Virus record (IMG/VR): IMGVR_UViG_645058813_000003
Location: 7,834 to 71,833 of that record
Direction: 5' to 3' (one strand)
DNA: 64,000 nt
DNA from: a virus
Shown here: positions 1-64,000 of the stretch, piece by piece
Numbering within the stretch: position 1 is the stretch's first letter
Layout of the letters: each line of letters begins with the position of its first letter
Notes under the pieces: model-generated
Database searches by the model: none
What the model was told of the DNA's origin: nothing
What the model saw: the letters and a program-made list of their open reading frames with translations, nothing else
Program-made: the position numbers and the translations under genes

Positions 1-1
1 A

Positions 2-295
2 AATGGATATAGAATAATTAATAGGTTCTTAGAATTAATACCTAACAATCATGAATATCTTGTTGCAATAGATGAAAAAGACGAGAGTTTACATTTTAGC
101 TATCAAAGAATTGGAAAGTTAAGTAATATTGAAGATGTAGAAGAAAGAGATTTTGAAGACGATGAAACTCTTGATAGAATTATTGATATTACAAGATTTA
201 AGGGTGAACCATTATCAATAAAATTTATATATGGAAAAGATGAAGAAACAAATGATTATGGATATATTGATTATAAAATTATTGTTGGATATTAG
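2..295 (+). CDS. Hypothetical protein, 5'-truncated by window edge
   Basis: Open frame from position 2 to TAG at 293-295 (manual translation NGYRIINRFLELIP...IIVGY*). Confidence 0.6.
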   Translation, partial: NGYRIINRFLELIPNNHEYLVAIDEKDESLHFSYQRIGKLSNIEDVEERDFEDDETLDRIIDITRFKGEPLSIKFIYGKDEETNDYGYIDYKIIVGY

Positions 296-310
296 AGATA
301 TTAGAACATA

Positions 311-340
311 TAGGAGATAGGCGTACAAGCCTTTCTCCTA
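311..340 (+). terminator. Hairpin, probable terminator
   Basis: TAGGAGA-TAGGC-gtacaa-GCCT-T-TCTCCTA inverted repeat right after the ORF stop. Confidence 0.5.
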
Positions 341-380
341 AATAGATATATAAATAAGAAAGAAAGAAGGAATTGAGAAT

Positions 381-869
381 ATGGAAGTTGATTTAGTAAA
401 AAATAATGAATTATCAAAAGAATTAAAAAATAAATATAAATTTGAATTAGGAAGTTGTTATGTTAATGCAGATAAACTATTTAAAGATAAAATATGCAAA
501 TATGTTGTAATTGGGTTTGTAAGAAAAAAAGGCTCTGAAATTGCGTTTAGACACGCTTGGAACTATACAGATAATTTTGAAGAATTAATAGATGCAACGC
601 TAGAAGATGATATAAATGATTATGATTATTTTCAATCTTATTGCTTAGATTTAAATACATTTTATAAAAATGGTGTTGTATTTAAATGTGATGGAAATGA
701 CTATAAATATTATAAACGATATGAAGAAATTGAGTGTGCAGTAACTGATAAATTAAAATTATGTGATTATGATTTATATGAATATTTATATGAAGAAGGA
801 ATGGAGTATTTTGGATATGAATGTTTTGATGAAGATTTAAGTATTAATTTAAGAGCAAAATTTTTATAA
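381..869 (+). CDS. Hypothetical phage protein (acidic, Tyr/Cys-rich)
   Basis: 162-aa ORF with AGAAGGA RBS. Confidence 0.75.
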   Translation: MEVDLVKNNELSKELKNKYKFELGSCYVNADKLFKDKICKYVVIGFVRKKGSEIAFRHAWNYTDNFEELIDATLEDDINDYDYFQSYCLDLNTFYKNGVVFKCDGNDYKYYKRYEEIECAVTDKLKLCDYDLYEYLYEEGMEYFGYECFDEDLSINLRAKFL

Positions 870-894
870 GATATAAGAAAGAAGGAATTAATTA

Positions 895-1794
895 ATGAGA
901 AACAAATTATTAAATGAATTAATGCAAAAAGAAATTGAAAAAATAAGAAAAATCGTAAGACCTTACAGCAGAAATAAAGATGTTTTTTATGATGATGTGA
1001 TTATAAAAGAAAAAGATTTAAAAGAAGAAAAGGCAAGTGGAATGTACGAATTTGATAAAGAGAACTATATACATCGAATTTATATTAATAGCGAAGATAT
1101 AGATTATTATTTAAAGTATAAAGATAAAAAAGATTATTTTGCAAGGTATTATAAAAGAAATTTAGTCGACACAATCGGGCATGAATTAACCCATGCCTTT
1201 GTAAATCAGAAATTTAAATATTTAAATAGAAAAGTTAACGGAATAAATAGAGATGCAAGTCCGATATTCTTAGCACATTTAAGAATGTTTGGATATACGA
1301 GTGGTCATAATTGTTCAAAAAACTTTAATGATAGTTATTTAGATCACAAAACAATAGAAATAAGATTTAAAAATAAGAATAGTAAAAGATATGCGATATT
1401 CTATAAAGAAATTAGAGAATATTTAAATAATATTATAGATTTTAGAGAAGAATTTAACAATAAACAAAAAGATTTACTTATAAAAAAACAAATTAAAAAT
1501 TATAAACAAATAGATTTTTGCTTTAGTAGTCGAGGAAGTGGACTAAAGAAATATATTTCTAATTCAACTAAAATATTAGGAAAAGATAAAAGTGAGTTAA
1601 GAAATATAAATAATAGCTTCTGTATGTTTGCAATCGGTAGTGCTATGCAAAACTTAGAAGATATAAGGCGATTAGTATATAAGAAAATTAACAACGGAAT
1701 TGATGCAAAATATTATAATAATAGTTTAATTAAATGTACTAATGTTAATAAAGAAACTAAGATATTAAAGCAAATAGAAGATAAGAATTATTAA
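895..1794 (+). CDS. SprT-like zinc metallopeptidase-domain protein
   Basis: HExxH motif (IGHELTHAF) preceded by GMYEF and followed by ...ASPIFL...GH, SprT-like layout. Confidence 0.55.
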   Translation: MRNKLLNELMQKEIEKIRKIVRPYSRNKDVFYDDVIIKEKDLKEEKASGMYEFDKENYIHRIYINSEDIDYYLKYKDKKDYFARYYKRNLVDTIGHELTHAFVNQKFKYLNRKVNGINRDASPIFLAHLRMFGYTSGHNCSKNFNDSYLDHKTIEIRFKNKNSKRYAIFYKEIREYLNNIIDFREEFNNKQKDLLIKKQIKNYKQIDFCFSSRGSGLKKYISNSTKILGKDKSELRNINNSFCMFAIGSAMQNLEDIRRLVYKKINNGIDAKYYNNSLIKCTNVNKETKILKQIEDKNY

Positions 1795-1930
1795 AAATCT
1801 ACGGGGGAAGAAACGTCACCAGTTAAATAATAATCTACGGGTTTGATATAACCCTCAGAATAATAAATAATAATTAAATAATTTTAAAAAAGCAATAGGT
1901 GTCGCAGAGAACGACACAAAATATATAGAT

Positions 1931-2002
1931 GTTATGCTTTCATCACTTTTTTAAAATCGGTCAAACCGATTTATTAAGTGAGGGATAAGTATAGCTTTTT
2001 TT
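1931..2002 (+). terminator. Long hairpin plus U7 tract in the leader of the RNAP gene (terminator or attenuator)
   Basis: GTTATGCT(1931-38)/AGTATAGC(1988-95), TCACTT/AAGTGA, AAATCGGT-caa-ACCGATTT nested stems, then TTTTTTT. Confidence 0.6.
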
Positions 2003-2061
2003 GCTTTGTCTAAAAATATAAAAAATAAATAAATAAATAAGAAGAAAGAAGGAATTGATAA

Positions 2062-5000
2062 ATGAATAAACAAGAAACAAATATTATAAAAGCAGAGGGA
2101 AAAGATTTAATAGGAGGAAAATTAGTTATTAAAGCTAATAACTATAAAAAATATAAAGCTACTTTTGATTATAGTTTAGTTGCAGAAGAATTAGCAGAAG
2201 ATGGAGCAGAATTTTATGAAGTAAATGGAAAACAATTTACAAATGATATTATAAATGTAAGTTTTAAATTTGGTATTGATATTGAAAATGATGGAATTAA
2301 ACAAATTAAAATGAATAATGATAACTTAAAGAAAAGCGAATTAAAATATGTTGAAAAAAATGATAAAGAAATAAAAAATATAATAAATGAAAAATATGAT
2401 ATTAAGAATAAAATTGAAATCGAAGAAATAACTAAAAAAATTAATTTAAGTAAAAAAGCTGTTAAAAATTACATAGCAAATAAAAATGAAATTGAGATTA
2501 GAATTTCTAAAAACACTATTGATAAAGAAATTAAGAAATTAAATAGAGAATTATTAAAAGATGAAAAAGTTGATATTAAAATAAATGCAATAAAAAATTA
2601 TATTAAAAACAAGAAAGAGACAGAATCGAAAAATAATAAATTTAAAATCATAAAAAGAAACAAAGAAATGCAAGAACATTTATTATTAGAATATTTTAAG
2701 TCAAGAAATACTATAAGAGAAGATTTATACAAAAATGGATTTTATATTACTTTTGCTGAAACAGGAGAAGTGGTTCATTATGTTAGATTTTTAAGAAGTT
2801 CAGGAAGCAGTAGAGTTGGTAGATGCTTATTTATTAAAGAAGAATTACACAATAAAATAATGAATTGGTGCTACATGGGATTAAATATAGATGAAATGAC
2901 AGAAACAGATTTAGCATCATTAGAAGCATATTTATCATTACCTGCAAGTTCTACAATAGCTACTATAAAAGGAATAAAAGCAGAAAACATATTGTTTATT
3001 AAAGAAGTTAAAGATACATTTACTGAAAATGCTATGTGTACTGAAATTAAAAATAATGATAATGGGGATTGCTTATATACTTCTGAAAAAGAAATGGAAA
3101 TAACAAATTCAATTCATGATGGACAAGCCTTGATGGATACATCGCTGTTTAAGGATAATGGATATGCTGATAAAGGTATGTTATTACTTAGAAATAGATT
3201 TTTCAAAGGTGCTTGTTTTCACACTAATATCCAAAAATGGTTTAATGATAATAATATAACAGAAGTAAGTCAACTAAAAGGATATACTAGAGCAAAAGAT
3301 ATCACGGATGTTAAATTAATATGCAATGCTGAAACTTGTGTAAAGTTCGTTAAATTTGGTACTAAAGAAGAATGGTTAGATAGATTAGAAGATAGATGGG
3401 GAATAGTAAAATATGAAAAATCAACACATCACTTTAAAGGCAATTTAGTTAGTACGCATTATCAATTATTAAATACTTTAAATTTTAATAGAGATGAAAT
3501 GGTAGAACTTTTAAAACCAACAATGGAATATTTTAATTTAATGTTGAATGATAGTAGAGTAATGCGAAACTTTATTGGAGCAAATGTGGATGATATAGAA
3601 GATTTAAAAGATAGCAATTTAATGATTAGTGCTTTAGTTGGAATAAGCGATGAATACTCTAAAACAAAACTATATACTAATTTTAGAGACGAAAAAAGAA
3701 AATCATTTTTAAAGCAACTACAAAAAGGTCATGTGCTAATTAAAGGTACATACTCAGTTCTGTTTGGAAATCCTATCGAGATGCTTAAAGAATCAATAGG
3801 AACTTATACAGGAGCAAGTATATTTAAAAAAGGTGAAGTTGATTGCAAATATTTTGAAAAAGACATTGAATTGCTTGGGTGTAGATCACCTCATGTAACT
3901 ATGGGAAATTTAGCACTAATGAAAAATGTACATATAAAAGCAATTGATACATATTTTAATCTTAGTGAAAATATAATTTGTGTTAATTCTATAGGAGAAA
4001 ATACACTAGAAAGACTTTCATCAGCCGATTTTGATAGTGACCAGCTACTTTTAACAGATTCTAAACTTGCATTATCTAAGTTAAAGTTACATTACAGTGA
4101 ATTTTTAGTACCAACTTCAAATGTACAAGCTGAAAAGGTAAAGAGATTAAATAACGCAACACAAAAATCTGAATTGGATGTTAAAACAAGCGTAAATAAA
4201 ATTGGTGAAATAATTAATTTATCACAACTTCTAAACACAATGATTTGGGATAAATATAATAGAACTGGCGAATTAGATATGGCTATATATACGGATGTAT
4301 GCCAACTAGATGTAATGTCTTGTATAGAAATAGATAGTGCTAAGAAAGAATTTACAATTAATAATGTTAAAGAATTAGATAAATTAAGAAAGAAATATAA
4401 AATAGATAGTTATGAAGAAGGTAAAACACAAATAAAGCCATATTTTATGCAGTTTACAGGAAAATTAAAAGAAGAAGAAAAAGAAGAACAATTCAAAAAA
4501 ATAGAATTTAAAAAGTATAATACAAGTATGGATTATTTGGAAGACATTATAGAGCATGAATTTAAAAAGATAAGAGCAAAAAAAATAAAATCTGAAGATG
4601 TAAAAACTATACAAGAAATAATAATTAATAATACAAAAGATTATAAAGTTAAAGATGCAAATAGACATCAAATTCCAGAAATAATTAAGATAATTGAAAA
4701 AGCTGATAAAGAAGTTAAAAGCCTTTATGCTAAAAAACCAAGCAAAAATTTGAGTAATGAAGAAATAAAAGAATTTAATATTGCTAGAGGTAAAAAAGTA
4801 ATGGAAATAAATAATAATATGTATGCTGAGATTAGCAAGTTGAAAATTAAAATTGAAACAATTAAAAAATTATTTATTGAAACTGAGAGCAAATACAGTC
4901 ATTTATCTCGTAAAATATTTACAGTAATGTTTGTTACTAATAAAGACAAGGTATTAGACTTATTAAAAAATACTAAAGATAATAATTTAACTAAATATGT

Positions 5001-5070
5001 AATGACAAATGGAAAATCAGATATAACAATTTTAGGTCTAGGATATAAAGAAGTGAAATGTGGATTATAA
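2062..5070 (+). CDS. YonO-like single-subunit RNA polymerase (cellular RdRP-like double-psi beta-barrel family)
   Basis: HYVRFLRSSGSSRVG, HDGQ, LLRNRFFKG, CRSPH and catalytic-type ADFDSD motif; 1002 aa; located upstream of virion genes. Confidence 0.8.
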   Translation: MNKQETNIIKAEGKDLIGGKLVIKANNYKKYKATFDYSLVAEELAEDGAEFYEVNGKQFTNDIINVSFKFGIDIENDGIKQIKMNNDNLKKSELKYVEKNDKEIKNIINEKYDIKNKIEIEEITKKINLSKKAVKNYIANKNEIEIRISKNTIDKEIKKLNRELLKDEKVDIKINAIKNYIKNKKETESKNNKFKIIKRNKEMQEHLLLEYFKSRNTIREDLYKNGFYITFAETGEVVHYVRFLRSSGSSRVGRCLFIKEELHNKIMNWCYMGLNIDEMTETDLASLEAYLSLPASSTIATIKGIKAENILFIKEVKDTFTENAMCTEIKNNDNGDCLYTSEKEMEITNSIHDGQALMDTSLFKDNGYADKGMLLLRNRFFKGACFHTNIQKWFNDNNITEVSQLKGYTRAKDITDVKLICNAETCVKFVKFGTKEEWLDRLEDRWGIVKYEKSTHHFKGNLVSTHYQLLNTLNFNRDEMVELLKPTMEYFNLMLNDSRVMRNFIGANVDDIEDLKDSNLMISALVGISDEYSKTKLYTNFRDEKRKSFLKQLQKGHVLIKGTYSVLFGNPIEMLKESIGTYTGASIFKKGEVDCKYFEKDIELLGCRSPHVTMGNLALMKNVHIKAIDTYFNLSENIICVNSIGENTLERLSSADFDSDQLLLTDSKLALSKLKLHYSEFLVPTSNVQAEKVKRLNNATQKSELDVKTSVNKIGEIINLSQLLNTMIWDKYNRTGELDMAIYTDVCQLDVMSCIEIDSAKKEFTINNVKELDKLRKKYKIDSYEEGKTQIKPYFMQFTGKLKEEEKEEQFKKIEFKKYNTSMDYLEDIIEHEFKKIRAKKIKSEDVKTIQEIIINNTKDYKVKDANRHQIPEIIKIIEKADKEVKSLYAKKPSKNLSNEEIKEFNIARGKKVMEINNNMYAEISKLKIKIETIKKLFIETESKYSHLSRKIFTVMFVTNKDKVLDLLKNTKDNNLTKYVMTNGKSDITILGLGYKEVKCGL

Positions 5071-5530
5071 TTTACACACCTTCTTTAATGAAAATGGCTC
5101 AAACCGTTGGTATGACTAGCTTTGTAAGTTCACAATAACCGTCTAATAGGGGATAGAGAGAATAAAACATTTCTAACTCTAGGAAGACAGAAAGATTAAT
5201 ATTAATGAGTATGTCCAGTTAAGGTGGGGTGTAAGAGCCTTGCCTTAACGGTATACTAAAAATGATTATAATAATTCAATTTATTATAATATAATTTAAC
5301 AATCAATGCAAATATTTTTATTGGAGTAGATAACTACTCTACGTTAATTATTTATTTTTTTATAAATGATTAATTCCTTTTTTCTTTATTTAGAGTAGGT
5401 AGGTTTAATTCTCCTGCCTATTCCAATAAGGATATTTGCAATCCTACCGAAGATGGTATGGTTAAAATTTTGAACGGTAATAGTGTCAGAAATTCGGACA
5501 CTAAAATAAATAATTAAAGAAAAAGGATGG
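5071..5530 (+). ncRNA. Candidate structured non-coding RNA or leader (serial hairpins plus a four-way junction at 5307-5440)
   Basis: 460-nt ORF-free gap with many G-U-containing stems; see finding. Confidence 0.5.
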
Positions 5531-6328
5531 ATGAGATTTATGAAAACAATGATGAATGAAGAAATGGTAGCAAATTTAAAGAAGGATTTCGATTCTGAAA
5601 CTTTAGTACAATTAAATGGATTAATTGAAGATTATAAAGATTTAGCTGAAGAATATAATGAAAAAATAGAATTTGAATATGAAATGCAAGTTTTTGATGA
5701 TTCTTTAAATAGAGCAGTAAAAGAAAGAATGGATGAATTAATAAATGCAGAAAAGCAAGTTAAGGAATTATTATCCGATACTGTTTCAAAAGATAACGAA
5801 TTAGATATAGAATTTGAAAATGAAGCTAGAGAATTAGTTGAATCTTTAATACCCGTTTTTAACGGAAAGTCTATAAGTGCAGATGTTTTAGATTGTAGTA
5901 ATAGATTAGTAGATCAAATTTTAGAATTAAAAAGTTTCAAAACTTCTATAGATATAATAGAAACTGCTAAAAGATGTTTTCTAAATCATAAAATTGATTT
6001 AGATTGTAAGATGGATATAATATTTAAACAATATTTAGCGATTTGGGAAGTATTAAATATGATTAGAGAGCAGGATTGGGACGATATAGACGATATGGAA
6101 GTTCTAGTAGAAGAAGATATATTAGTTAAAGATTATTTATTAGATTATATTAATACAAATGTAGCAGAAGAACTAGAAACTGATGCAGACTTAGTAGAGT
6201 TTTTATGTTCGTGTGGATTAGATAATAATATATATGTAAGAACTTTAGAAGATAAAAATAGCTGTGTATGTTTAGTTCTATTCGATGATAATGAAAATAG
6301 ATTAACAGATTGTTATTATCTTAATTAA
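5531..6328 (+). CDS. Highly acidic hypothetical protein
   Basis: 265-aa ORF; about 65 D/E residues by manual count. Confidence 0.75.
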   Translation: MRFMKTMMNEEMVANLKKDFDSETLVQLNGLIEDYKDLAEEYNEKIEFEYEMQVFDDSLNRAVKERMDELINAEKQVKELLSDTVSKDNELDIEFENEARELVESLIPVFNGKSISADVLDCSNRLVDQILELKSFKTSIDIIETAKRCFLNHKIDLDCKMDIIFKQYLAIWEVLNMIREQDWDDIDDMEVLVEEDILVKDYLLDYINTNVAEELETDADLVEFLCSCGLDNNIYVRTLEDKNSCVCLVLFDDNENRLTDCYYLN

Positions 6329-6344
6329 ATAAAAGTACATATAT

Positions 6345-6366
6345 GGGGTGCTAGATGTGGCACTCC
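6345..6366 (+). terminator. Hairpin, probable terminator
   Basis: GGGGTGC-tagatgtg-GCACTCC followed shortly by T-rich tract. Confidence 0.5.
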
Positions 6367-6523
6367 TAACTATTTATTTTTTTGTTTTATAAATATGTAT
6401 TATATATCAATTATAGTATAACATTAATAAATAGTAAATACAATAGAAAAATAAAAATATTTTAAATAAATTAATTAAGTTGCTAGTAATCTTAAAACTA
6501 GATGAAAAAGAAAGGTTTATAAT

Positions 6524-7150
6524 ATGAAGAATTTACTAAAAGAAGTAAAAGGAAATATTTATGGGATGGGAGTATATTGCTTTAAAGCAGGGGATAAGAT
6601 TCTCTATGTTGGTTCTGGAATGTTGAACGATAGGTTACAATCACATTTATATAATTTTAAAAGAGGATTATATGAAGATACTAATAAAGCAATATTACAA
6701 AAGGTTTATAATCTTGGAGAACTTGAGTTTGAAGTATTAAAGTTTTCTGAAAACAATAGTAAATATTTAAATGGATCTAAAGAAGAAAGAGAAGCAATTC
6801 AAAAATCTTTAGAAGTATTAGAACAATTTTACGTAAATTTATATAAAGATACTATCTGTAATAAAATGATGAGTATTAGAAAATGGAGTAGTAATAAGGA
6901 TAATACTACTACTTATAAGAGAAGACAAGCTAATAGAGGAAGTAAAAATCCAAATAATAAATATGATAGTGAGATAATTGCTAATGTAATATGGTTAAAA
7001 GAACAAGGTTTAAAACCTAAAAAGATTGTGGAATTATTACTTGAACATGATATAGATATTAATAAGAATTATATTAGTCAGCTTGGTGTTAAGAAATGGA
7101 TTTATACAAACCCAATTAGACCAACTTGGTATGAAAGCGTGGAGGTATAA
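6524..7150 (+). CDS. GIY-YIG family (homing-type) endonuclease
   Basis: N-terminal GVYCF...LYVGS...RLQSH...E pattern; C-terminal RGSKNPN (NUMOD-like) and HTH-like tail. Confidence 0.7.
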   Translation: MKNLLKEVKGNIYGMGVYCFKAGDKILYVGSGMLNDRLQSHLYNFKRGLYEDTNKAILQKVYNLGELEFEVLKFSENNSKYLNGSKEEREAIQKSLEVLEQFYVNLYKDTICNKMMSIRKWSSNKDNTTTYKRRQANRGSKNPNNKYDSEIIANVIWLKEQGLKPKKIVELLLEHDIDINKNYISQLGVKKWIYTNPIRPTWYESVEV

Positions 7151-7398
7151 TGATGATAAATTTATTAGCTATTTTAATGATAGGTGGATTATTACTTATA
7201 GAAGAACAAAGAATATATTTTTTAAATTTAAATAATAAGAGATTAAAAGAAGAAATAGAAGATAATAAGAAATTTTATAAGATAGATAAAGATTTAAGTA
7301 TACAGCTTACAAAATCTTTAACAACTTTGGAATGTAGACAGGAACAAATAAGAGAAAGAATGGAAGAGTGTAAAGAGGTGACTAAAGATAATATATGA
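7150..7398 (+). CDS. Small protein, N-terminal TM plus coiled coil
   Basis: Hydrophobic first ~18 aa; translationally coupled to neighbours. Confidence 0.65.
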   Translation: MMINLLAILMIGGLLLIEEQRIYFLNLNNKRLKEEIEDNKKFYKIDKDLSIQLTKSLTTLECRQEQIRERMEECKEVTKDNI

Positions 7399-7577
7399 AT
7401 AAATTTAATAGATTTTTAAGTATAATAAATTTAATTTTTTGGTTAGGTATATTTATATCTACTATCTTTTTAAATATAAATCTAAAAGTAATTGCAATTG
7501 GAGCAACTTTTGTAGTTGTATTTAATTTAGTTTTAGATTTGTTCTGTTGTAATCGAGGTAGTAAAAATGCATTATAG
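7395..7577 (+). CDS. Small two-TM membrane protein
   Basis: Two hydrophobic stretches; overlaps neighbouring stop and start codons. Confidence 0.6.
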   Translation: MNKFNRFLSIINLIFWLGIFISTIFLNINLKVIAIGATFVVVFNLVLDLFCCNRGSKNAL

Positions 7578-7941
7578 AGGTAAGAAATGTACATATAACG
7601 GAATAGATTTTGATTCTATTCCCGAAAAGGATTATTACATAAAATTATTAGAAGATAAGGGTGTATCTAATTTACAGATACATCCTAAATTTATATTATT
7701 AGAAGGTTTTAGAAATAATGAAGGTAAAGCAATTAGATCGGTTACGTTTAAACCAGACTTTATGTTTAATGACCATCTTGGACAGAAATATATTGTAGAT
7801 GTTAAACCAAATAATAAGAGATTAATTGATCCTGATTTTATGATTAGGTGGAAGTTATTGCAAAGTATGTATAGAGAGCAAGATATTAAGTTTAGACTTA
7901 TTGCTTGGGATAAAAAGATTAAAGAATTTATAGAATTATAG
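7567..7941 (+). CDS. DUF1064-like PD-(D/E)XK nuclease-fold protein
   Basis: NGIDFDSIPE...LQIHPKFIL...FKPDF...IVDVK pattern. Confidence 0.7.
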   Translation: MHYRGKKCTYNGIDFDSIPEKDYYIKLLEDKGVSNLQIHPKFILLEGFRNNEGKAIRSVTFKPDFMFNDHLGQKYIVDVKPNNKRLIDPDFMIRWKLLQSMYREQDIKFRLIAWDKKIKEFIEL

Positions 7942-7953
7942 GAGAGTGTATTA

Positions 7954-8121
7954 ATGGATAAAATATTAGCGATTATTAATATAATAATGTTTATTACTTT
8001 GTTTTGTGGAGGAATATATGCTAAAAAAAGTGGAGAATTGCATTGTAATATGAATGGGATTATAGCTTTAGTTGTTGTATTTGTATTACCGATTTGTTTA
8101 GGGATTAGTGTATTAATATAA
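7954..8121 (+). CDS. Small membrane protein (55 aa, not in ORF track)
   Basis: GGAG RBS, ATG 7954, two hydrophobic segments, TAA 8119-8121. Confidence 0.5.
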   Translation: MDKILAIINIIMFITLFCGGIYAKKSGELHCNMNGIIALVVVFVLPICLGISVLI

Positions 8122-8159
8122 GTAAATATTTGTTATAATAGTTATATATTATATTATTT

Positions 8160-8675
8160 TTGGAGGATAAAATGAAAAATAAATTTTATAAAAATAAGTG
8201 GTTTATAGCTATTATCATTTCTTTAGTATTAATAATTGGTGGAATTGCAATATATGACATAATGCAAGTTTCAAACCCAATAGCAACATATCAAAAAATG
8301 CAGAAGAATGGAAATATAGAAGATAGTGTTGGAGCTAGTGCTAAATTAGCTATAGGGGTAGACAGAGATGTTAGTATTAGTGTAAAAGATAATAAAGTTG
8401 ATTTATTCCTAGATTTACCAAGTAATATAACCAAAAAAGAATTAAAAAACGAAGAAGTCAGAATTATAAATGAAATACAAAAAACAGAATATAAAGATTA
8501 TATTTCAGGATTAACAATTCAACATTTAACAGATTGGAAGAATAAAGAAAACGATAGAGACGTAACTGCACTTGTTTGGCTAGATGGAGATAAAGTTAAA
8601 TATGAATATAACAATGATAATATAGAACAACAAGCAAGTATGTGTTTTTTTAAAGATACTGTAAAAGAATATTAA
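8160..8675 (+). CDS. Membrane-anchored extracellular protein (moron-like)
   Basis: Basic N-terminus plus TM (WFIAIIISLVLIIGGIAIY); TATAAT upstream; terminator at 8684-8714. Confidence 0.7.
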   Translation: MEDKMKNKFYKNKWFIAIIISLVLIIGGIAIYDIMQVSNPIATYQKMQKNGNIEDSVGASAKLAIGVDRDVSISVKDNKVDLFLDLPSNITKKELKNEEVRIINEIQKTEYKDYISGLTIQHLTDWKNKENDRDVTALVWLDGDKVKYEYNNDNIEQQASMCFFKDTVKEY

Positions 8676-8739
8676 AAATAGTAGGGGTAGTATTACATTT
8701 ATACTACTCTTTTTATTTTGTGAAAAATAAGGATGTGAT

Positions 8740-8949
8740 GTGGTAATGTGTGAATTAAAAAGTTTAGATAGAAGAAATGATTTTGAAATAATTAGTAAAA
8801 ATGAATATGCTTTAGCGAGACTAAAAGAAGAGTACAATAATATACAAATAAATGATGAATGGGCTAATATATCTAAGGGACATAACTTTGTATTTAAATA
8901 TGGAGATATGTATTATAGCGTAGATTATTTGGATAGGGTGCTAGAGTAA
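8740..8949 (+). CDS. Hypothetical protein
   Basis: 69-aa ORF with AGGATGTG RBS, coupled to HNH gene. Confidence 0.6.
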   Translation: MVMCELKSLDRRNDFEIISKNEYALARLKEEYNNIQINDEWANISKGHNFVFKYGDMYYSVDYLDRVLE

Positions 8950-9422
8950 TGGGGAAGGTATCTTGTCCAGTATGTGGTAGGATTCACGATAGGAACTACA
9001 TATGTGAAGCTAAGAAGAAAGCTAAGTTAGATAAGAGTAAAAGAGATAGAAGCAGATTAGATAATAAAGTATTTAGTTCTAGCAAGTGGAAGAAATTAAG
9101 AAATAGAATAGTAGAAGATTATAATAATATAGATTTGTTTAGTTATTATATATTTGGTAAGGTAGAAGTAGCAGAAGTAGTGCATCATATTGTAGAGTTT
9201 ATGCAGGACGAGGAGCTAGCGTTTGACGAGGATAACCTGATACCTTTATCGAATTATACACATTTAAGTATTGTTCACAAGTTGTACAAAACTAAATGTA
9301 AAAATGAAATACAAAATATGTTAAGAGATATGATTAAAGATTATTGGAATGATAATAAAGAATTTGGAAGTTATAAAGAAAGATATAATAAGATTGTAAA
9401 AGAATTTGGAATGAATATATAG
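8949..9422 (+). CDS. Packaging-associated HNH endonuclease
   Basis: CPVCGRIH N-terminus; VHHIVE...DEDNLIPL...H; position just before terS. Confidence 0.8.
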   Translation: MGKVSCPVCGRIHDRNYICEAKKKAKLDKSKRDRSRLDNKVFSSSKWKKLRNRIVEDYNNIDLFSYYIFGKVEVAEVVHHIVEFMQDEELAFDEDNLIPLSNYTHLSIVHKLYKTKCKNEIQNMLRDMIKDYWNDNKEFGSYKERYNKIVKEFGMNI

Positions 9423-9571
9423 TAAGTTAGTGTTGATTAAATAATAATTGTTATTGATTAGATAGTAGATAATTTATATTCATTTATTGTATATGTAAAG
9501 ATATTAAAAATTATAAAGAATGTGATTATAGATAGTAATTTGTTACTGTCTTTTTACTTTGCAACTAAATA

Positions 9572-9583
9572 GAACAAATGTTT
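9572..9583. promoter_or_regulatory. Possible LexA/DinR box (one mismatch)
   Basis: GAAC-AAAT-GTTT versus Firmicute GAAC-N4-GTTC. Confidence 0.25.
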
Positions 9584-9610
9584 GTATAGTGATGGTGAGG
9601 TATGGAAAAT

Positions 9611-9710
9611 GATAGGGAAATAATTTATATCCCCCATGCTTATAAATGGCTTGGTTATGAGATTTGTAACAAAACAATGCCTCCCCTACTTAAATTAATT
9701 TCCCTAAATG
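9611..9710 (+). other. Probable cos/packaging-initiation region of prophage 1
   Basis: GC-enriched patch (TCCCCCATGC...GCCTCCCCTAC...TTTCCC) between HNH and terS, the usual cos position in HK97-like phages. Confidence 0.4.
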
Positions 9711-9762
9711 ACGATTTTACAATAACTAGCCTTAAATAATAAATACTATCAACAGAAAGGAT

Positions 9763-10233
9763 GTGATAAAAGTGGCTAGACCGTCAATGAGTGCTTCTGT
9801 TACAAGTAAGCATTTAACAGAAGAAGAAAGAAAAAATAAGGTTGAGACAGAGCAAAAATTGAAAGGTAATGGTGAAAAAATAAAGCCACCTAAGCACCTT
9901 TCAAAAGAACAAAAAAAGATATTTAAATATATAGTAAATGAGTTAGTTAATTCTGAAATATTAGGGAATTTAGATATTTATGTTTTGTCTACTTGTTCTA
10001 TTTGTATAGACCGATTACAAGAGATTGAAAAATTAATAAATGAAGATATTGAAAAATTAAATGATAGAAAATTAATGGGGAGTAGAAAAGATTATCAATC
10101 TGATTTGTTTAGGTGTATGAGTGAATTATCTATGACACCTGCAAGTAGAGCAAAGTTAGGTAATTTAAATTTACAAGCACAACAAAACAAAGAAGATCCA
10201 GTTCTAAAAGAAATAGGTGGTGATAACAAATGA
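9763..10233 (+). CDS. Terminase small subunit (P27 family)
   Basis: ARP...KHLTEEE; KPPKHLS; ELSMTPASRAKL. Confidence 0.9.
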   Translation: MIKVARPSMSASVTSKHLTEEERKNKVETEQKLKGNGEKIKPPKHLSKEQKKIFKYIVNELVNSEILGNLDIYVLSTCSICIDRLQEIEKLINEDIEKLNDRKLMGSRKDYQSDLFRCMSELSMTPASRAKLGNLNLQAQQNKEDPVLKEIGGDNK

Positions 10234-11912
10234 TGTTATTAGATAATGCTATAAAATATGCAAATGATGTTGTAAATGGTAATGAAATAACTACAAAAGA
10301 AGTAGTTCAGCAATGTAAAATATTTTTAAATGATTATAAAAACAGACAATATAATGATGATTTTAAATATTATTTTGATGAAAATAAACTTCAAACAATA
10401 GAAAATCTATTGAAATTATTTAACTATGCAACAGGATTTGTAGCAGGACAACCAGTTTTAGAAGGGATAGTACCTTTTCAATGTTTCTTTTTGACAAATG
10501 TTTTCGGTTGGAGATTTAAAGATAAGACTAATAAGTTTAGATATAACGATATAACACTTTATATCGCTAGAAAAAATGCAAAAACTTGGTTAGTATCTTT
10601 AGTATTTATATTATTAATGTTAACTGAGCAGAACTATAGTGAATTTTATTCTATATGTTTAAGTAAAGAATTAGCAAGTGAAATAAGAAAAGCAATGGTA
10701 CAAACTTTAGAGTCTAGTCCATACATATTAAAGCATTTTAAGATAAGTAAAACTCTAACTGGTAGGATAGAGTGTAAATTGACACATAGCTTTTTCCAAC
10801 CTAGAGTAGCAGAAGCAGGAAAGAATAACTCTGTTAGACCTAGTGCGTTCGTAAGTGATGAACATGGTAATTTTAAAGAAAATAGTAACTTTAAAGCTAT
10901 GCAAAGTGGACAAAAGAATGTTGTAAACCCTTTAACTTTTAGAACAACTACAGCTTATGCAATAGATAACTCTATAATGTTAAGTGATTTAGATTATATT
11001 AGAAAAGTTTTAGATGGAGTTGTTGAAAATGAAAGACAATTTGCATTATTATATTATTCTACGAAAGAAAATTTATGGAATGATACTGGAATGTATATGG
11101 CTTGTCCTTTACGAGTAGAAGAGAATTATGAAACTATTAGGGAAACTAGAGCAAAAGCACTTGTTAAAGAAGATGAGGTTGAAGAGTATATAACAAAAGA
11201 TATGAATTATTTCTTACCTGCTAATAGTGGTGAAAGTTTCACGAATGCAGAAGAAATAGAAGGTTGTAAAACTGAAAAAGATATAGATTGGACTGGAAGA
11301 AGTGTATATTTAGGTGTCGATTTAGCAGAAACCGATGACAACACAGCGGTGACCATGGTTACTTATGATGAAGATACCGAAACAATTTATGTTAAAAGTT
11401 GGGCTATTATTCCAAGCGATAGGGTAGAAATGAAGTCACAACGAGAAAGAGTTGATTATAAAAGAGAAATAGAAAAAGGTAATTGTTTTAGTTGTGGCGA
11501 TGATAGAGTTGATTATAAACGGATTGAAGATTTTGTATTAGGAATAGAAAAAAAGTATAAAGTAAATGTAATACAACTAGGATATGACAGAAGAAATGCA
11601 ATGAGTTCAGCTCAGAAATGGGAAGATAACAACATAGAATGTGTTGAAGTTATACAATTTAGTAGAGTTTTACACGCTCCGATTAAATGGTTACATGAGT
11701 GTTTATTATCTAAAAAAATAAAATACTATAATAATAAACTATTAGATATTGAATTAATGAATTGTAGAGCAAAAAGAGATACAAATATGGGGTGGTACTT
11801 AGATAAAAAAGCTAGTGCAGGTAAAATAGACATGGTATTTGCATTAGTGGATGCTTTATATCTATTACAACAAGAATTATTAGAAGGACAAACTTGGGTG
11901 TCACAAAGATAA
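10230..11912 (+). CDS. Terminase large subunit
   Basis: IARKNAKT Walker A region, FVSDEHG Walker B, LGVDLAETDD nuclease motif, KIDMVFA. Confidence 0.95.
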   Translation: MMLLDNAIKYANDVVNGNEITTKEVVQQCKIFLNDYKNRQYNDDFKYYFDENKLQTIENLLKLFNYATGFVAGQPVLEGIVPFQCFFLTNVFGWRFKDKTNKFRYNDITLYIARKNAKTWLVSLVFILLMLTEQNYSEFYSICLSKELASEIRKAMVQTLESSPYILKHFKISKTLTGRIECKLTHSFFQPRVAEAGKNNSVRPSAFVSDEHGNFKENSNFKAMQSGQKNVVNPLTFRTTTAYAIDNSIMLSDLDYIRKVLDGVVENERQFALLYYSTKENLWNDTGMYMACPLRVEENYETIRETRAKALVKEDEVEEYITKDMNYFLPANSGESFTNAEEIEGCKTEKDIDWTGRSVYLGVDLAETDDNTAVTMVTYDEDTETIYVKSWAIIPSDRVEMKSQRERVDYKREIEKGNCFSCGDDRVDYKRIEDFVLGIEKKYKVNVIQLGYDRRNAMSSAQKWEDNNIECVEVIQFSRVLHAPIKWLHECLLSKKIKYYNNKLLDIELMNCRAKRDTNMGWYLDKKASAGKIDMVFALVDALYLLQQELLEGQTWVSQR

Positions 11913-11961
11913 TTTTTTATTAAAGTCAAAATCAGTAAAATAATATAGAAAGGAAGGTGAA

Positions 11962-13224
11962 TTGATGGGATTTTTAATGGAAACTAGAGCAGATAATAAT
12001 CAAACGTTACAACAAATTTTAAATACTACAATAGATTCTATAGTAGTAAATAAAGACACTATAAGTAATATAAGTGCTGTATATAGTTGCTTAGATTTTA
12101 TAACGTCTATTATAGCAAGTTTAGATTTTAAACTATATAAAAAGACTAATACTAATAAATTAGAAGAAATAAGAGACGATAAAAGATTATTTTTGCTTAA
12201 TAAAGAACCAAATTATTTTTGCAACTCAACTCAACTCAAGAAAGATATTGTAAGAGATATGTTAATAGATGGGATTGGATATATTAATGTAGAAAAAAAC
12301 AATAATGAATTTGAGAATTTATACTACGTAGATAGTAATGTTATTAGTGTAATGCTAGACTCTGAAGCAATACATAAAGATGTAATTATAAGCGTACAAG
12401 GGCAAGAGATGGACATAAGCGATTTTATAATTGCAACATTATCTGTAAAAAATTCTATAGAAGGAAATGGAATGTTAAAGCAAAATAAAGACTTATTTAA
12501 ACTTGCTTTAACATTGCAAAATTACTTTAATAAAAATTTAGAATCTGGTGGAGGTCGTAAAGGTATTTGGAAAAGTGAAGGTAAGCAATTAGGCAGTAGC
12601 GAATTTGCACAATTTAAACAAGATGCAAAGGATATACAAAATACAGATCAACCAATAATTTTGAATAAAGGTTTAACCTATACACCTTTGACAAATAGTA
12701 ATAGAGAAATGCAAATAATGGAAAATATGAGGTTTGTAAACGAGGAAATTATACAATTATTTGGATTTCCTAAGATATTAAACTCTGATACTTTTAAAAC
12801 ATTAGTAAAAACTAAAATAAATCCTATAATTAATGCGATTGAAAATGCAGTAGATAAAACTTTATTGTTAGAATCTGAAAAAGAACAAGGATATTGTTTT
12901 AAAATGTACACTGATGAAATTGTAAAAGCTGATATAATTGAAAGATTTAACGCTTATAAACTTAGTTTAGATGCAGGCATAGAAACTGTTAACGAGATTA
13001 GGAATAAAGAAAATTTAGAAAGTGTTAAAGGCATGGATATACACAAAATGACTATTGGTCAAGCACTTTATAATAGTGATGATGGTAGCTGGTTTATACC
13101 AAATACAGGAGTAAAAATGGACAAAGAAGGTGACGTTGCGATAAATGGAGAAATTAAGGGAACTGAAAATAAAGCTGAAAATAAAAATAATATCAAACTG
13201 GGAAAAGATAGTACAACAATATAA
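11962..13224 (+). CDS. Portal protein (HK97 family)
   Basis: SAVYSCL..I.S.IASL; LLNKEPN; TVNEIRNKENL. Confidence 0.9.
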   Translation: MMGFLMETRADNNQTLQQILNTTIDSIVVNKDTISNISAVYSCLDFITSIIASLDFKLYKKTNTNKLEEIRDDKRLFLLNKEPNYFCNSTQLKKDIVRDMLIDGIGYINVEKNNNEFENLYYVDSNVISVMLDSEAIHKDVIISVQGQEMDISDFIIATLSVKNSIEGNGMLKQNKDLFKLALTLQNYFNKNLESGGGRKGIWKSEGKQLGSSEFAQFKQDAKDIQNTDQPIILNKGLTYTPLTNSNREMQIMENMRFVNEEIIQLFGFPKILNSDTFKTLVKTKINPIINAIENAVDKTLLLESEKEQGYCFKMYTDEIVKADIIERFNAYKLSLDAGIETVNEIRNKENLESVKGMDIHKMTIGQALYNSDDGSWFIPNTGVKMDKEGDVAINGEIKGTENKAENKNNIKLGKDSTTI

Positions 13225-13414
13225 AGAAAAAAAATATAAAACAACTAAATATTTTAACAATAATAAAGAAGATTTATGGTTCTTAGGTGCTATAATATCT
13301 TCTTTATTATTTATATTAATTAAATTTGGATTATTATATACACTACCATTAGCAACTTTAGTTTGTGTTATTAGGTGCATAATAATTATTTATTCTAAAG
13401 CTAAAAGGGGGTGA
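13145..13414 (+). CDS. Small membrane protein between portal and protease (true start may be downstream)
   Basis: Two hydrophobic segments; overlaps portal 3' end. Confidence 0.5.
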   Translation: MEKLRELKIKLKIKIISNWEKIVQQYKEKKYKTTKYFNNNKEDLWFLGAIISSLLFILIKFGLLYTLPLATLVCVIRCIIIIYSKAKRG

Positions 13415-13418
13415 ATAG

Positions 13419-14012
13419 ATGGAAATTAGACTATTACAAGATAGTGTTGAGTTAGAAGGTTATATAAATGTAACCGAAAGAAAATCTAAAATTATGAAAG
13501 ATAGCAAAGGTAAAAATTTTGTTGAAGTAATAAAACAAGGCACTTTTAAAAGAGCATTAGAAAGAAATAAAAATGTTTTAATGTTGCTAGACCATGATAC
13601 AAATAAGCAAATTGGCAAAGTTGGGGACAATGTAGAGTTAAAAGAAGACAGTATAGGTCTACATTATAGAGCAAATATAAGTGATGCAGCAACAGTTCAA
13701 TTAGCTAAAGATAATAATTTGGTTGGTTGTTCTTTTGGTTTTAATAATCCAGTAGATTCTAAGAAAAAGATAGGAGTATTAGAGCAAAGAGATATTAAAA
13801 ATTTAGATTTATTTGAGGTATCTATACTTAGTAATAAGAAAAACCCTGCATATAGTGGTTGTTCTGTAGAAGTTAGAAATTTAGAAGATAGCAACAAAAA
13901 TATTGAACTAGAGATAAGAGAATTAGAAGATTATTTAAGTGATAATGAAAAAGTTGATATGAGTTCTGTGTATAATGCAGACCTATTTATATTAAAACAT
14001 AAAAATATTTAA
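13419..14012 (+). CDS. Prohead protease (HK97 type)
   Basis: FVEVIKQGTF, LLDHD, LKEDSIGL, GCSFGF, LFEVSI, PAY. Confidence 0.9.
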   Translation: MEIRLLQDSVELEGYINVTERKSKIMKDSKGKNFVEVIKQGTFKRALERNKNVLMLLDHDTNKQIGKVGDNVELKEDSIGLHYRANISDAATVQLAKDNNLVGCSFGFNNPVDSKKKIGVLEQRDIKNLDLFEVSILSNKKNPAYSGCSVEVRNLEDSNKNIELEIRELEDYLSDNEKVDMSSVYNADLFILKHKNI

Positions 14013-14033
14013 AAATGAAAGGATGATTTAAAA

Positions 14034-15266
14034 ATGAGTAATATAAAAGCAATAATTGAAAAGAGAAATAGTTTAGTAGAAGAAATGGAGGGACTAGTAA
14101 ATAAGGCAACTGAGGAAGTAAGAGCCTTTGACGAAACTGAAAATAGTAGGGTAGAAGCAATAAAAACAGAAGTAAGAGGACTAGAAGAAGTGATTAAAGC
14201 TAATAAAGACAAAAAAAATAAAATGATAGTTGATGATGAAAAAATGAAAGAAAATAAAAAAGAAATTGGAAAGGATGATGAAAAGATGGAAAAAAGAAGT
14301 ATAGCAGAAGAACTAGTAGGGGGAAAATCTATAAACTTAAATGATTTAGAAGTCAGAGCAACAGTTTCGGAAGGAATTTCTACTGGTGGAAATGTAGCAA
14401 TAGGAAAGGATGTAGTAGGACAATCTTGGGCTGATAGTATTATAAGACAAGTTGAATATGTTTCTCCATTATATGGAATGGCAAATAAGATTAATACAAC
14501 ATCTCCACATAACATTCCACTACAAGGAAACAAGATTGGAAAATTTGTTAAAACAGCAGAATTAGGTACATATAAAGCACAATTAGCAGATTTTAAGACT
14601 AAAACTTTAGGTGCAGTTAAATATACTAATTTATTTACAGTATCTAACGAATTAATGCAAGATTCTATGTATAATATCGAAGCAGAATTAATTGCACAAA
14701 CTAAAGAAGCATTAGCACAAACATTAGACGAATTAGTTATTAAGGGAGATAAAGCTGAAGGCGTAGAAGGATTAGAAATGTTACCTGCTGAAAGAGAAAT
14801 TGTAGCTGGTGGAGTGAAGAAAATATCCGAAGCAGATTTATTAAATATGTTTTATGGGGTTAAATCAGCATATAGACAAAATGCAGTTTGGATTTTCAAT
14901 GATGCAACTTGTAGAGAATTAGCAAAATTAAAAGATGCCCAAAATCGACCACTTTTAACACAATCTTATAATGTAGCACCAGTCGGATCTACAGAAACAG
15001 CAGGAGTAACTACATTCTTATTAGGAAAACCAGTTATAGTAAATGATTTTGTACCTGCAATTGATAGTGCAACAGTTGAAAAATGTGCGTATTTTGGAGA
15101 TTTTAATAAGGTAATTACAATTGGACTAAGAAAGAACTTTGAAATGCAAAAATCATTAGAAGTTGGATTCTTAGAAGATTATATTGCTGTTAAGTCTTCT
15201 ATCAGATTAGATGCAAAATTAATAGATGAAAAGGCAATGGTTTCTTTAAAATCTAAAATAGCATAA
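14034..15266 (+). CDS. Major capsid protein (HK97 fold)
   Basis: Coiled-coil delta domain, VSNELMQDS, AVWIFND, LLGKPVIVNDF, YFGDF. Confidence 0.92.
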   Translation: MSNIKAIIEKRNSLVEEMEGLVNKATEEVRAFDETENSRVEAIKTEVRGLEEVIKANKDKKNKMIVDDEKMKENKKEIGKDDEKMEKRSIAEELVGGKSINLNDLEVRATVSEGISTGGNVAIGKDVVGQSWADSIIRQVEYVSPLYGMANKINTTSPHNIPLQGNKIGKFVKTAELGTYKAQLADFKTKTLGAVKYTNLFTVSNELMQDSMYNIEAELIAQTKEALAQTLDELVIKGDKAEGVEGLEMLPAEREIVAGGVKKISEADLLNMFYGVKSAYRQNAVWIFNDATCRELAKLKDAQNRPLLTQSYNVAPVGSTETAGVTTFLLGKPVIVNDFVPAIDSATVEKCAYFGDFNKVITIGLRKNFEMQKSLEVGFLEDYIAVKSSIRLDAKLIDEKAMVSLKSKIA

Positions 15267-15303
15267 TAGGTTAGGGATTTAATCCCTTTCCTAACTAAAA
15301 CAA

Positions 15304-15603
15304 ATGGAAAGGGTGATTATTATAAAAATGAATGAAGTAACAACAGATTTACTTGTTAATTATTGTAATGCGTATGATGAAGATAAACAATTATTAGAAA
15401 TATTTAAAGATGCAAGTGTGGATTATATAAAAAGCTATACTGGGTTAACAGATGAAGAAATAAATAATAAAAATGATTTAACTATAGCTTTATTAGTATT
15501 AGTTTCGGGAATGTTTGATAGTAGAAGCATAGAAGCAGATAAAACAAATATTAATTTAATATTAGATAGTATTCTTGGATTACATTCTAGGAATTTAGTG
15601 TAG
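15304..15603 (+). CDS. Head-tail connector (likely start ATG 15328)
   Basis: A..YIKSYTG...IALLVLVSGMFDSRS pattern; synteny. Confidence 0.8.
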   Translation: MERVIIIKMNEVTTDLLVNYCNAYDEDKQLLEIFKDASVDYIKSYTGLTDEEINNKNDLTIALLVLVSGMFDSRSIEADKTNINLILDSILGLHSRNLV

Positions 15604-15613
15604 AGGTGTTTTA

Positions 15614-15955
15614 ATGAAGATTATTAATAGTGGAGAATTTAAACACCCTATACGAATTGAAAGATTTGTTACTGGGGTTGATGAAGATAACATTCCAACT
15701 GAGGAATGGAAAGATATAATACCAAATAAAGTTTTTAGAACAAAAATAAAAAATACATCTGGTTATGAAAAAATAATAGGACAATCAGATACTTCTATAG
15801 ATAAAAAAAGATTTTATATTAGATATAAAAAAGATTTAAATTTAACAACTAAAGACAGAATTGTTTATAATGAACAGGTTTATGACATTACCTATGTAAG
15901 TGATATTGAAGAAGCACATAAATATTATGAAATAGTAGTAGAGTTGGTGCAATAA
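15614..15955 (+). CDS. Head closure / head-tail adaptor
   Basis: GEFKHPIRI...F.IRY...RIVYNEQVYDI; synteny. Confidence 0.85.
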   Translation: MKIINSGEFKHPIRIERFVTGVDEDNIPTEEWKDIIPNKVFRTKIKNTSGYEKIIGQSDTSIDKKRFYIRYKKDLNLTTKDRIVYNEQVYDITYVSDIEEAHKYYEIVVELVQ

Positions 15956-16362
15956 TGAGTATACAAATAAAAGGTATAAATAATTTAATAAATAGAATTG
16001 GTAAGTTATCTAATATAGAAACTGAAAAAGCTGTAATAAGTGTAGCAAAAGATATAGAAAAAGCTATAAAAGAAAAAGCAAGTGCATTTTCTGATAATGC
16101 AGATGAAATAAAAGCATTTGAGCCTAAGAAGTTTGGAAAATCTACGTATATAGATGTAGGTTTAAAAAGTTCTGAATCTGATTGGGATAAAATAAAAGGT
16201 ATGTATTTTAACAACTATGGGTATCACCCTAGAGGTGGTGCAACCTTTGTAGATAGCCACATTATGTGGTTTGATGAAACAGTACAAGCTAAAGAAAATG
16301 AAATAAAAGTCAAGTTAAAAAATGAACTAAAGAAACAAGTAAAAGAATGTTGGGAGGGATAA
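15955..16362 (+). CDS. HK97 gp10-like neck/tail completion protein
   Basis: IKGINNL start; synteny. Confidence 0.7.
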   Translation: MSIQIKGINNLINRIGKLSNIETEKAVISVAKDIEKAIKEKASAFSDNADEIKAFEPKKFGKSTYIDVGLKSSESDWDKIKGMYFNNYGYHPRGGATFVDSHIMWFDETVQAKENEIKVKLKNELKKQVKECWEG

Positions 16363-16366
16363 TATA

Positions 16367-16693
16367 ATGGATATTGGAGATTTATTAAAACAATCTTTAA
16401 AAGATATTGGATTACCTTCCTACTATCTAAAGAGACAAAGTGATACAAATGAATGTGTAGTTTATACTTACATAGAAACTCCTAAATTGTATGGAGATAA
16501 TGAAGAAATAGCAAGTAAATATACAGTATTATTGAATGTTTATTGTAAAAATAAAATAGAAACTAATAAAAAAAATGTAATACGAGCTATGTTAAAAAAT
16601 GGTTTTAAAAAGAAAATTATATTACAAACTATATTAGAAGAAAATGAATTATATAATACAGCTATGCAATTCACAATTGCTTTAAAAAACTAG
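16367..16693 (+). CDS. Tail terminator-like protein
   Basis: Synteny before major tail protein; VVYTY...DNEE pattern. Confidence 0.7.
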   Translation: MDIGDLLKQSLKDIGLPSYYLKRQSDTNECVVYTYIETPKLYGDNEEIASKYTVLLNVYCKNKIETNKKNVIRAMLKNGFKKKIILQTILEENELYNTAMQFTIALKN

Positions 16694-16767
16694 ACTTTAA
16701 GCAAATAGTCTTAAAACAGGCTTTATTTTTATGTAAAAAATTAAAATTTGAAAGGATATGATAAAAA

Positions 16768-17367
16768 ATGGCAGAAGAAACAGTAAAACAATTTAGAAGT
16801 ATTATAGGAATTAAGGATATACATTTTGCACCTTACAAAGATGGGGTTTGGAAAGCACCAATTAAGGTTAATGGATTGCAAGAATTAGGTATTAAAAATA
16901 CAGTTGCAGAAGGTAGCTTAATTGGTGATATGGTAAAGTTAAAATCTAAATCTAAGAAAACTGGGCTAGAGATTGATTTAACAGTTGCCGAGTGGACACC
17001 AAGTATACAACAAATGTTAGAGGGATCAACACTTGAAAATGGAGAATTAGTATCTAGTGCAGATGATGTAGATGGAGCAGTTGCTTTACTTTGGAAAGAA
17101 ATATATGATAACGGTGATGAAGTATATAACGTTGTTTATAATTGTAAAATTCATAGAGAAAATGCGTTTGAGGGTAAAGGAAATAATGAAAATATTGAAT
17201 TTGCAGTTACAAAGCTAGTTGGTACTGGTTTAGCAGTAACTAATCCAAATACAAATAAATCTGTATTTTCTATGCAATTAGACACAAAAGCAGAAGGTGT
17301 AGATGCAACAAAAGTAGCTAATTTCTTTACAGCAGTGCAACACGCAGGTAAAAAAGTAGGAGCATAA
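16768..17367 (+). CDS. Major tail protein (phi13-like)
   Basis: IGIKDIHFA start; size and synteny. Confidence 0.8.
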   Translation: MAEETVKQFRSIIGIKDIHFAPYKDGVWKAPIKVNGLQELGIKNTVAEGSLIGDMVKLKSKSKKTGLEIDLTVAEWTPSIQQMLEGSTLENGELVSSADDVDGAVALLWKEIYDNGDEVYNVVYNCKIHRENAFEGKGNNENIEFAVTKLVGTGLAVTNPNTNKSVFSMQLDTKAEGVDATKVANFFTAVQHAGKKVGA

Positions 17368-17447
17368 TAATTAATTTATAAAAGGCATTACTTAATTGTA
17401 GTGTCTTTTATTAAGTTAATTAAAAAAAAGAAAGGATTGATATAAAA

Positions 17448-17780
17448 ATGAGTAATTTAAAAAGAAAAATAGAAAATATAAAAATTGATGATAAAGAATA
17501 TGTAATGGCTTTTGATATGGAAAGTTGCGAGGTATTTAAAGAACTGAGTGGACAAAATTTATTATCTAGTTTACTTAAATTAAATGAACTTGATGACGTG
17601 ACAGTTTTATACTTTTTAGCAAGTATTTTAAGAGATAAAGAAACAGAGAAAATATTAGGAAATGATTTACTAATTGGAGATTATGACTTATTTACAACGA
17701 TGATAGGTTTATTACCAAACGTCATTAATATTGTAACCAGTGGGTTCCCACAAGCTGAGGAAAACGAAGAAAAAAACTAA
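17448..17780 (+). CDS. Tail assembly chaperone (G-like)
   Basis: Between major tail and tape measure; ends ...EEKN* on slippery site. Confidence 0.8.
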   Translation: MSNLKRKIENIKIDDKEYVMAFDMESCEVFKELSGQNLLSSLLKLNELDDVTVLYFLASILRDKETEKILGNDLLIGDYDLFTTMIGLLPNVINIVTSGFPQAEENEEKN

Positions 17781-17998
17781 TTAGCAATAATAGAGAATTA
17801 GAAGATTTAGATGTCGATTATCTTTATTATTGCTATACAAAAATATTAGAAAATGATGAGGAAAGTTTTTGGAAAAGTACACCTCGAAAAATTTTTAAAC
17901 TATTAGATATTCACACAAATATTAACAATCCAAAACAAAATAAAAATAGTGGATATAGTGAAAATTCAGAGAAGAAAACTTATAAAGTATTAGATTAG
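17771..17998 (+). CDS. -1 frameshift extension of the tail chaperone (GT-like)
   Basis: A-AAA-AAC heptamer 17771-17777; -1 frame open to TAG 17996-98 with no ATG (KLISNNRELEDLDVDYLYYCY...SFWKSTPRK...). Confidence 0.8.
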   Translation, partial: KKLISNNRELEDLDVDYLYYCYTKILENDEESFWKSTPRKIFKLLDIHTNINNPKQNKNSGYSENSEKKTYKVLD

Positions 17999-18016
17999 GA
18001 GGGAGGCAATTCAAAG

Positions 18017-21000
18017 GTGGCTGATAAAGAGCAATTAATAGTTGAATTAGGTATTAAAAATAATAATGTTAATAAAGAAATATCTAATATAAATAGAGAG
18101 TTAAAAAATCTTGATAAAGAAGTTAAAAGTACCGACAAAACTACTAAACAGTATGGACAAACTAATGATACATTAAAAAGTAAATTAAGCAATTTAGAAA
18201 AAATGTATACTTTAAATTCTAAGAAATTAGAAGATTATAAAAAGAAAATGCAATCTACAACAGAAGCTATTAAAAAGCAAGAAGAAAAAATAGCTAATAT
18301 GAAACTGCAAGGACAAGATACTGCTAAAGCAGAAGAACAACTTGCGAGAATGAAACAAACTTTATCTAATGTTGGACATCAAGCTACTTTGACAGAAAAT
18401 GAAATTAAAGGTTTAGATAGTGCTATAAAAGAAACTAATAACGCTTTAAAAGATACGAATGTGAGTACATATAAGAATAAATTACAACAATTAAGTACAA
18501 ATTGTAGTAATGCTAGTGAAACATTAAAAAGCGTTGGTTCTACTGCTAGTAATGTAGGTGGAAATATATTAAAAGCTACAGCTCCACTTGTTGCAATAGG
18601 TGTTGCTAGTCAAAAAATGGCTAGTGATTTTGAAACAAGCTTTGCAAAAGTAACTACTATAGCAGATGAAAATGAAGTAAGCAATGATAAGATGAAAAAA
18701 TCTATAATAGATTTATCTAACCAAACTGGGATTAGTTGTAATGAAATATCTAATAATGTTTATGATGCAATTTCCGCTGGACAGAAAACAGGAGATGCAG
18801 TTAATTTCGTTACTAATTCTACTAAATTAGCAAAGGCTGGATTTGCAGAAGCTGGGGATAGTTTAAATCTTTTAACAACTATCCTTAATTCTTATGGTAT
18901 GGAAGCAAGTGAAGTAACTAATGTAAGTGATAAATTAATAACTACACAAAATATTGGTAAGACAACTGTTGCTGAATTATCTTCCAGTATGGGTAAAGTT
19001 ATTCCAACAGCTAAGGCTTTTGGTGTTAATTTAGATAATGTTGCTACAAGTTATGCTGAACTTACTGCAAAAGGTATAGCAACAAGCGAAGCTGGTACTT
19101 ATGTAGCAAGTATGTTTAATGAATTAGGAAAACAAGGTACAAATGCAAGTAATGCTTTAAAATCTATAAGTGGCAAAACATTTCAACAGTTATTAGCAGA
19201 TGGTAAAAGTCTTGGTGATATATTAGCTGTAATGGATAATGGAGCTAAACAAAGTGGTAAATCTTTAGCAGATATGTTTGGTAGTGCTGAAGCAGGTAAG
19301 GCAGCTATGATAATCGCAACTAATTATGGTAAAGACTTTAACGATATGTTAGGACAAATGAAACAGAGTGCAGGTGCAACACAAATTGCATTTGATAAAA
19401 TGGATGCAACTCCTGCTGAAAGAATGGCTAAAAGTATTAATAAAGCTAAGAATGAAATGATAAGATTAGGACAAAATTTATTGCCAATGATGGATGAAGT
19501 TAGTGGATCAATTGGAAAAGTTGCTGATTGGCTTGGAAAAATGACAGAAGAACAACAACAAGCAATTATAAAAGCCACTTTATTTACAACAACATTTGGT
19601 GGGACTGTAAAGGTATTAGGTTCTTTTACAAATGGATTAGGTTCTTTAGTAGGAGGAATAGGTAAAGTTACTACTACTCTAGGGGATTTAAGTAAAGCAA
19701 GTAAAGTAGCAAAAGATGTAGAAGGATTAGCTATAGCTAGTAAGGTTGCAAGCGTAGGAGTTACTGGATTATCTACTGCATTAATTCCAATAGGAGCAGT
19801 ATTAGCTACAGCAGGAGCTGGTATATATGCGTATAATCAATATCAAGATGGTTTAACAAATTCTTGTGTAATAAGTAGAGAAGAATTAGGACTACTAAAA
19901 TCTACCTTATTAGAATTGAATGGAGTTCATGTACAAAGCCAAGAAGAATTAGAAAAAAGTGGTCTTGTATTAAAAGAATTAGGTGATAATTTAGGGGAAG
20001 ATTTTAAAAATAAAGTAAATGAATCTACTAAATCTATGCAAGATTTTAATTTCTATTTAAGTAGTATAAACATGGATAATGTACTTACTGATGAAGAAAC
20101 AAATGGATTTAACAGTAGAGTAGATAGTATGTGTACTACTGCAATAGAAAGTATAAAAAGTAAACAAGCTACAAGTCAAGAGGAAATGGGGAAAATGTTT
20201 ACTCTTGGTGATGGTGTTATAGATGAAAGTGAGAAAAAAGTATTAGAATATCTTAATAAAAATTATAATACTAACATTGAAGAAGTTACTAAATTAAAAA
20301 ATGATATTAATGCAATTTACGCAAAAGCAATTGAAGAAAAAAGAGCATTAAATGAAGATGACATAAAAGATATTCAAGATAAAATGTCTAAAATAAAGGA
20401 AATTGAACTTGAAGCATTGGCTAACAATCAAGAAGAACAATTATTTGCTAAAAATGAATTTACAAATAGAATGAATACTTTAGATGCAGAAGGTGCTAAA
20501 GAATTATTAACACAAAAGAAACAAGTGTTAGATGAAGAAAATGCACAAGTTTTAGCAAGTTATGATACTCAAATCGAAATGATGAGAACAGCTAAACAAA
20601 AAGCTATTGATGCAGGAAATCAACAGGATGCAGATAATTTACAAGTTCAAATAGAAAATAAAACACAAGAAAGAGATGCTTTGTTAGAAAAACAAAGAGA
20701 AACTTGGCAAGGTTATATTGATATTACGGAAGACAAAAATGAGGAATTAAGAGGTAAAATTAATACATATACTGGTGAAATATTGAATGATGCAGATTTA
20801 AAAGCACAAGTGGGGCTTGATTATGCTAGACAACATTATGACGGTTTAGGAGTTGTAACGGAAAACGGTTGGTATAAGGTTAAAGATGTAACAACAGGTG
20901 CTATGAATGATTGCTATGTAACGGTAGATAAAAATACAGGTGATATTACAGGGTGTTGGAATAAAACTACTGGAATTGTTGGTGGATATACTGATGAAAT

Positions 21001-22120
21001 GAAAAATAAGGTTAAAGAATTAGGAAATGAACATGAAGCAGATAGATTAAAAGTACAACAAGCTATGGGTGCAATATCGCAATCTCATTTAGATGCTAAA
21101 AATCAAGTTGTGGGTGCAAATGGAGAAGTAATAGGAAGCCTTAAAAATGTTACTGAAGCTGAAAATGGAGTTAAAACTGGAATATTAGATGTAAATGGAA
21201 CTCCAATGCAAATTGAAACCAACGCTGATGGCACTATAACTAAAATGGGGCAAGTTAAAGATAGTGTGGATAAAATACCAGAACATAAGAAACTTACAAT
21301 TACAACATTCTTTGAAAAAGTAGGAGAGTTTTTGGGAATAGGTCAAAATGCTACAGGTACTAATAATTATCAAGGTGGTTTAAGTACAGTTCATGAAAAA
21401 GGTCTTGAATTAGCATCTAATAATAATGTTAGAATGTTAGGTTCATTTGGTGGAAACCCACTGGCGTACATACCTAGAGGAACTGGAATAAGAACTAATA
21501 TGCAAAGTATTAGTGATATGAAATCTGAAATAAGCAGACAACTTAATAATAAAGGTAATGTTGCACTAGTAAAAGCACTTGAATCTTTGTTAAAATTACA
21601 AACTAATAATAATAAAAATCAAATTAAAGAAAATGAAAATAACAATAAAAGACATAAGGAAAATATTAATTATAAAAAGGGAATATTATATGAAGGTAAA
21701 TTCTTAACAAAAGAAACTTTAAAGAAAATGCGAGTTTATACTAATAATGAGCGTGGTATTTGGATAGAAGGAAAATTTGTAAGTGATGCAAATGTAAAAG
21801 AAATGCAAAGAAATCAAGTGAAAAAATTAAAATCTATAAAATTAGATGGTGAATATTATAATAAAAATTCTAAAAAGTCTAGTGAGTTAATAGATAACTA
21901 TAAAATTAAAAATAATGAAGAAATTGACTATAATAAAATTTCTGATAATGTTGGAAAACAAATAGGTGAAACAATAAAAGAAATTTTACAAGGACTAGGA
22001 ATTGAAATAAATATTACTAATAAATTAAATAGTAAAGAAATAAGTAATGAAGTAACTGATACAGTAATAAATAAACTAGGTAGAATAGATAGAACGAGTA
22101 GGGTTGCAAAAGGGAGGTGA
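18017..22120 (+). CDS. Tape measure protein (TP901 family)
   Basis: 1367 aa; FETSFAKVTT...YDAISAG...TTVAELSSSMGKV; TM-like Gly/Ala segments; GTG start with GGAGGG RBS. Confidence 0.95.
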   Translation: MADKEQLIVELGIKNNNVNKEISNINRELKNLDKEVKSTDKTTKQYGQTNDTLKSKLSNLEKMYTLNSKKLEDYKKKMQSTTEAIKKQEEKIANMKLQGQDTAKAEEQLARMKQTLSNVGHQATLTENEIKGLDSAIKETNNALKDTNVSTYKNKLQQLSTNCSNASETLKSVGSTASNVGGNILKATAPLVAIGVASQKMASDFETSFAKVTTIADENEVSNDKMKKSIIDLSNQTGISCNEISNNVYDAISAGQKTGDAVNFVTNSTKLAKAGFAEAGDSLNLLTTILNSYGMEASEVTNVSDKLITTQNIGKTTVAELSSSMGKVIPTAKAFGVNLDNVATSYAELTAKGIATSEAGTYVASMFNELGKQGTNASNALKSISGKTFQQLLADGKSLGDILAVMDNGAKQSGKSLADMFGSAEAGKAAMIIATNYGKDFNDMLGQMKQSAGATQIAFDKMDATPAERMAKSINKAKNEMIRLGQNLLPMMDEVSGSIGKVADWLGKMTEEQQQAIIKATLFTTTFGGTVKVLGSFTNGLGSLVGGIGKVTTTLGDLSKASKVAKDVEGLAIASKVASVGVTGLSTALIPIGAVLATAGAGIYAYNQYQDGLTNSCVISREELGLLKSTLLELNGVHVQSQEELEKSGLVLKELGDNLGEDFKNKVNESTKSMQDFNFYLSSINMDNVLTDEETNGFNSRVDSMCTTAIESIKSKQATSQEEMGKMFTLGDGVIDESEKKVLEYLNKNYNTNIEEVTKLKNDINAIYAKAIEEKRALNEDDIKDIQDKMSKIKEIELEALANNQEEQLFAKNEFTNRMNTLDAEGAKELLTQKKQVLDEENAQVLASYDTQIEMMRTAKQKAIDAGNQQDADNLQVQIENKTQERDALLEKQRETWQGYIDITEDKNEELRGKINTYTGEILNDADLKAQVGLDYARQHYDGLGVVTENGWYKVKDVTTGAMNDCYVTVDKNTGDITGCWNKTTGIVGGYTDEMKNKVKELGNEHEADRLKVQQAMGAISQSHLDAKNQVVGANGEVIGSLKNVTEAENGVKTGILDVNGTPMQIETNADGTITKMGQVKDSVDKIPEHKKLTITTFFEKVGEFLGIGQNATGTNNYQGGLSTVHEKGLELASNNNVRMLGSFGGNPLAYIPRGTGIRTNMQSISDMKSEISRQLNNKGNVALVKALESLLKLQTNNNKNQIKENENNNKRHKENINYKKGILYEGKFLTKETLKKMRVYTNNERGIWIEGKFVSDANVKEMQRNQVKKLKSIKLDGEYYNKNSKKSSELIDNYKIKNNEEIDYNKISDNVGKQIGETIKEILQGLGIEINITNKLNSKEISNEVTDTVINKLGRIDRTSRVAKGR

Positions 22121-22835
22121 TAGGATGAGTTATGATATTATTTTTAACAATATTAGGCAAAGTGATTTAGATTTAGAAATTATAAAAAGACCATTTATTC
22201 CTATTCCTAAGCGAAAAATAAAAACTATAGATATTTCTGATGCTGATGGTTCTTATTACATGGATAATAAAATTTATGAAGATATTGTAATACAAATAGA
22301 ATTTAATTTTATAGAAAATAATTTAGATTTTATAAGACAAAGAATAAGAAATGTTACGTTTTGGTTGGAAAATATAAAAGATAACAAATTACGATTAATG
22401 AATGATTTTGATTACTATTATAAAGTTAAAAATGTTGAAATTGAGAATTTTAACTATGAAGAACTTTATGAGATACAAAAATTTACTGTTAATTTTACCT
22501 GTGAACCGTGGCAATATTTATATTATTCTAGTAAAGAATTACCGATAAATAGGTTACTATACAATGATTTTTATACTTGTAAACCTATCTATCGCATACA
22601 AGGCACTGGAACGTGTGATTTTACTGTAAATGGAACTAATGTTACTTGTAATGTAAATAAAGAACTAATTATAGATACCGAACACGATAAAATATTAGAA
22701 GCTGATAAAACATTTGCAATAGGAAAAACGAACATTAAGGCTATGCAAGATTTATATTTACAACATGGAAAAAATATTATTTCTTGGAGTGAGGGTTTTA
22801 AAATATTTTATATACCAAATTACAGAGCAATTTAA
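22104..22835 (+). CDS. Distal tail protein (Dit-like; likely start 22125)
   Basis: RPFIPIPKR...DG...FTCEPWQY...KP; synteny. Confidence 0.8.
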   Translation: MQKGGDRMSYDIIFNNIRQSDLDLEIIKRPFIPIPKRKIKTIDISDADGSYYMDNKIYEDIVIQIEFNFIENNLDFIRQRIRNVTFWLENIKDNKLRLMNDFDYYYKVKNVEIENFNYEELYEIQKFTVNFTCEPWQYLYYSSKELPINRLLYNDFYTCKPIYRIQGTGTCDFTVNGTNVTCNVNKELIIDTEHDKILEADKTFAIGKTNIKAMQDLYLQHGKNIISWSEGFKIFYIPNYRAI

Positions 22836-22867
22836 GATGTTAGGCTAGTAGAAATACTAGTCTTTTC

Positions 22868-24652
22868 TTGTGTTCAAATTTAAAAAATCAACAGAAAGGA
22901 TGTGATTGGTTGATACAACTATTTACTAACAATCAACAAGATATAACTAAAAATGGAATTATATTAAATCCTATATATGCCAAAATATCAAACAAGCTAA
23001 ATGGCGAAAATGAGTTTGAAATGGAAGTTTTATTAGATAAAGAGGGATTATATAAAAATATAACTAGAGATTGCATTATAACTGCACCTACTCCTGAATT
23101 TAATAGAGAGCCACAAGCATATAGAATTTATGATACTGTTAAAAACATGAGTTCTAATACAATGACAGTTTACGCTAGACATATATTTTTTGATTTAAAT
23201 AAGAAAGTTATATTTAATAAAAATGTGCAAGGGAATGGACAACAAGTATTACCTAAAATATTAGAAGATACTAAATTTAATGGACATTCTGCAAGTAATA
23301 TAACAGATATTAGACAATATAAAATGAGAAATATAATTAATGTTATAAATGGGAATGAAGAAGATAGCTTTTTAAATATATGGGGTGGAGAAATTGAGTG
23401 TAATAACTATAACCTAAATATCCCATTAAGGCGTGGTAAAGATAGAGGTATAAGAGTTAGCTTTGGCTACAATCTTGAAGACATTGAAGAAGAAATAAAT
23501 GTAGATGAAGTTGTAACTAGAATATATCCTTACAGTGGTGATCTAGTTTTAAGTGGAAATACACCTTATGTGGATAGTCCTTTGGTTACTAAGTATAGTG
23601 AAGTTTATGAACAAGCTATCGAAATGAGTGATATTAAAGTAAAAGAAAATGCAGAAGACAAAGAAGGATTTGACACTAGAAAACAAGCAGAAGCAGAGAT
23701 GATAAAAAGGTGTAAAAAACTTTTTGATGAAGGTGCTGACAAGATAAAAGCTAATTATAAAGTTAAAATGCAAGATTTATCTAAAACAACTGAATATAAA
23801 AAACTTGGTTATGATAAATTAGAAAAAATATGTCTTGGAGATACTGTACATTGCTATAACAAAAATATTAATATTGAAGTTTCAGCAAGGTGCATAAGTT
23901 ACGACTGGGATATTGTAAATGAAGAATTTATAGAGATTGAACTAGGACAATTTTTATCTAATTATATAGATAATAATTTAAGTGATTTAGATAATCTTTA
24001 TAAAAAAATAGTTATGACTGAACAATTTATAACACTTAGAGTAGATAGTTTAGATAATAAATTACATGCAGAAATTAAAATTACAGCAGACCAAATAAGA
24101 AGTGAAGTCGTGAACACAAAGAAAGAACTTGAAAGTAGTATAATACAAACTACTAGTGAGATTAGAAGTGAAGTAAAAGATGTTAAACATGATTTAAGTT
24201 CTGAAATAGACCAACAAGCTGATAAGATTAGTGCTGTAGTTCAAGAAGGTGATAGTAGTGGAAGTTGGGAACTTAAACAAGATGTTTTCAGAGTTGCTTT
24301 CAACAAAGCAGGAGGAAAAAAAACAGAGATAACTGGAGAAGGACTGGCTGTTTATGATGGAGGATTATCAGTTTATGATAGAAAAAATAATTTAGTGTTT
24401 AATGTCCTAAGTGATGGAACTGTAAGACTAGGAAACATAAATGTACAAGATATTACTATTAATAAAACTGGAAAGAGCAGTGGTTTCTATAATGCACTTT
24501 CACATATGGATGAAATGTGGATAAAAGACGTAGGTATAGGAAAATTGGTTATAGATAGTAAGGCTTTTCGTATAAGTGACGATGATTTTGGAAATGGATA
24601 TAACCTATGGCAATATATAAAAAAATGCTTACAATATTATAAGTTAATATAA
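22868..24652 (+). CDS. Tail spike/endopeptidase-like baseplate protein (Tal; likely TTG start 22910)
   Basis: LNGENEFEM, QAYRIY, VYARHIF, WGGEI, VVTRIYP, LGDTVHC; coiled-coil C-terminal half. Confidence 0.85.
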   Translation: MCSNLKNQQKGCDWLIQLFTNNQQDITKNGIILNPIYAKISNKLNGENEFEMEVLLDKEGLYKNITRDCIITAPTPEFNREPQAYRIYDTVKNMSSNTMTVYARHIFFDLNKKVIFNKNVQGNGQQVLPKILEDTKFNGHSASNITDIRQYKMRNIINVINGNEEDSFLNIWGGEIECNNYNLNIPLRRGKDRGIRVSFGYNLEDIEEEINVDEVVTRIYPYSGDLVLSGNTPYVDSPLVTKYSEVYEQAIEMSDIKVKENAEDKEGFDTRKQAEAEMIKRCKKLFDEGADKIKANYKVKMQDLSKTTEYKKLGYDKLEKICLGDTVHCYNKNINIEVSARCISYDWDIVNEEFIEIELGQFLSNYIDNNLSDLDNLYKKIVMTEQFITLRVDSLDNKLHAEIKITADQIRSEVVNTKKELESSIIQTTSEIRSEVKDVKHDLSSEIDQQADKISAVVQEGDSSGSWELKQDVFRVAFNKAGGKKTEITGEGLAVYDGGLSVYDRKNNLVFNVLSDGTVRLGNINVQDITINKTGKSSGFYNALSHMDEMWIKDVGIGKLVIDSKAFRISDDDFGNGYNLWQYIKKCLQYYKLI

Positions 24653-24697
24653 AGAAATAAAAATACCATTAAAAGATAAAATTTAACAATAGAGGTG

Positions 24698-24725
24698 TTG
24701 ACTTCATCTACGTAGATGATATAAT
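24698..24725 (+). promoter_or_regulatory. sigmaA-type promoter of the type III TA cassette with palindromic spacer
   Basis: TTGACT-16 nt-TATAAT with TG extended -10; spacer TCATCTACGTAGATGA is a perfect palindrome. Confidence 0.75.
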
Positions 24726-24820
24726 AGTAAGTGTAAAGAAAACAAACAATTTTAAAAAAATATAAGAGTTTCATGCGAATAAATGGAATTTTTAAATTAT
24801 ATTATTATTATCTACTTGAT

Positions 24821-24933
24821 AGTTAAAAGCGGTGAACCCTACCAGTAAGTGGGATTTAAACAGGCGAGTCTCTGCCATAGTGAGAAGTTAAAAAAGCGGT
24901 GAGCTTCTACCAGTAAACGAAGAGTTTAAACAG
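24821..24933 (+). ncRNA. toxI: ToxI-like RNA antitoxin (two divergent pseudoknot repeats)
   Basis: Units 24821-24863 and 24886-24933 share AGTTAAAA..GCGGTGA...CTACCAGTAA...TTTAAACAG; located between promoter and terminator upstream of ToxN. Confidence 0.8.
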
Positions 24934-24937
24934 ATGA

Positions 24938-24967
24938 GAAGATAACAATTAGGTTATCTTCTTTTTT
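24938..24967 (+). terminator. Terminator between antitoxin repeats and toxin
   Basis: GAAGATAAC-aattag-GTTATCTTC-TTTTTT, the canonical type III TA layout. Confidence 0.85.
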
Positions 24968-24968
24968 A

Positions 24969-25544
24969 ATGAGAGGAAATAAAATGGGTAAGTTAAAATT
25001 ATATAAAATAAGAGAAGATTATATAGACTTTTTACGGAAATATGATAGTAAAGTTTTATATAATAAAAATGAAAAAAGAGTGTATATTGGTGTAATATTC
25101 CCTATAAACGATACCAAATATTTTATTCCATTATCCTCACCAAAGAAAAAACATGAAACAATGAAAAACACAATAGATTTTCTGAAGATAAACAATGGAG
25201 AAGATGGAGCGATTAATTTTAATAATATGATACCAATAATTGATGATGTTGTGGTTGAATTTGATATTTTAGACGAAAAAAGAATAAGATATAAAAATAT
25301 ATTATTTAACCAAGTAAAGTTTATTAAAAGAGAATCGAAAAACATATTGGAAAATGCCATAAAATTATATGAAAAAGTAACAAAATATAACAGTTACATA
25401 AGTAAAAGATGTGTAAATTTTAAATTATTGGAAATGGTAGCAAATAACTATCAAACATATCAAGAAGTTGCAATGACAGTAGATGAAGATATAGAGCCTA
25501 AAGGAATTAAAGAGAATGTAGAAGTTGAGAAGACTAAGATTTAA
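24969..25544 (+). CDS. toxN: Type III TA endoribonuclease toxin, ToxN/AbiQ family (likely start 24984)
   Basis: LYKIREDYIDFLRKYDSKV...YIGV...YFIPLSSPK...GAINFNNMIP. Confidence 0.9.
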   Translation: MRGNKMGKLKLYKIREDYIDFLRKYDSKVLYNKNEKRVYIGVIFPINDTKYFIPLSSPKKKHETMKNTIDFLKINNGEDGAINFNNMIPIIDDVVVEFDILDEKRIRYKNILFNQVKFIKRESKNILENAIKLYEKVTKYNSYISKRCVNFKLLEMVANNYQTYQEVAMTVDEDIEPKGIKENVEVEKTKI

Positions 25545-25548
25545 GCTT

Positions 25549-25574
25549 AGTCTTTTTTATTTGCGTAAAAATAA
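25549..25574 (+). repeat. 26-bp exact repeat, copy 1 (copy 2 at 30500-30525)
   Basis: AGTCTTTTTTATTTGCGTAAAAATAA at both sites; both followed by TGAAAGGAAAGTGATA RBS. Confidence 0.85.
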
Positions 25575-25616
25575 GAAATACAGAAAAATAAAAAAATATG
25601 AAAGGAAAGTGATATT

Positions 25617-27815
25617 ATGACAACTTATAGTCCATTTGAATTAGAACCTATTTTTATAGATTTTAAAAATGAAAGCTATAATTTAGGATTAGATATACAA
25701 GCAAATCAGAACGATACTTTAACACTTAACTTTATATGTAGGAATAATGGCATTGAAGAAGATATGTCTAAATACAAAGTTGAATTAAGAGTTCACAATA
25801 ATAATACTAATACAGATTATATTCAAACTCAAAATGAAAATGTTACTTTAGGTACAGATGGCTCGGTTAAGATAGTTTGTCAAAGTTTAAAAGGAAATAA
25901 ATTAACTGCATATAGTGGACAATGTAATGGAGTATTAAGAATATTTAATACTGAAAATAAACAGAAAGCAACTAGAATAATAACAATGCGAATTATTGCT
26001 GATCCATTAGAAACAGATAGAGCCAATATATGTGAATCTACAATAACAAAATTAGAAGATTTAGACTGGATACTGAATGAAGCTTATAACATTGAAGATG
26101 AATTTAAGAAAGCTATTGAGGAAGCTATAAAACAAAAAAATGAATTAATTAAAACAACTAATGAAGCAAAAGTTATAAATAGTACATTAGCAGGAAACAT
26201 AACAACTGGAACTGAGTTAAACAGCAATCTTGTAAAATCTAATAAATTAGCAGAAACAAATCAAAAAGAATTAGATACTAGAAATACTACAGCTAGTCAA
26301 AACATAGAAACTTTAACAAATAAGAATACTACTGCAAATGAAACCATAGTTAACATTTCTGAAAAAATAGAAACAGGGAGTAAGTTAGATAATGATTTGG
26401 GTTTAAAAATTCCTATAGGTACGACTCTTAAAAATGATTTGAACACTAATATAAAAACGGGAACACAATTGAAAACTGATTTAATAGAATTAATTCCTAA
26501 AGTAGAGAAATCAAAATCTGATTTAGATACAAGCAAAATAAATGCTGATTCATCAAATACAACATTGTTAGAAACTACTAATAATGCAGAAACAAAGAAA
26601 CAGGAAGTTGTTGTAGAGTGTAAAGTAGCAGATGAAAAAATAAAACAAATGAATGAATTTGGAGATGTAACAGAAGTAGTTAAAGACGTAACATTATTAA
26701 AAGAGGAAGTAAAAACAGCTAGGGATAATGAAACAGATTTAAATGCAAGATTAGAAAGAGATAAAACTAACATTTTAAAGAAATTTAATGAATTGGACAA
26801 TCAAGATATTTTTAAAATAACAAAAGATATAAAAAATAAAAACATAAAAATTTTAGGTGATAGTATTGGGGCAGGTGTTGGAGGTACAGGATATAGTGCA
26901 ACTGGTGAAATTATAGTTGGAAACAATAAATCCAATGAAACTGGACATTGTTGGGCTAATAGTTTTAGAGATTATTTACAAAGTAAGTACAATTGTATTG
27001 TAAAAAATTGGAGTGTAAGTGGATGGAAAAGTTCAGATATAGTAACTAATATATCAACATTGATTACCGAAACAGATGATATTGTAATTTGTGCAATAGG
27101 TGCAAATAATTGTTATATTGAAAATGGAACTACATTGCTTGAGTCGGATATAAAAACAATTAATGAGTATTGTGAAAACCACAATAAAAAAGTAATTTTT
27201 ATTGGAACAATTCAAACATTAACAAGTTCTCATGAGAATAAAGGAATCAAAATGGAAGATATAGATAATTTGCTAAGAAAAGTAACTACAAATTTGAATG
27301 TATGTTTTATACCTATGTATAAATTGTTTAATGATTATCTATTATATAGTGGTGTGGACTCGTCTTTGTTCTATTATAATGAAGAACACCCTAATGATAA
27401 TGGCTATGATGCAATGTTTTATTTAATGGCAAATTATATGGGGTTCTATACAGATTTAGAACTTAGAAATAAATTATATTCTCTTTATGATACCGGTTGG
27501 CTACCCTTACCTTTAATAAATGGAACAGTAGCAAATACTATAGATATTCCTTCATATAGAAGAGTTGGAAGAATGTTATCATTAAAAGGTGAAATTGATA
27601 ACATAATAAGTACAGTTACAACTGTGGCAACCTTGCCAAGTGGATTTACTCCTAATTCAAAATTTGGGGGAAGTAGCATAGCGTTAAGTTTCTTTTGGAC
27701 AGGGGCTGATACTCAATCAAGAATGTTTATTAATAAGAATGGAAATATAATTGTTCCTAACCATACAGACACAAAAAAAATGTGGTTAGATGGGATAAAT
27801 TTTATGATAGATTAG
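25617..27815 (+). CDS. Baseplate/receptor-binding protein: BppU-like N-terminus, coiled coil, SGNH hydrolase domain, C-terminal fibre tip
   Basis: ANQNDT N-terminus; GDSIG, SGW, GANN, EEHPND (SGNH blocks); YRRVG..L.L.G C-terminal motif. Confidence 0.8.
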   Translation: MTTYSPFELEPIFIDFKNESYNLGLDIQANQNDTLTLNFICRNNGIEEDMSKYKVELRVHNNNTNTDYIQTQNENVTLGTDGSVKIVCQSLKGNKLTAYSGQCNGVLRIFNTENKQKATRIITMRIIADPLETDRANICESTITKLEDLDWILNEAYNIEDEFKKAIEEAIKQKNELIKTTNEAKVINSTLAGNITTGTELNSNLVKSNKLAETNQKELDTRNTTASQNIETLTNKNTTANETIVNISEKIETGSKLDNDLGLKIPIGTTLKNDLNTNIKTGTQLKTDLIELIPKVEKSKSDLDTSKINADSSNTTLLETTNNAETKKQEVVVECKVADEKIKQMNEFGDVTEVVKDVTLLKEEVKTARDNETDLNARLERDKTNILKKFNELDNQDIFKITKDIKNKNIKILGDSIGAGVGGTGYSATGEIIVGNNKSNETGHCWANSFRDYLQSKYNCIVKNWSVSGWKSSDIVTNISTLITETDDIVICAIGANNCYIENGTTLLESDIKTINEYCENHNKKVIFIGTIQTLTSSHENKGIKMEDIDNLLRKVTTNLNVCFIPMYKLFNDYLLYSGVDSSLFYYNEEHPNDNGYDAMFYLMANYMGFYTDLELRNKLYSLYDTGWLPLPLINGTVANTIDIPSYRRVGRMLSLKGEIDNIISTVTTVATLPSGFTPNSKFGGSSIALSFFWTGADTQSRMFINKNGNIIVPNHTDTKKMWLDGINFMID

Positions 27816-27828
27816 GAGGTGTTAAATT

Positions 27829-28167
27829 ATGGTGGAATATAAAACAATTATTGATAATAAAAATAATATTGTACAAGAATGTGTTTTGTTTATAGATGGA
27901 ATTGCTAAAGATTATATTATTAAAGGCAATCAAATAATAGTAGAATTTTTAGATAAAACATATATAAAACCTCAATGGGTTTTTGATAAAGAAGAATGGG
28001 TTGAAGGTGCCACAGATGAAGAAATAAAAGAATGGGAAGAAAGTAATAAACCAAACCCTAAAGAACCTACAGAAACAGAAATATTACAAAAACAATTACT
28101 AGAAACACAAAATTTAGTCTTAGAGTTGCAATATAAATTAACAAATAAAGATTTAGAAATAAAATAA
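27829..28167 (+). CDS. Tail-associated small protein (chaperone-like)
   Basis: KPQWVFDKEEWVEGAT...EPTETEILQKQL; synteny. Confidence 0.65.
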   Translation: MVEYKTIIDNKNNIVQECVLFIDGIAKDYIIKGNQIIVEFLDKTYIKPQWVFDKEEWVEGATDEEIKEWEESNKPNPKEPTETEILQKQLLETQNLVLELQYKLTNKDLEIK

Positions 28168-28196
28168 ATTAATATAAATGAAAGGAAAGATGTAAA

Positions 28197-28448
28197 ATGC
28201 TATACAATGTAATAAAAAATCTAATCAATCACAATTATTATGAAAGAGAGGATATGACTAATAAATTAAATGTATTCATGCTAGTTAATCAAATAGCCCA
28301 AGACCAATACTTAGAACTACTTGCTATGATTAATCCAGTTGAAAAGAAAGAGGAAGTTAATGATAAGGTTGAAGAAAAGCCAAAGGATAATATAGAAATA
28401 ACAGAGGATAAGAAAGCAGAAGAAAATACAGAAGTTGTTTCGCAATAG
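28197..28448 (+). CDS. Small tail-associated protein (XkdX-like)
   Basis: IKNLI...KLNVFMLVNQI..DQY.EL pattern. Confidence 0.6.
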   Translation: MLYNVIKNLINHNYYEREDMTNKLNVFMLVNQIAQDQYLELLAMINPVEKKEEVNDKVEEKPKDNIEITEDKKAEENTEVVSQ

Positions 28449-28630
28449 TAAAATATGATGAATATTAAGTGGTATATAAAATAGCAATTTTAATAACTTA
28501 TTAGGGTTGAAAAACGTAGTAAACATGAGTATTTAAGAGAATAAAGAAGTTGTTAGAGACGGTAAATTAGATTTATGGTCTTTTTTATTGTCTCTAAAAT
28601 TAATAATAAAAAAAGAATGGAGTGACATTA

Positions 28631-28778
28631 ATGAAAATAATTTTAAAGGATAAGCTAAAAGAGGCATTGTCTGAGTTATCAAAGGCTTTAAGTAATAAAA
28701 GTAGATATGACGAAAAACTTATGAATATTATATTAGGACAAATTTTAATGTTAAGTGAATTATTAAAAGAGGATTAAG
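28631..28778 (+). CDS. Small hypothetical protein (not in ORF track)
   Basis: GGAGTG RBS; MKIILKDKLKEALSELSKAL...LLKED*; coordinates approximate. Confidence 0.4.
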
Positions 28779-28790
28779 CCCTCTTTTAAT

Positions 28791-29441
28791 TTAATAGTTA
28801 TATCTTATTGTAAAAATAGGATCTTGTTGAATTTCAAAACTAACTATATTTTTATTTACATTACAGATTTGAGTTATTGTCTCATCAGCTACAGATTGTC
28901 CATTAAAATCTTTTGCATCTGTAATAGTTGGATTAATGGTTGCACCTATAGGAGCTATCAATGTAAGTTGAAGTTTTCCACCATTGCAAATTCCTAATCC
29001 ATCAAAAGGTAATAATACCTTGAACTCAAAATTATCTGTTTCTACTGGATAAAGTCTATACTTATAAGAAACTAGATATCTGCAATTGTTATTTTCTAAA
29101 GGTTCAAGTGGAGTAACGTGCATACAGGTTAACATTAAAGCTTTTTCAATGTCGTCTAATAGTTCAGTCATATTATTAGTATCAACATTTTCAGAAAAAC
29201 TATTAATGTCTTGTCTTAATTTACTTTTTAACATTGGGTATATTGGAGTTTTCCCATCTTTTAGTAAAGCTATTGCTTTTGATGGAATATCTTCGATATG
29301 TGGAATAGCCCATTCGTAATCAGTAGAGATAGGTTCATCAGTTTGTATTAACATTGTAACATGTGCAATATCGTAGTCTAGTCCATGTCTTGAAGTTCCA
29401 TGAACAACTGTATTAACATCTTGTAGAATAATATTTGGCAT
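28791..29441 (-). CDS. Hypothetical moron protein, antisense to the late operon
   Basis: 216-aa ORF with AGGAGG RBS; no family recognised. Confidence 0.8.
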   Translation of the reverse strand: MPNIILQDVNTVVHGTSRHGLDYDIAHVTMLIQTDEPISTDYEWAIPHIEDIPSKAIALLKDGKTPIYPMLKSKLRQDINSFSENVDTNNMTELLDDIEKALMLTCMHVTPLEPLENNNCRYLVSYKYRLYPVETDNFEFKVLLPFDGLGICNGGKLQLTLIAPIGATINPTITDAKDFNGQSVADETITQICNVNKNIVSFEIQQDPIFTIRYNY

Positions 29442-29722
29442 TTAAAGCCACCTCCTAAATATTAAATTTATTTCTAATATTAGGATACTATAAAATGTTA
29501 CACTAATCAACAAATATCACAAAGATATTACTTAATATTGTGTCTAAATTTTTGTTACGATTATATACATAGTTATATACATATAGTTTACAAATAATGG
29601 TAAAATATAATTATATATAAAAGGGTATGTTATTAATATACCTATAAAATTTACTTAATTGTAAAATTTTTAATGAAAAAGGTAAATTTTTATTTAAAAA
29701 TGTAAACAAAGGTGGTATAATT

Positions 29723-29947
29723 ATGTTAATAAAAAGATATAAATATGAGAAGATACAATTAAGAAGTAGAGAGGTGAAGAATATGGAAGCTAGAGTAACA
29801 AGAAGATTAGATTTTTCTAAATTGAATTTTTCTAATAGAATTATAAGTAGTGAAGAAGCTTTAAAAGATGTAGAACCTTTCGATTTTGATAAAGAAATAT
29901 TGGCAGGTAATAAAAAAATTATAGTTATTGGATGCAATAAAAAGTAA
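29723..29947 (+). CDS. Small protein, candidate antitoxin (start may be 29782)
   Basis: Directly upstream of PemK-like gene; RBS before MEARV. Confidence 0.5.
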   Translation: MLIKRYKYEKIQLRSREVKNMEARVTRRLDFSKLNFSNRIISSEEALKDVEPFDFDKEILAGNKKIIVIGCNKK

Positions 29948-29970
29948 ATAACGGATGGGACTGAAAATCA

Positions 29971-30387
29971 ATGTGTGAAATTGGAGATATTATAGAAATA
30001 AAATCATATAAACATGATCCTAATGTATTGCATCAGCATCCATTTATAATAATTGATGACAATAATGGTACTATTAAAGGATTAGATTTTAATTTAATAA
30101 CTGTGGTTATGTCTTCTGTTAAAAATGAAGAACAAAAGAACTGGAAATTATCAAAATATCCAAGTAATATGGGAATTAATATTGATGATAAAAATATAAC
30201 AGAACCCAAATATCAAAATAAAAATGGATATGTTAAAACAGAACAATTTTATTATTTTAACAAAGAAAAAATCAAGTATAGATTGGTTGGTTGTGTAACA
30301 CCAGAATATTTAAATGAACTGTATGATTTTATTGAAGGATTAGAGAACAAAGGTATATCTATAGATCAAATAGTAGACAATTTATAG
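29971..30387 (+). CDS. PemK/MazF-like fold protein
   Basis: GDII...HPFIII...TVVMSS...YVKTEQFYYF.KEKI...VG.V..E.L pattern. Confidence 0.55.
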   Translation: MCEIGDIIEIKSYKHDPNVLHQHPFIIIDDNNGTIKGLDFNLITVVMSSVKNEEQKNWKLSKYPSNMGINIDDKNITEPKYQNKNGYVKTEQFYYFNKEKIKYRLVGCVTPEYLNELYDFIEGLENKGISIDQIVDNL

Positions 30388-30499
30388 ATATGTAAATGGA
30401 TTTACATATAGTGATTAAGAACTTGGTACAAGCTGTATTGAGTTCTTTTTTGTATGTAATTATAAATAAATAATATGATTAAAGATTTGTGATTGTACA

Positions 30500-30525
30500 A
30501 GTCTTTTTTATTTGCGTAAAAATAA
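30500..30525 (+). repeat. 26-bp exact repeat, copy 2
   Basis: Identical to 25549-25574; precedes endolysin. Confidence 0.85.
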
Positions 30526-30567
30526 TAGAAATATATTGAAAAATAATGAAAGGAAAGTGATATATAA

Positions 30568-31335
30568 ATGAAAATAGGATTAGATTATGGACATTGTTTA
30601 AGTGGCTCTGATACAGGAGCAGAAGGAAACGGATATAAAGAACAAGATTTAACTAGAAAAGTAGGTAAATTAGTAAAACAAAAATTAGAAAGCTTAGGTT
30701 ATACAGTAATAGAACTTGCTGTAGATTATTCCAATTCAGTTAATGAAAGTTTAAATGCAAGAATAAATAAAGCAAATAATAATAGTGTAGAATGGTGTGT
30801 TTCAATTCATTTAAATTGTGGAGGGGGACATGGAACAGAGGTGTTTACATATGGAGCAAAAGAAATAACAGAAGCTAGAAATATATTAAATAATATTTGT
30901 TCCTTAGGATATACAAACAGAGGTATAAAAGATGGTAGCAATTTAGCTATGGTAAGAAGACCACAGGCAAAAGCAATGTTAATAGAATTATGCTTTATAG
31001 ATAGCTCATCTGATATGAATAGTTTTAATGCTGATAATATGGCTAATGCAATTGTAAAAGGATTAACTGGGCAAACTGTAAATAGTAATAGTGGTACATG
31101 GAAACAAGATACTATAGGTTGGTGGTATGCATATTCTAATGGAAGTTATCCTAAATCACAATGGTTTAAAGTAGGACAAGACTGGTATTATGCAGATGAA
31201 AAAGGATATTGTTATCAAAACAGGTGGTTAAAACATAAAGATAATTGGTATTATTTTAAGGATAATTGTAAGATGACTACGAATGAAACATTAACATATA
31301 AATTTAATAGCAATGGAGAGTGGATTAATGGATAG
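30568..31335 (+). CDS. Endolysin: N-acetylmuramoyl-L-alanine amidase (Amidase_3) plus cell-wall-binding repeats
   Basis: LDYGH..., E, SIHLN, LIELCFID; C-terminal WYY-type repeats. Confidence 0.95.
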   Translation: MKIGLDYGHCLSGSDTGAEGNGYKEQDLTRKVGKLVKQKLESLGYTVIELAVDYSNSVNESLNARINKANNNSVEWCVSIHLNCGGGHGTEVFTYGAKEITEARNILNNICSLGYTNRGIKDGSNLAMVRRPQAKAMLIELCFIDSSSDMNSFNADNMANAIVKGLTGQTVNSNSGTWKQDTIGWWYAYSNGSYPKSQWFKVGQDWYYADEKGYCYQNRWLKHKDNWYYFKDNCKMTTNETLTYKFNSNGEWING

Positions 31336-31498
31336 ATTATATAAATTATTAAGTGCTAGGTTTTTAGTTGTATTACTGACTACCCTAGCATTTTGTTATT
31401 TAGCAGTAACTAAGTCTTTAACAACAGAATTTACTACAATATACATAGTAATAATTAATTATTATTTCTATAAAGAAAGACAAACAAAAGAAGGGTAG
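31313..31498 (+). CDS. Holin-like two-TM protein (likely start 31328)
   Basis: LLSARFLVVLL...FTTIYIVIINYYF. Confidence 0.7.
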   Translation: MESGLMDRLYKLLSARFLVVLLTTLAFCYLAVTKSLTTEFTTIYIVIINYYFYKERQTKEG

Positions 31499-31509
31499 GT
31501 GGTAAATAT

Positions 31510-31695
31510 ATGGGATTAGAAGAAAATACAGTACAAAATATTTTACAGAGATTAACTAAAATAGAAACTTTGTTAGAGGTAGATGTAAAAAACTTAGAAG
31601 CAAGAGTTTCTAAGTTAGAAGGTAACTCAACATGGTTATGGAGAACAATAGGTGGGGCAATAGTTGGAGCTTTAGGAGTTTTAATATTTAAATAA
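31510..31695 (+). CDS. XhlA-like holin/hemolysin
   Basis: RLTKIETLL...RVSKLE...WLWRTIGGAIV. Confidence 0.8.
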   Translation: MGLEENTVQNILQRLTKIETLLEVDVKNLEARVSKLEGNSTWLWRTIGGAIVGALGVLIFK

Positions 31696-31752
31696 AGTAA
31701 AATAGGACAATGCAAATTACACCGTCATCTGAGTGTTTCTTCAAAATAACTA

Positions 31753-31781
31753 TTGCATTTTATTGTAAAAAGTTATATTAT
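31753..31781 (+). promoter_or_regulatory. Candidate sigmaA promoter pointing across the right junction
   Basis: TTGCAT-17 nt-TATTAT. Confidence 0.4.
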
Positions 31782-31899
31782 TATACCAATAAATAAATTA
31801 GAGATTAAGCCAATATATTAAGCGTATAAACTATTAATTTATTGGGTTAGAAATTTATAATAATTAGGACGGTTAAACGTAGTAATATCAAAGCTTTAG

Positions 31900-32013
31900 G
31901 CTATTAATAAGCTATTCGGATATACTATTCACAACGATAAGGGCAAGCCTACAAATAGTGAATTTATAGCAATTATTGCTGATAAATTAAGACTTAAAAA
32001 TAAAGTATCATAG
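31900..32013 (+). pseudogene. spo0A: Orphan 3' fragment of spo0A (last 37 codons) at the prophage right junction
   Basis: [37 protein letters not shown] is the conserved Spo0A C-terminus; in-frame TAG immediately upstream, no start codon; spoIIM-xerD downstream fits the usual clostridial neighbourhood. Confidence 0.92.
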
Positions 32014-32099
32014 TAATATTTTACTAGGCTGAGTATATATAATTTTTATAAAATATAGCCAACAAATATTATTTTATACCAATAAATATATGAATATTC

Positions 32100-32157
32100 A
32101 ATAAGACATCATTTAATCAGTTTTTAATGAGAATTGATTATGGTGTCTTATTTTTTT
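32100..32157 (+). terminator. Terminator downstream of spo0A
   Basis: AATAAGACATCAT...ATGGTGTCTTATT-TTTTT long hairpin. Confidence 0.75.
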
Positions 32158-32318
32158 GTTTCAAAATAGGAGTATTTGTGTTTATATAGAAAATTTTATA
32201 AAGAAGAAACAAAAGAAATATTATTAATTATATATGTTAATAAGTATATTCTAATATTGAGGTTTGTACAGTTTAAGTAATAATGGGATATATAAAATAA
32301 TACTTTAATAGTGTAAAA

Positions 32319-32666
32319 TCAATTCCTATATGAAAGCAATGATACTACAAATTTAGAATCTTGATAAAGATCATAATAAATTTGTTCTCCATCTAATTTT
32401 TTTATAAATTTGTTTCCATAGTAGTTCTTTATAAAACCTAAACTTGTTTTACTAGAATCTAATGTATATTTAATTTGTTTACCATCAAAAGTAAGAATTC
32501 TAAATTCAGGTTCTCCTTCTATAGTAAAAACTAAAACATTTATACTATATGCTCTACCAAATAATACATTATCAAAAAATTCACATACAGGCAATTTATT
32601 ATCGATGATGCCAATACTACTTATAGTTGAATCTATAGAAAATCTTTTTAATAAAAATTTAAGCAT
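32319..32666 (-). CDS. DUF4362-like protein
   Basis: TIEGEPEFRILTFDGKQIKYTLD resembles the DUF4362 signature as recalled. Confidence 0.5.
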   Translation of the reverse strand: MLKFLLKRFSIDSTISSIGIIDNKLPVCEFFDNVLFGRAYSINVLVFTIEGEPEFRILTFDGKQIKYTLDSSKTSLGFIKNYYGNKFIKKLDGEQIYYDLYQDSKFVVSLLSYRN

Positions 32667-33163
32667 AATAACCTCTTTTAATCTTGATAATACTTAATAT
32701 ATAGAATTGGTTTATTTTATGTGATCAAAACATGACTATTTTGATATAAGTAAATAAGTGTATATGATATTTGATTTTGTGGATTTTAGAAAATAATAGA
32801 ATACTAAATTAAAAGTATATCAACAAAGTGGAATACTCAAAACAAAGTGATTATTTTGGAATTTATTGAAAAATATAAGGTATAAAATAATTATGTGAAT
32901 TGTGAGCTTATGGTTTTTAATGATATAGAATTATTGGTTGAAAATGATTATGTTAGAATCAGCTATAAGAATGGAATTATATACTTCAAGAGCTAAGAGG
33001 TTATTTTTAAATCTTTTAATTTTCATGTAAATAGTTATTGATTATTTCACTAGAGTTAGTAATGATGTGATGGAAGTAAATGAAATATATTCGAAAGAAA
33101 TTAGTAATAATACTTGTGTTGAATGTTAAAAAATATTGTTTTAAAAGATAAAAAATAATAAAA

Positions 33164-33170
33164 TGTCGAA
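33164..33170 (+). promoter_or_regulatory. Consensus 0A box
   Basis: TGTCGAA upstream of TATAAT and small ORF; a 7-mer alone is weak evidence. Confidence 0.3.
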
Positions 33171-33187
33171 ATTTATCAACAAATATC

Positions 33188-33412
33188 TTGGAAATATGTT
33201 ATAATATTTATAGATATAAACCAAGGAGGAAAAAAATGATAAAAGAATGTAAAAAAGGCTATGATGTAAATATAAGAAAATTTGGAGTTCAAACAAATGT
33301 AATTTTACCATTTGCATCTATTAATAGTGATGGCACAAGCTCTGTAAGATGTAAAACTGATAATTGTGAATTCATTAATGTATGCGAATATAAAGATTAT
33401 ATAAAAGATTAA
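33188..33412 (+). CDS. Small Cys-containing hypothetical (likely start 33236)
   Basis: AGGAGG RBS before MIKEC. Confidence 0.6.
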   Translation: MEICYNIYRYKPRRKKMIKECKKGYDVNIRKFGVQTNVILPFASINSDGTSSVRCKTDNCEFINVCEYKDYIKD

Positions 33413-33599
33413 GATAAGATCTTTCTTTTTATTTTAAATAAAAATATTTTTAATTGTATATAGTAATTTGAGAAGATGATCCTAATATAAGGGACATCTT
33501 CTTTTTATTTTAAGAGTAGATAGGAATAGCATATAGTATGTATCAGATATTTAAACTTTGTGTAATATAATATTAAAATCAATAATTATAAGGTGAAGT

Positions 33600-34235
33600 A
33601 TGGATTTTAATAATTTTAGCGGAATTGAAGAATTTTTGAATTATTTAGGATATGAAAAAATTACAGAAGATGATGATGAATCAACAGAATCCAATGAATC
33701 AAGCGATGAAAGCGATACAAGCAATTGCGGGTGTAAAATAGATCCAACAGCAGGGGCAAGTACAGACTGGTGTGCTAAGTTGAATTTAGATATACCAGGA
33801 GGGTTTCAAGATATAAATCCAATATTGTTTATAACCTTAGGAGAAGTTGTAGGAAATATTATTTCTGGACAGTTACCTTATAATGTTGCTAATATTATAT
33901 CTAATCTTATTATTCTTGTCGGTCAAATAATAGAAACTTGTGGTACTCAGCAACAGTATTACGAGATAGGGCCAGGACGGTATTTTAATTGCGCGTATAA
34001 AAATATTGAAAATCCTTTTTGTGATTTTGATGTGGATAAAAAAAAGGAGTCAAGTAATACCAGTGATTTAATTAAAGATGAAAACTTGAAAAGAGATAAA
34101 GACTCAATACAAATATTTAAAAATATAAATGATATATATTTAAAATTAGAAAATTTTAAATTTGAATTTAATAAGATATCAACTAAAATCAATGAATTAG
34201 AAAAAAGAATAGAAAAGATGGAAAATAGTAAATAG
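33600..34235 (+). CDS. Hypothetical protein, paralog 1
   Basis: Shares CKIDPTAGAST...GFQD..P...GE...LVGQ.IET...QQQY.E.GPGRY with next gene. Confidence 0.85.
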   Translation: MDFNNFSGIEEFLNYLGYEKITEDDDESTESNESSDESDTSNCGCKIDPTAGASTDWCAKLNLDIPGGFQDINPILFITLGEVVGNIISGQLPYNVANIISNLIILVGQIIETCGTQQQYYEIGPGRYFNCAYKNIENPFCDFDVDKKKESSNTSDLIKDENLKRDKDSIQIFKNINDIYLKLENFKFEFNKISTKINELEKRIEKMENSK

Positions 34236-34335
34236 ATTAATAGTAAAGGTTACTTATAGAATTAATATTAGATTTTTATATGGATAGATAAAAGATAAAT
34301 TGTAATAGTTTTTATAAATTATATATAGGTGAAGT

Positions 34336-34884
34336 ATGAATAATAATAGTTTTTATGATTTAGATGAGATATTAAAGCAGCTTGGCTATAAAAAGTGTAA
34401 AAATAATAATTCGGATAGTAATTGTAAAGAAAAAGATGAAGAAACAGAGTGCAAAATTGATCCAACTGCTGGAGCAAGTACAAATGACTGTCAAAATTTA
34501 AACTTAGATATGCCACATGGATTTCAAGACTTAGATCCTATGTTAATGCTAGTTATTGGAGAATTAATAGCAAATGTAATATCTAGTAAATTACCGTCTA
34601 GCTTATTAAATGCTTATGGAAACTGGCTACAATTAGTAGGACAAGTAATTGAAACATTTAATGCACAACAGCAGTATCAAGAATGTGGCCCTGGAAGGTA
34701 CTATAATCCAATGTATAAAAATGTGGCTAATCCATTTTGCTCAAATGAGAATGTAAAATTTGAAAAAGAAGGGAAAAGTCATAAAAGAAGAGAAAAAAAT
34801 AATTATGATAATATAAAAACTTTAACTTTAAGGATAGATCAATTGGAAAAAGAGATAGAAGAATTAAAGAAAAAATCTAAATAA
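34336..34884 (+). CDS. Hypothetical protein, paralog 2
   Basis: As above; C-terminal coiled coil; terminator at 34887-34920. Confidence 0.85.
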   Translation: MNNNSFYDLDEILKQLGYKKCKNNNSDSNCKEKDEETECKIDPTAGASTNDCQNLNLDMPHGFQDLDPMLMLVIGELIANVISSKLPSSLLNAYGNWLQLVGQVIETFNAQQQYQECGPGRYYNPMYKNVANPFCSNENVKFEKEGKSHKRREKNNYDNIKTLTLRIDQLEKEIEELKKKSK

Positions 34885-34929
34885 AAACCTCTAATGAGTA
34901 TTTTACATTAGAGGTATTTTAAAGTTGAA

Positions 34930-35400
34930 TTATTCAGTAGAGTTTTTATTTATATCCATAGCTTCTAATTGAAGAAAAGATTGAAGTCTAATAAAATTAG
35001 CATAAATACTTAATAAATATGAAAATTCAATACCCAAAAAGGCATTTAAATTAATATCTTCATCTGTATTATTAATTTTAAACTTCGCCTCTTTTACTCT
35101 TTCAGCAGAAACTATCCATAAAATTGTATATCCTATTAAATTTAATTTTTGTCCTGATACAAAAACACTAAAAGGAACTATGCCAGAATCATTTACATCT
35201 AAGGCATCTGCAATATCTAAATTTGCTGCACTTAAAAAAGTAGAATAACCTATAGCTAGAAAGGTAGCACCAATTTTTTCAAGATTAGGTAAAGTAATAT
35301 CTAGGTTTTTAAGAAAAGCATCTATGTTATCTGTACTGTTTTCGCTATTGTTTTTTTTAGATTCAGTATCAGTATTATTATCACAATTCTTATAGTTCAT
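34930..35400 (-). CDS. Hypothetical hydrophobic protein (possibly spore-associated)
   Basis: GGAGG RBS; CATATATT sigmaE/K-like -10 upstream on the minus strand. Confidence 0.7.
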   Translation of the reverse strand: MNYKNCDNNTDTESKKNNSENSTDNIDAFLKNLDITLPNLEKIGATFLAIGYSTFLSAANLDIADALDVNDSGIVPFSVFVSGQKLNLIGYTILWIVSAERVKEAKFKINNTDEDINLNAFLGIEFSYLLSIYANFIRLQSFLQLEAMDINKNSTE

Positions 35401-35777
35401 TTATACCTCCACAAAAAGAGATTCACAATAATATATGATAATAAAAAAATATACGTACATATGAATTTTAATATAATAAGAAATTAGAACTAATTACTTC
35501 TTTAATTATACATATGTTTAAAGAAAATCTAACTTATAAATAAGAGGGGCCGTATCAAAATAAATTATTATAAAAAAATATTTTTTAATAGCTCTAAACA
35601 TATTAGAAAGTATTAAATAAAATTTGGTATAAAACAGAGAAGAGACTTCACATATTGCATTTTTATGCATTATGTGATAGTCCCTTTTAATTTTAAATAA
35701 TACTAATTAAATACAAAGTAATATGAAAATTAGTATTATAATGTATTATATTTAGATATTAACAAGCAAATTTAAAT

Positions 35778-36383
35778 TTATTCAATATCATCGAAATAAT
35801 TCATATAAGGTTGATCATTATATAAATTTAAAGCTTTATTTTTTCCAAGTTCAATTTTTTCTTCTATATATAATGCTTCATCTGTAAATAAATAATCAAG
35901 GTCCATATCCTCGCACCAAAGATACTTAGCATAGATAATTAATTCATCTATAGATATAGATGAACATCTTATTATATTCTCATCTAGATTTTCTAATTTA
36001 ATTTCTGCATTAAGATAACCATTCGGTATTTTTCCATCAAAACTAGAGTTGCCTTTTATGATTACTTCATCAGATAATTCAATACCTCTAGTAGAAAATC
36101 TTATTATAGGCTTTTCACACCAAGAATAAGGGTATGAAAGTAAATTAAATTCTTCAGGTTTTATGGCTACAAATTCAATATCATTTGTTTCTTCATTAGA
36201 ACATGTATATATTGAACCAGAAGTTCTAGCTTGAAGGTATAAAAGATTTTCTTTTTCATCTCCGTTATTAAAACAAAACCAAGTTTCATAAAAATGTTCA
36301 TTTGTAATGTAAATATTCAATATTTTCACCTCATTAATTATATTTATATAAATTAAAAATGTATTAGTTTTAAAAATTAACAT
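35778..36383 (-). CDS. Hypothetical protein (true start probably downstream)
   Basis: 201-aa ORF; RBS nearer the internal ILNIY start. Confidence 0.65.
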   Translation of the reverse strand: MLIFKTNTFLIYINIINEVKILNIYITNEHFYETWFCFNNGDEKENLLYLQARTSGSIYTCSNEETNDIEFVAIKPEEFNLLSYPYSWCEKPIIRFSTRGIELSDEVIIKGNSSFDGKIPNGYLNAEIKLENLDENIIRCSSISIDELIIYAKYLWCEDMDLDYLFTDEALYIEEKIELGKNKALNLYNDQPYMNYFDDIE

Positions 36384-36602
36384 TTACTTTAAGATAATAA
36401 TTTTTTTAGAATAAAGTTAATCCTAGTCTAGTGTACATAAAATAATATTGACATGCAATATAGAAACCTTTACCATATGAGTATAAGACTTCTAATTATA
36501 CTTTATAAAAGTATAATTATTTAAATTTAACTTGTCAATTGTTAAAATGAAATTGTTTATACCATGTAAGAAAGAGTAATGGAAAAGAGAGGGGATTAAA
36601 TT

Positions 36603-37025
36603 ATGAATTCAAAAAAATATGGTCAAGATGTGTTTATTGAAAAAATAAATGAATTAAAGAATAAAGAAAATTTCACTTTAGATGATGGGATTAAATCTAT
36701 AAAAAATTTATATGATATTAAAGATGAATGTGAATTACTTTCTATAAGAGATACAATAGACATTGTTATTCTTAAAATAGCAGAAAAAATATCTTTTAGT
36801 AAAATAGCAGTAAATATATTTAAATATAAAAAATTTAGAAGTAAATTGTCTGTAGATCAAAATAAAATAATCTGGTATGAGGGTGTTGAACGTGTGGGAT
36901 CAGCAGATGGAATAAAGCAAGTTATTTTTAGAGAAACAGATAATATGGAAGAAATTTTAATAGAAAAATTTAATGGAAGATCAATAAGAATTAATGAGAA
37001 AGCTTTTATTTTAGGATGGGAATAA
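36603..37025 (+). CDS. Hypothetical protein
   Basis: 140-aa ORF, GAGGGG RBS. Confidence 0.75.
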   Translation: MNSKKYGQDVFIEKINELKNKENFTLDDGIKSIKNLYDIKDECELLSIRDTIDIVILKIAEKISFSKIAVNIFKYKKFRSKLSVDQNKIIWYEGVERVGSADGIKQVIFRETDNMEEILIEKFNGRSIRINEKAFILGWE

Positions 37026-37133
37026 ATTAAAACTTATGTGATTTAAGATAGGAATTAATCCTATCTTAATATTTAAAAATAAATTGGTATCGTTACCAAA
37101 GCATAATTTTAGTGAATTAAGGAGAGGATAATA

Positions 37134-38705
37134 ATGACAATAAAATTTTTAATAATAGTAGTATTTGTAATAGTAGGAGGAATAATGTATTTAAATTTAG
37201 AACAAGACAAAGCTAATGATGTAGAAAAAAAAGAAGACAAAGTTTACATAGAAGATAAAAAAGTGACAAACAAAACTATGATGCAATATTTTGAATGGTA
37301 TTATCCTAATGATGGTTCTCTTTGGAACAAAGTAAAAGAACGTTCGAAGGAATTAAGTAAAAAAGGGATTACTGCATTGTGGCTTCCACCCGCTTATAAA
37401 GGGGTAGGCGGTATTAATGATGTTGGATATGGTGCTTATGATTTGTATGATTTAGGAGAATTTGATCAAAAAGGAACCATAAGGACTAAATATGGTACCA
37501 AAGAAGAATATTTGGATGCTATAAATGAGGCACATAATAATAATATAGAAGTATATGCAGATGTTGTATTAAATCATAAAGCAGGTGCGGATGAAAGTGA
37601 ATGTGTAAAAGCACAATTAGTAGATAGTAATAACAGAAATAATATTATAGGAGAAGAAAAAGAAATAAGGTCATTTACTGTATTTAATTTTAAGGGAAGA
37701 AATGAGAAGTATTCATCTTATAAGTGGAATGCAAAAGATTTTGATGGTGTGGATTTTGATGATTTAACAAAACAAAATGGAATATTTAAATTTGTAGGTA
37801 AAGAATGGGAAAAAGATGTAGACGATGAAAATGGGAATTTTGATTTTTTAATGTGTGCAGATTTAGATATAGATAGTAGAGATGTTGTAGAAGAACTTAA
37901 AACGTGGGGAAATTGGTATATAAATGAATGTAAATTAGATGGTTTTAGATTAGATGCAATAAAACATATAAAATTTGATTTTTTTACAGAATGGTTAAAT
38001 GATATTAGAAGTAAAAAAAGTGACAATGTATTTGTTGTTGGTGAATATTGGTCTGGAGATATAAATAAATTAAAATATTATATTAGTAAATCACAAAATG
38101 TTATGTCGTTATTTGATGTACCACTTCATTATAGATTTTTTGAAGCAAGTAATTTAGAAGAAAACTTTGATATGAGAACATTAACTCAAAATACTTTATT
38201 AGAATACGATGAAAAAATTTCAGTAACTTTTGTTGATAATCATGACACTGAACCAGGTCAGGCTCTTGAATCTTGGGTTAAGCCATGGTTTAAATTAATA
38301 GCATACACATTTATATTAACAAGGCAAGAAGGATATCCATGTATATTTTACGGAGATTATTATGGAATTCCTGAAAAGGGATTTGAGGGTTTTAAGAATC
38401 AGTTGGATGTGATTTTAAATGTAAGAAAAAATTATGCTTATGGTGATCAATGTGATTATTTTGATGATAAAAATATAATTGGGTGGACTAGACAAGGTGA
38501 TTTAATGCACGATAATTCAGGTGTTGCGGTATTAATAAGTAATGGTAATAATGGCAGTAAAAAGATGTCTATGGGGAGCAAAAATATAAGTACTACTTTT
38601 ATAGATATAACAGGAAATATACAAGAAGAAATACTAATAGACAATGAGGGCAATGGAATTTTTAAAGTAAATAATAAATCATATTCAATATGGATAAAAA
38701 AATAA
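37134..38705 (+). CDS. Alpha-amylase (GH13, liquefying-amylase type) with N-terminal hydrophobic leader
   Basis: MMQYFEWY, DVVLNH, GFRLDAIKH, VGEYW, FVDNHD conserved regions. Confidence 0.95.
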   Translation: MTIKFLIIVVFVIVGGIMYLNLEQDKANDVEKKEDKVYIEDKKVTNKTMMQYFEWYYPNDGSLWNKVKERSKELSKKGITALWLPPAYKGVGGINDVGYGAYDLYDLGEFDQKGTIRTKYGTKEEYLDAINEAHNNNIEVYADVVLNHKAGADESECVKAQLVDSNNRNNIIGEEKEIRSFTVFNFKGRNEKYSSYKWNAKDFDGVDFDDLTKQNGIFKFVGKEWEKDVDDENGNFDFLMCADLDIDSRDVVEELKTWGNWYINECKLDGFRLDAIKHIKFDFFTEWLNDIRSKKSDNVFVVGEYWSGDINKLKYYISKSQNVMSLFDVPLHYRFFEASNLEENFDMRTLTQNTLLEYDEKISVTFVDNHDTEPGQALESWVKPWFKLIAYTFILTRQEGYPCIFYGDYYGIPEKGFEGFKNQLDVILNVRKNYAYGDQCDYFDDKNIIGWTRQGDLMHDNSGVAVLISNGNNGSKKMSMGSKNISTTFIDITGNIQEEILIDNEGNGIFKVNNKSYSIWIKK

Positions 38706-38716
38706 TAAAAAAATTT

Positions 38717-38747
38717 TAGATGACTTAATACGAGTCATCTATTTTTT
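38717..38747 (+). terminator. Rho-independent terminator
   Basis: TAGATGACT-taatacg-AGTCATCTA-TTTTTT. Confidence 0.8.
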
Positions 38748-38905
38748 ATGTAATTAAAAAGTTTATAAAGCAAGTGTTTATCACATTCTTAAAGAATTTA
38801 TAAAAGAAATTCTAATATTTTAATTAACATATATTTTGTTAAGTATTAAGAATAATATGGAAATATTAAACATAGTATAAAGTAGAGTAACTCAAGGAGG
38901 AATAA

Positions 38906-39538
38906 GTGGTGAATTATATGGTGAATAAGCTTGGTCAAACCTTTAAAGATAAAAAAGTATATTTTTTCATGGTATTAATAATGTTTTGCATCGGAATATC
39001 TTTTGGACTTTATGTAGTAAAGTACATGAGCGAATCTAACAGAAATGATTTGTTAAGTTATTTTTCAAGTTTTACATCTTCGATAGGGGACATGCCTATT
39101 AATTATGAAAATTTGTTGATTAATGTTATAAAAAAGAATATGTTGCTAATTATACCTATATTCATGTTTGGTTTTACTTTTTTTGGAATGCCGTTCATAT
39201 TAGTTTTAGATATGTTTAAAGGGTTTACGTTAGGATATACGTTTTCATTTATACTAACAACATTTCAGGGCAAAGGTATTGGACTAGCATTAGTATCTGT
39301 AATTCCTCAAAATTTAATTTATATTCCTTGTTTTATAGCATTAAGTGTTATAGCATTAGCTATGTCAACTCAAAAATTTAAAAGTAAGTTTTTTAAAAGA
39401 GCAAATTTCAATGATCCATTTTTTAATTCTTTAGGAAATAAGTTGATTGTAATTTTGGGATTCTTTGTATTTGCAGCGATTATAGAAACTTATGTGTCAC
39501 CTAATTTTATAAAATTTGTGGTTACTAAATTTTATTAG
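38906..39538 (+). CDS. spoIIM: Stage II sporulation protein M
   Basis: Multi-TM; KGFTLGYT...VIPQNLIYIP...IETYVSP; upstream of xerD. Confidence 0.9.
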   Translation: MVNYMVNKLGQTFKDKKVYFFMVLIMFCIGISFGLYVVKYMSESNRNDLLSYFSSFTSSIGDMPINYENLLINVIKKNMLLIIPIFMFGFTFFGMPFILVLDMFKGFTLGYTFSFILTTFQGKGIGLALVSVIPQNLIYIPCFIALSVIALAMSTQKFKSKFFKRANFNDPFFNSLGNKLIVILGFFVFAAIIETYVSPNFIKFVVTKFY

Positions 39539-39658
39539 TTTTATAATTTAAAAAACATATATAGAAATTTATAAACTTAAGATATAAATTTTAATTAAAG
39601 AGGAAAAATGATGATTTTGTCAAATATTAATTCATAATCAATGGTATAGGAGAGAGTA

Positions 39659-40537
39659 ATGGTAGATAGTATAAATAACTATAAAGAATATTTATTTGAT
39701 AGTGGAAAAAGTGAAAATACTATATATGCTTATGTAACAGATGTGACATTATATCTTAAGTTTTTGGATAAAAAAGGTATAGATATATATAAGAGTGATA
39801 AATTAACAGTTATGGCATATATTCAATACTTATTAGAGTCAGGAAAATCGGAAAGATCTATAAATAGAATAGTTATAAGTCTTAGGAGTTTTTACTCTTA
39901 TTTAAAAAGTCAGTCATTAATAAATGAGGTACCAAAGATAGAGTATAAAAGTTCCAAAAATAATAGAAAGTTACCACAAATTTTAACAGTAGATGAAGTA
40001 GATAAAATAATTAGAACAGTAGAAAAAGATTGTCCAAAAGGAATTAGAGATAATGCATTACTAGAACTTATGTATGCTACAGGGATGAAGGTATCTGAAC
40101 TAATATCCTTGAATGTAGATGATATTAACTTGGAATTACATTTTGTAAGATGTACTGATAGTAGAAATTTTGAAAGATTAATACCTATAGGTAGAAGTGC
40201 ATGTAAAGCGTTAAATGAATACCTTAGCATAAGATATAAAATAGCTGAATGTGGAGTGCCTAACCTATTTGTTAATTTAAATGGAAATAAATTAACAAGA
40301 CAAGGAATTTGGAGAATAGTAAAAGAGTATTCTAAAAGGGCTCATATAGACAAGGATGTAAATTTAAATACATTTAGACATTCTTTTGCAGTACATTTAC
40401 TTCAAAATGGTGCAAATGTAAGAGCTGTACAAAAGTTACTTGGAAATCAAGTATTAACATATATGGACACTTATTATGAAATCATTAATAATGATAAAAT
40501 TAATTTTATATATATGAATACACATCCAAGAGCTTGA
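39659..40537 (+). CDS. xerD: XerD-like tyrosine recombinase with degenerate active site
   Basis: SENTI.AY..D, RDNALLELMYATG, RHSFA, HPRA end; spoIIM-xerD synteny. Confidence 0.85.
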   Translation: MVDSINNYKEYLFDSGKSENTIYAYVTDVTLYLKFLDKKGIDIYKSDKLTVMAYIQYLLESGKSERSINRIVISLRSFYSYLKSQSLINEVPKIEYKSSKNNRKLPQILTVDEVDKIIRTVEKDCPKGIRDNALLELMYATGMKVSELISLNVDDINLELHFVRCTDSRNFERLIPIGRSACKALNEYLSIRYKIAECGVPNLFVNLNGNKLTRQGIWRIVKEYSKRAHIDKDVNLNTFRHSFAVHLLQNGANVRAVQKLLGNQVLTYMDTYYEIINNDKINFIYMNTHPRA

Positions 40538-40592
40538 TTTCATGCGGGTTTACAACAAATGTATAAAAATGAAAAAGAGGGTATTTAGGCTA

Positions 40593-40635
40593 TTTGCCAC
40601 CCATTTGCCACCGGAAGAATCAACTCGGTGGCAAA
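40593..40635. repeat. Integrase arm-type-like sites at attL
   Basis: TTTGCCACC at 40593 and 40604 (direct), GGTGGCAAA at 40627 (inverted). Confidence 0.65.
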
Positions 40636-40655
40636 ATTAACAATAAAAAATCACC

Positions 40656-41807
40656 TTATTTAGGTGATTTTTTATTGTTAATCATATTCTCTAAAATATT
40701 TACAGTATCATTTTTCATTTTATTTGTAACATGAGAATATATATTCATAGTTGTAGATAAACTTGAATGACCTAATCTATCTTGAATATCTTTAATATTA
40801 GCTCCACCTTCTAGAAGCATTGTTGCATGGGTGTGCCTTAATGAATGAAAATTAAATTCTATTTGTAATTCCATGTTAACAATTTTAGAAAGGTATCTTA
40901 AAGAAGTCATGGTTACAAAAGAACCATTTTCTTTTGTGCATACAAAATTGTTATCATTATAATATTCTCCATATTCTTGTTTATTTTGTTCTTGCCATTT
41001 CTTATGTGCCTTAAGAATATTAATTAATGTATCTCCAATGCTTATTGTTCTAATAGATTTCTTAGTCTTAGGAGTACTAAATTCATAGCCTTGCTTAGTT
41101 TTAAATATTAGTATCTTTTCAACTTTTATAGTTTTATTTTCAAAATCTACACAATCCCAAGTTAGCCCACATACTTCACCGACACGCATACCAGTATTGA
41201 AAGCTATTTGTAAAGGAATATAAAAGCTAGTCCCACAAGGGAAGCGTTCAGTTATTTTATTGAAATTTTCTATAGATATGACAATGTTCTTTTTAGAAAT
41301 GTTATCAAATCTAGGAATAGTTAAATATTGAGCAGGATTAACTTTTATTAAATCATAAGGAAAAACTGCCATTTCTAATGAATGTGTAATAATACTTCTT
41401 AATCTAGCTAAAGTGTTTTTAGAATATCCATGTGCATATTGTTTATTTAAAAACTCTTGTAATCCAGCATAATTTAGTTGCTTTAATTTATATATGCCTA
41501 AATTAGGTTTTAAATTTATATTTATAAAAGTTTTATAAGTTTGTTGTGTATTGTATTTACAATTTTTCATAACATATTCATTAAACCAATAATCTAAATA
41601 ATCTGAAAAGGACATATTGGTTTCTTGAACACAAGAACCTGTACTACTTAATTCATTTAATGCTGATCTTAAGGCAGCTAAAGCTTCTTTTTTAGTATTG
41701 CCACCCTTACGCTCTATTTTATTTCTTTTTCCATTTATTTTTCCGGCTTCAAAGTAGTAATACCATGAACTACCACGTTTTCTTACTCCACCTTCCATTG
41801 TATTCAT
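40656..41807 (-). CDS. int: Phage tyrosine integrase
   Basis: N-terminal arm-binding GVRKRG..WYY; [24 protein letters not shown]. Confidence 0.95.
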
Positions 41808-41901
41808 CTCCTTTATTAGTCTATATTGATTGTAGATTTATTAAATAATTAAGTTAATTGAGTTATGCTAAATATATTCAATAAAATAATTATTTAAAGT
41901 A

Positions 41902-42399
41902 CTAAATAACACAAGAATTATAGGGGATTTCTCTTTGCATGAAATTACTCCTAATAGTTTTATATTTAGGTTCGTCTAATATGATTGAATAGATTTTATA
42001 TATGATAATTTCTTCAGTAACATTGAAGTAGTCAGCCATTTCTGGAATTGATGATATACAACGATTTAGAGCTTGTACAAAATCGTCATCTTTTATTAAA
42101 AAATTAGCAGCCCATAATCTAGCTTTTAATTCTTTTTTATTTTTAATAAGTTTATTAGAATAAGAACATGATTCTTTAGTTAGGTTACCAAAAGTAGTAA
42201 AATGATGTCCTAGCTCCTCAGAAAGGACAGAGATATATTTGCTAGTGTTATTAACTATTGATTTGTTTATGCCGATTGTAGGGGGAAGATGGGGGATTTT
42301 AATATATATTCCATCTAATTCAGTAGATATTAAATTCATTTCTTCAAGAATGATATTTTCTCTTTCAATAATGTTAAAAATATTAATTATGTTTTCCAA
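41902..42399 (-). CDS. ImmA/IrrE family metallopeptidase (anti-repressor)
   Basis: LDGIY...VLSEELGHHFT...ELKARLWAA; adjacent to integrase. Confidence 0.85.
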   Translation of the reverse strand: MENIINIFNIIERENIILEEMNLISTELDGIYIKIPHLPPTIGINKSIVNNTSKYISVLSEELGHHFTTFGNLTKESCSYSNKLIKNKKELKARLWAANFLIKDDDFVQALNRCISSIPEMADYFNVTEEIIIYKIYSIILDEPKYKTIRSNFMQREIPYNSCVI

Positions 42400-42446
42400 T
42401 TATGTCACCACCATGTAATTTATGGTATTATTATAGCATAAAACAA

Positions 42447-42458
42447 GAACGTATGTTC
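42447..42458. promoter_or_regulatory. LexA/DinR-like box upstream of immA
   Basis: Perfect GAAC-GTAT-GTTC about 50 bp before the immA start. Confidence 0.6.
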
Positions 42459-42583
42459 TTTAAATTATAATAAAAAAAGTGTTCCTTACGAACAGCTTTA
42501 GTGTATTTTATCTTCATAAAAGGTATGTTTTGTAGTAAAATGTAAATATAACCAAGAAAAACTCATGTGACTGAAAATCATTC

Positions 42584-43570
42584 ATGAGCTTTTTGCATAA
42601 TAGAGTCCAACAATATAGCTCTATTATAGCATATTATTGGTTTAATATGAATAAAATAATGGAGGATAAAATGGCGAAGAAAAAATTTACTATTAACTAC
42701 CTCTATCCTGTATTAAAGGTAGACGCAGAAATAAAGTTATTAGATTTAAAGGATGTATTAAGGGGACTTAAAGAATTAAAGCCAGAAGAGAGGATATTAC
42801 CACAAAGAGAAGGAAATATTCAATTAAAAAAGATAGAATACTGTGATAGCATAAAAAGATGGCATTTGGGCTTTCTGAGAAATGGTACTGATGCACCATT
42901 TAAAAGCAAATTAGATGATAATACAGAATCAGCAGAACCACTTGAAGATGATGAATTTGTAGGACAAGAGTGTTGTATGATATATGATGAAGTTAGCGGA
43001 ATAATTGCTTTACAAAATAATATTAGAAGTATTTCAGTTACTGGATTAAATCAATTTTTTAGAAATTTTATGAATAATGTAATGTATTTATCAGTTATTA
43101 CATATAAAGAGAAATATTGTGATATATCAGATGATGAGCTTATAAATTATAAAAGTCTTATTATTGGATTTACTGATGTTAGTAAATTACAAGAAATTGC
43201 CGATTCAGAAGATGAAAAATCAATAAAAGATTTAGCTAAACTTGCCAGTGATATGAGTGCTATAAATGGGAAATTAGAATTAAATGTTGGTAGAACAAAA
43301 CAGTATTTAGGTAAATTTTCACTAAAGAATATAGTGCATTTTTTTAAATGTAATAGAGAAGTAACAAAAGGTTTAAAAGTAAAAATGGTTGACAATGATG
43401 TCATAAGAATGATAGATTTATTAAATAATAAAGTTACAGATAATGCAGAAATAGCAGTAACAAAGACTGATCCTAAAACTTTTGATAAAATTTTATATTC
43501 TATGAATTCTAATTTTGATGTTGCATTAGAAGAGGTATTTGATAAATGTAATTTATATAAAAATTCTTAA
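42584..43570 (+). CDS. Accessory protein resembling DUF6731/DUF4747-type families (likely start 42671)
   Basis: LEDDEFVGQE..MIYD...IIALQNN pattern as recalled; oriented against the immunity region. Confidence 0.55.
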   Translation: MSFLHNRVQQYSSIIAYYWFNMNKIMEDKMAKKKFTINYLYPVLKVDAEIKLLDLKDVLRGLKELKPEERILPQREGNIQLKKIEYCDSIKRWHLGFLRNGTDAPFKSKLDDNTESAEPLEDDEFVGQECCMIYDEVSGIIALQNNIRSISVTGLNQFFRNFMNNVMYLSVITYKEKYCDISDDELINYKSLIIGFTDVSKLQEIADSEDEKSIKDLAKLASDMSAINGKLELNVGRTKQYLGKFSLKNIVHFFKCNREVTKGLKVKMVDNDVIRMIDLLNNKVTDNAEIAVTKTDPKTFDKILYSMNSNFDVALEEVFDKCNLYKNS

Positions 43571-44135
43571 TTTTGAAAGGGGTAATATTATGAAGAAGTT
43601 TTTTAAATATAATATAATGTACATTATTTTTATAAGCATTGTAATATTACTCTTAAAGGAATTTGGAGTATTAAATAATGTAATTGAATATATGTTATTT
43701 GAAAGTAAAGGGATTTATTTCAAAGATTTACTTTCTATTGGAATAACAATATTAGCAATTGTAATAGGAGCAATAATAACAGCTGCTACAGTATTAATGT
43801 CTATGTGTAATGCAAGATTAATGAAATTAATCAATAAATATGGAAAATCTAAATATATAGTTAAAATTGTAAAAGAATCAATAATTACAGGAATAATAGC
43901 CGTATGTTTATATGCAATAATCTATTCTAATTTAGATTTTTCAATTCTATGGTTAAGATTGATTATATTATACTGTGCAAATTTATCGTTAATAATATTT
44001 TCAATAAAAAGCAAATTATTAATAGAGTTGGTAATAAAGTTATTAAGTGATTCTTTTACAGAGAATGAATCATTAGTAGTAGAATCTAAATTTGTAAATC
44101 CAAAGCTTAAAGAAAAATATAGTGATAAAAAATGA
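43539..44135 (+). CDS. Four-TM membrane protein (likely start 43590)
   Basis: Four hydrophobic segments; co-transcribed with the upstream gene. Confidence 0.75.
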   Translation: MINVIYIKILNFERGNIMKKFFKYNIMYIIFISIVILLLKEFGVLNNVIEYMLFESKGIYFKDLLSIGITILAIVIGAIITAATVLMSMCNARLMKLINKYGKSKYIVKIVKESIITGIIAVCLYAIIYSNLDFSILWLRLIILYCANLSLIIFSIKSKLLIELVIKLLSDSFTENESLVVESKFVNPKLKEKYSDKK

Positions 44136-44154
44136 GGTGTTCTTTGTGAACACC
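44136..44154. repeat. GGTGTTC-N5-GAACACC element
   Basis: GGTGTTC-tttgt-GAACACC between convergent genes. Confidence 0.8.
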
Positions 44155-44982
44155 TTATTTTTTATGAAGTGATTCTAAATATTTAAAATTCACATAAAAA
44201 TTTATAAAAATACATATTATAAAAATAATAATTATAAATATTTTAATAATGTAATATTGACAAATGTGAATAAAATAGGCTGAAGCAAATGGAGAAAGAA
44301 AAAATAAAATAAATAGATACAATTTTTTGTATAATTTTTTAAAAAGCAATTCAATTGATATTGGAAGTAAAAATAACCAAAGCATACATCCCAATATAAG
44401 TATAGTCAATATTATGGAATTTTGAGGAGTTAAACTATAAATATAGATAATTAATTCTAAAGTGCTAGCTGATATAGTTAAAATAATTAATGAATATAAA
44501 AAAGCATTATAATATGTATTAAAATTATTTTTATTAGCTGTATCCCAAAAATCAAATATACATAATTTATAATTTTTATTAATTGTTTGATGTAATTGTT
44601 TATCTTTTAATATGCTTATTTTGCCTTTTAACTCTTTAGATAAATTTATAAGTAAAGTTGATTTTTCCTCTGAACTAATAATATAACTAGAAGAAAATTT
44701 ATCTATAACATCTATAATATTCTTATCCAAATATTTATATGAGGAATATAAAGTATCTAATAACTCACCTTGGCTTATAGAGTCGTTTAAAAAGAAATAA
44801 ATTGATTTCAAAGATTTAGCGTGATATTCGATTGATTGATCTATAAAAGTTAGATCAGATTTTTTTATTTCCAATAGAGATTTCTTCATATCCTTAAATA
44901 GCCAAATAAATATAAATATTAAGGATAAAATAATAAGAGTTATATAATCACCACTATTTAATAAGTCTAATAAATCTTTCAT
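44155..44982 (-). CDS. Multi-pass membrane protein
   Basis: N-terminal TM, soluble middle, about four C-terminal TM segments. Confidence 0.75.
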   Translation of the reverse strand: MKDLLDLLNSGDYITLIILSLIFIFIWLFKDMKKSLLEIKKSDLTFIDQSIEYHAKSLKSIYFFLNDSISQGELLDTLYSSYKYLDKNIIDVIDKFSSSYIISSEEKSTLLINLSKELKGKISILKDKQLHQTINKNYKLCIFDFWDTANKNNFNTYYNAFLYSLIILTISASTLELIIYIYSLTPQNSIILTILILGCMLWLFLLPISIELLFKKLYKKLYLFILFFLSPFASAYFIHICQYYIIKIFIIIIFIICIFINFYVNFKYLESLHKK

Positions 44983-45052
44983 TTTTAGTTACTCCCATAT
45001 ATATAAATTATTGTACTTTAATTACTAGCAGAATGAACATATTAAAAATATA

Positions 45053-45071
45053 GGTGTTCTTCACGAACACC
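45053..45071. repeat. GGTGTTC-N5-GAACACC element
   Basis: TTAAAAATATA-GGTGTTC-ttcac-GAACACC. Confidence 0.85.
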
Positions 45072-45124
45072 ATTTATTTATTTTTTAGAATCAGTTAATC
45101 ACATTAGCTAGTCTAATTAAACTT

Positions 45125-46675
45125 TTATGCAATTTTATTTTCTTCATTTAAGCTTAATGTTTGTCTATATTGTTCAGCTAACATAGTTTTATTAAATTCA
45201 GCTGATGGGTCTATTTCTTCAACAATTTTTTCAAGTTCATTTATATCAACTCTAAAGAATTCTTTTCTAAGGTTAATTTTATTCACTCTATTATCATCTA
45301 AAATAGTGTGTAATTTTTGTTCTAATGCCACTGCATCATCGGAGAAAATAAAACTATGTACATCAAATGAAAATGGAACAGAAGCACTACCTAATTCAGC
45401 AATTCTATCCATCGGATCAAGTCTTCTTGTCATACCAACCTTAAATACATCATCACCAAAAGAACCTAGATTACTAATTACATATACGTAACCAGCTTTA
45501 CCATTTTGTCTACTCACAATTTCTTCTTTTTTATGTTCAACAGAGTCTAATTGACCTTGTAATTCTGCAATTCTCATTTGAAGTTGTTTTAATTTTTCTT
45601 CATCTTCTGAGTTAGCAGCTAATTGTTCTTGAACCTTTTCAATTTCTAATTTATATTTTTCTTCTTCTTTTTCGACTTGCTTTTGTTGTTGTTGAAGTAA
45701 TTTTCTTTCTTCAGCTTCTTGCTTCATTTGTTCTCTAAGTAATGCTTGTTCTTCTTTTTGCTTTTCCTTTTTAATATAGTACTCATATTCAATCTCAGCA
45801 GCTTTTATAAATAAGTATTCAATTTCATTAATAAATTTAGCAATTGTTCCAAAGATTTGTTTATTTCCATCTTCTGCAATAGTTAAATACTTTATAGAAA
45901 TACTTTTTATATCATCTATTGTTTTTTCTAATTTATCAAATTTTAAGTTATATAACATATTTTGTTGTTCAGCTCTTAAAGCAATTACCATTAATCTATA
46001 AACTGCTAGATTTGCTTTTGTAGTGTAACGTTTCTCATATTTAGCTAATGTTTCAGTGATAAGTTTATCATTATTTTTGAAAGCTTTTCTTAATTCTTTA
46101 ACATCCATATTATGTAGCTTTAGATTTATAGTTGGAGATAATTCACCTAAATATTCTTTTGCTGAGCCTGTTAATTGTATTAATGATAAATTATCATTAA
46201 ATATATCAATTTCAGCATATTTATTGCTTGTATATTCTATGGCTGAATATAAAGATTTTATTTTTGATAACTTATTTTTTTCTCTATCGACTTTTTTTAC
46301 TAAATTTTCATATTGATTAGTAAGTTTGTCCACTTCCTCAGTATATTTAATTTTTTCTTGAATTTTATTATCAATAGATGCAAGAATGTTTTCAGCTTCA
46401 GTAGTAGCAGCATCTACTATTGCCTTAGCTTTAATTTGGCCTATAAATTTCAACTTATTGATAGAAACATATTCATTATCTAAATTAAATTTTATAGTTT
46501 CTAATTCATCTTCAGTACTTTGTATTGCTTTTGTATAATTTGAAATTTCCTTTTTTAGTGTGTTAGATAGCAAATAGATTATAATAGCACTAATAAATCC
46601 TAAATAAGGAATAAATGCTGAAATTATAGCCACTATTAATGCTAAATTTAATTTTGATGAAAGTTTTTTGTTCAT
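45125..46675 (-). CDS. DUF4041 plus T5orf172/MUG113 (GIY-YIG-like) domain protein with N-terminal TM
   Basis: GYVYVISNLGSFGDDVFKVGMTRRLDPMDRIAELGSASVPFSFDVH. Confidence 0.9.
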   Translation of the reverse strand: MNKKLSSKLNLALIVAIISAFIPYLGFISAIIIYLLSNTLKKEISNYTKAIQSTEDELETIKFNLDNEYVSINKLKFIGQIKAKAIVDAATTEAENILASIDNKIQEKIKYTEEVDKLTNQYENLVKKVDREKNKLSKIKSLYSAIEYTSNKYAEIDIFNDNLSLIQLTGSAKEYLGELSPTINLKLHNMDVKELRKAFKNNDKLITETLAKYEKRYTTKANLAVYRLMVIALRAEQQNMLYNLKFDKLEKTIDDIKSISIKYLTIAEDGNKQIFGTIAKFINEIEYLFIKAAEIEYEYYIKKEKQKEEQALLREQMKQEAEERKLLQQQQKQVEKEEEKYKLEIEKVQEQLAANSEDEEKLKQLQMRIAELQGQLDSVEHKKEEIVSRQNGKAGYVYVISNLGSFGDDVFKVGMTRRLDPMDRIAELGSASVPFSFDVHSFIFSDDAVALEQKLHTILDDNRVNKINLRKEFFRVDINELEKIVEEIDPSAEFNKTMLAEQYRQTLSLNEENKIA

Positions 46676-46759
46676 TATTTAATAGTCTCCTTTATATGTT
46701 TAAAATTTATAATATATTCATATAATGATAAATTATTACATCATGTGGTTAAAAATATA

Positions 46760-46778
46760 GGTGTTCTTCACGAACACC
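46760..46778. repeat. GGTGTTC-N5-GAACACC element
   Basis: Within ~210-bp duplicated block also at ~47189-47410. Confidence 0.85.
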
Positions 46779-46780
46779 TT

Positions 46781-47122
46781 TTATTTTTTATATTTTTGTT
46801 TTACGTATTCAATAAAATTATTGATTTCTTTTCTAGCTTCATCTGGAAGATCATCATATTCAATATCACTATGTAAAGCAATGGTAATGTTTGAATCATC
46901 TGAATAATTTCTAGCATCAGTTAGTCCCATTAACCAGTCTAATGAAACATTATAGTCAAGTGCAATTCTTTTCTTTAATTCATCATCAGGGCGACTACTA
47001 CCAGATTCATATTGAGATACAGTAGATTTTTTTAGAGCATAGGGTTTTCCAAACTCCTCCTGAGTTAATTTGGATTCTAAACGTAAAGTTTTAATTCTAT
47101 TACCTAATATGTTTGTTTCCAT
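46781..47122 (-). CDS. XRE-family HTH repressor (second copy)
   Basis: RIKTLR...LTQEEFG...STVSQYESG; C-tail nearly identical to 47257-47604. Confidence 0.9.
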   Translation of the reverse strand: METNILGNRIKTLRLESKLTQEEFGKPYALKKSTVSQYESGSSRPDDELKKRIALDYNVSLDWLMGLTDARNYSDDSNITIALHSDIEYDDLPDEARKEINNFIEYVKQKYKK

Positions 47123-47235
47123 TGTGCACCTTCCATTAATAGTTCAACATAATTGTACCTTTTTTATAAATAAATAAAATATTTATAGTATATTCATATA
47201 ATGATAAATTATTACATTACATAGTTAAAAATATA

Positions 47236-47254
47236 GGTGTTCTTCATGAACACC
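47236..47254. repeat. GGTGTTC-N5-GAACACC element
   Basis: GGTGTTC-ttcat-GAACACC. Confidence 0.85.
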
Positions 47255-47256
47255 TT

Positions 47257-47604
47257 TTATTTATTTTTATATTTTTGTTTAACAAATTCTATAAAGTTAT
47301 CAATTTCTTTTTTAGCTTCATCTGGAAGATCATCATATTCAGTATCACTATGAAGAGCAATAGTCACTTCATTATCATCTGTATAATTTCTTTTATCAGA
47401 AATCCCTAGTAAATAATCAGAGGACACATTAAAAAACTTAGCTATTTTTAATAATGTTTCTTGATCAGGTTCTCTACTTCCTTGCTCATAATTTCCTATT
47501 TGTCCACGTGAAAACCCTAGTTGAGTTGCTAAATCATATTGAGTAAGACCTTTTTCTTTTCTAAGAGTTACTAATCTCTCTTTAAATTGCACAGATTTTA
47601 TCAT
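47257..47604 (-). CDS. CI-like XRE repressor
   Basis: RLVTLRKEKGLTQYDLA...IGNYEQGSREPD; divergent from cro. Confidence 0.9.
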   Translation of the reverse strand: MIKSVQFKERLVTLRKEKGLTQYDLATQLGFSRGQIGNYEQGSREPDQETLLKIAKFFNVSSDYLLGISDKRNYTDDNEVTIALHSDTEYDDLPDEAKKEIDNFIEFVKQKYKNK

Positions 47605-47629
47605 ATTTCATCACCTATAATTAATTATA

Positions 47630-47735
47630 GAAACTTTCCGTTTCTTTTTCTACAAATGAAACAGAAAGTTTCAAAAAGTATTGACAGAAACATTTTGTTT
47701 CACTATAATAAAAATATAAGGAAACGAAATGTTTC
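47630..47735. promoter_or_regulatory. Lysis-lysogeny switch: four GAAAC-N5-GTTTC operators and perfect TTGACA-17-TATAAT promoter
   Basis: Operators at 47630, 47658, 47687, 47721; -35 at 47681, -10 at 47704. Confidence 0.9.
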
Positions 47736-47747
47736 AAAGGATAGGAG

Positions 47748-47954
47748 TTGGTAATATTGAGAGATGAATTAATAGCGTTAAGAGGTAATAGAAATAGGGC
47801 TGAAATTGCAAAAAAGCTATCTATTACTCCTCAAATGTTAGGGGCTATCGAAAGGGAAGATAGAAACCCATCTTTAGAATTAGCTATTAATTTAGCAAAA
47901 GTTTATGATATTAGCTTAGATAAGCTTATTTTTTTACTTAAGTTAGACACATAA
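47748..47954 (+). CDS. Cro-like HTH protein
   Basis: EIAKKLSITPQMLGAIERE.RNPSL. Confidence 0.85.
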   Translation: MVILRDELIALRGNRNRAEIAKKLSITPQMLGAIEREDRNPSLELAINLAKVYDISLDKLIFLLKLDT

Positions 47955-48078
47955 TGTTTCATATATTATATATTAATACAAAACAGTATGTAAATGAACG
48001 GCACAAGAATACATATTGTTTTCTAAATATTGTAATTGAGTACATTAAATAACTAAAAATAATGAGAGGTGAAAAGAA

Positions 48079-48513
48079 ATGGTGCAAGAATACAGAAATA
48101 TTTACCAAATAGCAAGGGAAAGTACAGGCTTAACTCAAGAAAAGGCATCTGAGCTATTAGATGTATCGGTGGATAGTGTAAGGGCATATGAAGGTGGTAA
48201 AAGAGTTCCACCAGACAGAGTTGTTATCAAGATGATTGAAATCTACAATGCTCAATATTTAGCTTATCAGCATTTAAAAACAAGTGCTGAAGTTGGTCAA
48301 AAGTATTTACCTAACATAGAAATAAAAGAATTGCCACTTGCAATGTTACGGCTTCAAAAGGAAGTTAGCGATTTTATAAAGTTAAAAGATGAAATGATAG
48401 AAATTACATGTGATGGAATTATTGATGATGAAGAAAAGCCTCGCTGGGCTAAGATCATGAAAGAGCTTGATGATGTTGTTGAAGCTATTATGGCTTTAAA
48501 ATTTGCAAAATAG
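48079..48513 (+). CDS. HTH transcriptional regulator
   Basis: ARESTGLTQEKASELL...YEGG. Confidence 0.85.
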   Translation: MVQEYRNIYQIARESTGLTQEKASELLDVSVDSVRAYEGGKRVPPDRVVIKMIEIYNAQYLAYQHLKTSAEVGQKYLPNIEIKELPLAMLRLQKEVSDFIKLKDEMIEITCDGIIDDEEKPRWAKIMKELDDVVEAIMALKFAK

Positions 48514-48524
48514 GAGGAAAAATT

Positions 48525-48740
48525 ATGGAAGATATTTTATTTACAGTAAAAGAAGCTTCTAAGCTTTTAAAAACAGATGAACCTACTATAAGAAGATTAA
48601 TAAGCAGAGGGTTAATGAAAGCTTTAAGGCTTGGAAGAATTAAGATTAGAAAGGTTGAAATTGAAAGATTCGCTGAATGGGCAGAGGGTAAGGACTTAAA
48701 TGATTTAGATGATATTAAGGAATTAGAATGTGCAATGTAA
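48525..48740 (+). CDS. Excisionase-like HTH protein
   Basis: FTVKEASKLLK...LKALRLGRIKI. Confidence 0.8.
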   Translation: MEDILFTVKEASKLLKTDEPTIRRLISRGLMKALRLGRIKIRKVEIERFAEWAEGKDLNDLDDIKELECAM

Positions 48741-48757
48741 GGAAAGGAGCGATTTAA

Positions 48758-48901
48758 ATGTGTACAATAAAATGTCCACTATTTACTAATAAGGATCATT
48801 ATTTGAATAAGAAAATTAAAAACAGAGAAAGTAGAAAAATTCATTTACTTAACTTTTGTTGTGGAAAGTTTGAAAGATGTGAGTTTTATAAAAACAAATA
48901 A
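48758..48901 (+). CDS. Small Cys-rich protein (47 aa, not in ORF track)
   Basis: AAGGAG RBS; MCTIKCP...FCCGKFERCEFY. Confidence 0.5.
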   Translation: MCTIKCPLFTNKDHYLNKKIKNRESRKIHLLNFCCGKFERCEFYKNK

Positions 48902-48992
48902 AAAAAGAACCTTGTATAAAGGTTCAATAGCTTAAGATACGGACGGCTATCCGTATCTCCATTATAGGATATTTAAAGGGAGATGTAAAGAG

Positions 48993-49748
48993 ATGAAAGT
49001 TATAAGTTTTTTAAATATAAAAGGTGGAGTTGCAAAAACAACTTCATGTGTTAATGTTGCAGCAGAGTTGGGTAAAGAAGGCAAGAAAGTATTAATAATA
49101 GATATTGATCCTCAAAGCAATGCAACTAAGTATTTGAATATGTATGATTCTCATGTGAAGGGAACTTATGAAGTTTTGAGAGGAGAGAATATAGGTATTC
49201 AAGCTACTAAATATGATGGTCTGTGGTTACTTCCAGGCAATATTAACCTTATTATGAGCGAAGGAGAGATACTTACAGATACTAAGAGGGTTAGAGAAAC
49301 AAGGCTTAAAAAGTGGTTAAGCGTAAAGAATGAGAATACTTTTGATTATATTTTAATTGATTGCCCTCCAAGCTTAGGTATGTTATCTACTAATGCATTA
49401 GTTGCAAGTGATTATGTTATTGTACCACTTAAGATAGATAAGTTTGGATTGGATGGTTTTGAATATTTAATGAGTAGCATAGAAGGGGTAAGAGAACAAT
49501 TTAATCCTAATTTAAATTTACTTGGAATTTTGATAACAATGGATAGATCCACAAGGATTCATAAAGAAATAAAGCAAGAGCTTAAAGAAGAATTAGGCGA
49601 TTTAATATTTAATCAGACAATAAGAGATAATGTTGATGTTGTTAAAAGTACATTTGAATCTACTCCAGTTGTATATTTTAATAGCAGAGCAAATGCATCT
49701 AAGGATTATAAGAATTTTGTGGAGGAATTGCAATGTCGTCTTATCTAA
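48993..49748 (+). CDS. parA: ParA/Soj ATPase
   Basis: KGGVAKTT deviant Walker A; DIDPQSN; IDCPP. Confidence 0.95.
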   Translation: MKVISFLNIKGGVAKTTSCVNVAAELGKEGKKVLIIDIDPQSNATKYLNMYDSHVKGTYEVLRGENIGIQATKYDGLWLLPGNINLIMSEGEILTDTKRVRETRLKKWLSVKNENTFDYILIDCPPSLGMLSTNALVASDYVIVPLKIDKFGLDGFEYLMSSIEGVREQFNPNLNLLGILITMDRSTRIHKEIKQELKEELGDLIFNQTIRDNVDVVKSTFESTPVVYFNSRANASKDYKNFVEELQCRLI

Positions 49749-50884
49749 AAGGTATAGCAAATAGAGTTAATGGAGTAGATAAAAAGAGTTTTACTAAGGA
49801 ACTAGATATAGATAGTTTAGTTCCTTCAAAAAATAACTTTTATGGAATTAGAGAGATTGAAGAGCTTGCAGCATCTATTAAAGAAAATGGACTTATGCAT
49901 AATTTAGTTGTTAGAGATATAGGTAATGGAACTTATGAAATTATATCTGGTGAAAGAAGATATACTGCTTTAAAAAAGCTTGGATATGAAAAAGTGCCAT
50001 GTCAAATTAGAGAGATTAATGATTTAGATGCAGAGCTTATGCTTATACATGCGAATTTAGAACAAAGAGAGCTTACACCAACTGAAAAAATGGAAGGTAT
50101 TAAAAGACTTGAAAACATCTATAAGCAAAAAAGAAAAAATGGTGAAAAGTTAGAAGGCAAGACAAGAGATCTTATAGGTAAAGATTTAGGGCTGTCAGGA
50201 GTTCAAGTAGGGCGTTATAAGAAGGTTGATAAAGATTTAATACCAGAACTCAAAGAAAAGCTAGATAAAGAGGATATAACACTAACACAAGCTCATACAT
50301 TAAGTAGCCTAACAAAAGAAGAACAGAAGGCAATACATGACGAAATTAAAGATTTAAATACTAAGGAACATAAGTTAGAAGTTGATATATTGGTGCAAGG
50401 TATAAAGCAACCAATAGAGAGAAAAGAAGATCAAGAACTCTTAGACGAAATGTATTCTAAATCTAAGTCTAAGCAAGATATTGTTATGCACACAAGTGCA
50501 AAAATCGCTGATGAAAAAGAGAATAATATAGAGCATAAAGAAAAATATATAGGAACTATCAGAGAGCAAATTGCTAAAATTACAGAATATGATCCACATC
50601 CTACAATAGTGATTTCAGATGATAAAATTAAAGCATTTTTTTATAAAGTAGAACAGATTACTATTTTAGAAAAAGAGATACAAGCAGTTTCAAAGGGATC
50701 AGTTTTAAATTTATATACTAGAAATATTATAGAAACAAATAAAATACCTGATATCAATGAAACACTATTTAAAATGTCAGCTTATGGGCTTAATGAAGGA
50801 GTATATTTATACTTTGAAAATTATAATCATGAAATGAAATTTTTAACTAAAAGAGGATTAGTAGAAATTGATGATAATATTTAA
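49733..50884 (+). CDS. parB: ParB-like protein
   Basis: ELAASIKENGLMHNLVV...ISGERRY.A. Confidence 0.9.
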   Translation: MSSYLKGIANRVNGVDKKSFTKELDIDSLVPSKNNFYGIREIEELAASIKENGLMHNLVVRDIGNGTYEIISGERRYTALKKLGYEKVPCQIREINDLDAELMLIHANLEQRELTPTEKMEGIKRLENIYKQKRKNGEKLEGKTRDLIGKDLGLSGVQVGRYKKVDKDLIPELKEKLDKEDITLTQAHTLSSLTKEEQKAIHDEIKDLNTKEHKLEVDILVQGIKQPIERKEDQELLDEMYSKSKSKQDIVMHTSAKIADEKENNIEHKEKYIGTIREQIAKITEYDPHPTIVISDDKIKAFFYKVEQITILEKEIQAVSKGSVLNLYTRNIIETNKIPDINETLFKMSAYGLNEGVYLYFENYNHEMKFLTKRGLVEIDDNI

Positions 50885-50995
50885 TTTCTTATAATCAATA
50901 ATTTTTTTACTATTTTTTGATGTAAAAATTTAGAGTTATTTTAATAATAATACTAATTATATAAATATTAAGTTAATTTACAGAATGGGGATGAA

Positions 50996-51814
50996 ATGAT
51001 GAATGATCAATTGTTTTGTACTGGTATTTACAAAGAAGGGTATGGAATAATACCAAAGTCAGTTATGAGAAGTAGTGTATTATCTTGTGGTGCAAAAGTT
51101 CTATATGCTTATATATGCAGCTTTACAGGAGCAGGGAGTAATGCTTTTCCATCATTAGAGTTAATATGTAATGAATTAGGAATGTCTGAAAAGAAGATAT
51201 ATAAATGCAGAAAAGAGTTAGTAGATAATAATTTAATTGCTATAGAAAAAAAGAGAATAGGAAGTAAATATTCAAATAATATTTACACATTAATAACTAA
51301 TCCGACGCAAAATGAACCTAGTCAAAATGAACACATTCAAAATGAACCTGTTCAAAATGACTACGTTCAAGAAAGTGAGGAAACAAGCCATTCTCTTGAA
51401 CCCAGTCAAAATGGACATGTCCAAAATGAACCTTGTCCAAAAGTGGGTACTATAAGTAACAGATTAATAAATAAAAAAGAAAAAAGAAAAACAGAGTTTG
51501 ATGAATTGATACAAGAATATACAGACAATGAAAAAATAAAAGAAACTCTATATGAATTTATAAAAATGAGAAAAGCAATTAAAGCAACTATAACAACAAC
51601 AGGTCTTAAGAGAATATTAAATAGATTAGATAAATTAGCAAGTACAGAGATTGATAAAATAAGTATTTTAGATAATAGCATAATGAACAGCTGGAAAGGT
51701 ATATTCCCATTAAATGATAACACTGTTAAGAGCAACGTAATACCTATAACAACTAAATCACAAAAGTCTGTATGTGAAATTGAAATAGATAAATCAAAGT
51801 TAGGAGATTTGTAA
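50996..51814 (+). CDS. Replication initiator (N-terminal HTH) with internal iterons
   Basis: GYGIIPK...AKVLYAYI...AFPS; NSWKGIF C-terminal motif; upstream of helicase. Confidence 0.85.
   Translation: MMNDQLFCTGIYKEGYGIIPKSVMRSSVLSCGAKVLYAYICSFTGAGSNAFPSLELICNELGMSEKKIYKCRKELVDNNLIAIEKKRIGSKYSNNIYTLITNPTQNEPSQNEHIQNEPVQNDYVQESEETSHSLEPSQNGHVQNEPCPKVGTISNRLINKKEKRKTEFDELIQEYTDNEKIKETLYEFIKMRKAIKATITTTGLKRILNRLDKLASTEIDKISILDNSIMNSWKGIFPLNDNTVKSNVIPITTKSQKSVCEIEIDKSKLGDL
51308..51447 (+). repeat. Iteron-like CAAAATGAAC repeats (candidate origin)
   Basis: 15-bp periodic copies at 51308, 51323, 51338, 51353; further copies at 51407, 51422. Confidence 0.75.
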
Positions 51815-51815
51815 C

Positions 51816-53132
51816 ATGGAAGAAATAAATAGAATTTTACCTCAAAACATAGAAGCTGAGCAAACATTACTAGGATGCATTATATCAAGTATAGATAAAT
51901 TTTTAGAAGTAGATGCAATTGTACATGAGTTAGATTTTTATATTGATAAACATAAGAAAATTTATGGAGCTATTAAAAATCTAGTAAATAAAGGTGTAAC
52001 AGTTGATGTAATTACTCTTATAGAAGAATTAAAGTCAAAGAATATGCTTATGGTATGCGGTGGGGCATCTTATATAACAGAATTATCGTTATCAGGTATC
52101 AATTATTCAAATATAGCTTCATATGCAAAAATAATCAGGGAAAAATCAAATAGAAGAAAGCTTATAAAAGCAGGTCAAACCCTAATATCAAAGAGCTTTG
52201 ATGAAGATATAAATTTAGTTTTAGAAGAAACTGAAAAAGAATTATACAATGTTGAAGCAAGCAAAGAAAGTAATGAGATAGTTCCAATTTCAGAGGCAGT
52301 TGAAAAGTCACTTGAACTTTTAGAAGAAAGATATAAAACTGGTGGAAAGTTAAAAGGAATATCAACAGGATTTAAAGAGTTAGATGAATTATCATCAGGA
52401 CTTAAAGAAAAAGATTTTATAATAGTTGCTGCAAGACCTTCAATGGGTAAAACAGCATTTGCATTGAATATAGGACAGGCTGCTTCAAAGCATGGAAGTG
52501 TAGCAATATTTTCTTTAGAAATGTCAAGAGATCAACTTATGGATAGATTGTTAGCCGCTAAATGCATGATTCAATTTACTAAGATAACAGATGGAACATT
52601 GAATGAAAAAGAGTTTTTAGATATATCAAATGGAGCTAATAATTTAGGTACTAGAAAATTATTTATTGATGATGAAGCAAGTTTATTATCTGACATAAAA
52701 GCGAAGTGTAGAAAACTTAAATTACAACAAGGATTGAATGTTGTTATTATAGATTATTTGCAACTTATAAGAGTAAATATAAAGACTAATTCAAGAGAGC
52801 AAGAAGTGTCACATATATCTAGAGAATTAAAAGCATTAGCTAAGGAATTAGGAATAACAGTTATTGCATTATCGCAATTATCTAGAGCACCAGAACAAAG
52901 AGTAGATCATAGACCTATGTTATCTGATTTAAGAGAATCTGGTTCAATAGAACAAGATGCTGATATTATTCATTTTTTGTATAGGGATGAATATTACAAC
53001 AAAGAAAGTGAAGATAGGAATATTGCAGAAGTTATTACAGCTAAGAATAGGAATGGAATAACAAGAACTACAAAATTAGCATGGCTTGGACAATATCAAA
53101 GGTTCGGCACTTTAGATGTTATTAGAAGGTAA
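51816..53132 (+). CDS. dnaB: Replicative DNA helicase
   Basis: PQNIEAEQ; AARPSMGKT; IDYLQL; LSQLSR; DLRESGSIEQDAD. Confidence 0.97.
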   Translation: MEEINRILPQNIEAEQTLLGCIISSIDKFLEVDAIVHELDFYIDKHKKIYGAIKNLVNKGVTVDVITLIEELKSKNMLMVCGGASYITELSLSGINYSNIASYAKIIREKSNRRKLIKAGQTLISKSFDEDINLVLEETEKELYNVEASKESNEIVPISEAVEKSLELLEERYKTGGKLKGISTGFKELDELSSGLKEKDFIIVAARPSMGKTAFALNIGQAASKHGSVAIFSLEMSRDQLMDRLLAAKCMIQFTKITDGTLNEKEFLDISNGANNLGTRKLFIDDEASLLSDIKAKCRKLKLQQGLNVVIIDYLQLIRVNIKTNSREQEVSHISRELKALAKELGITVIALSQLSRAPEQRVDHRPMLSDLRESGSIEQDADIIHFLYRDEYYNKESEDRNIAEVITAKNRNGITRTTKLAWLGQYQRFGTLDVIRR

Positions 53133-53304
53133 GCTCATGGATCATATGTTGGAATTTATTAAAGAAAGTAAAAAGCTAATGAATTATGCAATGTGTGTAG
53201 AAATGGCAACAGGCTATAAAGTAGGAAACATAAACATAGATAATTATTCAAGATTGCTTCAAGAAGCTGAAAGAGAAGTTAGGAGTGTTGATAAAAATGA
53301 ATGA
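53116..53304 (+). CDS. Hypothetical protein
   Basis: Short coupled ORF. Confidence 0.5.
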   Translation: MLLEGKLMDHMLEFIKESKKLMNYAMCVEMATGYKVGNINIDNYSRLLQEAEREVRSVDKNE

Positions 53305-53452
53305 TAAAGAAAAAATAGTGGATCATATAGTGGTTCAATATTTTAAGCAACCTGAAAAAACATTAGAAGAAATATTTGATGAATATATACAAGATCTAAG
53401 TCAACCAGATGCTGACAGAGTTCTTAGAAATATTAGAGAAATTATTAATTAA
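53297..53452 (+). CDS. Hypothetical protein (51 aa, not in ORF track)
   Basis: AGGAG RBS; MNDKEKIVDHIV...REIIN*. Confidence 0.55.
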   Translation: MNDKEKIVDHIVVQYFKQPEKTLEEIFDEYIQDLSQPDADRVLRNIREIIN

Positions 53453-53557
53453 GCTAAAATTTGCAGACTAATGAAAATGGGATTTCAAAAGGTAGTTACT
53501 GCAATTTTTATAAAAGGGGGAGAAATCCCCCAATATATAACGCAGAGGTGATAACCC

Positions 53558-53848
53558 ATGAAAAGTGAGATTTTAAAATTACTAAATGAAATGACTAAAG
53601 AAGAGTTGGTAAATTGTATTATGCAAAATAATATTTTTATTTATGATAAAACAGGCATTGATAGAGCCAAGCATTATTTAACATCAGCTTTATTATATAG
53701 AATGAAAAAATCAACCGAAATTGAAACAGGAGATATAACTAAAGCTAAAACTACAAAGGAAATGCTCAAGATAATGGATGCAGATGAGAAAAAATATAAG
53801 AAGTGGGAAAAGATAAACAAAAGACTGGAGGAACTTCAGAATATGTAA
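53558..53848 (+). CDS. Hypothetical protein
   Basis: GAGGTG RBS. Confidence 0.7.
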   Translation: MKSEILKLLNEMTKEELVNCIMQNNIFIYDKTGIDRAKHYLTSALLYRMKKSTEIETGDITKAKTTKEMLKIMDADEKKYKKWEKINKRLEELQNM

Positions 53849-53894
53849 ATATGACGAACTACTTTCAATAAAGAAAAACATTAAGGAGTTATAA

Positions 53895-54452
53895 ATGACT
53901 AATAAATCTAAGATTGTATATCATAATCCAATAACTGAACAGGATATGATTAAATCAGAATACAGTTTATTTAATAAATCACTTCAATTTCAAAAGAAAT
54001 ATTTTCAAGATATTGAGGACGTAATTCTAATGAATGTTAGTGAGGATGCAAAAAAGTTTATTCCTAAAACATCAGTAGATTTTTATGAATGGAAATTTAA
54101 TGTAGTAAATAAGAATGATAACTTTACTGGTGAATGTACTGGCTTTTGGAAGGTTATTAATATAGTTCCAAGTCGTATAAATAATCGAATTCTATTACAC
54201 GAAATGATACATGCTTATGAATCAATGTTATCAGACTACAAAATTGAACATGAGTATTTAATAGTAAAATTGTATCAAAAATTACTTGCTAAAATACCAA
54301 ACCTAATTGAGATAATTGAAGTTGACATAAACAAAGACAATAGAGAACACACAGTATTCTTTTTATTGAAGTCATTGGATATAGACTTAGAGTTAAAATT
54401 ACCAATTGGGAGCATTTATGGCTATGGTAGGGAAGAAATATATAAGAAATAG
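53895..54452 (+). CDS. SprT-like metallopeptidase-domain protein
   Basis: ILLHEMIHAYE (HExxH). Confidence 0.6.
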   Translation: MTNKSKIVYHNPITEQDMIKSEYSLFNKSLQFQKKYFQDIEDVILMNVSEDAKKFIPKTSVDFYEWKFNVVNKNDNFTGECTGFWKVINIVPSRINNRILLHEMIHAYESMLSDYKIEHEYLIVKLYQKLLAKIPNLIEIIEVDINKDNREHTVFFLLKSLDIDLELKLPIGSIYGYGREEIYKK

Positions 54453-54510
54453 ATATTTGAATTTTATTAAGGTAATTCGCAATACTAATAAAGCGTACAA
54501 AACATAAAAA

Positions 54511-54529
54511 GGTGTTCATCACGAACACC
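54511..54529. repeat. GGTGTTC-N5-GAACACC element
   Basis: GGTGTTC-atcac-GAACACC after the SprT-like gene. Confidence 0.8.
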
Positions 54530-54614
54530 TTCCACAATTAGAGAATTTGAATTGAAACACCAGTTCTCTAATTAACCTATCTAAATTATAACATAAAAGT
54601 AAAATAAGGGATAG

Positions 54615-54965
54615 GTGATAAACATGGGAGAAATAAAAAATCAACTTAATTTATATAGAGAAAGAGTTTGTAAAATAGATAATAAGAACCTTGAAATAGA
54701 GAATTTAATTATCAATGGTGTAAGTGATGATGATGAAAGAATACAGGAAATAAAGCTAGATATAAAAAAACTAGAGTTAAAAAATAAAAAAATAGATAAT
54801 ATATTAAGTTTACTTTCAACTAAAGATTATAAAGTTATAAGTCTTATTTATTTACAAGGAAAAGAAAAAGCAAAAGTAGCAAGAGAATTAGATAGAACTA
54901 AAAGGCAAATTGATTATAGTATAAATAAAGCGTTAAAGGGGATTTCAAAGGATTTAGTTGATTAA
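54615..54965 (+). CDS. Sigma70 region-4-like late activator (ArpU/RinA-type position)
   Basis: C-terminal L...Y.VI.L.Y.QG...KVARELDRT HTH. Confidence 0.65.
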   Translation: MINMGEIKNQLNLYRERVCKIDNKNLEIENLIINGVSDDDERIQEIKLDIKKLELKNKKIDNILSLLSTKDYKVISLIYLQGKEKAKVARELDRTKRQIDYSINKALKGISKDLVD

Positions 54966-55139
54966 AAGTGTCATATTTTTGGCACTTTTTTGTTATGTTT
55001 TTGTATCTTTTTTGTAGCAAAAATTTCTTAAAAACTTCTCACATTTGTAATTTAGATTATGTTAAGATAAGTACATAAATAAGTAATAACCATAAAAGAA
55101 AAAGATATATTTCCGATTTTTCTTTTATAAAAATAAGGG

Positions 55140-55544
55140 ATGTCCCTTTTTTTGGTTTGGGTGAACTATACATTTTTAGGAGTTGATAATTTGAAAGCTA
55201 AAGTAGATAAAGAACTTATTAAAAAATTATATTTAGAAGGCTTAAAGGCTCCAGAGATTGCGAAAAAACTAAACTTTAAAAAAGATACAATAAAAAAATG
55301 CATCCAAAGAAATTTTAATAATTTAAAATATGAACATGAAATTGCTGTAGTTCAAAGATGTGAAGTTATAAAAGCAGTCAATTATGAAGCAAATAAATTT
55401 ATGGGTGACAGTACGTTTATAAAAAAGAATAGATCTATTTACAAAACAAAATCTGATGGAGATATAGTTATAAATAAAGAAGTTGCTCCAGTGGTAACAT
55501 GGGATACACCAAGAAGATTAGTAAATGAAAATAAAACTATATAG
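55140..55544 (+). CDS. HTH-containing hypothetical (likely TTG start ~55191)
   Basis: LYLEGLKAPEIAKKL. Confidence 0.6.
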   Translation: MSLFLVWVNYTFLGVDNLKAKVDKELIKKLYLEGLKAPEIAKKLNFKKDTIKKCIQRNFNNLKYEHEIAVVQRCEVIKAVNYEANKFMGDSTFIKKNRSIYKTKSDGDIVINKEVAPVVTWDTPRRLVNENKTI

Positions 55545-55617
55545 ATATTAAAAAGAGTTGCTATATTAGCCAATAATATAGCAGCTCTTTTTAGTTATAA
55601 ATTTTAGGAGGGAGTTT

Positions 55618-55785
55618 ATGAGATTAAGAGATGTATTAAGAGAAAATGATGTTGGCAATTACAATAAGCTTATGAAAATAAAAGATAAAAAGAATAGTGA
55701 GAAATTAAGTGAACGTGAAATAAAAGAATTAATGAGTCACAGTTCTTATAAAAGGCATAAAGGAGCTCTTAAGCAGGTAAAGTAA
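55618..55785 (+). CDS. Small basic protein (55 aa, not in ORF track)
   Basis: AGGAGG RBS; TAATG coupling to recombinase. Confidence 0.6.
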   Translation: MRLRDVLRENDVGNYNKLMKIKDKKNSEKLSEREIKELMSHSSYKRHKGALKQVK

Positions 55786-56438
55786 TGACTAAAGAAAAAG
55801 AGAGAAACTGGGAAAAGGGTACAGCATCACCAATTCCAGATAATAAATATAAAAGATTTAAAGAAACATTAATAGAGTATAGTAAAAAGTATACTGACAG
55901 AAATATAACACTGTTCTTATTAGCTAGGGCTACAGGATATAGATTAGGTGATCTTGTTGGTCTTACAATTGGAGAAATAGATGATGCATTATGTGAGGGA
56001 TTTTTTCTGATTCAAGAGAGTAAGCAATTTAAACAATGGCAGAGCAGTTTATCAGAACATCCTAATAGAAAAAAGCCTGATAAAAGAAAAGCTATTATAG
56101 GTTCTTCATTAAGAAGATATTTAGAACAATATATTAAAAATAAAAAAAGAAAAGAGTTTGCATTTCCATCTAATAAAGGTGATGGAGATGAATATATAAG
56201 TCAAAAATCATATAGTGCGATATTAAAAGCAGTTGGTGAAAAAATTGGATTAAAGCATATAAGTGGTCATAGTCCTAGAAAAACTTATGCAACCACTATT
56301 TATGAAAACTCTAGTCATAACATAGAAAAAGTTAGAGTTGCTTTAAATCACCAGTCAATTGAAGAAACAAAACGTTATTTGGGACTGAAAGATATTATGT
56401 TAGAGGATGCTGGTAAAATAGCTGATAAAGACTTATAA
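55785..56438 (+). CDS. Second tyrosine recombinase (catalytic domain only)
   Basis: ATGYRLGDL, GHSPRKT, LNHQS, TKRY; R, HxxR, H and Y all present. Confidence 0.85.
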   Translation: MTKEKERNWEKGTASPIPDNKYKRFKETLIEYSKKYTDRNITLFLLARATGYRLGDLVGLTIGEIDDALCEGFFLIQESKQFKQWQSSLSEHPNRKKPDKRKAIIGSSLRRYLEQYIKNKKRKEFAFPSNKGDGDEYISQKSYSAILKAVGEKIGLKHISGHSPRKTYATTIYENSSHNIEKVRVALNHQSIEETKRYLGLKDIMLEDAGKIADKDL

Positions 56439-56694
56439 TCGGTAAAAAATAAAATGGTACTTATTTAGTATATAAATAAAAAATTCTTACTAATATAAGT
56501 AGGCTAAAAAAGAAATAAGTAATTCTCCATGTTATTACCGATTAATGAATAAAAGTAAAAATGGTGTTAAGCTTAGTAAAATCAATGGTTGATAGCGATT
56601 TGTTATTATTTATGGATTTATTAATTTTTATAGTGAAATTATAAGTTAGGGAAATATAAAAAATTATTGAGCCTTGTTTTAAAGTAATGGCTCA

Positions 56695-57204
56695 ATGTTA
56701 GGAGGAGAAATGAAGTCGGTTGAAGATATAATAAAAGATAACTTAAAGTCAATAGAATCAATGGCTGAGAGTGGTTGTACTGATAAAGAAATTGCAGGAA
56801 AATTAGACATAAGTTATTCAACTTTTAAGAGATATAAGTCCTCAAATAAGGCTTTAAAGGACTTAATGGCTCAATGCAAAGATAAGAAGAATGAAGAAGT
56901 TGAACAGGCTCTTTTTAATAACTGCATTGGCTATGAATATGAAGAAGAAGTTCCAGTAAAAATTAAAGAAGAAGTTATGGCAGAAGATGAACAAACAGTA
57001 TTGATTAAAGAAAGAGTTGTAGTTAAGAAGGTAAAGAAGTATTGTAAGCCTGATTTAGCAGCACAAAAATATTGGTTAAATAATATGAAGAAAGCTAAGT
57101 GGAGTGATGATCCTAATAAGGTATCTAATGATAAGAAGCTTACTAAGCTTAAAGAAAAAGAAGCAGAACAACGCAATAAACTTATAGAAGGGGTTAGTCT
57201 ATAA
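56695..57204 (+). CDS. HTH protein of small-terminase-like type
   Basis: TDKEIAGKLDISYSTF; KPDLAAQKYWLNN. Confidence 0.65.
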   Translation: MLGGEMKSVEDIIKDNLKSIESMAESGCTDKEIAGKLDISYSTFKRYKSSNKALKDLMAQCKDKKNEEVEQALFNNCIGYEYEEEVPVKIKEEVMAEDEQTVLIKERVVVKKVKKYCKPDLAAQKYWLNNMKKAKWSDDPNKVSNDKKLTKLKEKEAEQRNKLIEGVSL

Positions 57205-57620
57205 TGCCTATCTATAAACGTTGTAGCAGATGTAACAAGAGAATATTAGAAGGAACTAAATGTGATTGTTTAAAGGAAAGACATAAAGAGTACAAACATT
57301 ATAGAACAGATAAGAAAGAACAAAGCTTTTATTCTAGTAAAGAATGGTTGCCTATAAAAGAGAAAGCTAAAGCATTATATGATGGAATAGATATATATAG
57401 TTACTATGTATTAAATAAGCTTGAATATGGGCAAACAATGCATCATATTGAAGAATTAAAAGATAATTGGGATAGAAGATTAGATATAAATAATTTAATC
57501 TATCTAACTGAAAGCAATCATCAAATAATTCACAAGCTTTATAAAGAAGGAAAGAAAAAAGAAACAATGGAGTTATTATTTTATTTAATAGAAAAATTTA
57601 AAAGTGAATTTGGGAAGTAG
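57204..57620 (+). CDS. Packaging-associated HNH endonuclease
   Basis: CSRC...FYSSKEW...HHIEEL...RLDINNLIYL...H. Confidence 0.85.
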   Translation: MPIYKRCSRCNKRILEGTKCDCLKERHKEYKHYRTDKKEQSFYSSKEWLPIKEKAKALYDGIDIYSYYVLNKLEYGQTMHHIEELKDNWDRRLDINNLIYLTESNHQIIHKLYKEGKKKETMELLFYLIEKFKSEFGK

Positions 57621-57700
57621 GGGGGTATCAAAAAAGTTTTTTAAAATTTTTGTATGGTCGCATAGGTAGCTTTCCTTTCACGAATTTCCCAATAAAATTT
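57615..57700 (+). other. Probable cos region of prophage 2
   Basis: GGGGGGTATC...GGTCGCATAGGTAG...TTTCCC between HNH and terS. Confidence 0.45.
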
Positions 57701-57734
57701 TGAAAAGTAAATTTTAAATGAGAGAAGGTGAAAA

Positions 57735-58217
57735 ATGTCAAGAGCAAGGAAACCATTAGAAATGCAGAAGAAGCATTTAACTAATGCAGAGATTACAGAA
57801 AAAGAACAGCAGGAAGAATTCTTAAGTTTAGGTAAAGAGCAATTAGAAAAACCACCAAGTTGGTTAATTGATGATATTGCTAAAAATGAATTTATAAGAG
57901 TAGTTACTGAACTTAATGATGTTAAGATAATTGGAAACTTAGATTTAAGTAATGTTGGAGGATATTGCAACGCATTTTCTACATATGTAAATGCAATAGA
58001 AAATCTAAAAGGCAAAAAGTCATTAGTAAAAGAAGCTACGAAAAATGGAGTTAAGCTTGTTGAAAATCCATATCTAATAATAAGAGATAAGGCAGCAAGC
58101 GAAATGAGAAAGTTTGGATCACTATGTGGAATAAATGTTGATGGAAGATTAAAATTAGCAACAGTACAAACTACTAAACAACAGGAAGATATTATTGATG
58201 AATTTGGTGATATTTAA
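57735..58217 (+). CDS. Terminase small subunit (P27 family)
   Basis: ARKP...KHLT; KPPSWL; ENPY. Confidence 0.9.
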   Translation: MSRARKPLEMQKKHLTNAEITEKEQQEEFLSLGKEQLEKPPSWLIDDIAKNEFIRVVTELNDVKIIGNLDLSNVGGYCNAFSTYVNAIENLKGKKSLVKEATKNGVKLVENPYLIIRDKAASEMRKFGSLCGINVDGRLKLATVQTTKQQEDIIDEFGDI

Positions 58218-59998
58218 TGACTATATTAGAAGAACTAATAGATTATGCACATAAATGTATTAATGATGTTAGAGCAAATCAATATGAAGATTATATTTCC
58301 TGTCAAAAACATAAGTGGGCATGTGAAAGATTTTTAAAAGATATAGAAAAGTCTAAATTAAATATTTTAAAAGAACCATTTAATTATTACTGGAATGAAG
58401 AAGAAGCTAGTAAAATTGTTAAATGGTTTAGTTATTTAAGACATAGTAAAGGAGTATTAGCTGGACAGCCAATTATATTAAATACATGGCAAAAATTTAA
58501 TGTATGTCAACTTTATGGTTGGAGAAATAAAAAAACTGAGAAGAAACGTTTTAAAACTTCATTTATTGAGGTTGCTAGAAAAAATGCGAAATCTCAAATG
58601 GAAGCTGGGATAGCTCTTTATGAAATATCATCTCAATCTACTAAAAATAGAGAAGTTTATGAGTATTACACAGCAGGTACTAAAAGAGATCAATCTAAAA
58701 TAATTGTAAATGAAGCAAAACTAATGCTAAAAGGTTCACCGTTAAGAGGTAAATTTAAAATTACTAGAGATTTAATAGAACATGTTAAAACAGGAAGTTT
58801 TATTAAAGCACTATGTAAAGAAGATGGACAAAAAGGTGATGGTACTAATCCAGCAGGATTAATATTAGATGAATATCATCAACATAAATCAACAGAATTT
58901 TATGATTTATTCTTAGGTGCAAACACTAAAGAGCCTTTACTTATGATTATTACCACAGCAGGTAAAGATTTAACTTATCCATGTTTTACTCAAGAATATA
59001 AATATTGTAGTAATATACTTGATCCTAATGTTGAAGAAGTAGTAAATGATGAATATTTAGTTGATATATGTGAACTGGATAAAGAAGATTATAGAGAACT
59101 TACTAACATAAGCAATGAAAGACTTTGGCTTAAAGCCAATCCTATTAGAATGACATATGAAGATGGTTGGAATAAAATAAAAGATCAATTTAGAATAGCC
59201 CTAGATATACCTGAAAAAATGACAGCATTTTTAACTAAATGTTTAAACATTTGGGTACAAGCACAAGAAAATAGTTATATGGATATGTCTAAATGGAAAC
59301 TATGTGAAGTAAAACAGTTACCTATAGATATAACTGGAATGACTGTATATGTTGGATTTGATATGTCAGCGAAAATTGATTTAACTTCGGTAGCATTTGT
59401 TATACCATTTTTAAGTGAAGAATTAGATAAAGAAGGAAACAAAATAGTTAAATATATAGTATTTTCACATTCATTTATTCCTAATAGAGAAAAATTAGCA
59501 GAAAGAATAGCAAAAGATAAAGTACCATATGATACTTGGGTTAGACAAAAGTACATAACAATAACAGATACACCTATAGTTGACCAAAATGCAGTTATTA
59601 AATATGTACTAGAATTTTGTGAGAAATATAGACTTAATATTGAATGTTTATGTTTTGATCCAGCAAATGCAAGTAAAATAATGATTGATTTATCAGATAA
59701 GGGATTTAATGTTGAAGAAGTTTTTCAATCTCATAAATCATTAAATGAAAGTACACAAGGATTCAGAGAGCAGACTTATTGCAAAAATATAATATATATA
59801 TATAATCCTGTTTTAAATTTTGCTATGAGTAATGCAGTTATTAAAACTAATAATGGATTAATAAAAATTGATAAAGATGCTACAGAAAAGAAAATAGATC
59901 CAGTTGATGCAATTTTATGTGGCTTTAAATTAGCTTTATATCATCAGTTTATTGATATTAAGTCAACTGATGAATGGTTAGAAAGCGATGAATGGTAA
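58217..59998 (+). CDS. Terminase large subunit
   Basis: VARKNAKS; ILDEYH; GFDMSAKIDLT; KIDPVDA. Confidence 0.95.
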   Translation: MTILEELIDYAHKCINDVRANQYEDYISCQKHKWACERFLKDIEKSKLNILKEPFNYYWNEEEASKIVKWFSYLRHSKGVLAGQPIILNTWQKFNVCQLYGWRNKKTEKKRFKTSFIEVARKNAKSQMEAGIALYEISSQSTKNREVYEYYTAGTKRDQSKIIVNEAKLMLKGSPLRGKFKITRDLIEHVKTGSFIKALCKEDGQKGDGTNPAGLILDEYHQHKSTEFYDLFLGANTKEPLLMIITTAGKDLTYPCFTQEYKYCSNILDPNVEEVVNDEYLVDICELDKEDYRELTNISNERLWLKANPIRMTYEDGWNKIKDQFRIALDIPEKMTAFLTKCLNIWVQAQENSYMDMSKWKLCEVKQLPIDITGMTVYVGFDMSAKIDLTSVAFVIPFLSEELDKEGNKIVKYIVFSHSFIPNREKLAERIAKDKVPYDTWVRQKYITITDTPIVDQNAVIKYVLEFCEKYRLNIECLCFDPANASKIMIDLSDKGFNVEEVFQSHKSLNESTQGFREQTYCKNIIYIYNPVLNFAMSNAVIKTNNGLIKIDKDATEKKIDPVDAILCGFKLALYHQFIDIKSTDEWLESDEW

Positions 59999-60012
59999 GG
60001 TGGTGATAAAAT

Positions 60013-61278
60013 ATGAAGAAAAATAAAATAGTAAGCAAAGTTAAAAAAATATTCACAAATGAAGTTGAAAACGAAACTATAGGAACTAATCCTACTGTAG
60101 AAGAATTGAAAGAATTTTTTAATACTAATATAGAAGAAATTGCAAATACAAAGCTTACAAGTACAAGCTATTATTCATGTATGCAAATAAGATGTAATGC
60201 TATTGCTAAATTGCCTTTAAAGCTTATGCAAGAAACAGAAAAAGGTTCAATAAAAGCAAAAGATCATAATTTATATAAACTTTTAAAGAAAAGACCTAAT
60301 CCTTTTACTAATGCACATGATTTTATGTGGGCTACAGAATTTAATAGGTTAGAATATGGTAATGCTTTTTGGGTTATGGATGTAAATACTCGAGGGCAAA
60401 CACAAGCTTTATATTTATTAGATAGTAGAAAAGTAACTATTATGGTTGATAATACTGGAATTTTAAATAATAAAAATGCAGTTTATTATATTTATGAAGA
60501 TGAAAAACAAGGTCAGATTATTTATATAAGTGATGAAATAGTACATTTTAAGAATTTTAGTATGAATGGATTAAAGGGTACTAGCATTAAGAAATATATA
60601 GCTGATACAGTAGAAAATGAACAGTATTCAGCTAAATTATTAAAAGATAAATATAAAAATGGACTTCAAGATCCTATAATAGTTCAATATATTGGAGATT
60701 TAAATGATGCTAAACAACAAAAAATAAAGAAAAAGTTTGCTGATATGGGTGGTGCTAAAAATGCTGGTAAGGTTGTACCAATTCCAACAGATTTCAAGGT
60801 AGAACAGCTAGAAACTAAACTTGTAAATAGTCAATTTTTTCAATTGCAAGGACTTACTACAAGACATATTGCTAATGCCTTTGGAGTAAAAGGCTTTCAA
60901 CTTAATGATATGGAAAAAAGTACTTATAACAATATAGAACAGCAAAATAAAGCTTTTTATAGCGATACATTACAAAATGTTTTAACCACTTATGAACAAG
61001 AAATGGATTATAAAGTGTTAACTAAAGATGAAGAAGAGAAAAAAGGCTACTACTGGCAATTTAATGTTGATAGTATTTTAAGAAGCGATTTAACAAGTAG
61101 AACAACTTCATATCAAACTGGAATTAATACAGGCTATATGACAATTGCTGAGGTACGAGCAAAAGAAAATCTACCATATATAGAGGGAACTGACATATTA
61201 ATAATAGGAAATGGTGCAAGTATTCCATTAAACGACCTAGGAAAGCAATACACGAAAGGGGGTGGAAAGAGTGAGTAA
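60013..61278 (+). CDS. Portal protein (HK97 family)
   Basis: IAKLPL; RPNP; GNAF; IVHFK; IANAFGV; TIAEVRAKENLP. Confidence 0.95.
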   Translation: MKKNKIVSKVKKIFTNEVENETIGTNPTVEELKEFFNTNIEEIANTKLTSTSYYSCMQIRCNAIAKLPLKLMQETEKGSIKAKDHNLYKLLKKRPNPFTNAHDFMWATEFNRLEYGNAFWVMDVNTRGQTQALYLLDSRKVTIMVDNTGILNNKNAVYYIYEDEKQGQIIYISDEIVHFKNFSMNGLKGTSIKKYIADTVENEQYSAKLLKDKYKNGLQDPIIVQYIGDLNDAKQQKIKKKFADMGGAKNAGKVVPIPTDFKVEQLETKLVNSQFFQLQGLTTRHIANAFGVKGFQLNDMEKSTYNNIEQQNKAFYSDTLQNVLTTYEQEMDYKVLTKDEEEKKGYYWQFNVDSILRSDLTSRTTSYQTGINTGYMTIAEVRAKENLPYIEGTDILIIGNGASIPLNDLGKQYTKGGGKSE

Positions 61279-62032
61279 AATTAATTGTACTATTTTTGAT
61301 AAAAAATCTAATAAGTTAAAAAATGTTGGATTTATGGAAATAAAAAATAATAGTAATGGAAATGGAGAACTGTATTTATATGGAGATATAGTAAGTGATC
61401 AATGGGGGAAATGGTCAGATGATGATACCTGCCCACAGGACATAGCTGATTTTTTAAAAGAATTAAATTCATTTGATAGTTTAGATATTTATGTAAATAG
61501 TGGAGGAGGTTCTGTATTTGCAGGAATTGCTATTTATCATCAGTTAAAAAGGCATAATGGTTTTAAAACTGTTTATGTTGATGGGATAGCAGCTAGTATT
61601 GCTAGTGTGATTTCATGTGCTGGTGATAAAGTTATTATACCTAAGAGTGCACAATTTATGATTCATAAGCCAACAGCTAGTTACTTTTGGACTTCACTTA
61701 ATGCTGATGAATTAAGAAAAGAAGCTGATACATTAGATGTATGTCAGGATTCAATTAGAAATATTTATATGGAGAATGTAAAAGAAGGTATTACAGAAGA
61801 AGAAATAAATAATTTAATTGATTCTGAAACATGGTTTACTGGTGAAACAGTAACAGATTATTTTAATTTTGAAGTTGAAGAAAGTTCAGAAAAGGTGGCT
61901 AGTACAAGTCAATTTTATAATAAATATAAGAATGCTCCTAATGAACTATTAAAAAATAAGATAATAAAAAATAATGAAAATGATGAGTTGAAAAATAAGC
62001 TACAAACTGAGTTAGAGTTACTTAGTATGTAG
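61262..62032 (+). CDS. ClpP-like head maturation protease
   Basis: YVNSGGGSV; DGIAASIASVI; FMIHKP; ETW. Confidence 0.92.
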   Translation: MERVSKINCTIFDKKSNKLKNVGFMEIKNNSNGNGELYLYGDIVSDQWGKWSDDDTCPQDIADFLKELNSFDSLDIYVNSGGGSVFAGIAIYHQLKRHNGFKTVYVDGIAASIASVISCAGDKVIIPKSAQFMIHKPTASYFWTSLNADELRKEADTLDVCQDSIRNIYMENVKEGITEEEINNLIDSETWFTGETVTDYFNFEVEESSEKVASTSQFYNKYKNAPNELLKNKIIKNNENDELKNKLQTELELLSM

Positions 62033-62070
62033 TTTTTTTATGTTAAAAAATGAAAAAGGAAGTGTATTAA

Positions 62071-63246
62071 ATGAAAAAATCTTTAGAAATGAGAAATAAA
62101 TTAGAGGGTTTAAAAAATGAAGCACAAACTTTATTGGATGAAAACAAAGTTACAGATGCACAAGATAAAATGGAAGAAATTAAAAACTTAAAAAATGCTA
62201 TTTCTATTCAAGAAGCATTAGAAAAAGAAGAAGAAGGAGCACTTGCTGCTGAAAATAATATTAATAGTGATCCTGAAAATAATGGAGAAGAAATGCCTAA
62301 AAACAAAGCTAAAAAAAATGCTAATTGCATAAGAGCAATGATTAAAAAAGTAACTGGCAGAAGTTTGACCGAAGCTGAAAATGCTTTATTAGTACAAACT
62401 CCACAAACTGGAGATGGAAGTGGTGAAGGATATTTACTTCCTACTGATGTTTCTACTCTAATTCACAAAAAAATAAGAGAATATAGAAGTTTAAGAGATG
62501 CTGTAGGATATATGCCAGCTGGTGCATTAACAGGTTCATTTCCAGTAGAAGATTTTGAAACAGTAAGTGAATTAATTGATTTTACAGATGGTACAGATGG
62601 AAGTGAAAGTAATGATATTAAATTTAAAAATGTATCTTATGCTTTAAAAGAAAAAGCTGCATTTATTAAATTATCTAATACTTTATTAAAAATGACAGAT
62701 AATGCTTTAATATCTTATGTTGTAGAAGTATTTGCTAAAAAGGCTGTAATAACAGAAAATAAGATGATTATTACTAAATTAAAAGAAAATAAAACTATAA
62801 AAGCATTAAAGGGATGGAAAGATTTAAAGAGTTCATTAAATAAGGATTTAGATCCAGCAGTTTTATTTGGAACTGTAATTGTTACTAATCAAACTGGATT
62901 TGATTATTTAGATGGAGAAATTGATACAACTGGTAAGCCAATATTAAATATTGATGTTGCTAATCCAACTCAAAGAAAGTTTAAAGGATATACAGTATTA
63001 GTTTATTCAGATGCAATGTTGCAAAATACAGGAACTAAAGCACCTATATTCTATGGCAATCTAGCAGAGGCTATAAAATTTATTGACTATAACGGATTAA
63101 TTAGTTTTGCAACTTCAAGTGAAGCTGGGTTTATGTCTAATACGACTATAGCAAGACTTATTGAATTTATTGATGTTATTCAAGTTGATAAATCTGATAA
63201 GTGTTATATTGCTGGTACTATAGATACTACTGCAACTGGTGCTTAA
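62071..63246 (+). CDS. Major capsid protein
   Basis: GEGYLLPTDV; HK97-like; synteny. Confidence 0.92.
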   Translation: MKKSLEMRNKLEGLKNEAQTLLDENKVTDAQDKMEEIKNLKNAISIQEALEKEEEGALAAENNINSDPENNGEEMPKNKAKKNANCIRAMIKKVTGRSLTEAENALLVQTPQTGDGSGEGYLLPTDVSTLIHKKIREYRSLRDAVGYMPAGALTGSFPVEDFETVSELIDFTDGTDGSESNDIKFKNVSYALKEKAAFIKLSNTLLKMTDNALISYVVEVFAKKAVITENKMIITKLKENKTIKALKGWKDLKSSLNKDLDPAVLFGTVIVTNQTGFDYLDGEIDTTGKPILNIDVANPTQRKFKGYTVLVYSDAMLQNTGTKAPIFYGNLAEAIKFIDYNGLISFATSSEAGFMSNTTIARLIEFIDVIQVDKSDKCYIAGTIDTTATGA

Positions 63247-63256
63247 TTGAGGGCTT

Positions 63257-63535
63257 TTGCCCTCCTTAAGTCTAGGAGGGATAACTATGGATTTACAACA
63301 AGTCAAAGACTTTTTAAAAATTGACTATGAAGATGATGATTATTTAATTCAGCTTTTTATAGAAATATCAAAAAAATATATAACTAATGGTTTTTCAAAT
63401 TATGATGAAAATAATCCTACACATAAACTTTTTTTACTAAAAGCAGTAAAGGCATTATACGATAATAGAGATTCTAATAATGATCCTGTTTATCTAAGCA
63501 TTAAATTACAGGAAAGCTTAGGTGATGAAGTATGA
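63257..63535 (+). CDS. Head-tail connector (likely start 63287)
   Basis: LQQVKDFLKIDYEDDD. Confidence 0.85.
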   Translation: MPSLSLGGITMDLQQVKDFLKIDYEDDDYLIQLFIEISKKYITNGFSNYDENNPTHKLFLLKAVKALYDNRDSNNDPVYLSIKLQESLGDEV

Positions 63536-63852
63536 GTAAGAGTGAAAGAATTAATATAACCGTAGTAGCTGAAAAAAGGATTAACGGTAAACCAATAAAA
63601 TCTGATGAACCTTTTTATAATTGTTGGTGTGAAATACTTCAATTATATGGAACTGAATTATATCAGGCTATAAATATAAAGTTAGAAAATACTATTATAT
63701 TTAAAGTTAGATATTGTAAGTTGTTAGAGCAATTGCAGGATAAGAAAGAATACAAAGTAAATTTTAAAGGGCATACTTATAAAATTTATCATACAGATTT
63801 TGCTAAAGAATATAAAAAATATATTCTATTAAAATGTGATTTTATAAAATAG
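63532..63852 (+). CDS. Head closure protein
   Basis: FKVRYC; synteny. Confidence 0.75.
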   Translation: MSKSERINITVVAEKRINGKPIKSDEPFYNCWCEILQLYGTELYQAINIKLENTIIFKVRYCKLLEQLQDKKEYKVNFKGHTYKIYHTDFAKEYKKYILLKCDFIK

Positions 63853-63860
63853 GTGATTGA

Positions 63861-64000
63861 ATGAGTATCGAATTTGAGTTAAAAGGCTTTGATGATATTA
63901 TAAAGCAATTAGAATGTTTATTTAGTTCAGGCGAAATAGAAAACATTGATAAAAACATATTAACAACAGTAACTAATAAAATGAAAAGTGAAATTAAACC
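63861..64000 (+). CDS. HK97 gp10-like protein, 3'-truncated by window edge
   Basis: MSIEFELKGFDDIIKQL. Confidence 0.6.
   Translation, partial: MSIEFELKGFDDIIKQLECLFSSGEIENIDKNILTTVTNKMKSEIK

Follow-up and report, generated by a model that had tools for sequence, protein, structure and literature searches.

The YonO-type enzymes are minimal relatives of cellular RNA polymerases. In SPbeta, a single start site, the YonO-dependent P(YonO) at genome position 2225998, has been reported for the late operon; it precedes "an unannotated non-coding RNA" and lies upstream of yonK, and the sequence of the promoter itself was never defined (Forrest et al. 2017, PMC5467207). The primers used for primer extension place this start 285–477 nt into a 1.68-kb gene-free gap behind yonO–yonN. 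Promoter recognition was left open in 2017, and no later literature on YonO promoters was found. The SPbeta yonN–yonK gap (L015:9154-10834, − strand) contains a match to the Rfam DUF3800-VIII RNA (47.5 bits, 9410-9475), located near yonK.

The locus described here lies in a stretch of 64,000 nucleotides, further called the window, which is a piece of an 86-kb provirus record. It resembles SPbeta in that a YonO-type gene is followed by a long gene-free stretch ahead of the late genes, although in SPbeta this stretch is 1.68 kb in size and situated behind an extra gene, yonN. In the window, the gap separates a 1002-aa open reading frame (ORF; 2062-5070, + strand) from the next ORF (5531 or 5540 to 6328, + strand). 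The initial annotation had regarded the gap behind the polymerase gene as non-coding, and indeed 5071-5539 holds no plausible ORF, the only small ORFs being of 23–27 aa and showing no conservation. The region is best interpreted as a promoter of the phage's YonO-type RNA polymerase together with a structured 5′ leader, roughly 390 nt in length, that belongs to the late operon, a reading to which the sequence comparisons presented below give, in our estimate, a probability of about 0.55. The leader reading is favoured by the placement of the gap directly after the YonO homologue and directly before the co-directional terminase, portal, capsid, and tail genes, i.e., the placement known from the SPbeta model.

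The 1002-aa protein matches phrog_8308 (1e-82) and carries the catalytic sequence DFDSD, and it has no match among the Pfam families. A profile of 32 relatives aligned with SPbeta YonO by hhalign with a probability of 97.6% (E 3.8e-12, 421 columns), the DFDSD of the family falling on the DNDGD of YonO; moreover, one relative, P0089, passes the Pfam RdRP family PF05183. Taken together, the phrog_8308 match, the DFDSD sequence, the profile alignment, and the RdRP-passing relative identify the predicted product of this ORF as a distant YonO-type single-chain (two-barrel) RNA polymerase. The family comprises more than 1400 proteins, and relatives of this polymerase are encoded in assemblies of Clostridium botulinum, C. 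butyricum, and other Clostridium. For comparison, the loci encoding the closest proteins were used together with 240 more distant ones, taken from genomes, viral contigs, and metagenomes; in viral contigs, single-protein queries gave nothing and the loci were found with alignment-based queries. The gap following the polymerase gene is 380–520 nt long in the close group and 1.3 kb in the C. butyricum type, and in the distant clades it is mostly of only 50–250 nt. In the C. butyricum-type relatives (L009:6007-7377 and L265:2425-3786) the 1.3-kb gap comprises the same 5′ block and an extra ca. 900 nt. A blastn search of 50,697 phage records with the gap of the window gave no match. In one relative (L013:3001-5934) the polymerase is called as two genes of 738 and 200 aa, suggestive of a frameshift or a split, with intact leader elements downstream.

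Every gene between 5531 and about 28 kb is carried by the + strand. This block includes the genes for the small and large terminase, portal, protease, major capsid, tape measure, and tail proteins, which places the gap at the head of the late operon. The first gene of the block (5531-6328) has no family match. The ORF list gives its start as ATG 5531; the ATG at 5540 is better spaced from the Shine-Dalgarno-like sequence AAGGATGG, with which the start codon forms the segment 5523-5542. Four intrinsic terminators (a hairpin with a T run) are found within the co-directional late operon, at 8690-8725, 9530-9560, 25535-25560, and 30490-30515, so late transcription must read through them; the tails of the last two are near-identical. 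A terminator directly 3′ of the polymerase gene was considered as well, and the hairpin found there (5046-5087) has a z of only −1.6 and lacks a T run. In three relatives, genes resembling GIY-YIG homing endonucleases are interspersed with the first late genes (L003:8127-8465; L011:6766-7350 and 7647-8003; L012:7949-8308), and the window has no such gene at this place.

Conservation of the gap begins abruptly at 5136, 66 nt 3′ of the polymerase stop codon, with a promoter-like motif of 20–25 nt (5136-5160, + strand). The initial annotation contained no such motif at 5136-5155. In the clade the motif has the form T-R-A-C-M-S-Y-N2-3-TATA-GGRGAGAG, ending here with TAATA-GGGGA; it reads TAACCGTYT-AATA-GGGGA in the sub-group of the window and TGACACC-N2-3-TATA-GGAGAGAG in the sub-group with 44–52% polymerase identity. 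All 19 clade members examined (19/19) retain it, and the bases just upstream are unrelated. A weight matrix built for the motif gives 31.8 bits at 5136, against 13.4 bits for the next-best site on either strand of the 86-kb phage and a maximum of 16.7 bits in shuffled genomes; no second copy was thus detected with the matrix on either strand of this phage, and a 146-kb relative likewise has a single copy. The expectation that a promoter would occur in several copies per genome, at the heads of operons, was not borne out in these two phages, but one copy per phage is in line with the report of just one late start site in SPbeta.

Polymerase-specific phage promoters share a common initiation core, and their recognition half is clade-specific. 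The same division is found here, with a core common across polymerase clades and a clade-specific upstream half, and for this reason the motif is read as a putative promoter of the phage polymerase. Regardless of context, the core ATAGGRR is found in 35 of 117 non-redundant loci no more than 220 nt downstream of the polymerase stop codon; the numbers for comparison are 11 for the opposite strand, 3 for the region upstream of the gene, and 8 for the 230 nt that follow (Fisher p 1e-4 and 5e-9 for the enrichment behind the gene). Among 121 non-redundant loci, 19 have the form GTTAC-ATAGGAGAGGG at 4–100 nt downstream of the polymerase gene, and the variants ATAGGAT, CTATGGAG, and ATAAGGA, joined to clade-specific upstream halves, add 43 more loci, among which some sites may be ribosome-binding sites. 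The strict core is present in only about 30% of the polymerase-family loci. One metagenome contig (L244) has GTTAC-ATAGGAGAGG motifs in tandem, 33 and 143 nt after the polymerase stop codon. A promoter of the sigma-70 type was also considered at the position of the motif: a promoter scan has no match at 5136-5155, and in the distant sub-group, whose motif includes TTGACA, no −10 element lies at a constant distance from this hexamer, so that this reading fails.

The whole gap folds on the + strand with an energy of −128 kcal/mol, as against −84 ± 5 kcal/mol for dinucleotide shuffles (z −8.6), and on the − strand with a z of only −3.5. An uncharacterised structured phage RNA or late leader had been proposed for the gap on first inspection, and this description is supported: the region heads the packaging, head, and tail operon, its folding energy is far below that of dinucleotide-shuffled controls, as had been anticipated, and it lies outside any Rfam family. 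Neither the whole window nor 7 related loci had a match reaching the gathering threshold of any Rfam 15 family, the best sub-threshold match having an E of 0.82, and a tRNA/tmRNA search found none. All the helices listed in the initial annotation were located in the sequence, that given as 5218-5250 in fact spanning 5208-5257, and both this helix and the one closing the multi-branch domain are maintained in related prophages by compensatory changes, so the anticipated covariation was seen. The G-U pairs, which had been taken to favour selection at the RNA level, are complemented by these compensatory changes and by the strand asymmetry, and the RNA of the + strand is under selection. What had to be turned round was the ranking of the parts. 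The junction had been presented as the core with the 5′ hairpins as its flanks, but it is 5136-5262 that is kept down to 44–52% polymerase identity and forms the peak of conservation, unlike the junction, which is retained only in the closest group. Blastn and MAFFT comparisons accordingly delimit the part common beyond the nearest relatives to 5135-5296, the junction being excluded.

The first hairpin, H2 (5149-5180, + strand), would be flush with the inferred 5′ end of the transcript. It consists here of a helix at 5154-5175 with the outer pairs 5149-5152/5177-5180. The minimum free energy (MFE) folds predicted for the window and for every relative have a hairpin at nucleotides 1–4 after TATA, which in nearly all relatives starts with nucleotide 1 or 2 and has a stem of different sequence. 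RNA located 3′ of the motif folds with a mean of −11.5 kcal/mol, compared with −8.2 kcal/mol for control GG sites (p 2e-4), and pairing from nucleotide 1 or 2 is found after 65% of the motifs and 45% of the control GG sites, a modest excess (p 0.03). H2 is followed by H3 (5195-5206, + strand), a perfect 12-nt palindrome or mini-hairpin whose position is kept, with other perfect palindromes found at the same place in the relatives; its support as a paired RNA element is weak (70% of cells), and it may serve as an operator in the DNA or as a self-complementary loop in the RNA.

The most thoroughly supported element is H4 (5208-5257, + strand), a long hairpin with the conserved base GAGTATGTCCAG ... 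GGTATAC and the conserved 8-nt loop U-GUAARA-G, which in the window is U-GUAAGA-G (5230-5237), the 12-bp stem between them being wholly different from locus to locus. The segment 5209-5257 has a z of −5.1 on the + strand and −2.0 on the − strand. In a MAFFT alignment of 12 sequences, 95% of the cells are paired and 11 of 21 pairs have changed on both sides; none of 500 shuffles matched this, and in slid controls about 40% of the cells were paired. A covariance model built from this alignment, R1, found the element in five of five clade members outside its training set, at the same place behind the polymerase gene and with 67–88 bits. When these five were added, the values rose to 96% of cells and 12 of 21 pairs changed on both sides (shuffles matching, 0/500; slid controls, 35–48% paired), it being understood that the enlarged alignment was fitted to R1. 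There is exactly one copy of R1 in the window. The model had no match in 160 loci of more distant polymerase clades nor in SPbeta (L015), and in 150 Clostridiaceae genomes, with 30 candidates scored per genome, it detected only the already known copy. The exact H4 DNA pattern gave 8 matches in viral contigs, of which only 2, each downstream of a polymerase gene, are genuine. Several positions of H4 are often occupied by G-U pairs, which indicates that the constraint acts on the RNA of the + strand. The possibility of H4 being an intrinsic terminator, with a G+C-rich stem immediately ahead of a T run, was also examined: the terminator scan finds none at H4, and the stem runs into CTAAAAAT in the window. 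In the distant sub-group (L024, L106-108, and L266-269) a T run lies within about 10 nt after H4. The last hairpin of this part, H5 (5265-5290, + strand), is AU-rich and is predicted by folding; its 5′ arm holds TATAAT, a part of the sigma-70-like sequence TTAACG-16-TATAAT (5245-5272), which matches at 10 of 12 positions in the promoter scan. Such matches are no commoner than in shuffled sequences (8 vs. 7.8).

Further downstream lies the multi-branch domain (5307-5440, + strand; z −9.5, compared with −6.0 on the − strand), common to the window and five relatives (L003, L007, L010, L013, and L011). Its closing helix of 17 bp (5307-5323/5424-5440) can be extended to 23 bp, and in these six sequences 93% of the cells are paired and 6 of 17 pairs have changed on both sides. 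Of the four-way junction originally drawn here, with interior hairpins at 5324-5339, 5344-5373, and 5393-5423, the closing helix stands, while the interior is tied with a three-way alternative. Four interior segments are involved, 5324-5329, 5334-5341, 5391-5403, and 5413-5424. Pairing of the first with the second and of the third with the fourth gives the four-way junction, and pairing of the first with the fourth and of the second with the third (5324-5329/5418-5423 and 5334-5341/5391-5398) gives a three-way junction, which is the MFE structure. Each fold has 93% of its cells paired because the four segments change together, and the interior could possibly act as a switch or undergo co-transcriptional rearrangement. 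The AU hairpin 5344-5373 is limited to the three closest relatives. Two small hairpins follow the domain. H6 (5443-5461, + strand), with a GAAGAU loop, has three different stems and a similar loop in the window, L003/L007, and L013, while H7 (5482-5502, + strand), formed by AGTGTC/GACACT in the window and L003, is deleted in L007 and is thus not conserved. The pyrimidine linker of the junction (5374-5391) and the purine-rich Shine-Dalgarno region of the first late gene (5512-5527) have a complementarity of about 80%, which makes the two a possible anti-Shine-Dalgarno pair, bearing in mind that any polypyrimidine and polypurine sequences look alike in this respect.

Under the promoter and leader interpretation, the YonO-type polymerase of the phage would recognise the single-copy motif at 5136-5155 and start at the G run, presumably at G 5149. 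The + strand RNA from 5149 to the start codon (391 nt), which is a chain of conserved folds, would then be the leader of the late transcript. Its function would in the first place be the protection of the long late transcript from 5′-end-dependent decay by the 5′-terminal hairpin; ranked second, the polymerase or a phage factor could dock on the invariant-loop hairpin and the junction, setting the level or timing of late expression or aiding passage through the terminators near 8.7, 9.5, 25.5, and 30.5 kb. This interpretation is weakened by the dissimilarity of the SPbeta start region (no similarity to the yonN–yonK gap was found, with an nhmmer E of 0.1 and no R1 match in L015), by the restriction of the strict core to some 30% of the loci, by the sigma-70-like element inside the leader, by the T run after H4 in the distant sub-group, and by the modest size of the flush-hairpin excess. 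A wider version of it, in which the ATA-GGRGAG element is the general promoter of YonO-family polymerases, the hairpin at the first bases aids initiation, and the leader is an RNA module that loads onto the polymerase for reading through the terminators of the 25-kb operon, is rather improbable. The nascent hairpin would there peel the RNA off the template, as the lid, rudder, and zipper do in cellular polymerases; YonO lacks these three elements.

Several other explanations compete with a promoter followed by one continuous leader. The T run after H4 in the distant sub-group, together with the invariance of the H4 loop and of that sub-group's H2 loop, suggestive of a specific partner, would be accounted for if the 5′ part were a stand-alone RNA of ca. 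110 nt, extending from the motif to the end of H4 and acting in trans or as an attenuator, and the rest a separate leader. Such an arrangement seems unlikely, given that H4 has no T run after it in the window and in the close relatives, that the terminator scan gives nothing at this place, and that the junction further downstream is conserved too. It would be equally surprising, although the 10/12 match of TTAACG-16-TATAAT and the retention of TATAAT in most close relatives speak for it, if 5136-5262 were the 3′ tail of the polymerase mRNA, with H4 as its stabiliser or terminator, and the host polymerase started the late genes from 5245-5272, leaving the junction as the sole leader. Promoter-like matches are as frequent in shuffled sequences, the distance to the −35 element is not constant (3 nt are missing in L011), and TATAAT is the arm of a hairpin in an AT-rich genome; moreover, the single-copy motif with a family-wide core behind the polymerase gene would have no explanation.

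Function at the DNA level, as a packaging site, a replication origin, a cruciform, or a protein-binding array, is far less plausible. It draws on the palindrome 5195-5206, which is perfect to its centre, is swapped for other perfect palindromes, and would suit a dimeric DNA-binding site, and on the location of the gap a few kilobases before the terminase genes. Against it, G-U pairs are frequent at the covarying positions, where the other strand would have A-C mismatches, and the + strand folds much better than the − strand. As to the idea put forward in the initial annotation, by analogy with the RdRP relatives, of an RNA serving as a cofactor or template of the adjacent polymerase, adjacency and the family kinship with RNA-dependent RNA polymerases are all that it has in its favour. 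The sequence gives no call for a template role, in the distant clades the gap is only 50–250 nt long, and YonO has been demonstrated to transcribe as a DNA-dependent RNA polymerase (PMC5467207), which makes this the least credible of the explanations.

A short single-copy motif with a family-wide core behind the polymerase gene provides a concrete promoter candidate for the YonO-type enzymes, and the leader is a new RNA structure supported by covariation and absent from Rfam. Together with the non-coding RNA of SPbeta, it suggests that late operons driven by YonO regularly have long structured leaders. Should it be only a stabilising leader, it would still be a useful annotation, of modest interest.

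Structured RNAs at the head of long operons are known from processive antitermination, as in put of HK022, nut of lambda, and EAR of the Bacillus eps operons, all of which act on the host multi-subunit polymerase. The leader described here is similar to them in being a structured RNA at the head of a long terminator-containing operon; it differs in that it has no sequence or Rfam match and in that put, nut, and EAR make use of the host multi-subunit enzyme; antitermination by the leader RNA, as suggested in the initial annotation, is hypothetical. The promoters of the N4 virion RNA polymerase are short DNA hairpins upstream of the start. They have in common with this locus a control region of a phage polymerase with hairpins, but here the hairpins are located downstream and are RNA-like, with G-U pairs. 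A likeness in layout is found in the class III promoters of the T7 group (phi10 of T7, and those of SP6 and T3), which end with TATA, direct a start at G-purine, and precede the late genes with a leader opening with a 5′ stem-loop. Both are short polymerase-specific promoters, the one here a candidate, with a TATA end, a G-purine start, and a hairpin at the first transcribed bases. The two-barrel enzyme is, however, unrelated to T7 RNA polymerase, and the motif, which is shorter, is present in a single copy per genome; the likeness to the promoters of the T7 group is probably convergent.

Follow-up and report, generated by a model that had tools for sequence, protein, structure and literature searches.

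The DNA analysed here (the window) is a stretch of 64,000 nucleotides corresponding to bases 7834-71833 of an 85,993-bp "provirus" record in IMG/VR. This record joins two prophages that are separated by about 8.6 kb of host chromosome, and the window contains most of the first of these (prophage 1), the host DNA and part of the second. The features of the window that bear on the junction between prophage 1 and the host are as follows.

1..31897, + strand: right-hand ~32 kb of prophage 1 (identity to locus L045; both junctions on contig ACSC01000002.1)
30568-31335, + strand: Amidase_3 endolysin (Pfam)
31313-31498, + strand: small 61-aa open reading frame in the lysis cassette (ORF list)
31510-31695, + strand: XhlA (Pfam)
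31898..32006, + strand: attR copy of a 109-bp perfect direct repeat equal to spo0A nt 704-812 (megablast 109/109, alignment)
31900..32013, + strand: orphan non-coding spo0A tail, 37 codons and TAG (translation, Pfam)
32007..32013, + strand: host-original final 7 nt of spo0A, A TCA TAG (alignment with attL and the empty site)
32014..40600, no strand assigned: host chromosome between the two prophages (Pfam; colinearity with C. aquiflavi and a MAG)
32100..32159, + strand: native spo0A intrinsic terminator, a hairpin at 32100-32152 and a U-run, stranded behind the tail in the lysogen
32319-32666, - strand: DUF4362-like gene (Pfam)
37134-38705: alpha-amylase (Pfam)
38906-39538: spoIIM (Pfam)
39659-40537: xerD-like recombinase (Pfam)

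Translation of 31801-32016 showed that the last 37 residues of Spo0A are encoded at 31900-32010 and are followed by the stop codon TAG at 32011-32013. An in-frame TAG lies just upstream (31897-31899), and no in-frame ATG, GTG or TTG is found within the tail at 31900-32010. The encoded peptide matches positions 74-104 of the 104 positions of the Pfam domain Spo0A_C (E 5.7e-9, 32.4 bits, above the curated cut-off) and shares 100% identity with residues 236-272 of the Spo0A protein of the host species itself. With this part of Spo0A_C alone, no start codon and no receiver domain, the tail fails as a functional spo0A, and the 86-kb IMG/VR record contains no second spo0A-like piece elsewhere. The original prediction, made from the letters of the window, had described just such a fragment, a Spo0A C-terminus of 37 codons with a TAG before it and no start codon, lying directly after the phage lysis genes. 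Translation, the Pfam match and the protein identity bear out this description, and the Amidase_3 and XhlA genes are found upstream.

The host region beyond the tail is colinear with C. aquiflavi and with a MAG, both of which have an intact spoIVB-spo0A. The genes spoIIM and xerD had been expected to follow the tail; both are present, but they lie 7-8 kb downstream and are not adjacent to it. The DNA 3′ of spo0A (32014-33100) is variable among strains: one phage-free strain (L051) has no DUF4362-like gene, and a second (L054) has it, as does the window. The adjacent host genes at 33600-34235 and 34336-34884 form a paralogous pair (49% identity over 141 aa, E 2e-48) with the common motif CKIDPTAGAST...LNLD.P.GFQD, and neither has a Pfam match. 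In an alignment at 24% identity, the XerD-like protein carries K at the position of the first catalytic Arg of integrases (ATGMK) and N at that of the last His (LGNQ), which raises the possibility of an inactive or otherwise unusual Xer. The second prophage (40656-64000) starts right after this gene with an integrase on the minus strand (40656-41807) and codes for an IrrE-like protein, HTH repressors, DUF6731, a T5orf172/MUG113 protein and ParA/ParB, followed by structural genes.

The left junction, the direct repeat and the empty site

The IMG/VR record was placed on the 3.86-Mb contig ACSC01000002.1 (GCA_000175335.1) through the exact identity of its left-end phage protein, and the right junction was put on the same contig through a lookup of the endolysin. 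Two publications give this contig as the reference genome for Beluga, a strain of C. botulinum type E1 (PMC8810926; PMC3672017). Position 1 of the record equals position 8518 of locus L045, with 100% identity across 12,395 bp. The record begins 20 nt past the stop codon of the integrase gene, which indicates that the boundary caller cut away the integrase and the left junction; its first 9 kb consist of phage early genes, and the integrase and the 5′ part of spo0A are absent there. Prophage 1 is 41,034 bp long, counted between the first bases of the attL and attR repeats, and its left ~9 kb, which include the integrase and attL, fall outside the window. It is this trimming of the provirus boundary that created the look of a truncated spo0A.

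At attL, the gene order on the contig is dxs, a methyltransferase with S4/FtsJ domains, NAD kinase, argR, recN, spoIVB, spo0A, the integrase and the phage early genes. The spo0A gene at this junction is complete, with 272 codons, a full Response_reg receiver domain and all of Spo0A_C (positions 1-104 of 104, 155.9 bits), and its encoded C-terminus is identical in protein sequence to the tail in the window. The integrase gene starts 152 nt 3′ of the spo0A stop codon on the same strand and encodes a tyrosine recombinase of 338 aa (PF00589 Phage_integrase, 112 bits). In the alignment, the motifs R (TGMR), HxxR (HGLR), H (LGHS) and Y (SAYL) can be recognised, and we take them to be the catalytic residues. 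A tblastn search of GenBank phages found no close relative of this integrase, the best matches being integrases of Bacillus phages at 23-26% identity.

Comparison of the two junctions by megablast revealed a perfect match of 109/109 nt between attL (L045 7214-7322) and attR (window 31898-32006), which corresponds to nt 704-812 of spo0A. The sequences that follow the repeat are T AGC TAA at attL and A TCA TAG at attR, and each codes for Val-Ser-stop. Prophage 1 does lie within the reading frame of spo0A, as had been proposed, and joins it at codon 235/236; the accompanying claim that the last 37 codons were cut off does not hold, as the gene is complete at attL. Inspection of the left junction, which had been suggested together with the original prediction, found a rebuilt gene with an identical protein tail and so refutes the split reading. 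The alternative offered alongside it, a replacement 3′ end supplied by the phage at the left junction, proved correct as to the supply and incorrect as to a possibly variant product, since the protein is identical and the changes are synonymous only.

A phage-free assembly (L066) provided the corresponding empty site. Its spo0A equals the attL gene over nt 1-812 and equals the window from spo0A nt 704 to 400 nt beyond the stop codon. The L066 and attL genes differ solely at nt 813-816 and 819, five synonymous changes (GTA TCA TAG in L066 versus GTT AGC TAA at attL). The empty site is therefore composed of the left side of attL and the right side of attR, as predicted for attB, and this composition proves a clean site-specific insertion. 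More empty sites are present in L051 and L054. Identical copies of attL occur in GCA_011017015.1 and in one Logan run, and an identical attR occurs in GCA_011013855.1; this recurrence of the junctions in other assemblies indicates that the structure is not an assembly artefact.

Because attL and attR are identical across the full repeat, the crossover point cannot be placed more exactly than within these 109 bp, and we infer that the exchange took place at some point inside the shared segment. In another lysogen (L057), the haplotype is of the host type through nt 807 and of the phage type from nt 813; this switch may be a faint hint that the exchange took place close to the 3′ boundary of the repeat. 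Short motifs common to the P arm and the P′ arm, such as CGTAGTRATATCAA (E-values of 0.005-0.3), could be arm-type integrase sites. In a phage-free MAG close to the host (L003, 2020-2040; SpoIIM 99% identical), spo0A ends in GTT AGC TAA, which is also the ending supplied by the phage, and no P′ arm comes after it. An element that once integrated and later excised may have left this ending behind, or it may have arisen by chance.

We observed the anatomy of both junctions, the empty site and the intact reading frame directly, and likewise the family-wide association of the integrase clade with spo0A described below. With a probability of roughly 95%, in our estimate, the window shows the attR of a 41-kb temperate phage that was silently integrated by its own tyrosine integrase in the 3′ end of spo0A of C. 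botulinum E1 Beluga, with the gene end carried by the phage rebuilding a complete Spo0A. The phage attachment site would bear a copy of spo0A nt 704-812 together with its own synonymous last codons, stop codon and terminator hairpin. Recombination in the shared 109 bp would then yield a complete 272-codon spo0A at attL that encodes the same protein, with its 3′ end now made of phage DNA and with the phage terminator and then the integrase gene behind it. The original gene end and the native terminator would be moved 41 kb downstream, where they form the untranslated relic seen in the window, and Spo0A function would be kept in the lysogen and after excision alike.

Terminator hairpins and the integrase ribosome-binding site

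The exchange of gene ends also exchanges the terminators. RNA folding gave the native spo0A terminator hairpin a free energy of -22.3 kcal/mol (z -5.84), and the same sequence is found 3′ of spo0A in the empty-site strains. The phage hairpin between spo0A and the integrase gene (L045 about 7422-7482) folds with -25.5 kcal/mol (z -8.65). Its 3′ limb carries the integrase Shine-Dalgarno sequence GGAGG, which is followed by a U-run and then by the TTG start codon.

In a survey of 29 loci of other species in which an integrase homologue lies behind spo0A or a spo0A tail, an analogous hairpin ends the intergenic region (147-174 nt) in 28, with free energies of -18.7 to -30.6 kcal/mol. Alignment of the 28 distinct sequences yielded a consensus stem of 16 pairs; compensatory double changes were seen at 12 of these, and the sense strand has many G-U pairs. 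These results suggested that the phage hairpin serves as the terminator of the rebuilt spo0A while shielding int from spo0A transcription, and that it presumably masks the ribosome-binding site of the integrase.

An integration that leaves the protein unchanged could nevertheless not be neutral if the swap of terminator and 3′ untranslated region alters the fate of the spo0A mRNA or couples int to spo0A transcription, and thereby shifts the timing of sporulation. The phage hairpin does take the place of the native terminator, and the design of a Shine-Dalgarno sequence in the 3′ limb, a U-run and the int start has been kept with covariation in about 28 elements. However, the hairpin resembles an ordinary insulator-terminator, and the predicted strengths of the native and phage structures (-22.3 versus -25.5 kcal/mol) are similar; we consider such an effect quite unlikely. 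A more specific proposal, in which the hairpin acts as a regulatory device and read-through from the spo0A promoter, which is strongly induced as sporulation begins, or an altered stability of spo0A mRNA, ties prophage integration or excision, or Spo0A dosage, to the sporulation decision, is a long shot. If it were true, lysogens and their phage-free siblings would differ in the timing of sporulation and of traits controlled by Spo0A.

Comparison with known integration systems

Phage 21, e14 and NC-SV integrate within icd of Escherichia coli (PMC12803456). Like them, prophage 1 is a temperate element with a tyrosine integrase that enters the 3′ part of a conserved protein gene and leaves the host gene functional, and the displaced original gene end stays as a pseudo-fragment at the far junction. 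The features that mark integration of the icd type were found at prophage 1: a direct repeat of the gene tail, a full-length target reading frame on the integrase side, a matching empty site and an adjacent recombinase. Elements that integrate in icd also bring a replacement gene end, as Hill, Gray and Brody reportedly described in 1989. Compared to the icd elements, prophage 1 differs in its target, which is spo0A in Clostridiaceae, and in the make-up of its gene end, where a 109-bp segment is identical and only the 7 nt beyond it are visibly derived from the phage. Furthermore, its integrase has no sequence kinship to named GenBank phage proteins (best 26% identity), and it brings a terminator whose 3′ limb holds the ribosome-binding site of the integrase.

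Many phages and islands target tRNA and tmRNA genes. The attP of these elements bears the 3′ end of the gene, the gene is rebuilt at the junction proximal to the integrase, and the site is reused serially by many elements. Prophage 1 resembles them in that the target is regenerated on the integrase side and the site is used by different elements. It differs from them in that spo0A codes for protein, so the phage copy must keep the amino acids, and only synonymous differences were seen. Collectively, the mechanism is classic 3′-end integration with a replacement gene end borne by the element.

Elements that interrupt sporulation genes form a further group, which includes skin in sigK, SPbeta in spsM, vfbin in spoVFB and yin in yabG (PMC10747680). 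Prophage 1 resembles these in that a prophage, or an element like one, is located within a sporulation gene of an endospore-forming host. While the reading frames in that group are broken until the element excises, the spo0A frame at attL is complete in the lysogen, and excision is not needed for function. Skin and SPbeta excise by means of a serine recombinase with a directionality factor (PMC10747680), whereas the recombinase of prophage 1 is a tyrosine integrase.

These differences bear on the original proposal that spo0A is truly split, with Spo0A lost until the phage excises, so that the lysogen is Spo0A-negative and the phage acts as a gatekeeper at sporulation entry in the manner of skin and SPbeta. 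The window alone, which offers just a 37-codon tail with no start codon right behind the lysis genes, does invite this reading. Against it stand the complete 272-codon spo0A at attL, equal to the empty-site allele except for five synonymous nucleotides among the last seven, and a tyrosine integrase placed to rebuild the gene. Studies in Beluga also speak against it: wild-type Beluga makes heat-resistant spores, and an in-frame deletion of spo0A codons 3-270 abolishes them, while sporulation returns when the gene is restored in situ or supplied on a plasmid (PMC7873358). Sporulation in this lysogen is thus spo0A-dependent, and a split spo0A is exceedingly improbable.

The spo0A 3′ end as a shared docking site

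Silent integration of prophage 1 in spo0A is one case among several at this site. Strains with exactly the same Spo0A protein carry other elements, with integrases of 337 aa or 334 aa (85% and 81% identical to the 338-aa enzyme), and L057, again with the same Spo0A protein, carries a different phage with the same 338-aa type of integrase. The empty sites L051 and L054 and the locus L059 code for this Spo0A protein as well. At L059 (6700-10500), a decayed remnant of 3.7 kb with a truncated integrase and phage fragments is flanked by two copies of the same repeat.

In a set of 10 loci with the same Spo0A protein, selected for their differing neighbourhoods and not at random, 6 synonymous variable sites fall in the first 703 nt of spo0A and 19 in the final 116 nt (Fisher p 1.6e-12). 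Copies borne on elements that replaced the gene end time and again would explain this roughly 19-fold synonymous excess in the final segment, and the pattern fits a constraint on such copies to leave the protein unchanged.

Homologues of the integrase (E <= 1e-40) were found in 68 of 388 sampled Clostridiaceae genomes. At the best 30 loci (50-81% identity), a full-length spo0A lies directly upstream on the same strand in 27, only a spo0A tail in two and neither in one. IMG/VR holds six more records with only a spo0A tail (five proviruses and one linear contig, with tails that begin between residues 225 and 236) and one record in which a near full-length spo0A is followed by a related integrase. 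In a related contig of 34.8 kb (G001/L044), rated 99% complete, the endolysin, a 43-codon spo0A tail and the integrase are all interior; this arrangement looks like the attP of a related free phage and could also represent a tandem array. Across Clostridiaceae, the 3′ end of spo0A is a docking site in wide use by a dedicated clade of tyrosine integrases. A full-text search of the literature found no report naming spo0A as an attachment site.

A tblastn search of GenBank phages with a 45-aa tail also returned 11 faecal contigs labelled "UNVERIFIED Bacteriophage sp." as candidates for attP. The three that were examined are host DNA, with a full-length spo0A and no related integrase, and two of them (L070 and L071) also have spoIVB upstream. 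In a related provirus (L042), the orphan spo0A tail (2646-2795) has Ser in place of the Ala that matches A257 of B. subtilis (IISDKL). Another spo0A-like piece (aa 208-239, 69% identity) lies about 1 kb downstream of this tail, at 3760-3849, and an older element with a longer tail may have left it there as a scar.

Decayed remnants at the site in other strains, such as that in L059, and stacked tails in other proviruses might suggest that the tail in the window is likewise a relic of an old rearrangement or earlier element, unrelated to prophage 1, whose true ends would lie elsewhere; yet the isogenic empty site lacks precisely the DNA enclosed by the 109-bp repeat, this DNA has the integrase at one end and the lysis genes at the opposite end, and the 86-kb record has no other spo0A-like piece, so that this explanation has almost no probability.

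Silent integration of prophage 1 means that no phage gates sporulation entry at this spo0A. New here are a spo0A attachment site in an experimentally studied strain, its isogenic empty site, a family-wide count and a conserved hairpin that joins terminator and ribosome-binding site. Genetic work on spo0A in Group II C. botulinum has Beluga as its model strain. To the right of spo0A this strain has prophage DNA, and a second copy of a 109-nt segment of the gene lies 41 kb away. The published deletion of codons 3-270 takes out nt 704-810 of the attL repeat and leaves 2 nt of it; such mutants are therefore probably unable to excise prophage 1 by means of its integrase.
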